A stretch of DNA of 64,000 bases from Eledone cirrhosa (taxonomy: Eukaryota). This document shows positions 1 through 64,000 of this stretch, piece after piece. Below the pieces are notes generated by a model that did no database searches, was not told the origin of the DNA, and saw nothing but the letters and a program-made list of their open reading frames with translations. The position numbers were made by a program, and so were the translations under genes. Each line of letters opens with the position of its first letter. The first letter of the stretch is position 1. Where the stretch lies: the NCBI GenBank assembly GCA_964016885.1, contig OZ024743.1, forward strand, positions 363,878,001 to 363,942,000. Reading direction: 5' to 3'.

Positions 1-115
1 CTTTTTTAACCATCTTTTAATTTCTTCTTATATATACTCCAGTCCAATAAACTGTTGAGTGCTACTTATCCGATATTTGCATTGCTTTATTGTGCTACAA
101 TAAAACTCACCTCCT

Positions 116-170
<55 letters not shown>

Positions 171-172
<2 letters not shown>

Positions 173-299
173 GCAATGTTCAATTTAAACGTATGTTATT
201 ACTCTAAGGACCTACTATTGAGTGCTTTGCTAACTCATTCCTATTGTAGGTCGACTTTGCTTGCCCACAGCTAAAGCTTCGATTTTACTAAGCTTTCAT
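171..299 (+). repeat. Partial copy of a ~200-bp dispersed repeat embedded in (TA)n
   Basis: Matches 62724-62920 (+) and 34443-35568 (-), e.g. GTTATTACTCTAAGGACCTAC...GTAGGTCGACTTTGCTTGCC; all copies are flanked by (TA)n. Confidence 0.85.
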
Positions 300-1021
300 T
301 TATATATATATATATATACATATACACACACCAGTATATATACACTCACTCATACACAATACCCAGCACCTTCTCTCTTTGCACCCGTACTACCAACACC
401 ACCTCCACACACACACACACATACATACATTCCACACACACATACAGGCCACCCTTACACACCTGCAAACTACTACTCGCCTGACAGCTCCCTACCTTCT
501 TGACTGCTCTTCTCCTCCCTTCCCTCTCTTGCACACCCCTGCCATCTCCACCCCTTGGCTTGACCATCTTGACCACTTCCTGTTGCGCGCGCCCTACAAC
601 TTTCTACTTCCTCCACGGAGTCTACTACTTTGGTTACACACTCAGATATCTACGAAGATTACACCATCATTCTACACACACACCGGAAAACCATGCAGGA
701 ACACAAACACACATAAACACTTATACCATTTTCGCACACACGCAACCATACATTCCCACGTATCCATACCACACAAAACACACACACACGTCTGTATCCT
801 CACATACACCCACTCCGCCTCCGGATTCCGAACACTCTCCCCCATCCCATCCGACTCCTATCCATCCACACGCACTCTCACACACACAGACTTACACTCC
901 ACCCAACGTAGACAATGGTTTTCCAAACCCCAAGCATGCAGTCCCGCTCTCCCCCAGACTCTCACACGCATACACACATACACACACACGTGCACCTACA
1001 CACACACACATGTGTCCATTA

Positions 1022-1059
1022 CGAGCTGAGGATCCGTTAAGGTGAAATAATTGTTCTCG
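1022..1059 (+). ncRNA. Minimal type I hammerhead ribozyme motif (Penelope-type)
   Basis: CGAG-CTGAGGA-tCCgttaaGGt-GAAA-T-AATT-GTT-CTCG: 4-bp stem I, short stem II, palindromic loop III. Confidence 0.6.
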
Positions 1060-1103
1060 GTATGGTGAACTAATTGTTGTGTAACCACTTCTATATATAT
1101 ATA

Positions 1104-1378
1104 TTGCAAGGTAAATGCGCCCGTAGGCGGTATGCCGGTTGAGCACTCGATGCTCGCACAGAGCAGAGTATAATATTATAAAGAACGAGGATTCAGTGTT
1201 GCATCATATCACATTTATTAATATATTACATATATATATCGATAGAGAGACATGTAATATGTTAATAAATGTGATATGATGCAACACTGAATCCTCGTTC
1301 TTATTTTATTATACTCTGCTCTGCGCGAGCATCGAGTGCTCAACCGGCATACCGCCTACGGGCGCATTTACCTTGCAA
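1104..1378. repeat. Fold-back element with ~128-bp inverted arms
   Basis: TTGCAAGGTAAATGCGCCCGTAGGCGG... at 1104 is reverse-complemented ending at 1378; ~20-bp spacer; flanked by (TA)n. Confidence 0.9.
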
Positions 1379-1384
1379 CCCTAC

Positions 1385-1472
<88 letters not shown>

Positions 1473-1679
1473 TAAAGTATGTCCATAGAATCATTTGATA
1501 ACATATATACACCATTCCCTCTCCCAATTAGCAGTAATAAACGAAGCTAAATTTTAAACATTTGATTTATTTATTTTATTTTATTTTATTTTACCCAACC
1601 AGGAACTGGGCATATCAGAGTATTGACAAAGTTATACACCTCAACAACATATGTACTTGTCTATACCACACCAATTCGG

Positions 1680-1735
1680 ACTGCCTGAAGAGGTCACAGC
1701 CAAAGATGGCTGTCACCGAAATATATTATAGCAGT
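1680..1735 (+). ncRNA. Type I hammerhead ribozyme motif in a Penelope pseudo-LTR
   Basis: ACTGC-CTGAAGA-GGTCACAGCCA aaga TGGCTGTCACC-GAAA-TATATT-ATA-GCAGT; stems I and II pair; homologous copy at 36290-36467 (-). Confidence 0.75.
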
Positions 1736-1879
1736 AATAAACGAAGCTAAATTTTAAACATTTGACTTATTTATTTTATTTTATTTTACATTACTCCGGA
1801 GTAACCAAACCAACCTGCGAGTGCTCCAATCTGCATACTGAGGTGTTGGTATACAACCAACATATACTAAAAAACTATA

Positions 1880-2344
1880 ATACTACTCCAGAGAAAACCC
1901 AACGTACACAACTGTAACTGCACCTATCCTGACAAATGCCCCCTCGGCAATAACTGCCTGGAAAAAAATATCATTTATAAGTGTACCATTAAATCCGGAG
2001 GCAACGAGTAGTATTACGTGGGATCAACGGCAACATCGTTTAAATCTCGATTATATAGGCATTCTTACTCAATAAAACACCAGAGCCAAAGAAATGTAAC
2101 AACTTTAGCAGAAAAAGCTTGGACGCTCAGGGATAGCGATCAAAAGTTTACCCTAAAATGGGAGAAATTAGCTAAAACCCAAAACTTTTCCAGGAGCCAA
2201 AATTTCTGCAAATTGTGTAATCTTGAGATTTATTACATAATCACACACAAGAAGAAATTGCTTAATAACAGAATTGAACGAACATTATTCTGCCGTCACC
2301 GAACTAAAACCCTTTTTTCCCACTACAAGCTGAATATTACATAA
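1880..2344 (+). pseudogene. Penelope-like (Naiad-type) GIY-YIG endonuclease C-terminal fragment
   Basis: Frame extended upstream of ORF 2018-2344 through one TAG: CNC...CPLGNNCLEKNIIYKC...YVGSTATSFKSRLYRH...CKLCNLE...LLNNRIE...CRH. Confidence 0.85.
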
Positions 2345-2619
2345 AAGAGGGACATCCCCCCAACTATATAAACCTCAATCTAGTTAGAAAAATATAAAAA
2401 CAATCTCTTCTCAACATATATATGTATATTAATAACCTTAAATTACCACACTAATAATGGAAAGATATGCTGATGAGAATAGGTGCGAATATGCTATAAT
2501 GAATGTGTCTAAAAGCGACCATATGTATGTATATATATGTGAAAATGTATATAAATAAGTAAATATATATATATGTTTGATGTGTATAGTTAGATGTAAG
2601 TGTATTCATGTATTAAAGT

Positions 2620-2678
<59 letters not shown>

Positions 2679-3199
2679 GACTGGAGTATGTATGTATATA
2701 TGTGTGTGTCTATACGTGTGTATATAAAGATAAGTTGAGTATGAAAATGTATACACATGAATGCGTATGTATGTACATGTATATATGTATATATATGTAT
2801 ATATACATATGTGCATGTGTATATGTATGTAAGTATGAGCATGTAAGTATGTGTATGTGAGTATATGTATTTTGTAGAGGTGTGCATATATGTTTGTGTG
2901 TGAATGCGTGGGCGAAAGGATACGTACACTTGAAAGAAAAATTTAAGTCTGAATGTTAATTAAGTGCAAACACAAAACCAACCACGCATATCTATACTAT
3001 CTCTAATCCTTCTATAGATTTAGAAAAATAACCAATAATATATTCTATAAAAATGTCAAAACAACAGATGGGAATCTAATTACTCACTGCCACCAAAAAT
3101 TCTCACTACTATCAAAAAACCACTCCCTCAACTATTCTTGTAACAACTTCACCCCTCCCTCCTAATATTCTCTATAAAAACCAAACAGGTCCTCAGTAA

Positions 3200-3325
3200 A
3201 ATTATTCTGATGAAATGACAGTTGATAATAACATTGAAATATTGAATGTCTACATAACTAATACTTTGTAGATAGCAGCTGTTTTCAGGTTATGTAACTG
3301 TTATTGAAACACGTGTCAATAAATT
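3200..3325 (+). ncRNA. Type I hammerhead ribozyme motif with extended stem II
   Basis: TTATT-CTGATGA(3207)-AATGACAGTTG...TAACTGTTATT-GAAAC(3306)-ACGT-GTC-AATAA; 11-bp stem II, 5-bp stem I, GUC cleavage triplet. Confidence 0.8.
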
Positions 3326-3364
3326 CCTTTTAACTAAACTGTATCCATTTAAATCCTTATATAT

Positions 3365-3498
<134 letters not shown>

Positions 3499-3594
3499 AT
3501 GCGAAAGTAAAAAGCAAGAACACAGGAGTACAAGTTACTTATATATATATATATGGGAAAGTAAAAATCAAGAAAGGAGTACAAGTTACGAAAG

Positions 3595-3642
<48 letters not shown>

Positions 3643-3682
3643 GATATTAAATAAATGGAAACAATATTTATAAAACTATATT

Positions 3683-3747
3683 TATTTCATTATACATATT
3701 TCAGGGATACCAAATTAAAATATGGTATGCCTTCATCAGACAAAATA
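3683..3747 (-). ncRNA. Type I hammerhead ribozyme motif
   Basis: Reverse complement: TATTTTGT-CTGATGA-AGGCATACCA...TGGTATCCCT-GAAA-TATGT-ATA-ATGAAATA; partial inverted copy at 4048-4122. Confidence 0.75.
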
Positions 3748-4269
3748 CAATATATAAACAGTTTTATAAATAATTTTGACGTACCCTATTAGATGCAACC
3801 ATTATTTTTAGAAGCTGTCTGGATAGTGAGATGTTTATAATTATTTTATTAGTTATAGTGTTAAGGACAGTTAGAAAAAGACGGAGAGAAAGAATAAAAG
3901 GAGAGAGAGAAGGAGAGAGAAAAAGAAGGAGAGAGAGAAAAAGAAAACCTGGAGAAATATCGGAGAGAGAGAGAAATGTATGTAGAAAAGAAAGATATAA
4001 ATAGATAGGAGGAAATAAAAAAGAAAGAAAAAAGGAATATATTTTTATTGGTATCCCTGAAATATGTATAATGAAATAAATATAGTTTTATAAATATAGT
4101 TTCCATTTATTTAATATCGTATATCTACTCCAAAAACTTGTCGAGTGCTTTATATCAGTTATAAAATATTTACTTGTTGTATCCCAACAATTTTAAATAG
4201 AACTTTCGCATATATATATATATATAAGAAAAATGGAGTGCTGCGTGGTTGCATATGGGCTACATATAA

Positions 4270-4450
4270 AAAATAAATAAATAAAAGTAGTCCTTCATCA
4301 GTGATCTTCCAACCTTCATTGGTATTTCATCGCTTTAAAAATCCTAAACCTCTGGTTGGTGCGAGCAATAACTAAATAAAGTTATTGGGACAAGTAAAAT
4401 AGGGTGAAACGAGCAGGACATGTAAACAAACAAAGATGGTATTGCAACGG
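4270..4450 (-). repeat. Dispersed repeat, probable Penelope end with a degenerate hammerhead
   Basis: Similar to 33110-33310 (CATCAGTGATCT...AATAACTAAA...GTTATTGGGA); CTGATGA on minus strand without an intact GAAA box. Confidence 0.5.
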
Positions 4451-5589
4451 AAAGATAGGAAGAGACAAGTACATGATATCTGTAAGCTTAAGCTTGGTTA
4501 AATCATGGACTAGAGATACAGACCATCCGACATGGGTGAGATGTGAGCGAGAAAAGGATTTAACACAGGTCAAACGGGACGAAGTGAGAGAGGGGGAGAA
4601 GCAGAGCGTGAGTGAGTGGAAGTGTGAGGAAGAGGCCAGCTGAAAGAGAGTGTGACTGGCAGAGGGGGTAAAAAGAAGGTGAGAGATAGAGAGAGAGAGA
4701 GAAAGAGAGAGAGGTGTATGGGGTGAGAGGGAGAGAGAGACAGAGAGATTTAAAGGAATCGAAGTAGAAACTTTATTGGCATATAACCATTGTTTCGATA
4801 TTGATCAACTCAGGGTACAATCTAGATGACGGGATCAGACTCTTTTTCGACAACTCGTCAGCTATGCGACTTTATTATATGTGCAAAGACACACCTAACC
4901 TAACATATACATATATATATATGGGGGGGGGGTCCAAGCTTGTTTTTTCTGCAACTCGTGGACTCTCTTCTGTTTTTGCATTACTAAATGGCTTCGTAAT
5001 CGTAAATACGTCCAACTCTTTCCGATGCGATAAAAAAGTGGGGATTTGAAATGAAGGAGCTGGTAAACTGGCGATTTAAGAAAACGCTATACTGACACTA
5101 GATGTTTATATCATCCAGTAGACGTAAACAACAGAGTGGTTGATGGCGCTGCTTTAACAGCGTTTGTAAGCAGTCTTCTTGGCATCTAATGTCACTACAA
5201 TTCTTGTATCTCCTCTTTAGTTTAAGTAGAGGCGATCATCTGGTGTGTATGATATTGCTAGGAATTCATACAGATGTTCTTTTCGGATGCGGGTTCGTGA
5301 ATGAGGACTAACCATCCTGCACATGCACAAGGCTAAGCGAAGCTAGAATAGGTCTGGCGGGATACTACACTACGTATTCTTAAAACGCCAAACCACCAAC
5401 TTATTCATTTCTAATTTCACTTATCTTTATTTCGCATCAGAAAGTCAAACCAGGTTTAAAGTTACAGTCCCCGGAGTGGTTTGGCAGTGTTCTGTCCAGA
5501 ATGCTCCAGAATGCTCCAGAATGCTCCAGAATGCTCCAGAATGCTCCATTTAATGTTAGAACCTCTATATGAAATGGGACTGGGTGGTG

Positions 5590-6130
5590 GAGTTCTTCCT
5601 ATTCGTGCGACTAAAGGAATGTGCATGCATTCAACAGCTGCTAGCATTGACAAAAATCTAATTTGGGGACAGTTGTTCACAATATGTTGTGCACAGTCAA
5701 TGCCAACATGTTTCCTTTTGAGTTTGGTATTTAATCGGTTAAATATATCATTCCTACCTTTTCATTTTAACCATCAAAATGTGTGTCGCAGTTGTCTCCA
5801 AAAATTCCAACATTTTATGTCAACCCGTGATCGTCAATAACTGACACTAAGACATTAGTCAAGATCTCAGGCATCTCACCTAGAACAGTGAGAATTTCAA
5901 GAAATTTGACTTGTACCATCTGACCAAGAACGTAGTATTGAATAATGAAAAGTATCATTTTAACATATTGTCACAAAATTTGACCCTGCTAGGCCCTTTG
6001 TAAGCTCATAGTTAGCTATTCGAGCAATTATAGCTTTAAATTTTGTCCGCGCTAGCCAAAGCTTTGTCTCGAAAAGTTTTGAAGTGATACGAAAAGCAAA
6101 AGTGGCTTCTTTAACGACAACGAGAAACTT
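5590..6130 (-). pseudogene. hAT-superfamily transposase remnant
   Basis: Minus-strand frames give EATFAF...SKLF...ARTKFKAII...FVTI, VQVKFLEI...GEMPEIL, GDNCDTHFDG and VGIDCAQHIVNN (CxxH motif); frameshifted. Confidence 0.65.
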
Positions 6131-6442
6131 CAATTTGAGAAGTATCTCTACCGATACTGCCAATCCACTTACTATAATATAACAACAAAATAATTCCTAA
6201 AATATTGGAGTGGATACAGGAACAACTAGAATGTAGTGATGACTGTAGGGATAACGAAACGAAAAAGTATGCTATAGAGTGGGCCAAACCGGACATATGC
6301 TAGCATCATCATTACTTGACAACGCTGTTGGGAACGATACTATCGGGATGCGCCGAAACCGTGGGAATCCCCAATTCAAAGAAATGTCGCGTAGTGCAAG
6401 GTGTATGTAAAATATTGAATATTGAATAGTATATGTATATGA

Positions 6443-6512
<70 letters not shown>

Positions 6513-7824
6513 ATACACTCACATACACTTACGCACACACGTACACACACGTGCACATGCTCACACGCCCACCGGTACACACACACACATACACACATAT
6601 ATATATATATATACATACATATTTCTGCATTTAAATAGGTGTTTGAAGTACTTATGTATAATAATCTCATTCTCTTTCCCCCTCTCGCTCACTCTCTCTT
6701 TCTTTCTATCTCTCTCCTTCTCTCTGCGAACGGGTGTGTGTGTGTGTGCACGCGTATTTGCGTGATTACACGCAGATATGCCCCTATATAATTCACGAAC
6801 ATCAAATATTTCATCATTATCGACGCAGTTTCCGGACCAACTGCACCCGTTTACCCCCCATGTGTCATTAAGGTATATACGTCCTCTTATACATCATATA
6901 CCCATCCTGTAAATTTTGGCAACAGTCGCTTGGTTACACCGCAATAAACCGATCTGAGGAGTCGTTCAGAACATTTCACAAGGAACTATTCAAGATATTT
7001 CCTTATAACATTTCTCTACTATCCAACTTCAGTAGGAATGTATATACAATATACGGTGGAATGTTGTCAACATTTAGACTTCCACTATTTTATTGTGTTA
7101 ATATGTTCGCTCAGTAACCATAACTATATACTTCCTGGTTCGACCCCGCGAACTAGTGCCATCTACTACAGACTCAGTTTTGACCACCGCCTTGTACTAA
7201 AGTACGTTTCAATACTATGTATTAATTGTACGAGATGAACCAAATATTTTACAGTCGTTGTTATCTATTTTGTCGTTGTTGTTGTTTTACTGTTTTGTCG
7301 GGGGGGGGAAGGTCAGTGCCCATGACATTTTTGAGAGCCTCCGAAACCTGTAAGAGGGAAGGAGGAAGATGATATCCCCAAACCAAGGTGCTCGTTTGAA
7401 CGTTTGCAGCAAAGGGAACTCCGCTAGAGACAGCCAAGAGCAAAGTGGTGGTGTTAAGCCTAGCGTCGGAATAAGTTTACTACACAAATAGGCTACAGAT
7501 TTGAACTCAGACTGCAAAGAATCGGAAAAGATAGCATAAGTAATCTCGTCCGACATTCAAACAACTCCTCCAATCCAACCTTTTCGACGGGTACTTCATT
7601 TTAGCGAGTCTGCAGGGAGAGAAAAATACCCTCTAAAAATACCACTTCATTGCCTATATAGTTCCTGGTTGAAACCTACTGCGAGGCATCTTGGGCAAGT
7701 GTCTTCTACCAAAGATTCGTTGTTGATTACTGCCTTGTGAGTAAAAAAGTGAATCTGTGATGTCTAATTCCTACTTAGACACTATGTACTATGTACCTAT
7801 AAACACTGTATTAAATGTACTAAA

Positions 7825-7950
7825 AGGCGGTGAATTGGTAGAGTCGTTAGGATTTCAAATACATTTCGGTATTTCCTGAGTTCTGAGTCCAAATCCCGCT
7901 AGGGTCAACTTTGCTTTTATCTTTTCGGGGTCGATAAATAAAGTACCAGT
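7825..7950 (+). mobile_element. tRNA-derived SINE
   Basis: A-box-like TGGTAGAGTCG, B-box-like GAGTCCAAATCC and body GGGGTCGATAAATAAAGTACCAGT shared with copies at 29.1-29.8, 40.1 and 54.9-55.1 kb. Confidence 0.75.
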
Positions 7951-8956
7951 CCAGGAGTAGAGATATTGTTAGAGTGTCGAACGTGGCTATTTGGAATATC
8001 TTTTCGGCCCATTCTGATTGCGCATATGATGTCGTTGGTGCAAAGCTGTATCGATTTTTGCTTTATATTTCCCTTGAATAACACCAATGACATTAAGAGG
8101 GATGACATCTATGCTTGAATGACTTGGTCTTACACGAAAAATAAGAATTACTCAGGCCTGTGCCTTGGTAAGAAACTTTATGGGTTCAGATCCTTAGTCT
8201 CACGATACATATGGAGGCCCCATGTTAAATGCACCAGATGTTTTATAATTTTTACTGTCTACTTCGACTACCACGTAATACATCCTCTCAGCCATAGATG
8301 CTTATAAAACAGATTATCCTAATGTAATCGTTTCTTATCGTAATGCTAAATATACCTGGACATGATGGCAGTTTAACAGCACATGAGTGCAGTGACTCTA
8401 ACTGGGAATCGAAACCAGTTATATTACAAGAGCACAAATACCCCTACACTTACACAGTACATACCAACTCCACATACATACACAGTATATACTATATCCC
8501 AACACAGGCGCACACAGAGTATGCACCAACTTCCATCCAACTCATACACGCCATAACATCACCACCACCATTACCAAACACACAGATACGTACACACACA
8601 GACCATACCACCACCAACATCACCACATACACATATATACACACGCACAATGTACACGGTGATTCTCCGCACCACACACGGAGATAGAGACAACAGCACC
8701 ACCATAAACATCACAGCTCCACACACGAATCCTCAGAGCCCCACACCCCCCGTACTGCTTTAGGGTATACGTATTAACTGACATTTTGTTATACACACGT
8801 AGTTGAACACGTGAATATATGAGACGTTTGATGCAGTCAGGTGTGACACCCAACACCCACATTCCACCGACCCACTCGCTTCATTGACTGACAGGAAGGT
8901 CAACTGATGACATATACACAAACACAAGTATGTATGTATGTGTATATAAATATATG

Positions 8957-8996
<40 letters not shown>

Positions 8997-9112
8997 CATA
9001 CATATATATAGACATATATATATATATATAGTTGGAAGTGATATTTTAGTAAGTAAGTTAATTTTATAATTTTCTTATTTTACGTCTCTCATATATATAT
9101 ATATGTGTATAC

Positions 9113-9188
<76 letters not shown>

Positions 9189-9624
9189 TTATAATGGGGG
9201 TGTATGTGTACTGAGTGAATAAATGTCACCGTTAAAAGATAAAAGTCCAGAAACAGCTGTCTGTCATTCTCAAACTATACAGGGGTAGCTGTGATATAAT
9301 CCCTGCTTAAAACATTGATAGCGAGACTCTCGTAGGCTTATTGTACATTAAGACATCGCATATGCTTTCATATACATCCCTATTGTGAACCAAGCTATGT
9401 AGTGAATTCGACATTAATACACACACACTTAACGTTCCAATTTATGTTACCAAGACTACCCAACGGTTTGTCTTGTTTACTCTTATTATTTTTTACAACT
9501 GACTACCTTTTATTTTCTGTGTTTATCCTTTGTGATTTTGTGCCTACTATTTGTGTACTCCTGAAGAAGGGCTAAAGTCCTACACGCCGAACTTTCTTTC
9601 CCCTTTTCCATATAAAGCGTAAAA

Positions 9625-10040
9625 CTAATAAGATTTTTTGTATCTCTCTTTTGTCTTTAATGTCTTATGTTGGCAGTTAAAGATTCTATCATGTCGACAG
9701 TTCAACAGATTTGATTCAGTCATAATTTCTAATACTTCCATCATACAAAGATTACAGGAGAGTCTTTCATTTTCGTATGGGAGGGCAAATCTTAACACTG
9801 ACCAGGAAAGTACATAATCCATATTGTTTTAAATCCCAGATTCTTTTGGCGAGGGGAGTTGATTTACGTAACCCGGGATTCTCGAATGAATGGGTGTGCA
9901 CATACCATCTTTTTTTTTAAGTTGATGTGGCACCTAGATATTTATAAGTCCCCGATTTGGTTTTGACCACACGCTGGTAAACTATGTTTTTCATTTAGAG
10001 GGCAGTTGTTAGGTTGCCTCCAGCTGAAGTGTGTCCGTGA
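9625..10040 (-). pseudogene. Second Naiad-type Penelope GIY-YIG fragment
   Basis: NNCPLN..IVYQ...YKYLGATST..KRWYVH.HSF...STPLAKRIWDLK...SWSVL...CNLCMME...LLN..CQH across frameshifts. Confidence 0.8.
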
Positions 10041-10504
10041 ATAGTGTATGGGGAATTTAGCTTCGACATAGCTGTATACATACATGTATGTGAATTTCGT
10101 ACATCAAAAGATATATGGTATGTTTAATAAATAAATATTTTGAAAGCCTCGGCTATGAATGGAAGGTTGACGACCAGCACCCTCTAGTGGAATCCAGCAA
10201 AAGAAAGGGGGATAATTGTCCATGCATTTCAAACTTAAATGGTTCTCGTCAGAACAATGCTTTCCTCTGCCTTCTGCTTGACTTTGAGACGAAAATATAT
10301 AGTTTTTTCGCCTGTGTAAATGGGCTGATTAGCCTCCTTTGCATACGAAGCTGTATAAGTTGGCTCAACTTTTAAATAGAATTAGAATTTAGCTTCGGCG
10401 TAGCTGTATACATACATGTATGTGAATTTCGTACATCTAAAGATATGCGGTATGTTTCATAAATGGCCGTCGACCTTCTATTCATAGCTTAGGTGTACGA
10501 AATT

Positions 10505-10667
<163 letters not shown>

Positions 10668-11339
10668 AACACACACTTGGTGGCTGTGTAAGTGTAATAT
10701 TCATTCTGTACCTTAGCCTGGTTATATTTTTCTCTGTATAATATGAGATATGTAGTTTCCTATGATATTGGCAATATGCAAGCGCTTTGACGTCTTGGAT
10801 TTTTAGCTTCAATTCTCTCATTGAGCAATCATAGAGCCGCGGGATCTTTATATTACATATCGACGTATTTGTTTTTATAACCCTTTTAACATTTTAACTT
10901 TCAAATGGGATAGAGTTCCTGGTCTACGTTTATGAAAAAGTCAGTGCATTATTGTAACTCATTTACATGTGTAGTGGCTCACAGATGGGTAAAAAGAAAA
11001 TCTCCTGGGAGTGAAGGACCCTGAGCTGTTGTTACAGTATCTTTCTTAAAAAAGGGAAACTTTGAAAGAAAATCCATTGAGAATGAAGGACTCCGATCTG
11101 TAGTTACAGTACCTTTCTAAAAGAGGGAAACTTTGAAATAAAAGCTGCGGTTGATGTGATTACTGGTCATTTGTCTTAGGCTTGTCACTAGTCAATAACC
11201 ACAGAAACTTAGAGAGTGGTGCTCGTGTAGTACAAGCTTTTGCCACTATAATCCAATGATGTACAGATGTCTCTTTTGTGATCTTCTTATCTGTCATTTC
11301 ATCAACTGAAAGTCCTATAACGATGGAGGAATGGCGGCG

Positions 11340-11917
11340 TGTGCAGACCTTACTAGTTGGAAGCACACAGTTGCAACTCTGCACATAGACGGTAGGGTAT
11401 TATCATAACATCATTGTTACGTCTTCCTATGACAGGGGCTACCTCCGATGGAGACTCCGGTGTTTGAGTAGCCCTATTAAGGAATGCACTGCTCACCCAA
11501 ATTGTTGGGAAGGTGCTAGAAAAGGTGCATTGAAAATTTCCTGTCACATCAACGTTAGGTAATTTACTGCGGCTATCGGCGGTTCATTCAAGCAGGAAAA
11601 GTGAAAGTAAAGGACATAGTAAAACATGAAAAATCGAATGCTACTGAAATTTTAGAACCCTTTTGGACCAAAACTCTTCAAACCAACCAGAAAGAAGATC
11701 CCCACTGTTAACGAAAGAACTCCAAAGAATGAATATAGATATTACAGCCTTGTCAGAAATACGTCTCTCATGGTGTGATCAGCTGACTGAGGCATCACCA
11801 GGTTTCACACTTTTCTGGACAGGGAAACAAAAAGGAGAACGGCGAATTGGTGGTGTAAGTTTTGCAGTGTGAGATACTCTAGCACAACATTTACAGTGTC
11901 CCTCTAGAATCAGTGAC
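11340..11917 (+). mobile_element. RTE-clade LINE 5' fragment (5'UTR plus N-terminus of AP endonuclease), ending at (TACA)n
   Basis: ORF 11663-11872: PERRSPLLTKELQRMNIDITALSEIRL...FTLFWTGK...GGVSFAV, typical of an RTE APE N-terminus. Confidence 0.8.
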
Positions 11918-12015
11918 ACATACATGCATACATGCAGATACACATACATTCATACATACATACATACATACATACATACATACATACATACATACATACA
12001 TACATACATACATAC

Positions 12016-13110
12016 ATCAATGGTGATGTGGATAGGCTATACTTCTCACGCAAGGAAAGTGGCCGGGGTCTAAAATCCATATTAACAACATATGAGAGCC
12101 GGATAGTAACACTGAAGTAACACCTTCAACAGAGGAAAAAGGTTGGCAACCATCTTGCCCAGGTTTATGAGCATGAAAAAAAAGTATCATTAGAATAGCG
12201 ACTGATCTGGAGGAGAGATATGGAATAAAGCCTGATATAAATCTCTCACCCAGAGAAATCGGAAGATCCAATTCAATGTTCAAACAAGATGAAAAAATTG
12301 ACCAATTTACAGAAAAAGTTGTGCATGGATACTTGAGACGTAAAACACAGATCATAGAGGGGATAAACCACTCAAAAAGCCTGGCATGGAGTTCCGACAA
12401 GTTTATGACATCAAACCTTGAGGGATATCTCTATGCAATACAGGAACAAGAACTCCCTACCAAATATCTGCTGCACAAAAGGGGAGGGCCAGCAGCTGAC
12501 AATAAATGTAGGCTATGTAAAACAAAGATCGAGGATGTAAGCCACATTGTTGCCAGCTGCGAAAGAATGTCATCTCGCTACTACCTCCTCATGAGACACG
12601 ATGGGATAGCTAGAACCATCTGGAACGCACTTCGGAAAACAAAATTAAAAACAAACGAGGAAGAATATATTGAGACAGATGGCACTAAGGAATACTGGTG
12701 GAACCTGAAAATAAAAACTGCCACCAAATTAAAGCACAACCGGCCTGATATTGTTGTTTGGGACCACACATTGAAAACGTGTTCTGTTGTGGAGATCAGC
12801 TGCCCACTTGATGTAAACGTTGTCAGAAAAATACAGGAGAAGGAGGACATCTACGGACCATTGATTATTGGAGCTACAGGTTATATACCAACCCGCTTGG
12901 ACCAAAGTATGACTGAACTTGGATTTGCGGACAAAAAGCGCAGCTCCCTAATTCATAGTCTACAAATGGCTGCGATAGCTGGCACCTTCAAAATTTGCAA
13001 AACATTCTTGCGATTCAAGGGATGACAATTTCTTTTCTTTTACAACCTTGCCACCAGGAAGGTGGCCGGTCAAAAAAATATACTCGAAATTAAGAGAAAG
13101 AGAAAACAAG
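12016..13110 (+). mobile_element. R4/Dong-like family A, 5'-truncated copy between (TACA)n tracts
   Basis: GRGL motif, CRLC...HIVASC zinc knuckle, RHD, RPDIVVWD...VEISCP (PD-(D/E)xK-type RLE), ends KTFLRFKG; 3'UTR runs into CATACATACA. Confidence 0.9.
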
Positions 13111-13135
13111 CATACATACATACATACATACACAC

Positions 13136-13640
13136 ACAATTTTGATAGGTTTCGGTCAGTATTCACTCAGACCCTATCTATCTTAACGGCACCACTTGGC
13201 GAAGTCTTTCAAATCATGTTTCATATTTCAGGCATATTTGTACACACTAGCCCATTCAAGTAAGGAATTCATGTTGGCAGGAAAATATTCGGGAGTGGGT
13301 GGTTTATCTGGAATTTGGGGGAGGAATTTATCCAGGAACCGTTTGAATGTTATGAGATTTTTTATGAATTTCGATGATATTAAAGCACGGCCAATTGAAT
13401 TGAAGTGGTTCTGTTGTAATGTTATGTGATGCCGGCTCCTTTTTTGTAGTGGATGGTCGGCACGGATTTCAAGCCTTCAGCAAATTTTAAAGCTGATGCC
13501 AACATCGTTTGAGCAATATTGATAGAATATTTTCCACACCGTAAAAATGATGTAACGCTTGCAGTGTTGTTGGAGAGGACAACATTTGAGCTTTTCACGC
13601 CAATCCGAGTATCAAGGCCTCTCAAACCGTCTATCATTTT
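13136..13640 (-). mobile_element. Degenerate L2/CR1-group LINE 3' end
   Basis: Minus frame gives QIPDKPPTPEY...NMNSLLEWA, resembling the C-terminus of L2/Crack-like ORF2. Confidence 0.45.
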
Positions 13641-13944
13641 TGTTTGGATTGATTTATTTTTTTTTCATTATTAAATCTTTTTTTTTATTTTTTAAATAAG
13701 GGTTTTCCGTCTCTTGAGAGCTTGCATTTAGTTTTACTCACGGATTGTGGTGGAGTTTGAGAATATATTTCTGACATTATCCACAAATAGCTGCCAAGAC
13801 TTTTTGACGTTGGTGGGGCTGAGTGTGAAAGATCGTTTGTAACTGCATATCAGTTTTCATGTATGCATACATACATGCGTACATACATACATACATACAT
13901 ACATACATACATACATACATACATACATACATACATACATACAT

Positions 13945-14093
13945 GGTGGCTGCCAACTCGTTTTCGAGTACGGCCACTACTTTATATCCATGTAGGAGAA
14001 CCCCTACCGATGAGCTAAACGAGTGTGACTTTTTAGTCCAGCCAGCGACTTGAAAACTCTGGTACAAACACTACACTTGTGACAATTATTGAC
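13945..14093 (+). mobile_element. 150-bp non-coding unit between (TACA)n tracts (copy 1)
   Basis: Same as 44058-44206 except two visible substitutions; identical 5' and 3' boundaries. Confidence 0.8.
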
Positions 14094-14152
14094 ACATACA
14101 TACATACATACATACATACATACATACATACATACATACATACATACATACA

Positions 14153-14184
<32 letters not shown>

Positions 14185-14185
14185 C

Positions 14186-17100
14186 AGTCAACGCGATCAG
14201 TAGCATATTTTGGCGTGGGAGACTATTTATTAAATTTAAGATGAATACTATCTCCGACAGTACTGCCACAACTACAGTCATGTTGAATAACTGGTTATTC
14301 TTCTAACTATATCTTCTGAAGACACCTTTTATTCGAATTCATAGAGATATCCGACTAAATACATAATTCATTTTTACAAGGATTTGCTACAAACAGCATG
14401 GCTGAACACAACATCAACAACAAAATTAAGGAAGTATCGAAGACAAACAACAAGAAAGGTAAACAAACTTTATTCAGTTGTAGCTACAGGAGAAACCGAA
14501 ATTATAAATCGCATTTCTCTTGGGGTTGCGAACTTAATAATGATTTATTTAATTGTTATAGAATGGCAAAAAAACAACCCTCCATTGGCTATATGAATAG
14601 AATGAAGTTATACTGGGACGAAATGCACCCAGAGCTAAATTATTTCACAGCGAAACAATTACGCCAACAAGCGACGTTTATTGAACGTAAAAATAAGATA
14701 AATAGTATTAATTGTAAGTCCCCACAACAAACATGGGATCAACAACATGTGCTACAGATCGCCATGCTACTAGACTTCCTAGCAGCCAGGTCGAACAGCG
14801 CCTTGAAACAACTATGCCTGTAAGAAAATTGACACCACCTGTACCATCTAAGTCTACCTCGAATGTTGGGGAAAACACTATCGATAATAATAATAATCGA
14901 AGAAATAATAATAATATCGAAGATATTTGACACCACGTGTACCATCCGAGTCTACCTCGACTGTTGTGGAAAATACTATCGATAATGATAATAATCAAAA
15001 GTATAAACAATTGAAAATTTCCCTCATCCGAATCTTCCTGAGAGAAATTAATTCATGTATAAATATCTCTCTTGTTGAACGTATTGAAACGACAATGTTT
15101 AATAAAAAAACAAATAATGAAATATTACGTGTTATTGACCAAATAAGGGATGAATATTTACGACGGATAAAAACCCAACATTTTGGCAAATCAACGCCTG
15201 TTTATATTCCTTAGCAACGACAGTGAAGCATTATCTTGGTGATAGCAGAAATATTAACAAGAACAGAACAACACCAAAAATACCATCATATATAACTAAA
15301 ATAGAAAAAAAGATTGCTGACCTACGAAAAACCATAGGATACGCGACATTGCTACTTACATGCAAACAAACACAAAAAAACCTCACTCCTCACCAACAAA
15401 GAGTGAAAAATAAAATAGAGACGATGTTTGGTAATAGTAGAACCAGAACTCTTCAATATAAGCTGATCACCCTCAAACAAGAATTGAGAGCTGTTAGCGA
15501 AAAACGCCGATACCTGAAGAAGGTAGATGAGAGAAAAGTGCCTAATAAAAGATTCAGACGAAACCGAACATCAGTCTATAGAGATATGAAGAACAAAATA
15601 ATAAGTGTTACTGAGGCCCCATCCCAGAAAGACATAGATTCCTTTTGGAGCAAAATATGGGGTGAAAAGAAGAATTTCAACCCAGATGCAGTGTGGCTAA
15701 GAGAAATCCGAAAGAACTGTTGCAAAAACATACGAAATAAGTGAGGGTACCCTTGAGAATGTGATAGGAAAACTCCAATATAAGAAAACACCAGGAAGAG
15801 ACATGATTGTCGATTACTGGTACAAAAAAACCGATATTCTATCGGATGTATCTTACTCACCTCTACCAACAAGTTCTTAAGGGAGATACACTTATACCAG
15901 AATGGTTGACATTAGCACAAATATTACTGGTCCCCAAGAACAAAGACACCCACTTGGCAAAAAACTACCGACCCATTGCATGTCAGAACCTGATGTATAA
16001 GATGTATACAGCCTGTCTGAACCTATTCCTCCAAGATCACTGTCAAAATAATAACATCATCACAGATGAACAAGCAGCTGGAAAGAAAGGGGTTTGGGGA
16101 TGTGCTGAACAACTCCTAATCAACAGAACTGCGATGTTGGAGGTGCAACAACTTAGGAAGAATATGGCTACAGTCTGGCTGGACTACATGAAAGCTTTCG
16201 ATTTTGTTCCCCACTCTTGGATGATAGAGGCCCTCCAACTTGCTAAAGTCCCAGACATTATTGTCAGAGCCATAGAGAGGCTGTCTTATTCTTGGGCTAC
16301 TATCCTAAGGTTAAAAACAGAGAAGGAGGACTCTATTTTCACTGATAAAATAAAATATCGCAGGGGTATATTTCAGGAGGACAGTCTCTTTGTGATATTA
16401 TTCATCTTGTCATTAAACCCCTTCTGCTCAAGAAATGTGAGGGATACATCATGGCTCACAGGAGGACAGAAATACGGACCTAACCCATAATTTCTTTGTG
16501 GATGATCTGAAACTCTATGCCAAGAACATGGATGGGATGAAGAAAAATCTTGACTTGGTTACAACGTTCTCAAAGGATATAGGAATGGAGTTTGGCCAAG
16601 ATAAATGCTCATACATGACTGTAAAGCGGGGAAAAACAACCCAATCTATCAACATTGTCATCAATGGCCTAACGGTTTCACCAATATCTGATGAGGACTG
16701 CTACAGATACCTGGGGATAGATGACAACATATCCTATAATGGTATCTGTAATAAGGAACGCGTAACCAGGGAATACTACACCCTATTAAGAAAGATTTGG
16801 TCATCGGAAAACAAAACAGTGGCTCACAAGGTGTTTGCTGCGCCTGTCCTAACAACAACGTTTGGAATACTCAATTGGACGATAGACGAAATCCGAGCAG
16901 TTGAAGTTGGAACTCGAAAAATACTAAACAACACCGGAAACTTCCACATCAACAGTTACATAGACCGCCTTTTCTTGAAACGTAAGCAGAGAGCAGAGGC
17001 CTAACATCAGTCCAGACGGCATTTGAATGTCGCATCATATCTCTCCGGCAACATCTAAGAACCTGGAAGCGTAGGAGCCCGTCTCTCAAGAAAGTTTATC

Positions 17101-18274
17101 TGTATGAAACAGATAAGATCATGAGAGTTGGGAAGGAACTCCTCGAGAGATATTCCCTGTGTGATAATCAAAAACTTACACCCAGGGAAGTCGCTCAGCA
17201 GTATCGCAGTGAATCCATGGATGAAAAACTGCATGCGTATCAGCAAAAAATCATGCATGGATATGTTGCCAGGAAGCTCCAGAGTGAGAGTAATATAGGT
17301 AAGGAAAGTAGTCTATCTTGGACCAAAAACCGCTATATTGGCTCCCACTTTGATGGATACGCTTTTGCAATCCAAGAACAGGAGTTTAACACGAAATACC
17401 TGATTCACAAAAGAGATAGGGATGCAGGCAAAACACCTAGATGTGATAACAAGTGCAGACTCAGTAGAACTAACATCGAGGATATCACCCATGTCATGAG
17501 CAGCAGTCCAAATATGTCATCGCGGTACTATCTACCTATGAGGCATGATGTAGTGGCCAAAACACTGTACAATGCATTTCGTAAAAAAGATAGCTCCGAT
17601 AATAAACACATTAAAAGCTACAGCAATGTGGAAGACATCCATGTACATAATATGAAAGAGTACTGGTGGAATGTTCCCAATAAAATGCAGGCATAACAGA
17701 CCAGATATTATGATATGGGACAGGGAGAAGAAAGCATGCACAGTAGTGGAAATTAGCTGCCCAGCAGATGCCAATATAATATCAACGATTAGCAAAAAGG
17801 AGAATATTTATGCAGAACTGATGAGAAATCTGCAGATACTCCACCCTGATTACACCTTCAGATTTATGCCTGTGATTATTGGGGCACTGGGGTATGTTAG
17901 TAACTGCCTTAATACAAATCTTGAGAAGCTAGGCTTCACAGGAACAGAAAGAACACAACTAGTTAGGAAATTACAAGTACAATCCATTAATGGAACAGTA
18001 AAAATATGTAAAATATTCCAAACATTTTGCATCTAATAACTGCATATACACATGTACAGATACAAAGCATATGCACATGCACACATACAACTCAAAACAT
18101 ACACATCCACACATACAATAAGATCCATATCTACACATGCATGCATGCAGACATGCATACATAGCTACCTAGTTGATGTTGTGTACATTCCAATGAGAGA
18201 AACTTGTAACTATGTTAGAAACCGACTCTCTCTCTATTAGGAAAAATTTGTGAAATTATAAAACCAGAAGAAGA
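14186..18274 (+). mobile_element. R4/Dong-like family B, apparently full-length, frameshifted
   Basis: ORF pieces 14398-18036: N-terminal W..ELNNDLFNCY...GYMNRMKLYWDEMHP domain, RT (NYRPIAC, WLDYMKAFD, GIFQ, FFVDDLK), zinc knuckle region, RHD, RPDIMIWD..VEISCP; (TACA)n on both sides. Confidence 0.9.
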
Positions 18275-18367
18275 TACATACATACATACATACATACATA
18301 CATACATACATACATACATACATACATACATACATACATACATACATACATACATACATACATACAT

Positions 18368-18736
18368 GTGGAGATCAGCTGCCCACTTGATGTAAACGTT
18401 GTCAGAAAAATACAGGAGAAGGAGGACATCTACGGACCATTGATGAGGAGCTTACAAATCCAGTATCCAAGATACACCTTTAGCTTCATACCCATCAGTG
18501 CTACGGGCTATATACCAACCCGCTTGGACCAAAGTATGACCGAACTTGGATTTGCGGACAAAAAGCGCAGCTCCCTAATTCATAGTCTACAAATGGCTGC
18601 GATAGCTGGCACCTTCAAAATATGCAAAACATTCTTGCGATTCAAGGGATGACAATTTCTTTTCTTTTACAACCTTGCCACCAGGAAGGTGGCCGGTCAA
18701 AAAAAAATATACTCGAAATTAAGAGAAAGAGAAAAC
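18368..18736 (+). mobile_element. Family A 3' fragment between (TACA)n tracts
   Basis: VEISCPLD...KTFLRFKG plus the same 3'UTR as 13026-13110. Confidence 0.9.
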
Positions 18737-18795
18737 ATACATACATACATACATACATACATACATACATACATACATACATACATACATACATA

Positions 18796-18998
18796 ATGAT
18801 TGAACTTGGATTTGTGGACAAAGAGCGCAGCACCCTAATTCATAAATTCATAGACTACAAATGGCCACGATATCTGGCACCTTCAAAATTTGAAAAACAT
18901 TCTTGCGATTCAAGGGATGACAACTTTTCTTTTACAATCTTGACACTAGGAAGGTGACCGCTCAAAAATGTACTCGAAATTAAGAGAAAGAGAACAAT
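18796..18998 (+). mobile_element. Family A short 3' fragment (more diverged)
   Basis: TGAACTTGGATTTG...GATTCAAGGGATGAC...AATTAAGAGAAAGAGAA then TATACAT. Confidence 0.85.
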
Positions 18999-19004
18999 AT
19001 ACAT

Positions 19005-20622
19005 GTGGATTGCAGCGTCTTCACAGACGATTACCGTCTCTTACTGATTCTTTATTGTCAGCCCATCCGTGTCCATGACTTCGTAGATGACTTTGTAGAC
19101 CAGCTGAAGATCTGCATCGTTGACTCACAGGTGACGAAAAACAGATGTCCTTTTCACTGGACCGGTGGGGTGGGGGGTCACCCTGTGGGACACAATCTTT
19201 ATGCACCACCATGTGTTTTTCTTAGTCCGGAACTAGTTCTTCAAACTTTGTTGCATATCACGCACGTTGTTTCGCCATGTTGAGTGATGTTGTGGGTGGT
19301 TATCCTTTCATGTGACTTCAGCTGATTAACATAACCAGCCTTTGAAAGGAGTACACGCTGACAGAAATTGTATGTCCAACTACTGGTGACTTCATCAAGA
19401 CTGTGAGTACAGCCTTTCCGGGGCTGACACTTCAGTTGTTTATCTTCTAGACGACATTCTTCAAACGTTTTGCAACTGCCCTTTATGCGCTTTCTCCGCT
19501 CAGCCCTATTTAGGGCTATCTTCTCCCAGTTGTCTATATCAAATACCAGCTTTTTGAGGTTGTTCTTGATGCTGTCCTTATACCTCATTTTCAGTTTATG
19601 TTGAGGCCTTTTTCTAAGATGGAGCTCACCGTAAAACAGTTGCTTCGGGATCCTGCTTTCTTTCATGCGGACGATATGTCTGTCCACCGCATTTGAGAAG
19701 ATGTTACTCAAGACTCAATGCTTGGACATTCTGCTTTGATAAGAACATGTATGTCAGGAGTTCTGTCTTCCCATTTGATTTGAATATGCGCCTTAAACAG
19801 TTCTGCTGAAAGCGCTCAAGGAATTTGATGTGTCTGCCGAACAACATACATACATTGAGTATGCATCTTTATTGAGGAACCTGTAACTTCAATTCCCTCA
19901 TTCTCTCAAGATATATATATTTAAAAAGACGGCCATCTCATCAACGAATTTCCTGCTATTATGAACCACCACCAACTGCAGGCTGCTAGCCAGTTTGATG
20001 ACTGAACAGGCTTTGTTTAGGTCATTTTTCCTACACCCTTCCCATGTGGTATGTGTGAGCAGTGTGTCCCCATACCACATGGCTGCTCAGACGCTCAAGA
20101 CTCCGCCGAAGTATGATGCTGTTCAGGTTGAACAGTTCGACGACGTTAGGATAGACTCGAGCCGCCATATGTAGAGTTGTGACTATCTGCTTAGAACAAG
20201 TCGATTCTGCACACGTTGTCACTCATCCACCGCTATGGGACTTGTGAAGAAATATTTGCACATAAAGACGTCAATGCTACGTGTTTGTGCTGCACACATA
20301 GCACCCACTCCATCTCCGCAGCTATGTGTCCAGTGGCAAAGCAAGACAAAATAATAGGACAGTTACGAGAATCGCATGTGTTATTATCATGCAGTTTAAC
20401 CTCCCTAGGGGCTGTAGCCGTACTCACCACGCCTGGCCAATTGCAGGTTGGTGAAGCTATTCAACCCGTAGTTAGGGTGGATGGTCGTTGATTTGGTGGA
20501 GTTCATCCGCCCTTTAACAGCTCTTGTTTTTGTGCTGGTGGGTTTCCACTTACCCTCTCAGCAAACCCGGGTCTTGTGGGAGAGCCGGTTTAGTTACTGA
20601 CTACCCGACCATGAAACAGGCT

Positions 20623-20625
<3 letters not shown>
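19005..20625 (-). mobile_element. Internally deleted RTE element: 5'UTR (about 19900-20625) and ORF C-terminus (about 19005-19845)
   Basis: ORF 19241-19711 HIVRMKESRIPKQLFYGEL...RYKDSIK...WEKIALNR, followed by C2H2-like fingers; 5' motif CCTGTTTCATGGTCGGGT shared with 35.4 and 44.6 kb. Confidence 0.75.
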
Positions 20626-20653
<28 letters not shown>

Positions 20654-20655
<2 letters not shown>

Positions 20656-20818
20656 CCTCAACGGGATTTGAACTCAGAATGGCAAGGGCCGTAACTCTAT
20701 GCGTCAAAGCATGGCGTCCGACCCTCTACGGATACTGCCATAATAATAATAATAAATGTTACTACTTTTGGCACAAGGCCAGCAATTATCCAGTACATTA
20801 CTGGTACTTTATTTTATC
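20654..20818 (-). mobile_element. Two tRNA-SINE fragments
   Basis: GGGATTTGAACTCAGA (reverse B box) and TTTTGGCACAAGGCCAGCAATT...ACTGGTACTTT. Confidence 0.7.
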
Positions 20819-21440
20819 GCAGGATCTGTGGAGAGAGAGAGGAGACTGTGACTTACATTGTATCCGAGTGTAAACACCTAGCCCAGACTCACTATAAGGG
20901 CTGGAGACATGATGTGATGGGCAGGGTGATCCACTGGCACCTATGCAAAGTAAACAATTTACCACATTCTGAGAAGTGGTATGAGCATAAGCTAGAGTCG
21001 GTGATAGAAAATGATCAGGTGAAGGTGCTGTGGGATTTTAGGATACAGACGGACAAGAAACTGGAACACAATAGACCTGACCTGGTGGTTTTGGACAAAG
21101 AAAAAAGATCGTGCCTGATTGTGGATGTGGCCTGCCCATTCGACACGAGAAATTAACCGATACCAGGACTTAAAGTGGGAGGTAAAAAGGATTTGGAACT
21201 GCCATGAAGTCAAAGTGATCCCGATTGTCATAGGCGCACTAGGTACTATCTCAAAAAGTTTCCAGGGATGGTTAAAGAAAATTGGCCCCGCCCCGCTTTT
21301 TGGAACACTTCAAAAGGCATGCTTGCTGGGAACAGCAAGAACCCTCCGATACGTCCTGAATATCTGAGGCTGCAGGTAGTGGCTTGATATTCATTTCAAC
21401 AAACTTTCCAGTTAACTAACATCAATGACTGAGACACAAA

Positions 21441-21441
<1 letters not shown>
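20819..21441 (+). mobile_element. Classical Dong-type (R4 clade) 3' fragment ending in (TAA)n (family C)
   Basis: ETVTYIVSECKHLAQ..RHD..KWYEH..LWDFRIQTD..NRPDLVV..VDVACP..IPIVIGALG..QKACLLGTARTLR; (TAA)n at 21442-21501. Confidence 0.9.
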
Positions 21442-21503
<62 letters not shown>

Positions 21504-21752
21504 TTTCTTTATTAACCACAAGGGTTTACATAAAGTAGACATTAAGGACAGTGCAGGACAATACAGGACGGTGCAAATGGGCATTTCTGCGTGTAAAAAA
21601 CAAAAACAGAGGATGTAACAAAAAAATAACAATGAAAAATTCCCCAATAGGGGGGAGACTTCCGAGGGACATTTGTGGAGAAAGCCCAGTTAAAGGCCAC
21701 AGTGACCCTGACCACCAAGGCAAGTGCCCTCTCCCAGTTTTCCACCTTTAAT

Positions 21753-24700
21753 TTACAGATACGTACTCAGAGTAGGCCCATTCACTCGAGCCATTCTTGC
21801 TTCTCTCACCTATCTTTCAACAAAATGCTGGGAAGAGAGCACTTCCCTCTCTACCCTGATTTTCCTTTTCAAATGAAATTTGAAAAAGTTAATCAGGGCA
21901 TCACCGAAGAGGTAAGTGCTCGTCTTCAGCCCTTTCAAACGTGTCCACCATACTATCTCTTTCGCCATGGCCACCAGACAGATAAAAACTGCCTGCCCTT
22001 CCCGGCTAAAGGAAGAGGGCGGGGCAATCCTCACAATGGACTCAGATGATAGCCGGATCCGACCTACACGCGACAGCAGGTGTTCGACATAAACCCACAA
22101 GTCAGCAATTTTCGGACACTGGACGAGTGCGTGCAGGACGGTTTCGTCGCCCTGCGCGTATCTCGGACATGCCCGGCTGACGGCACCTCCATGCCTGTAG
22201 AGTTTATCCCGAACTGGCAAGGCTCCTCGGTAGCACTGCCAGGCCAGAGATTTCTGGAAGTTGTCCATAGGTCCCGGCCCGAAAGTTCTTCCGAAGAGAT
22301 TGGCTAGTTGATTTTCGTCGACGCCTAGAGTTTCCACAACGTCGTCGCTCTTCACCTCCACTAATCCTCTATAGAACGCCGAGGTGGAGTTTCCACTGAT
22401 CACATTGCCCGATTGGTCGAGGGCTGTGAGCGCCTGAAGACATTCCAGTCTCCAGGCGCTCCCTCTCGGTCTTCGCTTGACCCAGGACTGCAGCTCCGTC
22501 AAGGAAACGAGCTGGGGAAAAAACGTGTCTAGCAAACGGCATCCACACCTGATCACCGTCGAGGAAGAGGTGGAGATGTCGTAGCCTGAGCGCGTGTCTG
22601 CGTATCATCAGCCACGGCATGCCCAGCCCTCCACGTAGCGGGTGTTGACAGCAGATGGACCGCCTGACCATCGGAGCGCGTCCCTTCCACAAAAAGCGAA
22701 AGAGCAAACGCTCCAGCGCAGTCAGGCGGGGCTTAGGACAAGGTACGACGGTTAGGCGGTAGCAGATGACAGACGCGATGTACGCGTTATCCACCTCCAC
22801 TCGACCTTTCAGGGATATCTTCCGCTCCGCCCATTTCTGGGTGAGAGAAGCCACCCTGCTCGTCACCTCGTCCCAGTTTTTGTCCGTCTGGAGGTCCGGA
22901 CCGAACCAGACCCCTAGCAACCGTCCGACGACGCTGTTGGACGGCATGGACCTGCCTCTCCTGGTGCCGAGCTGCAGGCCTACTGACTTTTCCTGGTTGA
23001 TCATTGCTCCTGTCACCGCTTCGTATTCTCTTAGTGTAGTGCCGATCGCCTCGATGTGTTTGGCGTTCGACACCACTACGGTGACATCGTCCGCATATGC
23101 TGACACGGATCTTCCGCATCCTAGTTCGCGCGGGACGCCCCTCAACGTCTCCAGTTTGTGCAGTAATGGCTCGAGAGTCAATACGTACAAGAGGGACGAG
23201 AGTGGACATCCTTGGCGGACCGAGCGCATGATGTTGAACGGTTCCGAAAGGTGACCGTTCACTCTCACCACAGAGCAGATGTCGCTGTGCATGGCAGCGA
23301 TCCAGCCTCTGAAGACGGGCCCAAAGCAAGCCGCCCTCAGGACTGCCGCTAGGTAACGATGGTCGACCCTATCGAAAGCTTTCGACTGATCTAAATTGAT
23401 CAAGGACCCACCCGTGCCAGGTTCCATAGCTACCCTCTCTACGATGTATCGCATGAGGTGGAGGTTGTCGTGGATGGAACTGTCGGGAATGGCGCATGTC
23501 TGCGCTTCTCCCACCAGACCACCAACGACAAGCGCCAACCTCTTTGCTAGCACCTTGGCCAAAATCTTGAACTCTGTGTTTAGCAGAGTTATGGGCCTGA
23601 AATTATCTATGTTATCTCCCTTGTTCGGATCCTTTCTCAGCAGTGCCACCGCTCCTCGGCTCACAGAGCTGGGAATTCTCCCGTTCTGTTGCCAGTTGCA
23701 GTAGACGTCCGCCAAGAGGCCTCCGAACAAGTCTGGCAACTGTACGTAAAGTTCATAGGGCAGACCATCCAAATCATGCGATTTACCCCTTGTGCAGCCA
23801 GTCATTGCCTCCCGTACTTCAGCGGCTGTTATCGGCTTTTCGCAACACTCCGCCTCAGTGACCAAGAGCCGCGGCAGTCCGTCGAGGTAGACACTAAAGT
23901 CCATCCCTCGACCCGGCCCACCGCTGCCCCCGAACAGCTGAGCGAAGTGTCGCTGAAAAGCTTCACACATTTGCCCGGGATCGAGTAGCATGCGCCCGTC
24001 GTGGTCCACCAAAGACCGGATCGTGGCTTTGTCTCCACGACGCGCCTCTGCTACTCGGGCCCATTGAACGGCTTTCGTCCCCTCGTGTCTGAGAGCACGC
24101 ACCCTAGCTCTGACAACGCAGCCTTCGTTCTTTGCATTGAAGAATTGGTCAAGGGCCAATTTCGCCGCAAGCACGTCGGTCGCGATGCCTTTGCTAAGCG
24201 CCTCATCTAATTTTCTAACTAGTTCTCCCTCTGCTCTATTTTTCTCTATTGCTAAAGCCTTACTAAACCTAATGGATTCTATTCTAATCGCTCTTTTCAG
24301 AGCAAACCACCACTTGTTGTTGACGATGGCCCCCGTCAACTCCCGCTTAACCAGTTCGCTAATCCGGTCTCTGTAGGCCTTGCGCGCTGGTAAGGACGCG
24401 TTTGGCTTCCAGTAGCCGGGTCCTCGTCTATGAAGCCTATCTAAGTCAAGCACACAGATCACGAATTTGTGGTCCGTGTAGCTGACAATCTTGAATTGTG
24501 GACAGCTTATGCTAGACCTATCTATTTCCCTACAAAATACTCTATCTAGATATGATCTGGATGGCCCTATGCGATTTTTCCAAGTCCACATTGGCACATT
24601 CGGGAAATTCAAAACGCCTGAGCAGGTTGGTGAGGCTCTTGCACCCCCCCCCCCCCCCTATCCGCTAATCTCACACAGTCCCAGCGTGCATCTAAGATCC

Positions 24701-25137
24701 CGTTCCAGTCGCCCACTAACACTAAAGAGCGGGACGTTCCAAGAAAGGTCTCCAGACGCCGGAAGAAATCAGGCCGCCCTGCTCCTGTCGGGGCATAGAC
24801 GGCCACTAGCCTGAAAGCTTGCCCGTCTCCGCTGGTCACGTCCAGCACCACCAACTTACCCTCTGGGTCCAGGAAGATGGCCCGTATGGCGAGATCCAAA
24901 CCTCTCCGAAAAAGCACAGCAACTCCCCCCCCCCCCCACCGATCCAGGACGGCTGGGAGATGCGTACACATCGTAGCGGCCGAAGATCGATGCGAAGGCC
25001 CGTGCTTCGGAGATTCTGGTCTCGCTGATGGCCACTACATCTATGTTTAGTGATCTGAGGTCGTTGAGCAGGTGACCCTGCTTCCATAACGACCCCAAGC
25101 CACGCGCATTTATGCTGCCTATTCTGAGTGAGGTCAT
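21753..25137 (-). pseudogene. Tx1 ORF2 (AP endonuclease, reverse transcriptase, C-terminal zinc finger), disrupted
   Basis: SINARGL, ISET, GDWN, LDR, TDH; FRPITLLN, DQSKAFDRV, RQGCPLS, YADD; frameshifts at G runs and small deletions relative to copy 2. Confidence 0.9.
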
Positions 25138-25172
25138 GTTTAAAATAGAGTGGAAAAGATGGGAAAGACCAC

Positions 25173-27288
25173 TTACCGTACTTTTTGTAGACGAAGGATG
25201 GTTTGTCCACCCTTTTCACTTGATCGTCCCTTCGGCTGGTCGTCGGCTCTTCTATGAGTATGTCCGAATATACTCTCCGGTTGAGAGTCCCTCGTAGGTC
25301 TCTGAAATCGCCAACTGCGTTGGGTAATTTCGTTTTGATGTTTGTGTATTGTTTCTGTGCTATTTTTAGCAGTCTTATGTTCGTTGGCGTTTTGATTGGT
25401 CTTGGTATTATGTAGTCGTGCTGTGAAAGGTCTGTGTGTTCAATTATGTAAGTCATTAGTTTCTTGTTGTGTGTATTTATTGCCGTGCATTTGTTTTTCT
25501 GGGGGTGGGGTGTGGTTCTGCTATTTTCTTGTCGTTGTTGCTGGGTGTGTGTGTTTTGTTGTTGTGTTTGCGATGTTGGTGCTTGTGGTGGTGGTGTTGA
25601 AGGTGTTGCTGTTGTTGGCGGTGGGGTTGTCGCCGGTGGTGATGGTGGTGCTAGTGTGGGTGGTGATGGTGTTGGTGGTGTTGCTGCTGTGAGTCTCTTT
25701 GCAGTAGCCTTTACCCTTTTTTCATTTCTTTCATCCCTTTTCGAAGGCGACGATGCGCTGCTTCTGCGTTTGTGCCTTCTTACGACCTTTTGCCATCCCT
25801 CTCCCACCTCACACTCCATGTCTGATTCTGTGAGGTCGGAGAGGGGTACCAGCTCCACTCTTTCACTTGTTGTTGTTGGTGATGTTTGCAGTGGAGTCTC
25901 TGTTGCAGCTGCATTTGGTATTACTGTTGTTGTTGTTAATACTTCCACTGCTGCTGCTGTTCTTGATTTCCGTGGCGTGGGTATGTGTGCCACAGACCTA
26001 TCGTTCCTGGTTGCCGCTGGTCCTGTTGCTGGTAGCTGTGGAGCCGGTTTCGGAAGGAGGGGGGTTTCTCCTTTCTCAGGGTCTTCTCGTTGCAGAAGGC
26101 CCTGAGGTGAGTCTTCGATCCACAGCGAAAGCATTTCGGGCGTTTGCCCTCAACACTTATGGGCAGTTGAGTGCCGTTATCGAAGTCTATCACATCCGGG
26201 ATAGCTTCGATGCACTCCTGGTTGGTTTGGATTAACATCTCAATGGAGGTGCCGACCCAATCTTCTCTTACTTTTTTCTGTACTTGCAGTACAGTTGTTT
26301 TATCCTCGATTCCGACGAGGACAGACGCGGCCAGCCAAGAAGGGGCCATCCCGGGGGGTACGTGGGTCAGTTTGACCCTCACAATTTTTTGCCCACAGTA
26401 GGAGGGCACCAACACCATTTCCTCGCTCCTTAGGGTCACTAAGGATTGAGCCTTTGCCTCCTGGGGTGTGGCAAAAAGCACGTCTACGGTGGCATATTTC
26501 TTGCCTCGGGTGATGTTCGTTTTCCGCTGCCACACAGAGCCTAAGGCTTTTTGTATTTGAGCCTCTGTGGCTCTTTCAACCCTACGGGATTTTGTGCTTA
26601 CTGTACGGTACGTGACCGTACAGTGCTGTTGGGTATCGAAAAAATTTTCGGCTGCCTTGAAGATTGCTCGGTGTCCGGTTTTCGTCACCATCTTCTTCGC
26701 TTCCTCTAATTCCTCATTTGTTATGAGGATGGTTTCCAGGTTCTTTGCGATACCTGCAAACGTGATTGGTTTTTCTTTGCTGCTGTTGCTGTTATTGTTG
26801 TTGTCGTCAGAGCTGCTGTTACTTTTGTTGTTGCTGCAGGTACTACGACTACTGCCGCCGCCGCTGTTGCTGTGGTTGTTGTTGTTGTTGCTGCTGCTGC
26901 TGCTGTGGTTGTTGCTGTTGCTGCTAATGCTGTTGTTGTTTATGCTGCTGCTGATGGTGTTGCGGCTGCTACTGTTGTTTTCCTTGTCACTGTTGCTGCT
27001 GCTGCTGTTATTACGGCTGCTATTGCTATTATTCTTGACGTCAGATGAATGAAATGGGTTTTCGTATTTCCCGCACACCTTTTTCGTCGTTGTCGTCGTG
27101 GAGAAATGTTGCACGCTTTCTACGTGATTTTTCTTTACTGGCGTCGCTTGCGAAAGAGAAGGGAGGGAGAGAGACACATTTAGAGAAGGGAGGGAGAGAG
27201 ACAATCTTCTCTCGGCTGTAGTGACGATTGAGGAAGAAGAAGACGGAATGAGTGGGAGTGACCTATGAAAATTCTTTTTCGTAACCAT
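25173..27288 (-). pseudogene. Tx1 ORF1 (putative RNA-binding domain plus one CCHC knuckle), frameshifted
   Basis: CFRCGSKTHLRAFC; continues in the frame of ORF 24836-26134; true end SEKGGQTILRLQKVR* matches SEKNGKAVLPLREVR* of copy 2. Confidence 0.8.
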
Positions 27289-27668
27289 GTTTTTTTTTTT
27301 GTTTAAAATAAATATTGGGCACAAAACCCCAATAAGCGGTTATTTAACCCCGAAGGGCCAAATAACGGGCAGAAAGACCCCTCTCACGAGGAGGAGGGTG
27401 TTTTTGTCTACAATTTGGTTAAAGTTTTAAACAATTTACAATTGTTATAGCGGTCAAAATTTACAATACCTTACAGAGCCGAGCCTCCGTCAACCATAGC
27501 ATTCAATAATAATAATAAGTTGACGGGACTAGCATAAGTTTCCCTGCTAGTACAGGTTGCACATCAGCGTACTCAATAAGGTAATGCTATGTAAAAATCC
27601 CAGAGTAGACACAAAGTTATTTACTTCAAAACAACACACGTAAATGGGTACCTTAAATCTATATATTA

Positions 27669-27707
<39 letters not shown>

Positions 27708-28118
27708 GCACACACGCACACACACCACACACACACACTCACACGTGCTGCCACGCATACGCACATGTGCTGCGTATGTAATTTTATAAGAAATCCACAT
27801 AATTACAAACATTCAAGTGTTTCTATAATAAAGTACAATAAAGATTTGCATAAAATTATGTTTGTAACCAAACTGAAAGAAAGAGGGAGAATATGTTCAT
27901 GTTTGTAACCAGTTATTTATTTACTTTGTCGAACGAAAGTGGGGAAAGGTGGCTGCTTTTAGGTAAGGGACGTGAGTAATATGGGTGTGTAACTTCTGTT
28001 GAGTAGAACCTTTAATGTACTGCATGAGAGGGTAGCACACGGCTGTGACGTCACGCCTCACTGACAGCTTCATTACTGCAATCAACTGGAAAATGGGATA
28101 ATATTGAACTCTCTCTCC

Positions 28119-28182
<64 letters not shown>

Positions 28183-29149
28183 ATGAGTACATCTGTACTG
28201 TATATTTGAATCTTGTGTATGTAGACTGTATATTGTGCATAGTATTGTAAGTATATTTGTACACAGTAAGTAATTTGTAAGAACTGTGTGTCGGTATATA
28301 TAGACAATAGGTGATGATCATGTTAACAGTGGTGGTAGTAATGATGAAGATATCATTATCAGCAGTAACACTAGCAACACTAACCGGCCTACAAATGTTG
28401 AGTGACAATATTGTGAGAATAATTATGAAATGGCACCCTACAGTCACCGCCACAACATCACCACCGTTAGCTGGGAGCTAACTAACAACAATAGAACGGA
28501 AAGAGTGACTCGCTTGACAGATGTTCCCCTTTATCAATACTATTGGAAGAGCCCTTTACGGATTATTCCCCCTTCCCGTACTTTTCACCCCATTTCGCTC
28601 TTTATCCAGTATATTTCATGCCAAGCTAATCCCCAGATATTACGCTCCCCTCCCCCACCCCCTCCCCTTCATAAATACACCGAATTTCCGGTCCCTTTCA
28701 CTTGTTGTTGCTGTTGTGGTGACCGTTGTGGTGGTGGTGGTAGTAATGGTGGGGTGGTGGTATTGGTGGAGGTGGTGGTGGTCGTGGTGGTCGTGGCGGT
28801 GGTGTGTTGGGAGTAATGTATTGGTGGAAAGCTGTGTTATGCTTTACAAAGGCACTTCACTCATTAAGAATCCTTTCTCATAGAATGGAAATTATAAGTG
28901 TATGTGTGTGTGTGCGTGTGTGTGCGTGTGTGTGGGGGGGGGGCGTGTGTGTGCGTGTGTGTGTGTGTGCGTGTGTGTGGGTTGGTGGGGTGTTTCCACT
29001 CCTTGTAGTTATTTCACTTGATTTATTTCCAGCAGTTTAACCAACCAGGTCAAGCCCCTGCCCGCATCTTTCTAGATATGTCGTTCGATACAGCTGCTTC
29101 TGTTGTTGTTGTTGTTGTGGTTGCTGGTGTTCATAATGATGTCGGTGAT

Positions 29150-29830
29150 ACTGGGATTGCCAGTATCGAATGCCATGCTTTGCAGCATAGAGTTACGGCC
29201 CTTTGCGGTCTGAGTTCAAATCCCGCCGAGGTTAACTATAGTACCAGTAATGTACTGGACATTTGCTGGCCTTGTGCCAAAAGTAGAAACAATTATTACA
29301 ATTTTTACTACAACTGTTGTTGCCGTTGTCGTTGTTAGTGCTGGATGACCTAAGCTGGATGACCTAAGCGGAAGAGCGGCGACCAAAATACCTTAGTTCA
29401 GTATCATTCAGTTCAAATCCCTCCAAGGTCAACTTTTTATTTCATCTTTCCGGGGTCAATGTGCGTCTTTCCACGTGGGGATTGGCAGTATCGGTAAAGG
29501 TGGGACAACATATTTTGTGACATATGGTTACATCCCTTTATGTTCTGAGTTCAAATCCCACCGAGGTTAGCTTCGCCTTTCATCCTTACGGGGTCGATAA
29601 AATAAAGTACCAGTAATGGACTGGAGTCGATTTAATCGACTTTCGGCTCCTCCAAAATTGTTGGCCTTGTCAATGAATCATAAACCATTATTACAGCCCT
29701 TGCCATTCTGAGTTCAAATCCCGCCGAGGTTGACTTTGCCTTTCATCCTTACGGGGTCGATAAAATAAAGTACCAGTAATGCACTGGGTAATTGATGGCC
29801 TTGTGCCTAAAGTAGAAACAATTATTATTG
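29150..29830 (+). mobile_element. Cluster of about four tRNA-derived SINE copies/fragments
   Basis: Repeated TCTGAGTTCAAATCCC (B box), CATCCTTACGGGGTCGATAAAATAAAGTACCAGT and 3' end CCTTGTGCC...AGAAACAATTATT. Confidence 0.85.
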
Positions 29831-29882
29831 TTCTTGTAGTTGTTGTTGTTGCTGTTGTTGTTGTTGTTGTCGTTGTTGCTGT

Positions 29883-29916
<34 letters not shown>

Positions 29917-30079
29917 GTTAGGTATATCCCGACAATATTTCCAGAATTAATGAATTACTACATGGCTTATTGCACCAAATACAGGTGCTTCAGTTTCGGG
30001 TGAGTTAGTACAATTCGGGTGGATAACTGTACCCTCCTACCTGTTACACGTAACCCCTTCTCTTTTCACTCACTCTCTC

Positions 30080-30123
<44 letters not shown>

Positions 30124-30319
30124 CCTCTTTCTCTCCTTTTCTTTATTTCTGTCCTTCATCTTTTTCATATCTTATATCTCTGGAGAAAGAAACAAAGAAG
30201 AAGAAGAAGAAGAAGAAGAAGAAGAAGAAGAAGAAGAAGAAGAAGAAGAAGAAGAAGAAGAAGAAGAAGAAGAAGAAGAAGAAGAAGAGGCGGAAGAGGA
30301 GGTGGAAGAGGAGTAGGAA

Positions 30320-30620
30320 GTCGTGAGTTCGATTCCCGGCAATACAAGATACTTTATTTCACGTTGCTTCAATTCAACTCAGCTGCCAAAATCGAGTTAT
30401 ATCTGTAATTGGAAGGGCTAGCCTTGTCACACCGCATGTCACAGCGCATGTCACACCGCATGTCACACCGCGTGTCACACTGAATTTCCCCGAGAACTAC
30501 GTTAAGGATACATGTGTCAGTGAGATGCTCAGCCACTTGCACTTTAATTTCACAAGTAGGTTGTTCCGTTGTTCGTATCAACTGGAACACTCGTCGTAGG
30601 GACCGATAGAGGGCCGAGGG
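30320..30620 (+). mobile_element. SINE-like element of a second family with an internal 12-bp tandem repeat
   Basis: B-box-like GAGTTCGATTCCC at about 30326; TGTCACACCGCA repeated about 4.5 times. Confidence 0.5.
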
Positions 30621-30688
30621 CCATCAATATATAGATATGTTTTTGATGCATATATGTGAATATATATATATTTACACATACGCACATT

Positions 30689-31513
<825 letters not shown>

Positions 31514-31521
31514 TATATATT

Positions 31522-31600
<79 letters not shown>

Positions 31601-31603
<3 letters not shown>

Positions 31604-32096
31604 TAAACGGAATAGAAAATGCTGACAAATTGTTCACAGTTGAAAAATGGTTTAATTAGGAATAAAAGAGTATTAGTGATTGTATGGGTTAGTATTCAGT
31701 TGTGGTTTTAACTTTTTAAGTTTTTACCGGTTGCGCATTTCTAAATGCTTTTCAAAAATAATTTTGAGATAGAGTGTCCGTGCTGTTTGCTCTGATCTGA
31801 TTAGTTTTGGGAATTCTACCTGTTTTTATGTTAAAAAAATGGCTCCAGCGTTATTTTTGTGTTGCAAAAATGCTTGTGGTCAAAACAATTTTGATTGGTC
31901 GGTAGAGGTCATGTGAATGTAAAAAGTTGATTTTGCGCTAAGACTGTTTTTATGTTAAAATGTTAGAAAAGTGGCTCCAGCAAAAATTATTGGTCAAAAC
32001 AATTTTGATTGGTCGGTAGAGGTCATGTGGATAAAAAATTGGTTTTGCGCCAAGATTGAGAAATGACTCTTTCACAACAAATATGTGTGTGTGTGT

Positions 32097-32138
<42 letters not shown>

Positions 32139-32943
32139 TAGTAGTAGTAGTAGTAAGGTGTTCGATGCTGCGACTATAGCCAGCAGCGATGTGTGTCAAA
32201 TGGCTATTAAGATAAGTGTGTGTGTGTGTGTGTACATACACACAGCAGAGTCATTCGAAGGTCAAAAGATATTTTTCAGCTTTTGTCTTATACGGAGAAG
32301 TGCGTGTGTGTGTGTGTGTGTATAAGTCTCTTTGTATGTTGATGTACGCGTGTGTATGTGTTTGTGTATATATGTGTGGGGGGGGGGGGGGACCAGTATT
32401 TTTTTCCCCCTGGTAAAATGGTGTACATTATTCGATTTTTTCAGTAAAATCGGTTCTCTTAATAGAACATCAACAATCTTAACAATAAAAGGAGTGAAAT
32501 GATATTCACTATATATATATACACACACACACAAAATTGTTTTGACCAATAATTTTTGCTGGAGCCACTTTTCTAACATTTTAACATAAAAACAGTCTTA
32601 GCGCAAAATCAACTTTTTACATTCACATGACCTCTACTGACCAATCAAAATTGTTTTGACCACAAGCATTTTTGCAACACAAAAATAACGCTGGAGCCAT
32701 TTTTTTAACATAAAAACAGGTAGAATTCCCAAAACTAATCAGATCAGAGCAAACAGCACGGACACTCTATCTCAAAATTATTTTTGAAAAGCATTTAGAA
32801 ATGCGCAACCGGTAAAAACTTAAAAACTTAAAACCAACCACAGCTGAATACTAACCCATACAATCACTAATACTCTTTTATTCCTAATTAAACCATTTTT
32901 CAACTGTGAACAATTTGTCAGCATTTTCTATTCCGTTTACCAA
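31601..32943. repeat. Element with ~400-bp inverted repeats around a microsatellite-rich core
   Basis: TGGTAAACGGAATAGAAAATGCTGAC... (31601-32005) reverse-complemented at about 32535-32943; (TA)n flanks. Confidence 0.9.
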
Positions 32944-32978
32944 TATATAATAACTTGTGTGTTACACCTCTATTCTTT

Positions 32979-33010
<32 letters not shown>

Positions 33011-33736
33011 ACTATATATATATATATAACTATATATATATATATATAGGTGTAGGTGTGTGAGTGTGTGTGTGTGTATGTGTATGTTTGCGTATATATA
33101 TATAAATTAAAATGAATAATTAGAAATAGGACTATCCATCATCAGTGATCTACTAATCATCATAGGTATTTCTTCGCATTAAAAACCATATACCTCAGGC
33201 TAGCGCGAACAATAACTAAAATAAGTTATTGGGATAAAAAGAATTGGGTGGAGAAAGAGAGACAGGTAAACAAACATGAAAGGTGAGGCAACGTAAAGAG
33301 AGGAAAAAATGAGAAAATCATGTCAATGATTCATTTGAACATAAGAACTTGCGAATATTGACGAGAAGACGAGAGAAGACTAGCAGAGGGGGTGAATGAA
33401 AGTAAGAGGGAGAAGGAGAGAGAAGGGGGAAAGAGAAAGAGGATAGCAGTAAGGGAAGAGAACAAGACAGGTCACAGCGAAGGGGAAAAACATATTGGAA
33501 TGAAACATGGCGTGTTGTGTTGTTGCAAATGTGATATACAAATTAAAATTATAGCATACATACATGCACACATTTTTATGTGCGTCTGAGTGTATACATA
33601 TGTATATTCTTGGTGTATGGATATAAATATATAATATAATATATATATATATAACGAAGGAGTTGTGGGTAAGGAACCAGATGGACCATAACGCACCAGA
33701 GTACTCAATACTTAGGGTAGTAGAGTGGGTAATAGA

Positions 33737-33856
33737 AAAATGTATGACCCCGACGGCAGAGCCCAAGCTGTTTCGACGGCTATTTCTGGACTAAAATTTT
33801 AGTCCAGAAATAGCCGTCGAAACGGCTTGAGCTCTGCCGTCGGGGTCATACATTTT
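33737..33856. repeat. 120-bp spacerless palindrome
   Basis: Centre AAAA/TTTT at 33796/33797; only two mismatches seen between arms. Confidence 0.95.
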
Positions 33857-33857
33857 C

Positions 33858-33995
<138 letters not shown>

Positions 33996-34263
33996 AGTTT
34001 TTAAAAGCATTGGGACTATAATAATTTTAGGTGATATGAAGTCAAAGCAATACGTATAAAGTGTTATATGTAGTATAATATATATATATATACATAAGAT
34101 GCCATTATGGGTGAAAGCGGCGATTCTTTGCTTAAACTTTAATCTGTTAGTTTAATAAATATATATATATATATATATATAAGGATTAAAATACTGGAGC
34201 GTGTTGGAGTTAAACACCCTCTTCGTATTATAGAAATGACAGTAAAAGGTATAGCTCAATGTA

Positions 34264-34332
<69 letters not shown>

Positions 34333-34339
34333 ATATGTG

Positions 34340-35686
<1,347 letters not shown>

Positions 35687-36423
35687 TTTAATAGGGAGCT
35701 AACAAGCCTGGTATGTGCAATCCACACGCTAGTCGGATTGCACATCCCAGACAGGCTAAATACAATTCAGGTTTGAGTTGATGAAATCCATGTTTGAAGG
35801 TATTTAAGAACCAATATAAACTCGTAAACCATATTATGATAATACAAAAGAACAAAATGGTTAATTATATTTCATTTTAATTAATTAACGAACATTTCAA
35901 CCATATTTTGAATAGTTACGTAATAAATTATTATTTAATTAATTAAATTAAATTAAAAATTGGAATCATTACAACTATTAAATGAAAATATAAATCAATT
36001 GTTACCTCATAAAATACATTTAGAAATGAATATTAGCACAACGGTTAATATTTAACGTAAAGGGACATAAATATTGAACTGGGCATTCAAGCGAATAGAT
36101 TATAATATTATATTAAATTAGACCCTCAAGCGAAAAGGTTGGAATATTATAAGTTTCTTTTTTTTTTATATAAAAAAATACAGAACAAAAATATATATAA
36201 CCGCATATATAGATACACACACGTATATACACAAATATATATACATATACACAACCACAACTATATATATATAACTTTGAGTATGTGTTGGTTACTTACT
36301 GATACTTCTGTATGCAGGTTAGAGCACTCAACGAAGTGCGCAGGTGGATCTCTACTCCGGAGTAATGTAAAAACAAGAAGTGTAAGTCAACAGGTTAAAA
36401 TTAACTTCGTTTATTCATATTCG

Positions 36424-36467
36424 CTGCTATATATATTTCGGTGATTATTCAACAGCTCATCAGGCAG
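36424..36467 (-). ncRNA. Hammerhead ribozyme motif, partly degenerate
   Basis: CTGC-CTGATGA-gctgttgaataatcacc-GAAA-TATAT-ATA-GCAG; downstream sequence homologous to 1735-1870. Confidence 0.6.
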
Positions 36468-37009
36468 TTAGCACTTGAACAGAAAAAAAAATAAAACATA
36501 ATGTTGGAATGGATTTTACTTTGTTAAATCGTTGATATGTTCAGATCCAGAGTGTGGTGTTAATCCTCTAAGGAACTGAAAGCATATGCTTTCAGTTTTC
36601 CGGTCAGAGGCTTTTATGCTAAACTTATTAGACTATTTTTCAAAGTAAAAAAAAAAAAACCTGCGTTGAAGCTGTTAACTTTAAGTTAGCTTTAAATTCA
36701 AAATTCATAACTCGATCAACGGTTCTAAATATCGACTATTATCCTGGTCGATAAATAGCTTAAATTAACGAGCAAAAAGAATCAGTCTCACTTTGGCGTA
36801 ATGGTAGCAAGCATTGCAACAATACCATGGTAACTGAAAAAAAAAACATATATAGCTATATGAGGAGACGTTAAGTTTAAATGACAATGTCATTATAATA
36901 ACTGTAGCACGAAAATCTCCAACAACATTCTGCACGCCAAGAAGCAGCAAATCATGACCAGGAATAGCCACGACTTACAGGGCATGGGAGTAAAGTCTTC
37001 TGGGTGATG

Positions 37010-37340
37010 TGAATGACTGGGAGTGCACAGCAGACTTCCCAGGATCGGCAAAACAACCAGGAAGAGTGGCTTGAGGTCATATATCGTGCTCCATTCCAGT
37101 TCATCAAAACAGCTGATTTTGATTGAAATCATAATGCCGTGAAAATAGATAGAAGAAGCTCACGTGTTCAAGATCGAAAAATACGCCAGTTTCTCCAACA
37201 GACTGAGGTCAAAGTGGTCGCTATAAAAGCCATGGGCTTTGTGGGTAACTCAGCCTACAATCTCATGAAACAACTCTCAGGAAGAACACGACCAAAGCCC
37301 TAAAGGCAATATCAGAAGCAGCGGAGAGTATTCTCAGCTA
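37010..37340 (+). pseudogene. HERO-like RLE retrotransposon C-terminal remnant
   Basis: LIEIIMP...IEEAHVFKIEKYA...GFVGNSAYNLMKQLSGRTRPKALKAISEAAESI. Confidence 0.6.
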
Positions 37341-37539
37341 GGGGGCATTATGTTTGTATTGTAACGTACACTAAGAAAAGTAAGTCTGGGTGGTAGTGTT
37401 GGCGGCGGCGGTGACACTGGTGATGTCTTACCGCTAACATGACCACCAACGATATTTTTCCAAACTCAAGAAAGCGTTTATATAAGCAGAGGCAAAAGAC
37501 ATGTGTTCCACCTAGATTTTGTCAACAAAATCATCATAC

Positions 37540-37830
37540 GACTTAAATATACAAATCTCCGACATCCTAGTGGCCAAAAATGTCAGCAGAAGGGCACCCA
37601 GAGAGCTAAATACCAGGACTTGGCCGACTGATTACTTTACGTGCCGATCACCGTCGAGACCTCGGGTATCATCGCTCCCTGAACTGCCGTTTTCCTCTCC
37701 CAACTCTGAAGGAGTGAATCCTAATTTATGAAGGGACCCAGTGAGGCAGAATGGATGATGCAGCTGGTCTCGCTGGTTGTTTTCAGTGACAACGGCTTCG
37801 CCATTTTGTCCGCGGGACACTGCTGAGTTA
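37540..37830 (+). pseudogene. CRE-like RLE retrotransposon C-terminal remnant
   Basis: KYQDL...VPITVETSGII...FLSQL...EAEWMMQLVSLVVFSDNGFAILSAG. Confidence 0.6.
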
Positions 37831-38039
37831 TACTGCTTAACCTGGTGTAGAGTCTGTCACTCCATTTCGGTATTCAATTTTTTTTCTCTTTTTGTTGTAC
37901 TATTTTATGTACTTGTATTTCAATGGATAACATTTTAATTATTTTGAAACTAAAAGATTAGAAAACCAAGCATATATAGAGTATTAAATTAGATAATTAC
38001 AATATATATATATACATATATTGTTATACTTTGGGGGGG

Positions 38040-38290
38040 TCATGTTGCCAATAAGAAACACACGCACCAGTTGCTTTCACTTCAATTTATTATAATAAAT
38101 TTATAAATTTAGGAATTTATAAATTCTGGTTGGTTGGTTGGTTGGTTCCACAACCAGATGGTTGTTTATATATTGTAAAAGTTCTTTCGTCACACATTCT
38201 GTGACCTCTTCAGTGATTGGGGATTCTTTTCTTTGTTTTTGTGCCTCTCCTTTGTTTTGTCCTACGCCATCTTGTTTCTGTGTGTGTGCT
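38040..38290 (-). repeat. Dispersed repeat with a degenerate hammerhead; second copy 63615-63875 (+)
   Basis: CTGAAGA-GGTCACAgaatgTGTGAC-GAAA; stem I is broken here, the GAAA box is mutated in the other copy. Confidence 0.65.
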
Positions 38291-38669
38291 GTGTGCTCAG
38301 TCTGCGCATGCGCCACATCCGGGTGCCTGTGTGTGTTTATATTCGTTTATTTATTTGTTTATTTACATGTTACTGGTTGGTTGTTTGTTCTATGTGCGTG
38401 TGTGTTTTCATTCTGTCCTTAATTGTAAGTTGTGATGTTGCTGTTCCACTCATGTTTTCTATTTAATTTTGGTTGGATTTCATTTATGTTTATTGCCTCT
38501 GTGATTTGTCTAAACATTGCGTCTTTTCTGTGTGTAGATTCTATTTTTATTTCTATGTTCTCTAATTTACCCTTACATAGAAATAAAAATAGAATCTACA
38601 CACATTTACTCTAACATAGAAATAAAAATAGAATCTACACACAGAAAAGACGCAATGTTTAGACAAATC

Positions 38670-38865
38670 ACAGCGTATACACATGTACACATACAACTCA
38701 AAACATACACATCCACACATACAATAACATCCAACACTTGCATGCATACATACATATCTACCTAGTTGATGTTGTGTAAATTCCAATGAGAGAGTCTTGT
38801 GTCTATGTTAGAAACCGACTCTCTCTCTATTGGTAAAACTTTGTGAAATTATAAAACCAAAAGAA
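38670..38865 (+). mobile_element. Family B 3'UTR fragment ending in (TACA)n
   Basis: Matches 18070-18274 and 43825-44022. Confidence 0.85.
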
Positions 38866-39017
38866 CATACATACATACATACATACATACAGACATACAT
38901 ATATACATACATACATAATACATACATACATACATACATACATGCATGCATGCATACATACATACATACATATATACATACATACATAATACATACATAC
39001 ATACATACATACATACA

Positions 39018-39051
<34 letters not shown>

Positions 39052-39196
39052 CATACATACATACATACATACATACATACATACATGCATGCATGCATGC
39101 ATGCATGCATGCATGCATGCATACATACATACATACATACATACATACATACATACATACATACATACATACATACATACATACATACGTACGTAC

Positions 39197-41170
39197 ATTT
39201 GGCCAAAGTCCCACAACCACTAGTAGCTCCTTTTGAACGCCAAACCAAGAACTGGTACACTAATTTGATCTTTAGGGGTGAGAAGGAGCAAATTAAGACT
39301 GATACAATACACTACCAGAAAGGCATCTTTCAGGGTGATAGCTTATCAGTGCTGCTCTTCGTCCTCTCACTAAATCCACTATCATACATGCTCACAAAAC
39401 AAAGTGGTCATAGAAGTGGGTCCAGAAGTATCTACAATCTTTTCTTTGTTGATGACCTGAAGTTAAATGGACCAAATATCAACAATATTAAAAAACAATT
39501 GGACCTCATTACACAATTTTCTGCAAACATCAGAATGAAATTTGGTGATTCCAAAAGTGCATATTTGAGAGTAAAACGTGGAAGGGTTGTGCCCTCCTCT
39601 GGAAATCTAGAGATGAACGGCTTGACAATTCAACCTCTACAGTCAGGTGACAACTACAGATATCTTGGACAGGATGAGAATGTCAGATATGATGGACCCA
39701 TAAATAAGGAGAGAACCAGAACAAAATACCTCAGGAGAGTAAAGAAAATGTGGTCATCAGAACTATCAGTGTACAACAAATACATTGCCCATAATACTTA
39801 TGCCGTGCCAATCCTAACGCCAACATTTGGTCTACTGAACTGGCCATTGGAAGAACTAAGTGAGATGGATGTAAGAACTCGGAAGCTTCTAAGAGTTACT
39901 GGAAACTTTAACATCAATGGTGATGTGGATAGGCTATACTTCTCACGCAAGAAAGTGGCTGTGGTCTAAATTCCATATTAACATCATACGATGTTAATAG
40001 AAAAATAAAGTCAGCAACCATCTTGCCCAGGTTTATGAGCATGAAGAAAATAATTGTTTCTACTTTTGGCACAAGGCCAGCAATTACCAAGTACATTACT
40101 GGTACTTTATTTTATCGACCCCGTAAGGATTAAAGGCAAAGTCAACTTCGGCGGGATTTGAACTCAGACCGTAAAGGGACGTAACTACGCTGGAAAGCAT
40201 GGCGTTGAAGAAAATAATATCATTAGGATCACCACTGATCTGGAAGAGAGATATGGAATAAAGCCTGATATAAATCTCTCTCCCAGGGAAATTGGAAGAT
40301 CCTATTCAATCTTCGAACAAGATAGAAAAAATGGACCAATTTATAGAGAAAGTTATGCATTGGTACATGAGACGAAAAACACCGACCATAATCATTCAAA
40401 AAGCCTGACAGAGAGTTCCGACAAATTTATGACATCCCGCCTTGAAGGATATCTCTATGCAATACAGAACAAGAAATCTCTACTAAATATCTACTACACA
40501 AAAGAAGAGGGCCATCAGTCGACAATAAATATAGGCTTTGTAAGACAAAGATCGAAGATGTTAGCCACATTGTTGCCAATTGCGAAAGAATGTCGCCTCG
40601 CCACTACCTCCCCATGGGACACGATGTAATAACTAGAACCATCTGGAGCGCACTTAATCAAACAAAATTAAAAACAAGTGAGGAGGAATAAGTTGAGATA
40701 GATGGCACTAAAGAATACTGGTGGAACCTGAAATAAAAACTGCGACCAAATTAAAGCACAACCGGCCTGATATTATTGTTTAGGACCACACATTGAAAAC
40801 GTGCTCTGTTGTGGAGATCAGCTGCCCACTTGGTGTCAATGTTTTAAGAAAAATACAAGAGAAGGAGGACATTTAGGGGGGGATTGATGAGGAGTTTGCA
40901 GATCCAGTGTCCAAGATACACTTTCAGCTTCATACCCATCATTATTGGAGCTACAGGTTATATACCAACCCGCTTGGACCAAAGTATAACTGAACTTGGA
41001 TTTGTGGACAAAGAGCGCAGCTCCCTAATTCATAGACTACAAATGGCTGCGATAGCTGGCACCTTCAAAATTTGCATAACATTCTTGCGATTCAAGGGAT
41101 GACAATTTCTTTTCTTTTACAAGAAGGTGGCCGGTAAAAAATGTACTCGAAATTAAGAGAAAGAGAAAAA
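39197..41170 (+). mobile_element. Family A 5'-truncated, degenerate copy
   Basis: LAKVPQPL..GIFQGDSLS..FFVDDLK..YRYLG..TFLRFKG; (TACA)n on both sides; interrupted by a SINE. Confidence 0.9.
40055..40205 (-). mobile_element. tRNA-SINE insertion with 13-bp TSD
   Basis: TSD TGAAGAAAATAAT at 40042-40054 and 40206-40218. Confidence 0.9.
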
Positions 41171-41240
41171 CATACATACATACATACATACATACATACA
41201 TACATACATACATACATACATACATACATACATACATACA

Positions 41241-44022
41241 TGAAGAAGGTAGATGAGAGAAAAGTGATTAATAAAAAATTCAGACGAAACCAAACATCAG
41301 TCTATAGAGATATGAAGGGCAAAATAATATGTGTCACTGAGGCCCCATCCCAGAAAGACATAGATTCCTTTTGGAGCAAAATATGGGATGAAAAGAAGAA
41401 TTTCAACCAAGATGCAGTGTGGCTAAGAGAAATCCGAAAGAACTATTGCTCCTACACTACAACAAAAACATACGAAATAAGTGAGGGTACCCTTGAGACT
41501 GTTATAGGAAAACTCCAATATAAGAAAACACCAGGAAGAGACATGATTGTCGGCTACTGGTACAAAAAAACTGATATTCTATCGGAGGTATCTTACTGAC
41601 CTCTACCAACAAGTTCTTAAGGGAGATACACTTATACCAGAATGGTTGACATTAGCACAACATTACTGGTCTCCAAGAACAAAGACACCCACTTGGCAAA
41701 AAAACTACCGACCCATTGCATGCCAGAACCTGATGTATAAGATGTATACAGCCTGCCTGAACCTATTCCTCCAAGCTCACTGTGAAAATAATAACATCAT
41801 CACAGATGAACAAGCAGCTGGAAAGAAAGGGGTTTAGAGATGTGCTGAACAACTCCTAATCAGCAAAACTGCGATGTCGGAGGTGCGACAACTTAGGAGG
41901 AATATGGCTACAGTCTGGCTGGACTACAGGAAAGCTTTCGATTCTGTTCCCCACTCTTGGATGATAGAGGCCCTCCAACTTGCCAAAGTCCCAGACATTA
42001 TTGTCAGAGCCATAGAGAGGCTGTCTTATTCTTGGGCTACTATCCTAAGGTTAAAGACAGAGAGGGAGGACTCTATTTTCAATGATAAAATAAAATATTG
42101 CAGGGGTATATTTCAGGGGAACAGTCTCTCTGTGATATTATTCATATTCTCATTAAACCCTTTGTCCTTTCTGCTCAAGAAATGTGAGGGATATATCATT
42201 GGCTCACAGGAGGACAGAAATACGGACCTAACCCATAATTTCTTTGTGGACGATCTGAAACACTATGCCAAGAACATGGATGGGATGAAGAAAAATCTTG
42301 ACCTGTTTACAACGTTCTCAAGAGATATAGGAATGGAGTTTGGCCAAGATAAATGCTCATACATGACTGTAAAGCGGGGAAAAACAACAATGCAATCTAG
42401 CAACATTGTCATCAATGGCCTAACTGTTTCAACGATATCTGATGAGGACTGCTACAGATACCTGGGGATAGATGACAACATATCCTATAATGGTATCTGT
42501 AATAAGGAACGCGTAACCAGGGAATACTACACCCTATTAAGAAATATTTGGTCATCGGAAAACAAAACAGTGGCTCACAATGTGTTTGCTGTGCCTGTCC
42601 TAACACCAACGTTTGGAATACTCAATTGGACGATAGACGAAATCCGAGCAGTTGATGTTGGAATTCGAAAAATACTAAACAACACCGGAAACTTCCACAT
42701 CAACAGTGACATAGACCGCCTTTACTTGAAACGTAAGCAGGGAGGCAGAGGCCTAACATCAGTTCAGACATTTGAATGTCGCATCATATCTCTCCAACAA
42801 CATCTACAAACCTCGAAGCGTAGGAGCCCGTTTCTCGAGCAAGTCTATCTGCATGAAACAGATAAGATCATGAGAGTTGGGAAGGAACTTCTCGAGAGAT
42901 ATTCCCTGTGTGATAATCAAAAACTCACACCCAGGGATGTCGCTCAGCAGTATCGCAGTGAATCCATGGATGAAAAACTGCATGCTTATCAGCAAAAAAT
43001 CATGCATGGATATGTTGCCAGGAAGCTCCCGAGTGAGAGTAATATAGATAAGTAAAGTAGTCTATCTTGGACCAACAACCGCTATATTGGCTCCCAGTTT
43101 GAAGGATACGCTTTTGCAATTCAAGAACAGGAGATTAACAGGAAATACCTGATTCACAAAAGAGATAGGGATGCAGGCAAAACACCTAGATGTGATAACA
43201 AGTACAGACTCTGCAGACTTAACATCAATGTCACCCATGTCATAAGCAGCTGTCCAAAGATGTTATCGCGGTACTATCTACCTATGAGGTATGATGTAGT
43301 GGCCAAATCACTGTACAATGCAATCCGTAGAAAAGATAGCCCCGATAATAAACACATTAAAAGCTACAGCAATGTGGAAGACATCCATATACATAATGTG
43401 AAATAGTACTGGTGGAATGTTCCAGTAAAAACCCCCAATAAAATGCAGGCATAACAGACCAGATATTATGATATGGGACAGGGAGAAGAAAACATGCACA
43501 GTAGTGGAAATTAGTTACCCAGCAGATGCCAATATATTATCAAAGATTAGTGAAAAGTAGAATATTTATACAGAACTGATGAGAAATCTGCAGATACTCC
43601 ACTCTGATTACACCTTCAGATTTATGCCTGTGATTATTGGGACACAGGGGTATGTTAGTAACTGCCTCAATACAAATCTTGAGAAGCTAGGCTTCACTGG
43701 AACAGAAAGAACACAACTAGTTAAGAAATTACAAGTACAATCCATTAATGGAACAGTAAAAATATGTAAAACATTCTAAAAATGTTCCATCTAATAACTG
43801 CATATACACATGTACAGATGCAAAGCATATACACATGCACACATACAACTCAAAACATACACATACACACATACAATAACATCCATATCTACACATGCAT
43901 GCATACATACATATCTACCTAGTTGATGTTGTGTAAATTCCAATGAGAGAGTCTTGTGTCTATGTTAGAAACCGACTCTCTCTCTATTGGTAAAACTTTG
44001 TGAAATTATAAAACCAGAAGAA
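41241..44022 (+). mobile_element. Family B 5'-truncated copy
   Basis: Colinear with 15515-18274; ORF 41874-43055 carries the RT motifs; (TACA)n on both sides. Confidence 0.9.
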
Positions 44023-44057
44023 TATACATACATACATACATAAATACATACATACAT

Positions 44058-44206
44058 GGTGGCTGCCAACTCGTTTTCGAGTACGGCCACTACTTTATAT
44101 CCATGTAGGAGAACCCCTACCGATGCGCTGAACGAGTGTGACTTTTTAGTCCAGCCAGCGACTTGAAAACTCTGGTACAAACACTACACTTGTGACAATT
44201 ATTGAC
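44058..44206 (+). mobile_element. 150-bp non-coding unit (copy 2)
   Basis: Near-identical to 13945-14093, preceded by (TACA)n. Confidence 0.8.
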
Positions 44207-44210
44207 ACAT

Positions 44211-44665
44211 AGTGCTGAGCCCATGGTATCATGTGACGACAAGTGCAGAGAGATCTCCAGATATAAAGCAATGCCTGTACCGTGAAGCTTTTATAGTGAG
44301 CAAAGGCACTGCACAAAGCCAGTCCCACTCTCTTAACCAAGATGATATTTACCAAAAAGAAGAACAAGTCAACATCATTGGATACCACCAGGGTTGCAGG
44401 TGTTATATCAGAGTTTTCCTTCTCCTAGAATTCTGCTTTGACAAAGGCTAAGGAGTCATCTCTCCCGGTGATTTTGGATGGCCATTGACTCTTAAGAGCT
44501 CCTTTGCCCTTTTGACAGGTTTTGTTTTTAGTCCTGCAGGATGTCCAAAGTCACCCTCCTCACCAAGAAACCTTGGTGGGGTTGCCAGTTTAGTTACCAA
44601 CGACCCGACCATGAGACAGGTTGTTCTGGGATACATGTTACCAGTAGCACCAACTGGTGACCTGA
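44211..44665 (-). mobile_element. RTE 5'UTR fragment inserted in the TACA tract
   Basis: Homologous to 35330-35484; contains GGAGAAGGAAAACTCTGA, typical of RTE 5' regions. Confidence 0.7.
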
Positions 44666-44746
44666 CATACATACATACATACATACATACATACATACAT
44701 ACATACATACATACATACATACATACATACATACATACATACATAC

Positions 44747-47700
44747 AATGGCGACCGTTGTGGTCAGTGTCCGATAATCGGACGTGTGTAATTACGGCTT
44801 ACATGAAGGCAACATACCATATATTGGAAAAAGTTGAGCTACATTACGCGGTAAGATTACATACAATAATTCTACATAAGTGTTTGAACTGTAAGTGTGT
44901 TGTAAAACACCTATTTATATGAACGATACATGCACTTATGATATATGAACGATACATACACTTATGATATATGAACGATACATACACTTTAACATATAAA
45001 TGCAACGTTGTTATATTACATTTGTAAAGAAATATGCATGTAACGTTTTCGATTCAGAAACAAAATCATAAGTGTTTGAACTGTGAATATGTTATGAATA
45101 TGTTGTAGAACACCTATTTATATGAATGATACATAAACTTTAACATATAAATACAGCGTTGTTATATTATATTACATTCATAAAGAAATATACTAAGTAA
45201 CAGTTTTTGTTATTTCTTTTGTTTTGTTCTCGATTCAAACGATTCAAAAACAACGTTTAAAACACAGTTGTAGAATTAAAAACTAACTGAAACGAAATAT
45301 TACCCAAGCTGTGAATAACTTTAAATTTGATTCTGACAGAACTTTGTCGAAACTTTTAAAGAAGATGATCGACTATTTTTAAAAATAAATACAAAATATT
45401 AGTGAATAGACGAACTCATCATGGCAAAATGTATAAGTTGTATACAGTGAACTACGAGCTTAACAAAGAATTATATGAAGCATGCAAACAATCTGAACCC
45501 CAAAAGTTCTGTTTTATGCAAAGGCTAAAAACTTTATGGAACTCCAAACATTCAGAATTAGACTTTTCTCCAAAGCATTTAAATGAACAGGCAAAACGTA
45601 TCATTAGATGTAAATTGATACATCTAACGGAATTGAGTGATACTATAAATACAGCCCTTAGACAACCACTCCACTTCCACTCACAGACAAAGAGAATGGC
45701 CAGCTAAATCTACAGTGAACAGCTCACCAACAATTTTGCTGAAATCCATCCCACTTCCACTGAAGAACAGCGAGAATGGTCAGCTAACTCTAGTAGTAAT
45801 TGTCACCACATCAACAACGAGGCTGAAATTCATGACTCTACTGTACAAACAGAACACCAAGTGATATGGGATGATATGTTTCAAGAGATACACAGCCTTA
45901 ATGTGAGTGACAGACCATACAACACCAGAATCAGTAAAGAACCCACTAAATTGGAATTGGAAGCGGTGAACGAAATAGCTGACAACTATCTGAAGGCTAT
46001 ACGATCTATTGGTGTAGAAACGACATTTGAAATGCTTAACATTTTGTTATATGTTTCAGCTGTCACATTGCTATCATATAAAAAAAACATCTAAAACCAC
46101 GCAATCAAGATACAAACAAAAAGCCTGGACCAGCGTGGATGCGAAATTTAAAAAGTAAATTTTTGTCCCTGAGACGAAGTATCTCACACATCGCAATCAT
46201 TATTAAATGCAACATAGAGAGCAACTTCACACGACACCAAGAAGACCTAAAAAAAAAATTAGAGAGACGATTTGGAGATACAAAATTTAAAACTTTAAAC
46301 TCCAAATTATACCAGTTGAAACAACAACTCACAGCTACAACAGAAAAAACTAAAATATAAGTCAACAGCACATAAACGACAAGTGCTAAATAGATTGTTT
46401 GCCAGAGATCCTAAATCAGTTTATCGCAGCTTCGGTGGCAAAAGCTCAATCTCTGTAAATGACACCCCTTCAAAAGAACAGGTTGAGAGCTACTGGAGAT
46501 CTGTATGGGAAACGGATGACGGATTCAATAGACAAACTAAATGGCTAAAAGAACTGGAACAGGACTACTGCCAACATGTCCAGACAAAACAATATGACAT
46601 AGATGGGTCAATACTGGAAACAGCTCTACAGAAAATGTCGAATAGGAAATCACCAGGCCCAGACTTTATCACAGGATACTGGTTGAAGAATTTTACTTTC
46701 TATCGGCAAGATCTCATACGGCTGTTTACAGAAATCATTAAAGGCACACAAGAACTGTATACATGATGTTTTGACAGGCTATTGGGCGGTAATTTTTAGC
46801 CAAACCACCCTTGCTAAAAATTACCGCCCAATAGCCTGTCAAAACATCATTATAAATTATATACTGGGTGCCTTAACCTGTTCTTACAGGATCACTGTGC
46901 TACCAACAACATTATAACACCTGAGCAAGCTGGTGGAAAGAGGGAGGTGTGGGGTTGCATAGATCACCTACTAACTAATAAAATGATTCAAGAAAAAACA
47001 ACAAAGAATCGCAGAAACATGACTGTGGTGTGGCTGGACTATCAAAAAGCATTTGATAGTGTACCTCATGAGTGGATTGTTAAGGCTTTACAGTTAGCCA
47101 AAGTCCCACAACCACTGGTAGCTGCTGTTGAACGTCTAACCAAGAACTGGTATACCAATTTGATCCTTAGAGGTGAAAAGGAGCAAGTTAAGACTGATAA
47201 GATACATTACCAGAAAGGCATCTTTCAGGGTGATAGCTTGTCAGTGCTACTCTTCGTTCTCTCACTAAATCCACTATCTTACCTACTCAGGAAACAAGGT
47301 GGACAAAGAAGTGGGTCCAGAAGTATCTCCCATCTTTTCTTTGTTGATGACCTGAAGTTGTATGGGCCAAATATCAAGAAACAATTGGACCTCATTACAC
47401 AATTTTCAACAGACATCAAAATGAAATTTGGTGAGTCCAAGTGTGCATATTTGGCAGTAAAACGTGGAAGAGCTGTGCCCTCCTCTAGAAATCTAGAGAT
47501 GAACGGCCTGACAATACAACCTCTACAGTCAGGTGAAAACTACAGATATCTTGGACAGGATGGGAATGTCAGATATGATGGACCCATAAATAAGGAGAGA
47601 ACCAGAACTGAATACCTCAGAAGAGTAAAAGAAATATGGTCATCAGAACTGTCAACGTACAACATATACATTGCCCACAATACTTATGCTGTGCCAATTC

Positions 47701-48945
47701 TAACGCCAACATTTGGCCTGCTGAACTGGTCATTGCAAGAACTAAGTGAGATGGATGTTAGAACTCGCAAACTTCTCAGTGTTACTGGGAACTTTAACAT
47801 CAATGGTGATGGGGATAGGCTATACTTCTCACGCAAGGAAGGTGGCCGGGGTCTAAAATCCATATTAACATCATGTGAGACCCGGATAGTAACACCGAAG
47901 CAACATCTTCAACAGAGGAAAAAGGTTGGCAACCATCTTGCCCAGGTTTATGAGCATGAAGAAAAAAATATCATTAGGATAGCCACTGGTCTGGAGGAGA
48001 GATATGGAATAAAGCCTGATATAAATCTCTCACCCAGAGAAATCGGAAGATCCTATTCAATGTTCAAACAAGATGAAAAAATTGACCAAATTTACAGAAA
48101 AAGTTGTGCATGGATACTTAAGACGTAAAACACAGACCATAGAGGGGATAAACCATTCAAAAAGCCTGGCATGGAGTTCCGACAAGTTTATGACATCACA
48201 CCTTGAGGGATATCTCTATGCAATACAGGAACAAGAACTCCCTACCAAATATCTGCTGCACAAAAGGGGAGGGCTATCAGCTGACAATAAATGTAGGCTA
48301 TGTATAACAAAGATCGAAGATGTAAGCCACATTGTTGCCAGCTGCGAAAGAATGTCATCTCGCTATTACCTCCCCATGAGACACGATGGGATAGCTAGAA
48401 CCATCTGGAACCCACTTCGGAAAACAAAATTAACAACAAACGAGGAAGAATATATTGAGACAGATGGCACTAAGGAATACTGGTGGAACCTGAAAATAAA
48501 AACGGCCACCAAATTAAAGCAAAACCGTTCAGATATTGTTGTTTGGGACTAACATTGAAAAGGTGTTCTGTTGTGGAGATCAGCTGCCCACTTGATGTAA
48601 ACGTTGTCAGAAAAATACAGGAGAAGGAGGACATCTACCAACCATTGATGAGGAGTTTACAAATCCAGTATCCAAGATACACCTTTAGCTTCATACCCAT
48701 CATTATTGGTGCTACGGGTTATATACCAACCCGCTTGGACCAAAGTATGACAACTTGGATTTGCGTACAAAAAGCGCAGCTCCCTAATTCATAGTCTACA
48801 AATGACTGCGATAGCTGGGACCTTCAAATTTTGCAAAACATTCTTGCGATTCAAGGTATGACAATTTCTTTTCATTTACAACCTTGCCACCAGGAAGGTG
48901 GCCGGTCAATAAGAAATATACTCGAAATTAAGAGAAAGAGATAAG
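44747..48945 (+). mobile_element. R4/Dong-like family A, apparently full-length, frameshifted
   Basis: ~650-bp 5'UTR with internal tandem repeats; ORF pieces 45402-48860 (ELNKELYEAC...FMQRLKTLWNSKH, RT, CRLC..HIVASC, RHD, VEISCP); (TACA)n on both sides. Confidence 0.9.
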
Positions 48946-49113
48946 ATACATACATACATACATACATACATACATACATACATACATACATACATACATA
49001 CATACATACATACGTACGTACATACATACATACATACATACATACATACATACATACATACGTACATACGTACATACATACATACATACATACATACATA
49101 CATACATACATAC

Positions 49114-49298
49114 AATGGACCCTGAGCAAGATGGTTCGATAACATCCAGGATCTCGGCTTGTCTCCTTTGGGGATCCAGCATGATCAACTAGAGTCAACT
49201 GCTTCTTTCAGGACCCGCTAGAATGACTCTGACCCCACGACCCTTCCAGGAATATGTTGGTAAAGAAGAAGAAGAAGAAGAAGAAGAAGAAGAAGAAG
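49114..49298 (+). mobile_element. Short RTE-like 3' end with (GAA)n tail
   Basis: ARWFDNIQDLGL... then PRPFQEYVGK followed by (GAA)n. Confidence 0.5.
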
Positions 49299-49304
49299 AT
49301 TGTA

Positions 49305-51870
49305 ACAGACCACCACACCATCACTACCACCACACCACCACACCCACCAATACATCGACAAACATCCCTACCACCACACCATCACACCCACCAATACAGC
49401 CACCACCATCACTACCACCACACCATCACACCTACCAATACAGCCACCACCATCACTACCACCACACCACCACACCCACCAATACAGCCACCACCATCAC
49501 TACCACCACACCACCACTACTACCACCAATACAGCCACCACCATCACTACCACCACACCACCACACCCACCAATACAGCCACCACCATCACTACCACCAC
49601 ACCACAACACCCACCAATACAGCCACCACCATCACTACCACCACACCACCACACCCACCAATACATCGACAAACATCCCTACCACCACACCATCACACCC
49701 ACCAATACAGCCACCACCATCACTACCACCACACCATCACACCCACCAATACAGCCACCACCATCACTACCACCACACCATCACACCCACCAATACAGCC
49801 ACCACCATCACTACCACCACACCACAACACCCACCAATACAGCCACCACCATCACTACCACCACACCACCACACCCACCAATACATCGACAAACATCCCT
49901 ACCACCACACCATCACACCCACCAATACAGCCACCACCATCACTACCACCACACCATCACACCCACCAATACAGCCACCACCATCACTACCACCACACCA
50001 TCACACCCACCAATACAGCCACCACCATCACTACCACCACACCACAACACCCACCAATACAGCCACCACCATCACTACCACCACACCACCACACCCACCA
50101 ATACATCGACAAACATCCCTACCACCACACCATCACACCCACCAATACAGCCACCACCATCACTACCACCACACCACCACACCCACCAATACAGCCACCA
50201 CCATCACTACCACCACACCATCACACCCACCAATACAGCCACCACCATCACTACCACCACACCACAACACCCACCAATACAGCCACCACCATCACTACCA
50301 CCACACCACCACACCCACCAATACAGCCACCACCATCACTACCACCACACCATCACACCCACCAATACAGCCACCACCATCACTACCACCACACCACCAC
50401 ACCCACCAATACAGCCACCACCATCACTACCACCACACCACCACACCCACCAATACAGCCACCACCATCACTACCACCACACCACCACACCCACCAATAC
50501 AGCCACCACCATCACTACCACCACACCACAACACCCACCAATACAGCCACCACCATCACTACCACCACACCGCAACACCCACCAATACAGCCACCACCAT
50601 CACTACCACCACACCACCACACCCACCAATACAGCCACCACCATCACTACCACCACACCACAACACCCACCAATACAGCCACCACCATCACTACCACCAC
50701 ACCACCACTACTACCACCAATACAGCCACCACCATCACTACCACCACACCACCACACCCACCAATACAGCCACCACCATCACTACCACCACACCACAACA
50801 CCCACCAATACAGCCACCACCATCACTACCACCACACCACAACACCCACCAATACAGCCACCACCATCACTACCACCACACCACAACACCCACCAATACA
50901 GCCACCACCATCACTACCACCACACCACAACACCCACCAATACAGCCACCACCATCACTACCACCACACCACCACACCCACCAATACAGCCACCACCATC
51001 ACTACCACCACACCACAACACCCACCAATACAGCCACCACCATCACTACCACCACACCACAACACCCACCAATACAGCCACCACCATCACTACCACCACA
51101 CCACCACACCCACCAATACAGCCACCACCATCACTACCACCACACCACAACACCCACCAATACAGCCACCACCATCACTACCACCACACCACAACACCCA
51201 CCAATACAGCCACCACCATCACTACCACCACACCACCACACCCACCAATACAGCCACCACCATCACTACCACCACACCACCACACCCACCAATACAGCCA
51301 CCACCATCACTACCACCACACCACCACTACTACCACCAATACAGCCACCACCATCACTACCACCACACCACAACACCCACCAATACAGCCACCACCATCA
51401 CTACCACCACACCACAACACCCACCAATACAGCCACCACCATCACTACCACCACACCACCACACCCACCAATACAGCCACCACCATCACTACCACCACAC
51501 CACAACACCCACCAATACAGCCACCACCATCACTACCACAACACCACCACTACTACCACCAATACAGCCACCACCATCACTACCACCACACCACCACTAC
51601 TACCACCAATACAGCCACCACCATCACTACCACCACACCACCACTACTACCACCAATACAGCCACCACCATCACTACCACCACACCATCATTACTACCAC
51701 CAATACAGCCACCACCATCACTACCACCACACCACCACACCCACCAATACAGCCACCACCATCACTACCACCACACCACCACACCCACCAATACAGCCAC
51801 CACCATCACTACCACCACACCACCACACCCACCAATACAGCCACCACCATCACTACCACCACACCACAAC
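49305..51870. repeat. 44-bp C/A-rich tandem repeat, roughly 58 units
   Basis: Unit AGCCACCACCATCACTACCACCACACCACCACACCCACCAATAC (e.g. 50281, 50325). Confidence 0.95.
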
Positions 51871-52788
51871 ACCCACCACTACCACCACCACTACACCACC
51901 ACACCATCACTACCACCACCACTACACCACTACCACCAACACTACACCACCACACCACCACTACACCACTACCACCACCACCACTACACCACCACACCAC
52001 CACTACACCACCACTACACCACTACCACCAACACTACCACCACCACTACACCACTACCACCAACACTACACCACCACACCACCACTACACCACTACCACC
52101 ACCACTACACCACCACACCATCACTACCACCACCACTACACCACTACCACCAACACTACACCACCACACCACCACTACACCACTACCACCACCACTACAC
52201 CACCACACCACCACTACACTACCACTACACCACTACCACCAACACTACCACCACCACTACACCACTACCACCAACACTACACCACCACTACACCACTACC
52301 ACCACCACTACACCACCACACCACCACTACACCACCACTACACCACTACCACCAACACTACCACCACCACTACACCACTACCACCAACACTACACCACCA
52401 CACCACCACTACACCACTACCACCACCACTACACCACCACACCACCACTACACCACCACTACACCACTACCACCACCACTACACCACCACACCACCACTA
52501 CACCACCACTACACCACTACCACCAACACTACCACCACCACTACACCACTACCACCAACACTACACCACCACACCACCACTACACCACTACCACCACCAC
52601 TACACCACCACACCACCACCACACCACCACTACACCACTACCACCACCACTACACCACCACACCACCACTACACCACCACTACACCACTACCACCACCAC
52701 TACACCACCACACCACCACTACACCACCACTACACCACTACCACCACCACTACACCACCACACCACCACTACACCACCACACCACCTA
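51871..52788. repeat. Lower-order CAC/CTACAC repeat continuing the satellite
   Basis: Mosaic of CACCAC, CACTAC and CTACAC motifs with no G on the plus strand. Confidence 0.9.
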
Positions 52789-52899
52789 CAACGTCACTGC
52801 TAATCAGATGTCTGCTCACTGAGGGACATTGGGACTAAATAACAACGCCACAATAGTTTTGGCGTCACTCTTTCTGTCTGTATATGTATGCCTGTGTGT

Positions 52900-52992
<93 letters not shown>

Positions 52993-53020
52993 TTAAAATG
53001 TATACATAAATATATATATA

Positions 53021-53063
<43 letters not shown>

Positions 53064-53196
53064 AATATATATATATGTGTGTGTGTGTTGTGTGTGTGTG
53101 TGTTTGTGTACGTGTGTGTGTATGTGTTTATGTACGTGTGTACGTGCACACACACACACAACACACACACACACGTACACACGTACATAAACACAT

Positions 53197-53267
<71 letters not shown>

Positions 53268-53285
53268 GTGTGTGTGTGTGTGTTT

Positions 53286-53325
<40 letters not shown>

Positions 53326-53663
53326 TTATGTAGGTGTGTACGTGTGTGTGTAACAGGCGCTTTGATATCAATTTTATTAGAGAATACAAAGTTTCTTTCG
53401 ACACCGCCTTCCTTTTCGTGTCTGCTAGCCTTCAATTGTCTGAGAACCCAGGAAGTGGCTGGGTCCAGGTACGGTATACCCCTGCACTACTACCCTCATA
53501 TAGAATGTCTATATGTGTGTATAATATTTATAAGCTTGTGTGTACAGATATCTAAGTATGTGTGTGTGCGTGTGTGTGTGTGTATGCCTGAGTGAGTGTG
53601 AGACTGTGAGGGGGAGAGAAAGTTGCGTGTCAGTTGAGATCTAGTTTAATAAATTCATATAAA

Positions 53664-53710
<47 letters not shown>

Positions 53711-53833
53711 TGTCTATGAGTGTGTGTGTGTGTCAGTGGGGAGGTACGTGTGTGACTCTATGTGTGTTTGTGTGTGTGTGTGTGTATGTTTGTATGTGTG
53801 TGTGTGAGAGAGAGAGTGTGTGTGAGTGTCTGT

Positions 53834-53874
<41 letters not shown>

Positions 53875-54237
53875 TGTGTGTGTGAAAACAGACAAAAGAA
53901 GAAAAGAACAGTGAACAGCATAGGTTTATTTAGTGTAGCATGAAGCCAATTGTACAAGCTCTCACAGATACCAAACATAGCAATGCGCCAGTTGTCTTGC
54001 CACATGCAGACCAACATAACATCGCGCCAGTCGTCTTTGGCTCACACAGGCAGACGACAGTTGCTTTTGCTGAAGTGAGCTGGCGAGACCTTGCTCCGAA
54101 ACCGTGTAGAAATTACCAGCAAAGGAAAGGAAGCGTGGGCGCCATGCAGCATACTGAATTGTCTCGCAGAATTTTACTAAAACTAAATCTATAGGGGACT
54201 AGATGACTAGTTGCCATGTTAAAACTACAGTGGTAAA

Positions 54238-54290
<53 letters not shown>

Positions 54291-54325
54291 CATATATATA
54301 TGTGTGTGTGTGTACGTGTGTATGC

Positions 54326-54366
<41 letters not shown>

Positions 54367-54564
54367 CACATACCGCGTGCTTATAAATGTTTATAAGTGC
54401 GTGTACCGGAGAGAGAGGTGGAGTGGAAAGTAAATGTATTGATAGATCGACAAATAGATAAACACATAGATAGATATATTTCGATAGGCATATATAAACA
54501 GACATAGACAGAAAAATATAGATAGACACAGGCATATTGATATAGACGTATATATATGTAAGTG

Positions 54565-54830
54565 TCATCAACACCGCCTCGCGCTCCTCCGGTCTGTCTA
54601 ACAGCAACGCCTGGCTCATTTTCATGCACTCATCATCAACCGGTACCCTTCTTGATGACGAGTGCACCCGCATCGGAGTGGCCCAACTTCTCGACCTCCG
54701 TGTGTGGAAGTCACACAATTGCAGGTGTGCAGTCATGGTTGAAAAGTTCGGTCAACACCCGTTTTCTTATAACCAAAATGCAGGTCATTTGCCTCGGTAC
54801 GTCGACTTGAACATGAGGTATAGCGACACG
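54565..54830 (+). pseudogene. CRE-like retrotransposon remnant (zinc-knuckle region)
   Basis: NAWL...SSTGTLLDDECTRIGVAQLLDLRVWKSHNCRCAVMVEKFGQHPFSY...AGHLPRY..LN. Confidence 0.7.
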
Positions 54831-54917
54831 TTCTCCGCTTCCGACTTTGTAGTTTCAACCACCAGGCAGCGGCATCTGTAGCGCGGGGGAGAGAAGGATA
54901 GTCAAATACCGGTATTT

Positions 54918-55110
54918 TTGGCACATGGCCAGCAATTATCCGAGTGCATTACTGGTACTTTATTTTATCGATCCCGTAAGGATGAAAGGTAAAGTTAACA
55001 TCAAATCCCGCCGAAGTCAACGTTGCCTTACATCCTTACGGGGTCGATAAAATAAAGTACCAGTAATGCACTGGGTAATTGCTGGCCTTGTGCCAAAAGT
55101 AGAAACAATT
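54918..55110. mobile_element. Two tRNA-SINE 3' halves in opposite orientation
   Basis: 54918-54997 reverse-complements 55017-55098. Confidence 0.8.
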
Positions 55111-55574
55111 ATATAATTGCCGTTTTCCTCCGCTAAATTGGGAGGGCATCCCGCCTGAAGAAAAAGCCCCGTGACTTGGAGTGGCTGATGCAGCAATGTC
55201 ATCGCCATATTTTCGCTGGTGCAGGTAATATATAACCCCTTAGATTGGGGTGTAGAGTCCACCACTATCCGCTTTCCATATTTAACTTTTTTCTCTTTCT
55301 TTTATATATATACATATCATTATATATTTAATAAAAAAAAAATTTTTTTTAATTTTCGCTCTCCATGGCTGAATACAATAAATGTAATCTGAATTTTTCG
55401 AATATGTTTCTGGGTGATACCCAGAAACATTAGTGTCTGCTGTTCTGTTTACATGCCAACACAAGAGCAAGAATGAAGAGTTCATTCTACTGACATGGCT
55501 ATAAAAGTGAGACTTGTTTGCATAATTGCAAACGAATCGAATGTTATTACTAATATTCGAAAAATTCAGATTAC

Positions 55575-55608
<34 letters not shown>

Positions 55609-55816
55609 GGCGACCTACGTAGGAAATCGTATTATCGTGAGCTCCGCAAAGGTTTGTTATTTCCGTTTGTTTAAAAATTGCCATTTATGGAAAATTTTAT
55701 TGTAAACTGTTTATAAGCACACATACATTGTTTTCCGAAAAGGACACCCAAAAAGATTGGGGCCTTGTGCCCAAAATTTTAACTTTTATTATTATCCAAA
55801 AATTTCTTTGAAAAAA

Positions 55817-57815
55817 ATGGCTAATTCCCCTCTGCACGAAGCAGCTGAAAGCCTTCCTCACAAAATAACACCTCACACCGACACCACCATTGTAAATGTT
55901 ACTACGTTTGCCAACACAAAAAAAAATATAAGCAGTAGCAATATTTTAAATTTGTCTCAGGCAGACATTCATTTCCCGCCATTACCAATGACTGCAGGTG
56001 TTAAACCCTCCACCACCACCACCACCGCAACAACCACCACCACCACCACCACCGCGACAACAGAAACAAAAGAAGAAAAAAATAAATTAACTCGTGACGT
56101 CGAAATGAAATCAAGCAAAATGGACTCTTCCCCACCAAAGACGACTGACGTCACAACCACCACAACTGAAAATAAAATTAATATTAACGATAGCAACAAC
56201 AACAACAATGACATTATAAAACCGACCCTCAGTTTCGCCATCGTAGCAAAACAATTCGAAGCGTTCACGGTAACCCAAGAAGATTTAGAAAATGCCAAAC
56301 AAATGGTAAAGAAAGATGGGTACAGGGTCAGCCTCACCCCCCCCCCCCCCCCCCCACCTAATAAAATGGAGCATCGGCGCCTGTGCACCGTGTCGTATAG
56401 AACAATAAATGCAAAATCGCGCCGAGTGGAACGGGCATCCGAGTCCCAAATCCAAAAAGCTTTGGGACATGTGTGGGCAAGAAAAACCCACATCAGACGT
56501 GGGCAAAAGTATGGAACCGTGGATGTGTTCTTTGAAACACCAGAGGAGGCTAGAGAACACTCCATGGCCCCATTAAAAAGTGACGACCTCACACTCGTCC
56601 CAAGCTATTGTGGCCAGAGACTCGTAAAGATCAGGGTGACCCACGTTCCACCGGCCATCGAAATTCCCTGGCTAATAGCAGCTGTCCTCACCGGCATCGA
56701 AGCCAACACGAAAATAATAGCAGTAGCAAAAGAAAAGCAGGAAAACTGGTCCGGATCTGGGATGGAGCTCCTGATCCAAGCGGACCAAAAAAGCATTGAG
56801 GAGATCCCAGAAGTAATAGACCTCACTGACGGCAGCCACCTCACGGTAATTGTCGAGGGCAGAAGACCTAGGTGTGTCGTTTGTGGTGAAGGAACCCACC
56901 TAAGGGCTTTCTGCCCTCAGGCTAAAAGGTTGAGGCCACCTCTCCTACCCACCCCAGTGACAAAACCATCAACACCACCAGTAGCAGAGATGGCAGCAAC
57001 AACTGTAGCAGCAACAACAGAAGCAACTATAACAGCAACAACCCCAGCAACAGTAGCAAAACCAACACCACTACCACCACCAGCAAAACCAACACCACCA
57101 CCACCCAACGCTTCAGAACTAGCACCAGCGCCTACACCCTCCACCACACCACAACCAAAACTAACGGCTGTGGAGGATTTTCCACTCCCCGGCCTATCAC
57201 AACTGGAGACAGATTGTGACGACGAGGAGTGGGAAACGATATCCGGAAGAAAAAAAAAGAAACCAAAAAAGAAAAAAATCTCTTCCTTCCCCCTCCAAAA
57301 ACAAAATACAGAGGGAAACAAATAAACTAAGAAACAAAAACGTTAGGACAGATATGCCACCATCCACACCAGCATCACCAACCCCATCAACCCAAACACC
57401 AACACCATCACCATCATTATCCCCAGCACCACCATCACCAACAACACAAAAGTCACCAAAATTCGAAACAGAAACAAACCCACAACAAACGCAAACAAAA
57501 CAAAACAACCAAAACGATACACACTACACAGCATTAAATTTGAACAACAAGCAATTATTACACTACATCCAACACAACACCAGCATCACAGAAAAAGACT
57601 ACACAACAACCCCAAAATTCACACCACCGCCACACATACAAATCACTCGCATCACACAGAAAACGTACATGACACTAAAACAAAAATTCCCCAAAGACAT
57701 CGGAGACTTCCGACAAGCACTCTCCAGGAGGATTTATAAGGACATCCTTCCTGAGGAGGCCACAAGCAGTGAAAAGAATGGAAAAGCCGTCCTTCCCCTA
57801 CGAGAAGTAAGATAA
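55817..57815 (+). CDS. Tx1 ORF1 (CCHC knuckle protein), one frameshift in the A-rich run near 57250-57280
   Basis: ORFs 55757-57325 and 57216-57815 are jointly colinear with copy 1 ORF1; CVVCGEGTHLRAFC. Confidence 0.8.
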
Positions 57816-57849
57816 GTGGTCTTTCCCATCTTTTCCACTCCTTTTCAAC

Positions 57850-60800
57850 ATGACCTCACTCAGAATAGGCAGCATAAATGCGCGTGGCTTGGGGTCGTCA
57901 TGGAAGCAGGGCCACCTGCTCAACGACCTCAGGTCACTAAACATAGATGTAGTGGCCATCAGCGAGACCAGAATCTCCGAAGCACAGGCTTTCGCACCGA
58001 TCTTCGGCGGCTACGATGTGTACGCATCTCCCAGCCGTCCGGGATCGGGGGGAGGAGTTGCTGTGCTTTTTCGGAGAGGTTTGGATCTTGCCATACGGGC
58101 CATCTTCCTGGACCCAGAAGGTAAGTTGGTGGTGCTGGACGTGACCAGCGGAGACGGGAAAGATTTCAGGTTAGTGGCCGTCTATGCCCCGACAGGAGCA
58201 GGGCGGCCTGATTTCTTCCGGCGTCTGGAGACCTTTCTTGGAACGTCCCGCTCTTTAGTGTTAGTGGGCGACTGGAACGGGATCTTAGATGCACGCTGGG
58301 ATTGTGTCGGATTAGTGGATAGGGAAGGAGGGTGCAAGAGTCTCACCAACCTGCTCAGACGTTTTGAACTGTCTGACAGGTACCGAATGGATTTCCCGAA
58401 TGTACCAATGTGGACTTGGACAAATCGCATAGGGTCATCCAGATCATATCTAGATAGAGTATTTTGTAGGGAAATAGATAGGTCTAGCATAGGCTGTCCA
58501 CAATTCAAGATAGTCAGCTACACGGACCACAAATTCGTGATCTGTGTGCTTGACTTAGATAGGCTTCATAGACGAGGACCCGGCTACTGGAAGCTAAACG
58601 CGTCCTTACCAGCGCGCAAGGCCTACAGAGACCGGATTAGCGAACTAGTTAAGCGGGCGTTGACGGGGGCCATCGTCAACAACAAGTGGTGGTTTGCTCT
58701 GAAAAGAGCAATTAGAATAGAGTCCATTAGGTTTAGTAAGACTTTAGCAATAGAGAAAAATAGAGCAGAGGGAGAATTAGTTAGAAAATTAGATGAGGCG
58801 CTTAGCAAAGGCATCGCGACCGACGTACTTGCGGCGAAATTGGCCCTTGACCAATTCTTCAATGCAAAGCACGAAGGCTGCGTTGTCAGAGCTAGGGTGC
58901 GTGCTCTCAGACACGAGGGGACGAAAGCCGTTCAATGGGCCCGAGTGGCGGAGGCGCGTCGTGGCAACAAAGCCACGATCCGGTCTTTGGTGGACCACGA
59001 CGGGCGCATGCTACTCGATCCCGGGCAAATGTGTGAAGCTTTTCAGCGACACTTCGCTCAACTGTTCGGGGGCAGTGGCGGGCCGGATCGAGGGATGGAC
59101 TTTAGTGTCTACCTCGACGGACTGCCGCGGCTTTCGGCCACTGAGGCGGAGTGTTGCGAAAAGCCGATAACAACCGCTGAAGTACGGGATGCAATGACTA
59201 GTTGCACAAGGGGCAAATCGCCTGGTTTGGATGGTCTGCCCTATGAACTTTACGTACAAATGCCAAACTTGTTCGGAGGCCTCTTGGCGGACGTCTACTG
59301 CAACTGGCAACAGAACGGGAGAATTCCCAGCTCTGTGAGCCGAGGAGCGGTGGCGCTGCTGAGAAAGGATCCGAACAAGGGGGATAACATAGATAATTTT
59401 AGGCCCATAACTCTGCTAAACACAGAGTTCAAGATTTTGGCCAAGGTGCTAGCAAAGAGGTTGGCGCTTGTCGTTGGTGGTCTGGTGGGAGAGGCACAGA
59501 CATGCGCCATTCCCGACAGATCCATCCACGACAACCTCCACCTCATGCGATACATCGTAGAGAGGGTAGCTAGGGAACCTGGCACGGGTGGGTCTTTGAT
59601 CAATTTAGATCAGTCGAAAGCCTTCGATAGGGTCGACCATCGTTACCTAGCGGCAGTCCTGAGGGCGGCTGGCTTTGGGCCCGTCTTCAGAGGCTGGATC
59701 GCTGCCATGCACAGCGACATCTGCTCTGTAGTGAGAGTGAACGGTCACCTTTCGGAACCGTTCAACATCATGCGCTCGGTCCGCCAAGGATGTCCCCTCT
59801 CGTCCCTATTGTACGTATTGACTCTCGAGCCATTACTGCACAAACTGGAGACGTTGAGGGGGGTCCCGCGCGAACTAGGATGCGGAAGATCCGTGTCAGC
59901 ATATGCCGACGATGTCACCGTAGTGGTGTCGAGCGCCAAACACATCGAGGCGATCGGCACTACACTAAGAGAATACGAAGCGGTGACAGGAGCAATGATC
60001 AACCAGGAAAAGTCAGTGGGCCTGCAGCTCGGCACCTGGAGAGGCAGGTCCATGCCGTCCAACAGCGTCGTCGGGCGCTGGACGGACGGACCGGTTAAAT
60101 TGCTAGGGGTCTGGTTCGGTCCAGACCTCCAGACGGACAAAAACTGGGACGAGGTGACGAGCAGGGTGGCTTCTCTCACCCAGAAATGGGCCGAGAGGAA
60201 GCTATCCCTGAAAGGTCGAGCGGAGGTGGCGAATGCGTACATCGCATCCGTCATCTACTACCGCCTGACCGTCGTACCTTGTCCTAAGCCCCGCCTGACT
60301 GCGCTGGAGCGTTTGCTCTTTCGCTTCTTGTGGAAGGGACGCGCTCCGATGTCAGGCGGTCCATCTGCTGTCAACACCCGCTACGTGGAGGGCTGGGCAT
60401 GCCGTGGCTGATGATGCGCAGACACGCGCTCAGGCTACGACATCTCCACCTCTTCCTCGACGGTGATCAGGTGTGGTCGCCGTTTGCAAGACACGTTTTT
60501 CCCCAGCTCGTCTCCTTGACGGAGCTGCAGTCCTGGGTCAAGCGAAGACCGAGAGGGAGCGCTTGGAGACTGGAATGTCTTCAGGCGCTCACAGCCCTCG
60601 ACCAATCGGGCAATGTGATCGGTGGAAACTCCACCTTGGCGTTCTATAGGGGATTAGTGGAGGGGAAGAGCGACGACGTACTTGGAGAAACTCTAGGCGT
60701 CGACGAAAATCAACTAGCCAATCTCTTCGGAAGGACTTTCGGGCCGGGGCCTATGGACAACTTCCAGAAATCCCTGGCCTGGCAGTGCTACCGAGGAGCT

Positions 60801-61268
60801 TTGCCAGTTCGGGATAAACTCTACAGGCATGGAGGTGCCGTCAGCCGGGCATGTCCGAGATGCGCGCAGGGCGACGAAACCGTCCTGCACGCACTCGTCC
60901 AGTGTCCGAGCATTGCTGACTTGTGGGTTTATGTCGAACACCTGCTGTCACGTGTAGGACCTATCCAGCTATCAGCTGAGTCCATCGTGAGGATTGCCCC
61001 GCCCCCTTCCTTTAGCCTGGAAGGGCAGGCAGTTTTTATCTGTCTGGTGGCCATGGCGAAAGAGATAGTATGGTGGACACGTTTGAAAGGGCTGAAGACG
61101 AGCACTTACCTCTTCGGTGATGCCCTGATTAACTTTTTCAAATTTCATTTGAAAAGGAAAATCAGGGTAGAGAGGGAAGTGCTCTCTTCCCAGCATTTTG
61201 TTGAAAGATGGGTGAGAGAAGCAAGTATGGCCCGAATGAATGGGCCTTCTCTGAGTATGTGTCTGTAA
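57850..61268 (+). CDS. Tx1 ORF2: AP endonuclease, reverse transcriptase, C-terminal zinc finger; 1-bp frameshift near 60350
   Basis: 853-aa ORF with APE and RT motifs (YADD) continuing into ORF 60330-61268 (GGLGMP, CPRC...ETVLHALVQC); copy 1 has the missing G (ATGGTCAGG). Confidence 0.92.
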
Positions 61269-61531
61269 ATTAAAGGTGGAAAACTGGGAGAGGGCACTTG
61301 CCCTGGTGGTCAGGGCCACTGTGGTCTTTTAATGGGCTTTCTCCACAAATGTCCCTTGGAAGTCTCCCCCCTATTGGGGAATTTTTTTTTTTTTTTTTTT
61401 TTTTTTTTCTTTGTTATTTTATTCCAACCTCTGTTTTTTTACACGCAGAAATGCCCATTTGTACCGTCCTGTATTGTCCTGTACTGTCCTTAATGTCTAC
61501 TTTATGTAAACCCTTGTGGTTAATAAAGAAA

Positions 61532-61575
<44 letters not shown>

Positions 61576-62655
61576 TTATATATATGTAGCTTTAAATAGA
61601 TTTCAAGCTATGAGAGCATAAGAACTGTCTATATGTTTATAAGAGGGAGTAAGGAGAAACAACCTCCGGGTGATGCCTCTGCATGAAAACTAAACAGGTT
61701 GGTGCTAACATAATGTAGTGTCTCGATTTAAAATAATAAATCAATCTTCCTAAGTATTTTGAAGTAAAACATACCAATTTCTGGATACCTGCAGATGAGC
61801 ACAGAAATGGAAATGTTCACTTATTGTTGCGAAACAGATTTGAGTTTTGAAATTTAAATTTGTCCGGGCATCACGGCTGTTGCCAATATGGATTTGTTTT
61901 TATTGATTTATTATTTTAAATCGAGACAGGCAAACTAATTTAATTGGTATTTTTCAATCTAGCTAACTTGGTCATTTGCAATACAAACACTTATATACTT
62001 GTATTAGTGTTTATCATATATTCATTTGTATATATATATATATATATTACTATATTTAGCTCTAGACTTAGCTATTGACCAGTTAATTTTATTGTTCATT
62101 TTTTGTCGATTCTATTAAATGATGAATAGCCCCTGTTTATTTTAACATGTCTATTGAGCACTCTTATTCGATATGTGTTTTTGCCACATTTTTCCGAATA
62201 TTTTTGCGGATATAAAGGTTATCTCCCTTGCTGAAATCCATGTGCGTATTTTTAGCCTGGGTCTTGTCTTTTCATCCATTCGGACGAAGCTCGTTGATGA
62301 AGTAACTCCAGTCCCCCGATTGCCTGTAAGTCTTATATTTTTATATGAGCTGATAGATGACGGTTTAAGGATTTACAGAAACCCAAGAAGCTAGATATTC
62401 CATCTCTCTAGTGGGTCCGGGTATGCATTTTACATTCATTTCATTTATTGATTTATTGATAATTTATCTGAGTGTCCCGAATCTTCCATATCGAACTTTT
62501 CGGTTATTTGGTTGATTGTAGACATATTCTACGTGTGACGGTATTTTAACGATAGTTATAGCTCTAATTTATTTGAATTATAGAGCCCTCTGCCGCTCAT
62601 CTCGAATTTTGTTTATCGTGAACTCGTGCGCCGATTTTTCGATACTCGATTATTC

Positions 62656-62723
<68 letters not shown>

Positions 62724-62727
<4 letters not shown>

Positions 62728-62916
62728 CCTGTTAGTTTTTGGTCACTTTGGTATTGTGTGTTACGTTTTGCTTACCACAATGTTCAATTTGTCAACCTAT
62801 TTAAACGTATGTTATTACTCTAAGGACCTACCCTTATTGAGTGCTTTGCTAACTCATTCATATTGTAGGTCGACTTTGCTTGCCCACAGCCAAAGATTCG
62901 ATTTGACTAAGCTTCC

Positions 62917-62920
<4 letters not shown>
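62724..62920 (+). repeat. Complete copy of the ~200-bp (TA)n-embedded repeat
   Basis: Matches 171-299 and 34443-35568. Confidence 0.85.
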
Positions 62921-62974
<54 letters not shown>

Positions 62975-63016
62975 TTCAAAATATTAATAAATGTAGACAT
63001 TTACTTAATCAAAATA

Positions 63017-63082
63017 TATTTTATTATATATATTTCGGAGGTACTGTGCTGTTTTTTCAGTACGTCCTCATCAGATAAAATA
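63017..63082 (-). ncRNA. Type I hammerhead ribozyme motif
   Basis: TATTTTAT-CTGATGA-GGACGTACTG...CAGTACCTCC-GAAA-TATAT-ATA-ATAAAATA; perfect 8-bp stem I. Confidence 0.8.
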
Positions 63083-63540
63083 CATACATTGTTGTATAAC
63101 ATACCTCAACTGTGCTGATGGTCCAATTCCAGTCTTGCTTAAATTTTGGTTATATATATATATGTGTTCGGAAAAGATTGTTTAGTAAAAACAGGAGTAA
63201 GCAGGAGAAAGCTCTCAACAATCGTTGTTTTAGTTACGATGGAGAATTTTATAAAAATAACAAAATAAGATGCTGAGGTTACATATATCGTTTAATCATA
63301 ATAATTTTTTCTACGGTTCTCCATGCAATCGAGACGTCCTTCATGCATTTGCTGTTGATTATGAGTACGGTTTCCTCAAATGAAGATCGATATATTTGAC
63401 ATGTCGCTGGCAGGAAAACACACATCCTAATGCCTGTGCGCCCAGCATACATGAGAACGGTTTCCTCAGATGAAGATCGATATATTTGATATGTCGCTGG
63501 CAGGAAAACACACTTTCTTTGCTTGAACTTTAATCTGTTA

Positions 63541-63620
<80 letters not shown>

Positions 63621-64000
63621 AAAACAAGATGGCGTAGGACAGAACAAAGGAGAGGCACAAAACCAAAGAAAAGAATCCCCAGTCACTGAAGAGGTCACAG
63701 AATGTGTGACAAAAGAACTTTGACAATATATGAACAACCGTCCGGTTGTGGAACCAACCAACCAGCTAACCGGAAATTTATAAATTCTTAAATTTATAAA
63801 TTTAATTTATAATAAAATGGAGTGAAAGCGACTGATGCGTGTGTTTCTTATTGACCCTCCTCCCAAAGCATAACAATATCGATTTCAACACACGTTTTCA
63901 GATAAAGAATCTTGCTAAACAAATTCAGAAACGAAATATATATATATATATAGATAATTTAATATATCTACTAACATAAGCGCACAGATGTACGCTAATG

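What the first reader, a model, noticed from the sequence alone, without database searches (positions are those of the whole stretch)
25138..27504. ORF1/5'UTR module swap between two Tx1 copies
Seen: from the ORF1 stop codon and spacer (TAAGTGGTCTTTCCCATCTTTTCCACTC) onward the two copies differ only by scattered changes. Upstream, the ORF1 core is only about half identical by eye with mostly conservative changes, and the linkers are unalignable. The 5'UTRs share only short motifs (TTGGGG..TTGTGCCCAA; ATTGTAAA.TGTTTA). Inference: recombination at the ORF1/ORF2 boundary lets one enzyme module pair with alternative promoter/ORF1 cassettes, possibly to escape host silencing.
Basis: partly seen in the sequence, partly recalled or inferred. 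Interest (0 to 1): 0.7.

Follow-up and report, generated by a model that had tools for sequence, protein, structure and literature searches.

The report
Hybrid LINE joined at splice site
One of two neighbouring jumping-gene copies belongs to a large hybrid family that carries the promoter and RNA-binding gene of an older family in front of the other copy's enzyme gene, and the join lies exactly on a splice-donor-like signal, so RNA splicing likely built it.

Summary
The swap is real, and both parents are in the genome. Copy A (27504-21442, minus) and copy B (55609-61579, plus) stand for two genome-wide subfamilies (over 2,000 matches each) of an (ATT)n-targeting L1/Tx1-type LINE. Their ORF2s differ by dS 0.10, while synonymous sites in the ORF1 core are saturated. 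An older family P carries A's 5'UTR and ORF1 on its own ORF2 (about 82% to A/B). Trees group A with P on ORF1 and with B on ORF2; both alternatives are rejected. The seam lies 43 bases upstream of the ORF1 stop, not at it. It is out of register and joins P's CAAG|GTAAGT donor-like site to B just after a CAG. Splicing of a P-B read-through RNA is my best guess (about 0.5). Against it: a weak acceptor, one extra G, no second donor-joined hybrid and no RNA evidence. Escape from silencing is untested. Such swaps are known in mouse L1, and splice-born chimeras in SVA_F1 and mRNA-L1 insertions. Earlier notes of this scan reported the swap, and a seam on the donor-like site, on other DNA of this genome.

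The parts
27505..27518 (-). (ATT)n run in front of copy A (target microsatellite)
   Evidence: sequence; 52 of 52 recognisable 5' ends among 60 sampled copies follow (ATT)n
27289..27504 (-). 5'UTR of copy A, derived from family P
   Evidence: 13 of 20 P loci carry the same 5' head; all 20 align to the old-A 5' module at 87-95%
27310..27333 (-). 5'UTR motif shared with copy B (55756-55779); predicted hairpin before the ORF1 start
   Evidence: local match beats 500 of 500 shuffles; predicted hairpins in A, C, C2 and D (z -2.7 to -6.3), weak in B (z -0.6)
25173..27288 (-). ORF1 of copy A in the family frame (about 697 aa when intact); this copy has a frameshift near 26050-26075, a 25-base deletion before the seam and a 1-base deletion after it
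26083..26772 (-). ORF1 core: two predicted RRM-like domains and one CX2CX4HX4C knuckle; about 54% identical to B, synonymous sites saturated
   Evidence: model of the B core pLDDT 92 matches tandem-RRM proteins; knuckle read from the sequence
25212..25225 (-). the seam, between 25219 and 25218: P-type sequence ending CAAG joined to B-type sequence starting TGAAAAG
   Evidence: 2,089 exact genomic matches of the A seam pattern
25173..25218 (-). last 43 bases of ORF1 plus stop, derived from family B; repeats a segment homologous to P's own ORF1 end
25171..25177 (-). GGTAAGT donor-like motif at the ORF1 stop, kept in families A, B, C, C2, D and P in two reading frames
25138..25172 (-). pyrimidine-rich spacer between ORF1 and ORF2, shared with B
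   Evidence: 35 of 37 bases match with the stop included
21753..25137 (-). ORF2 of copy A (endonuclease, reverse transcriptase, zinc finger), broken by frameshifts and a stop
   Evidence: intact family form 1,139 aa
21442..21752 (-). 3'UTR and (ATT)n tail of copy A
55609..55816 (+). 5'UTR of copy B, preceded by (ATT)n at 55577-55608
55817..57815 (+). ORF1 of copy B in the family frame; frameshift near 57200-57250 in this copy
57767..57769 (+). CAG in front of the point (57770) where A-type elements join B sequence; acceptor-like, with a poor pyrimidine tract
   Evidence: sequence
57850..61268 (+). ORF2 of copy B, one frameshift near 60350
61269..61579 (+). 3'UTR and (ATT)n tail of copy B

Best explanation
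Family A is a hybrid LINE that carries the 5'UTR and ORF1 of an older family P in front of the last 43 bases of ORF1, the spacer, ORF2 and the 3'UTR of family B, and the join was likely made by RNA splicing at P's donor-like site. Shown: the two parents, the direction and the position of the seam. Inferred: these elements insert into (ATT)n, their own tails included, so P-B head-to-tail arrays form. A transcript from P's promoter would run on into B, and a splice from P's CAAG|GTAAGT to the CAG 43 bases before B's ORF1 stop (in cis, or in trans between two RNAs) would remove P's ORF2 and most of B's ORF1. B's ORF2 protein would then copy the joined RNA into the genome. A and B have since amplified side by side and still exchange ORF2 tracts.
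For: Hybrid: ORF1 tree ((A,P),D),B against ORF2 tree (P,D),(A,B), supports 99-100. AU tests reject A+B on ORF1 (p 0.0006) and A+P on ORF2 (p 1e-6). Old A and old B differ at 10 of 3,420 ORF2 majority states. Twenty A copies with the oldest end type carry the P state at a median 35 of 47 diagnostic ORF1 sites and the young-A state at 9. Splice-like join: the seam is pinned to a shared AG that is both the exon end of a consensus donor in P (22 of 30 loci read CAAGGTAAGTG) and the end of a CAG in B. It is out of register by about 15 codons, unlike a homologous crossover. The donor motif is kept across six groups in two frames. P is directly followed by a B head in 2 of 20 P loci, of which 14 had a recognisable tail. 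A two-step intermediate has no exact copy in the genome. Precedents: SVA_F1 (PMC4859970, passage) and exon-L1 chimeras ending at donors (PMC13174262, passages).
Against: It is one event, noticed after the fact. The acceptor has a poor pyrimidine tract and upstream AGs. A has one more G than B eight bases after the seam (2,089 matches with it, 4 without), which a splice does not explain. No other hybrid joined at a donor turned up in 30 of 49 B donor-variant loci, 34 of 34 P/D/A variant loci or 30 of 40 acceptor-variant loci. P has a second GGTAAG 175 bases upstream, so donor-like sites are not unique there. One copy (L331) reads GT-AAAAGG at the seam. The P/D swap is in register inside ORF2 with no splice signature seen. 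Use of the donor has not been seen in any RNA.
Confidence: 0.5

Rival explanations
1. Same hybrid, but made by the reverse transcriptase switching from a B RNA to a P RNA at a two-base AG microhomology; the match to the donor site is chance.
For: Template switching is a proposed route for mouse L1 recombinants (PMC3600994, section 11). P and old A/B overlap in age (P 2.3-8.6%, old A and B 2.1-4.2% from their group majority). Other exchanges here carry no splice signature. A slip near the join could add the extra G. AG is common in this stretch of B (14 in 140 bases).
Against: The join is out of register although an in-register homologous segment lies next to it. My rough estimate is about 3 in 110 for landing on P's donor cut by chance within the tolerated stretch; this is not a formal test and was made after the fact.
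Confidence: 0.33
2. The donor fixed the P-side break but no true acceptor was used: a released 5' exon, free after the first splicing step, was captured by a template jump or by RNA ligation to a 5'-truncated B RNA.
For: It explains an exact donor-side break together with a weak acceptor. RNA ligation and template switching are the two routes named for U6-L1 chimeras (PMC13174262, passages).
Against: The B side still follows a CAG. Nothing here tests for free 5' exons.
Confidence: 0.1
3. Two steps: a crossover at the 5-base AGTGA shared by P and B, then a 5-base deletion between two AAG repeats; or a 5'-truncated B inserted at the end of a genomic P ORF1.
For: AGTGA is present in both parents. 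Deletions between short repeats are frequent here. L331 keeps GT at the seam.
Against: No exact copy of the intermediate exists in the genome. These elements insert into (ATT)n (52 of 52), which this site is not.
Confidence: 0.06
4. No recombination: ORF1 and the 5'UTR evolved much faster than ORF2, or one copy is an assembly chimera.
For: The ORF1 linkers are low-complexity and change fast.
Against: Synonymous sites are saturated in ORF1 but at 0.10 in ORF2, with dN below dS. The parent P exists. There are thousands of copies of each type, and independent contigs bridge the seam.
Confidence: 0.01

Closest known systems
Recombinant mouse L1 families L1MdTf and L1MdGf, and 5'UTR recruitment (PMC3600994; passages and section 11 read)
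   Same: A younger 3' enzyme module joined to another family's 5' end and ORF1; lineages with non-homologous 5'UTRs active at the same time; further exchange within ORF2.
   Different: The mouse breakpoints described lie inside ORF2, ORF1 or near the 3' end. Here the ORF1s are only about 54% identical with saturated dS, and the join is out of register on a donor-like site. Splicing is not among the three mechanisms listed in that section.
SVA_F1 (MAST2 exon spliced into SVA; PMC4859970, passage) and mRNA-exon/L1 chimeras (PMC13174262, passages)
   Same: A new retroelement 5' end gained at a splice donor, joined to an acceptor inside a retroelement and then retrotransposed.
   Different: There the donor belongs to a host gene, and the products are non-autonomous or few. 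Here the donor-like site belongs to a LINE, the join replaces the whole ORF1, and the product is a two-ORF family with over 2,000 copies. Splicing is inferred here, not observed.
Microsatellite-targeting Tx1-clade LINEs Kibi (TC)n, Koshi (TTC)n and crocodilian Tx1 families (PMC4494074, PMC3812793; passages); L1-Tx1 families of Octopus vulgaris (PMC13282606, passages)
   Same: Two ORFs, APE endonuclease plus RT, insertion into one microsatellite.
   Different: The target here is (ATT)n/(TAA)n. No named Tx1 reference was on hand for a tree. The passages seen do not describe ORF1 exchange.
Reticulate ORF1 evolution in CR1 and L2 (PMC4120745; abstract and passages)
   Same: Whole ORF1s move between LINE lineages. 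The ORF1 here fits their type I (RRM followed by a CCHC knuckle).
   Different: Those transfers are ancient and inferred from trees. Here both parents and the junction are still readable.

Membership tests
L1 group of non-LTR retrotransposons | ORF2 with N-terminal APE endonuclease, RT and C-terminal zinc finger, closest to L1 ORF2p | tested here: met
   Pfam Exo_endo_phos, RVT_1 and zf-RVT; best solved relative human L1 ORF2p, E 1e-53, against R2 at 1e-20
L1 group of non-LTR retrotransposons | Separate ORF1 with RNA-binding domains | tested here: met
   Predicted model (pLDDT 92) matches tandem-RRM proteins at E 6e-5 but with low TM-scores of about 0.3; a CX2CX4HX4C knuckle is in the sequence; 10 of 69 aligned members hit zf-CCHC
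Tx1 clade | Target-sequence preference | tested here: met
   52 of 52 recognisable 5' ends among 60 sampled copies follow (ATT)n
Tx1 clade | RT phylogeny inside the Tx1 clade | not testable with these tools
Recombinant LINE families (mouse Tf/Gf type) | Trees disagree on the two sides of a breakpoint and both parents can be named | tested here: met
Splice-born retroelement subfamilies (SVA_F1 type) | 5' piece ends exactly at a consensus splice donor | tested here: met
   P reads CAAG|GTAAGT and A reads CAAG|TGAAAAG
Splice-born retroelement subfamilies (SVA_F1 type) | 3' piece starts at a splice acceptor | tested here: inconclusive
   CAG is present, but the pyrimidine tract is poor and AGs lie upstream; no splice-site scoring model was available
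Splice-born retroelement subfamilies (SVA_F1 type) | The donor is used in RNA | not testable with these tools
   No run on record as RNA was listed

The most novel reading that the evidence does not exclude
These LINEs keep a working splice donor at the end of ORF1 and pile up head to tail in (ATT)n repeats, so the host spliceosome can cut the promoter-ORF1 module off one element and paste it onto the next element's ORF2. That founded an autonomous family of over 2,000 copies and let P's 5' module outlive its own enzyme gene: splicing as a route of module exchange between LINE families.
Probability: 0.4. Interest if true: 0.75.

Novelty: new variant of a known kind. Interest (0 to 1): 0.5.

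Why it matters
How LINEs gain new 5' ends and ORF1s is usually inferred from trees, and the mechanisms listed for mouse L1 are DNA recombination, heteroduplex formation and template switching. Here both parents, the direction, the order of events and the junction base can be read in one genome. If splicing made the join, it adds a fourth route that can be tested with a minigene and with RNA reads. It also shows that ORF1 proteins about 54% identical can each go with the same ORF2, and that classifying such families by ORF2 alone would merge two lineages. If the join was a template switch, this is a clean but ordinary case of a known process.

Tried and rejected
No RNA holder was listed for the junction. 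Contigs of runs of unrecorded kind showed no joint at either donor in the tables printed (the table was cut), which says nothing about splicing in RNA. The search for spliced retrocopies or further donor-joined hybrids found only point changes and small deletions. The idea that the seam without the extra G is the ancestral form was dropped: there are only 4 such copies, one of them of the young type, as many as B copies with a chance extra G. Exact ORF1 motifs did not find the parent (60 of 60 loci carried the A/B ORF2); a degenerate knuckle pattern and a seam pattern did. The word-based protein search found no ORF1 relative; the profile search found 359. The weak Pfam MBD hit is below its cut-off and the model gives RRM folds instead. 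The single-sequence fold was poor (pLDDT 61), and its wide search gave Z 7.5 at best. A second wide fold search was not finished and was not collected. No parent for B's own 5' module was looked for beyond. Literature searches listed no paper on an autonomous LINE family made by splicing between two LINEs; they are word searches of open papers only, and no supplements were read.

Full report
What is in the window. Two full-length LINE copies lie in opposite orientation: A at 27504-21442 (minus) and B at 55609-61579 (plus), each between (ATT)n runs. They align at 93.8% from 25220 to the tail. The ORF1 cores are 50% identical over 240 aa. ORF2 has endonuclease, RT and zinc-finger domains, and its closest solved relative is human L1 ORF2p. 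The ORF1 core folds, in a model built on 69 sequences (pLDDT 92), like tandem RRM proteins, followed by a CCHC knuckle read from the sequence. Both window copies are broken by frameshifts. Four of the five ORF1 relatives I looked up carry names from Octopus or Argonauta, so the host is probably an octopod. The Tx1 label fits the target preference, but I could not test it on a tree.

Two subfamilies, not an assembly error. The ORF2 start matches 4,493 places in the 3.0-Gb genome. I took 60 of the first 100 listed places, all on contig C1: 21 have A-type and 39 B-type upstream sequence, none another type. ORF1 motifs match 2,504 (A) and 2,327 (B) places, and the first 30 loci of each carry the shared ORF2. 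Contigs of three public runs of unrecorded kind bridge the A seam without a joint. Six of 100 full-length loci are A copies with both ORFs open, and seven B copies have a whole ORF2. The youngest copies I picked lie 0.1-0.8% from their group majority in both types, so both spread until recently.

Between near-intact A and B copies (four pairs per ORF), ORF2 has dS 0.096-0.100 and dN 0.013-0.017. The ORF1 core has 75-81% synonymous differences, which is saturation, and dN 0.30-0.36. Fast ORF1 evolution since the ORF2 split cannot give this. In an ORF2 tree (82 of 102 rows kept, 20 dropped for gaps or low identity) a young A ladder and a young B ladder rise from an older pool in which A and B types are mixed. 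Eight old A and eight old B copies differ at 10 of 3,420 majority states. Painting 131 diagnostic sites shows later mosaics, for example L124, which switches from A to B states in mid-ORF2.

The parent. A degenerate knuckle pattern found further families: D (ORF1 core about 55-66% to A and 54-56% to B, ORF2 mostly 81-86% aa) and C/C2 (ORF1 about 32%, ORF2 about 74%). The end of A's ORF1 reads D-like up to ..VPSPDDQ and then B-like for 15 codons, and those two segments are homologous to each other. A pattern for A's sequence continuing with GT matched 92 places. Of the first 30 loci, 29 are a family P and one is D. P has A-type ORF1 (mostly 86-92% to young A; upstream present in 27 of 29), ends ORF1 with CAAG GTAAG TGA, and carries an ORF2 mostly 84-90% like D's and 79-85% like A/B. 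Four-fold site distances are 0.12-0.16 (A-P) and 0.71-0.78 (A-B) in ORF1, but 0.33-0.34 (A-P) and 0.07-0.08 (A-B) in ORF2. Trees on 22 chosen copies give ((A,P),D),B for ORF1 and (P,D),(A,B) for ORF2 bases 400-2000; AU tests reject the crossed groupings, with one long-branch row and one gappy row left out. Twenty of 48 A copies with the oldest end type carry the P state at a median 35 of 47 ORF1 sites, one at 44. P copies are on average older (2.3-8.6% from their majority, n 20) than old A or B (2.1-4.2%); the P sample was picked by an exact pattern and the old A and B sets by tree position. So P's 5' module moved onto B's enzyme module, and I saw no young P copy among the 20.

The seam. P reads ..GACGATCAAG|GTAAGTGA, B reads ..CACAAGCAG|TGAAAAGGATGG and A reads ..GACGATCAAG|TGAAAAGGGATGG. 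In the window this is 25219|25218 in A and 57769|57770 in B, 43 bases before the stop. The join is confined to a shared AG. By established splice-site consensus (my knowledge), AAG|GTAAGT is a near-perfect U1 site and CAG| an acceptor end. GGTAAGT sits at the ORF1 end in A, B, C, C2, D and P, as Gly-Lys-stop in C, D and P and as Arg-stop in A and B, which suggests a constraint on the RNA. The substrate for a read-through splice exists: 16 of 52 5' ends follow another element's tail, 11 of 54 3' ends are followed by a family head, and P is followed directly by B in 2 of 20 loci; those particular arrays may be younger than A. An intermediate for a two-step route has no exact match, and one odd copy (L331) keeps GT.

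What counts against splicing. The acceptor context is poor. A has an extra G eight bases after the seam in 2,089 matches against 4 without; it restores B's frame for the last codons but needs a separate change. No other donor-joined hybrid was found in 30 of 49, 34 of 34 and 30 of 40 variant loci. P has a second GGTAAG 175 bases upstream. A second swap, P against D, is in register: 48 differences in ORF2 bases 1-360, 2 in bases 361-720, with ORF1 four-fold distance 0.43. So recombination without a splice signature also happens in this group. I put the splice route at about 0.5, a plain template switch at 0.33 and capture of a released exon at 0.1.

Silencing. Nothing here tests it. The swap leaves 3.7 kb of RNA about 97% shared between young A and B, so silencing guided by sequence would likely still reach both. 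A different promoter could matter for transcription; mouse L1 lineages coexist when their promoters are non-homologous (PMC3600994, abstract passage).

Comparison and verdict. Recombinant families and 5' recruitment are described for mouse L1 (PMC3600994, passages and section 11), and whole-ORF1 transfer for CR1 and L2 (PMC4120745, abstract and passages). Splice-born chimeras are described for SVA_F1 (PMC4859970, passage) and for gene exons joined to L1 (PMC13174262, passages). Microsatellite-targeting Tx1 families are described in PMC4494074 and PMC3812793 (passages), and L1-Tx1 families are active in Octopus vulgaris (PMC13282606, passages). Nine word searches listed no LINE-to-LINE splice that founded an autonomous family; closed journals and supplements were not seen. 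Notes of this scan on other DNA of the same genome already report the swap, a seam on the donor-like site and the conserved motif. My reading was written down before I saw them, and they are not independent evidence. The swap is certain and of a known kind; the splice-like seam with both parents in hand is the new and still unproven part.

Noticed in passing
L261-L266 (family D) against L332-L351 (family P): A second module swap: P and D differ in ORF1 (four-fold distance 0.43) and in the first 350 bases of ORF2, then are nearly identical. D's first 300 ORF2 bases are closer to B than P's are.
   Followed up: partly
window 25171-25177 (-) and 57811-57817 (+): GGTAAGT at the ORF1 stop in all six groups, in two frames; in window copy B it is mutated to GATAAGT. 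In A and B a splice from it to the CTCAG early in ORF2 would fuse the ORFs in frame; no such retrocopy was among 30 of 49 B variant loci.
   Followed up: partly
window 27310-27333 (-) and 55756-55779 (+); L258, L266, L268: Each family has a predicted hairpin shortly before the ORF1 start, with different sequence; strong in A, C, C2 and D, weak in B (mononucleotide shuffles).
   Followed up: partly
window 25222-25235 (-): A 25-base deletion between two GACGAT repeats just before the seam recurs in several A copies, window copy A among them.
   Followed up: no
G000:C1:55427330-55453278 and other places: Runs of up to five ORF2 starts spaced about 6-7 kb apart: head-to-tail arrays, often mixing families.
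   Followed up: partly
one search hits (B-type ORF1): Most of the 150 best B-type ORF1 matches lie in open frames of about 300-540 aa, few in full-length ones; in the copies I read the breaks fall at poly-C and poly-A runs. Slippage or assembly error was not told apart.
   Followed up: no
old B copies, e.g. L169, L175, L183, L184: Old B-type 5' modules are more diverse (four-fold 0.14) than their ORF2s (0.08), as if one ORF2 spread across several B-type fronts.
   Followed up: no
window 12014-13136, 14398-18367, 39194-41239, 41236-44057, 46983-48974: Fragments of another RT-bearing LINE family, stacked in (CATA)n repeats; the C-terminal motif looks like a restriction-like endonuclease of R4/Dong type (recalled, not tested).
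   Followed up: no
window 49316-52780: A 44-base tandem array of about 78 copies that leaves two frames open for about 1,200 codons.
   Followed up: no
window 31512-32007 and 32532-33038: An inverted pair of about 500 bases at 94% identity between (TA)n runs, possibly a small foldback element.
   Followed up: no

Follow-up and report, generated by a model that had tools for sequence, protein, structure and literature searches.

A chain of retrotransposons in a (TACA)n repeat of Eledone cirrhosa, with two related families on one strand and an unrelated element on the other

In the window analysed here (64,000 nucleotides of the Eledone cirrhosa assembly GCA_964016885.1, contig OZ024743.1, positions 363,878,001 to 363,942,000), two related retrotransposon families, A and B, lie head to tail in (TACA)n, and an unrelated third kind of element, C, lies antisense in the same runs. 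We consider it quite probable that this array (array 2, 38669–49114) is a chain of retrotransposons in one (TACA)n, in which C occupies the strand opposite to A and B, and that it grew by separate target-specific insertions. The first-pass annotation had placed every component on the plus strand; this holds for A and B, whereas C lies on the minus strand. This revision is what makes the result most interesting: a second class of retroelement occupies the other strand.

The array opens with the last ~200 bp of a B 3′ UTR (38669–38865, plus strand; 2.1% substitutions relative to the natural copy L265). Upstream of this piece there is no TACA run, and the end of another multicopy element abuts; thus, the earlier description of the components as separated by (TACA)n is right between them and fails at this edge. 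A 333-bp spacer with TGCA and TATA interruptions (38866–39198; this and all other spacers read as (TACA)n on the plus strand) leads to a 5′-truncated A that starts at about position 2366 of 4225 (39199–41169, plus strand; RVT_1 E 1.8e-07). This is the most decayed copy, with 10.9% substitutions and 10 frameshifting indels relative to the intact copy L258. Nested in it, and absent from the earlier description of the array, is an insertion at 40050–40206 with a 13-bp target-site duplication, which we take to be a minus-strand SINE from its likeness to octopus SINEs. A perfect 71-bp spacer (41171–41241) precedes a 5′-truncated B that starts at about position 1330 of 4088 (41242–44023, plus strand; RVT_1 E 1.2e-16; 4.0% substitutions and 4 frameshifting indels relative to L265). 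The 3′ ends of B and C then meet tail to tail across 32 bp (44024–44055), C itself is full length (44056–44666, minus strand), and the 5′ ends of C and the next A stand head to head across a perfect 79-bp spacer (44667–44745). That A is full length with a broken frame (44746–48945, plus strand; RVT_1 and zf-RVT; 4.4% substitutions and 11 frameshifting indels relative to L258), and a 169-bp terminal run closes the array (48946–49114). The coordinates bear out the component order given before: B 3′ UTR, truncated A, truncated B, unit, full-length A. The unit, previously put at 150 bp, is really 611 bp long; just its first 155 bp match array 1 of the same window, where the C copy is 5′-truncated. 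An Rfam scan of 38000–49500 gave 61 weak matches, none at the gathering score, and no ribozyme; when the 5′ ends of A, B, and C and the 3′ end of C were folded, only the B 5′ end beat shuffled sequences (z -3.0).

A and B, which share 49% amino-acid identity, are two families of restriction-like-endonuclease (RLE) LINEs, with at least 4,618 and at least 5,505 genome copies, respectively. Intact A copies are 99.8% identical to each other and have one stop-to-stop frame of 1174 aa (RVT_1 E 3e-24). No complete frame of B turned up among 150 scored; a 1134-aa "intact B" candidate was rejected as a 5′-truncated B read in frame with the upstream microsatellite. The A/B protein combines a reverse transcriptase, a CCHC knuckle, and an RLE, and its profile matches R2 proteins over positions 376–1137 (E 8e-76). 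Its C-terminal part carries the knuckle and RLE motifs CRLC..H..C, RH, and PD..E..K. Pfam searches of the A/B protein for an APE gave no Exo_endo_phos match, and those for an N-terminal zinc finger gave neither a zinc finger nor a Myb match; the N-terminal 63 aa align with a Bombyx relative (30%, E 7e-06). Protein relatives, none with a clade label, occur in Argonauta (66%) and in Bombyx and Anolis (37–40%); the latter two are presumably Dong/R4 proteins. A quick tree with one distant outgroup grouped A and B in a subclade of 47 rows that does not include the Bombyx and Anolis proteins. A and B likely belong to the Dong/R4 clade.

Element C has at least 23,421 genome copies. Nearly all copies with at least 88% identity share an intact low-coordinate end and stop at varying positions at the opposite end, and the minus strand bears an RTE 5′ UTR, a zinc-finger remnant, and an RTE 3′ end; this is why we place C on the minus strand. 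The genome holds an intact RTE family, R, with APE, RT, and C2H2 domains. Positions 193–399 of C are ~73% like the R 5′ UTR, upstream of the APE frame; the zinc-finger remnant matches R in 86% of 28 nt, and the last 34 nt match in 85%. C has stops in all three sense frames and hence no reading frame. To judge by its sequence, C is a non-autonomous bipartite RTE derivative, likely mobilised by an RTE-clade protein such as that of R, whose flanks are of the same kind. However, a different RTE family may be the actual partner, as R is just 73–86% alike and its exact 3′ end belongs to element D, not C. The other long LINE of the window was rejected as a partner, and a protein search with the 57-aa zinc-finger remnant gave no match. 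C sits mainly inside (AT)n/(ATGT)n, with the repeat on both sides.

TACA repeats flank A and B on both sides, even at random 5′ truncation points. In 55/64 A and 57/62 B copies, the motif ACATAC occurs no more than 18 nt from the 3′ end, and 76/96 5′-truncated A/B copies have it in the 25 nt upstream; since random places yield it in 1.3% (18-nt windows) and 1.7% (25-nt windows), the flanking repeat is far beyond chance. The 3′ flank of C reads the other way, with GTATGT in 52/82 copies and ACATAC in 1/82. In genome-wide searches covering one of two possible repeat phases, C followed by (ACAT)4 was found once, and C followed by (GTAT)4 was counted by eye in 39 among 100 listed of 14,818 matches. 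Neighbours obey a strand rule: in a set that took in 30 loci picked for long runs, Dong-RTE pairs were on opposite strands in 74/74 cases, and Dong-Dong and RTE-RTE pairs were on the same strand in 46/46 and 38/44. Mixed A/B/C chains occur on many contigs. At 17/30 A and 20/29 B loci taken in position order, a further element is found no more than 400 bp from the 3′ end (random points, 1.3%), and 13 of the 19 intact young A copies sit inside existing arrays.

Is TACA, then, a target, or could it be a mere 3′ tail made by each element, with the copies clustering passively in tolerated heterochromatin and without targeting? RTE elements are reported to create microsatellites at their 3′ ends (PMC2887409), which favours the tail. 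We nevertheless regard it as very improbable: the repeat also stands 5′ of randomly truncated copies, composite repeat patterns agree on both sides of single copies, a paralogous empty site for C (L060 versus L184) already holds the repeat, and passive clustering predicts no strand rule. Among the 97 of 237 arrays with usable flanks, an empty site was seen in one case for C and in none for A or B. Derivation of array 2 from array 1 by segmental duplication or rearrangement is next to impossible in our judgement, even though the same three components lie only 20 kb from each other and the two C copies agree at 98.7% over 150 bp, a tied best match of the array-1 copy. The C of array 2 has 100% matches elsewhere over those 150 bp, and the A/B/C mix recurs on many contigs. 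The arrays differ in truncation points, order, and flanks, as well as in decay level, much as the first-pass annotation had said; it had named common truncation points together with private mutations as the mark of duplication, and neither was found. No truncation point is common to both arrays, and the A and B copies compared (4 of 5 and 3 of 3, respectively) share no rare variant. Near the B 3′ UTR, where unrelated loci recur at 3859–3862, truncation points say little about duplication. Divergences range from 0.3% to 10.9%; for a given window copy, the others in the window come low in the list of its relatives, and the A and B ends of array 2 have their best genome matches on other contigs. 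The evidence from truncation points, rare variants, and relatives elsewhere thus supports independent insertion. In some arrays elsewhere (L031, L131/L132, L251), repeated units have equal truncation points, and therefore local tandem duplication also contributes.

The suggestion that each insertion regenerates the target fared less well. In a weak sense it holds, as one run is split into two usable runs; beyond this, regeneration is plausible at most, and a share of new repeat synthesis in it is doubtful. Array sizes, a survey of which was likewise proposed earlier, are over-dispersed in the 59 arrays fitted: an equal-rate Poisson fell 10.7 log-likelihood units short of a split-target model, as feedback would have it, yet a pure geometric fits slightly better still, and so the shape of the distribution singles out no cause. 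Arrays might grow without any feedback, if long TACA runs are few, unequally accessible, and saturated by tens of thousands of insertions. On the one hand, we found just 7 pure runs of at least 40 bp in an evenly spaced 600-kb sample and 8,053 runs of at least 8 units genome-wide (one of four start phases), so that targets and insertions are similar in number, and heterogeneity yields the same over-dispersion as feedback; on the other hand, equal rates are what the Poisson comparison disfavours. We rate this as possible but on the unlikely side. Less likely again, and in our view doubtful, is that the RLE retrotransposon adds 45–95 bp of pure (TACA)n at its 5′ junction by reiterative, telomerase-like copying and so makes its own landing pad, which RTE elements then use. 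Around intact young A copies, pure TACA of at least 40 bp stands at 15/19 5′ versus 2/19 3′ junctions (Fisher p 5e-05); such runs occur in 67/133 spacers touching an A/B 5′ end versus 42/210 others, although these counts include the 30 loci chosen for long runs; and 5 of the 7 long runs in the sample adjoin array elements. However, the 5′ bias (Wilcoxon p 0.0004 for A and 0.003 for C) is not seen for B (p 0.37, not significant) and is reversed for D, and young copies in composite repeats lack a long pure 5′ run (L256, L260, L264). TA, CA, GA, AAT, and AAG microsatellites of the genome also reach 50–120 bp; slippage can therefore give the run length. If self-written repeats were real, the long TACA microsatellites of the genome would mostly be A/B products, and an unrelated RTE clade would be colonising their opposite strand; at thousands of sites, two clades would then share a niche that grows by itself.

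For growth by separate insertions into an existing repeat, we propose the following course. By analogy with R2-type target-primed reverse transcription, the A/B protein would place its nick in the TGTA strand and start copying from it; A/B copies thus always read into CATACATA. C probably moves by means of an RTE-clade protein, for example that of the intact family R. It reads into GTAT or ATAT repeats, and its primer would thus be the TACA strand. The repeat is found on both sides after insertion; an occupied site would therefore stay a target and gain a second, and polymerase slippage likely re-lengthens the runs. A likely requires a pure upstream repeat of ~45 bp or more and would cut near the downstream end of the run, which would explain why young copies have long runs 5′ and short ones 3′. 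The 3′ ends of read-through RNA may pair with the nicked strand and hold each family to one strand.

As a working likeness rather than a membership, the array recalls TRAS and SART of Bombyx mori, both of the R1 clade, in its sharing of one repeat in opposite orientations, seen here in all 74 Dong-RTE pairs. These two retrotransposon groups enter one simple repeat in opposite directions (PMC7265360). They are both APE-type and telomeric, whereas here an RLE-type clade and an APE-type clade meet in dispersed interstitial microsatellites. HeT-A, TART, and TAHRE form head-to-tail chains of 5′-truncated retrotransposons. According to PMC7265360, they add to the chromosome end, unlike the internal, two-stranded insertions described here. 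Copy ages are unordered along both arrays (in array 2, A/B copies are 2.1, 10.9, 4.0, and 4.4% from the reference copies in array order), and the contig, 379 Mb long, ends 15 Mb away from the window. As insertion is internal and ages are unordered, growth is not telomere-like; the telomeric analogy drawn at first fails for the end-extending HeT-A/TART and survives for TRAS/SART and MoTeR, which insert within telomere repeats. MoTeR of Magnaporthe has autonomous and non-autonomous copies in head-to-tail mixed arrays with target repeat between them (PMC7367193); it differs in being telomeric, in one orientation, and in arrays partly extended by recombination. Waldo of insects targets ACAY, that is, ACAT/ACAC (PMC3812793), the same repeat class; as Waldo is APE-type and A/B RLE-type, the shared target would be convergent. 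Dong/R4 elements, reported from octopus (PMC9115989, PMC13282606; the main text of the latter lacks the words "target" and "nested"), resemble A and B in their single frame, RT, CCHC knuckle, RLE, microsatellite target, and lack of an APE and of an N-terminal zinc finger. However, according to PMC7998251, PMC3812793, and PMC2887409, Dong targets (TAA)n in insects, molluscs, and cnidarians; the A/B flanks are (TACA)n, and the target of Dong in the narrow sense was not seen there. Bov-A, RTESINE, and WALLSI3, which join an RTE 5′ part to a 3′ end without a reading frame (PMC5786205), are like C in build; C differs in sitting mainly in (AT)n/(ATGT)n, flanked by repeat at either end. We found no strict microsatellite targeting by RTE elements in the literature consulted.

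Within the Dong lineage, the array points to a target switch from TAA to TACA; this switch, together with near-identical intact copies, gives a way to test what the presumed Myb-like domain at the N terminus does. For work on R2-based insertion, an intact RLE element whose target is not a gene offers a natural point of comparison. Anyone using TACA microsatellites as markers in these animals will often find multicopy sequence beside them. Here one RLE clade and one APE clade share a repeat away from telomeres, each keeping to its own strand. In the accounts of octopus genomes consulted, young Dong-R4 and RTE families are discussed as active but no targets are given; insertion into this repeat likely explains, at the level of sequence, part of the uneven transposon landscape in octopus genomes.

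Array 2, the chain of elements set in (TACA)n at 38669-49114 of the window (G000:C4:363878001-363942000 within the 3.0-Gb assembly), does consist of five elements split by (TACA)n, with runs of 333, 71, 32, 79, and 169 bp between and after them. The first-pass annotation placed all components on the plus strand; this holds for the copies of A and B, two LINE families, whereas its 150-bp unit lies on the minus strand and is in fact a 611-bp element, C (44056-44666), 155 bp of which match array 1, a similar chain earlier in the window. Upstream of the first B piece there is no TACA; the piece adjoins another repeat, the end of a multicopy element at 38018-38673 that includes a 175-bp hairpin and has a Penelope-like look; the same arrangement recurs at another locus (L061). 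The truncated A contains a SINE with a 13-bp duplication, which presumably resembles octopus SINEs, and the full-length A contains a short inverted duplication (46758-46854) that is not in other copies. A 44-bp minisatellite (78 copies, 49316-52780; three plus frames open) begins 200 bp past the array.

RVT_1 was found in both A and B, which share 49% identity across 961 aa, and a zf-RVT match in A falls slightly below the curated cut-off. The C-terminus of the A protein carries a CCHC knuckle and PD..E..K motifs, no APE domain was found in this protein, and a profile built from 111 relatives matches R2 proteins from the RT through the C-terminus (E 8e-76). This architecture agrees with Dong/R4 as given in the accessible part of PMC7998251. 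From sequence features we infer that A and B belong to the Dong/R4 clade, and we word the label in this way because the references carry no clade labels and the tree is a quick version; the closest named protein relative of A, from Argonauta hians (66%), is its sister on that tree, which makes an octopod the likely host. Open frames of 1174 aa hold 21 of the best 150 genome matches to an A segment (counted from the listing), and twelve full-length A copies have a median identity of 99.8% (66 pairs); thus, A moved recently. No complete B reading frame was found among 150 scored matches. Exact 3'-end patterns, which set lower bounds on copy number, occur genome-wide at least 4,618 times for A and at least 5,505 times for B. 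The B 5' end at 14185-14300 folds better than shuffles (z -3.0) and may contain a structural RNA or a self-cleaving one. Several loci (L031, L243, L251, L261, and L262) have short B copies at B positions 3859-3862, a stretch of the 3'UTR with a TACA-like sequence of its own; either truncation driven by microhomology or a short, non-autonomous derivative of B would account for them.

After de-duplication, ACATAC is present no more than 18 nt from the 3' end in 55/64 A and 57/62 B copies (background 1.3%), and no more than 25 nt upstream of 5'-truncated copies in 45/52 A and 31/44 B (background 1.7%). The truncation points are scattered, and therefore the upstream repeat cannot belong to the element. 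C is flanked by alternating purine-pyrimidine repeats (5' 64/78, 3' 63/78; background 8%) and is found in both (AT)n and (ATGT)n. Comparison of loci L060 and L184 provides a paralogous empty site of a C insertion, where the repeat pre-exists; at the filled site, the (TA)n on the 5' side of C is much longer.

An exact 29-mer of C occurs 23,421 times genome-wide, and C contains no long reading frame. Nearly all close copies at other loci retain the low-coordinate end and break off variably at the opposite one, which is 5' truncation of a minus-strand element. It resembles R, an autonomous RTE family, in the 5'UTR (~73%), the terminal zinc finger (86% of 28 nt), and the last 34 nt (85%), a bipartite RTE design like that in the accessible part of PMC5786205, and we infer that C is moved by R. 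R has APE, RT, and C2H2 domains, its copies are flanked by (AT)n/(ATGT)n, and protein identity in a genome-wide search was 99-100% in 150/150 scored matches, most in frames of ~1200 aa (loci L136-L155); judged by its sequence, this young autonomous RTE family is a candidate active element. D, a related family of ~540 bp, carries the exact 3' end of R and is likewise a bipartite RTE derivative, with copies that lie antisense in TACA arrays (L104:952-1488, L132, L023, and L124); a D 5' piece lies at 35336-35483 of the window.

The strand arrangement extends genome-wide. Among neighbours at most 400 bp apart, Dong (A/B) and RTE (C, D, R) elements were on opposite strands in 74/74 pairs, Dong-Dong pairs shared a strand in 46/46, and RTE-RTE pairs did so in 38/44; inverted C pieces or pairs account for the other six. 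The 3' flank of C reads GTATGT in 52/82 copies and ACATAC in 1/82. In a genome-wide count covering the ACAT phase, one of two possible, C followed by (ACAT)4 occurs once, and C followed by (GTAT)4 makes up 39 of 100 listed occurrences among 14,818 (counted by eye).

Two arrays with similar components could reflect duplication or, as first proposed, independent insertion. The evidence argues for the latter: arrays 1 and 2 have no truncation points in common, array 1 is absent from the best 40 genome matches to the ends of the array-2 A and B copies, and no rare variants are common to the window copies (4/5 A, 3/3 B; the comparison covers A and B, one A and one C having been dropped in de-duplication). 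When ranked with loci L011-L155, 40 of which were picked for likeness to array-2 copies, the array-1 A at 18367 is, for example, 97.8% like L099 and 94.0% like the array-2 A, which takes rank 33 of 48; the array-2 B ranks 25 of 58 for the array-1 B. The exception is C: the best match of the array-1 copy is tied with the array-2 copy (98.7%), which has 100% matches elsewhere in the genome. Copies in both arrays diverge from natural reference copies by 0.3% to 10.9% substitutions, levels that reveal no age order along either array. Array 1 is flanked by old RTE fragments at 11640-11917 and 19000-20624 (-), the latter tail to tail with the last A piece, and is interrupted at 13137-13865 by a 730-bp fragment of another repeat (~66% to four loci). 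Outside the arrays, an APE+RT LINE with an (ATT)n tail, which we take to be L1/Tx1-like, is present at 21455-25220 (-) and 57768-61579 (+) in copies 94% alike.

At 17/30 A, 20/29 B, and 5/25 C loci, a further element is present no more than 400 bp from the 3' end, compared with 1.3% of random points (A and B loci in genome order; one B locus without an anchor dropped). Intact young A copies are inside arrays in 13/19 cases, mostly next to more diverged copies, and in an evenly spaced 600-kb sample 5/7 pure runs of at least 40 bp adjoin these elements, compared with 18/52 shorter runs. The sizes of 59 arrays (18 censored) fit a split-target model better than Poisson by 10.7 log-likelihood units; a geometric distribution fits slightly better still, heterogeneity among sites would give the same picture, and tandem duplication is visible in some arrays. 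At young A junctions, pure runs of at least 40 bp occur on the 5' side in 15/19 and on the 3' side in 2/19, a bias present in A and C overall, absent in B, and reversed in D. The long 5' run might be newly synthesised repeat, no empty A or B site having been found in a search of 97 of 237 arrays with usable flanks. However, A copies also sit within composite repeats lacking a pure run, and other microsatellites attain equal lengths; we therefore favour a cut close to the downstream end of a long run, together with slippage.

LINEs targeting microsatellites are already known. As far as the accessible parts of the sources go, RLE elements mostly have specific targets (PMC4640811), TRAS and SART insert into a single repeat in opposing orientations (PMC7265360), repeat spacers separate the head-to-tail members of MoTeR arrays (PMC7367193), Waldo targets ACAY (PMC3812793), and RTE and Dong elements are known from octopus (PMC9115989, PMC13282606). 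The (TACA)n target of A and B differs from the (TAA)n given there for Dong (PMC7998251, PMC2887409, PMC3812793). A literature search, largely of papers outside subscription, found no TACA target for Dong and no strand-split Dong/RTE arrays, although the families may already be catalogued. Array 2 is a genuine instance of a pattern that recurs across the genome; what appears to be new is that a likely Dong lineage has TACA as its target and that it shares the repeat with RTE elements in a strand-split manner.
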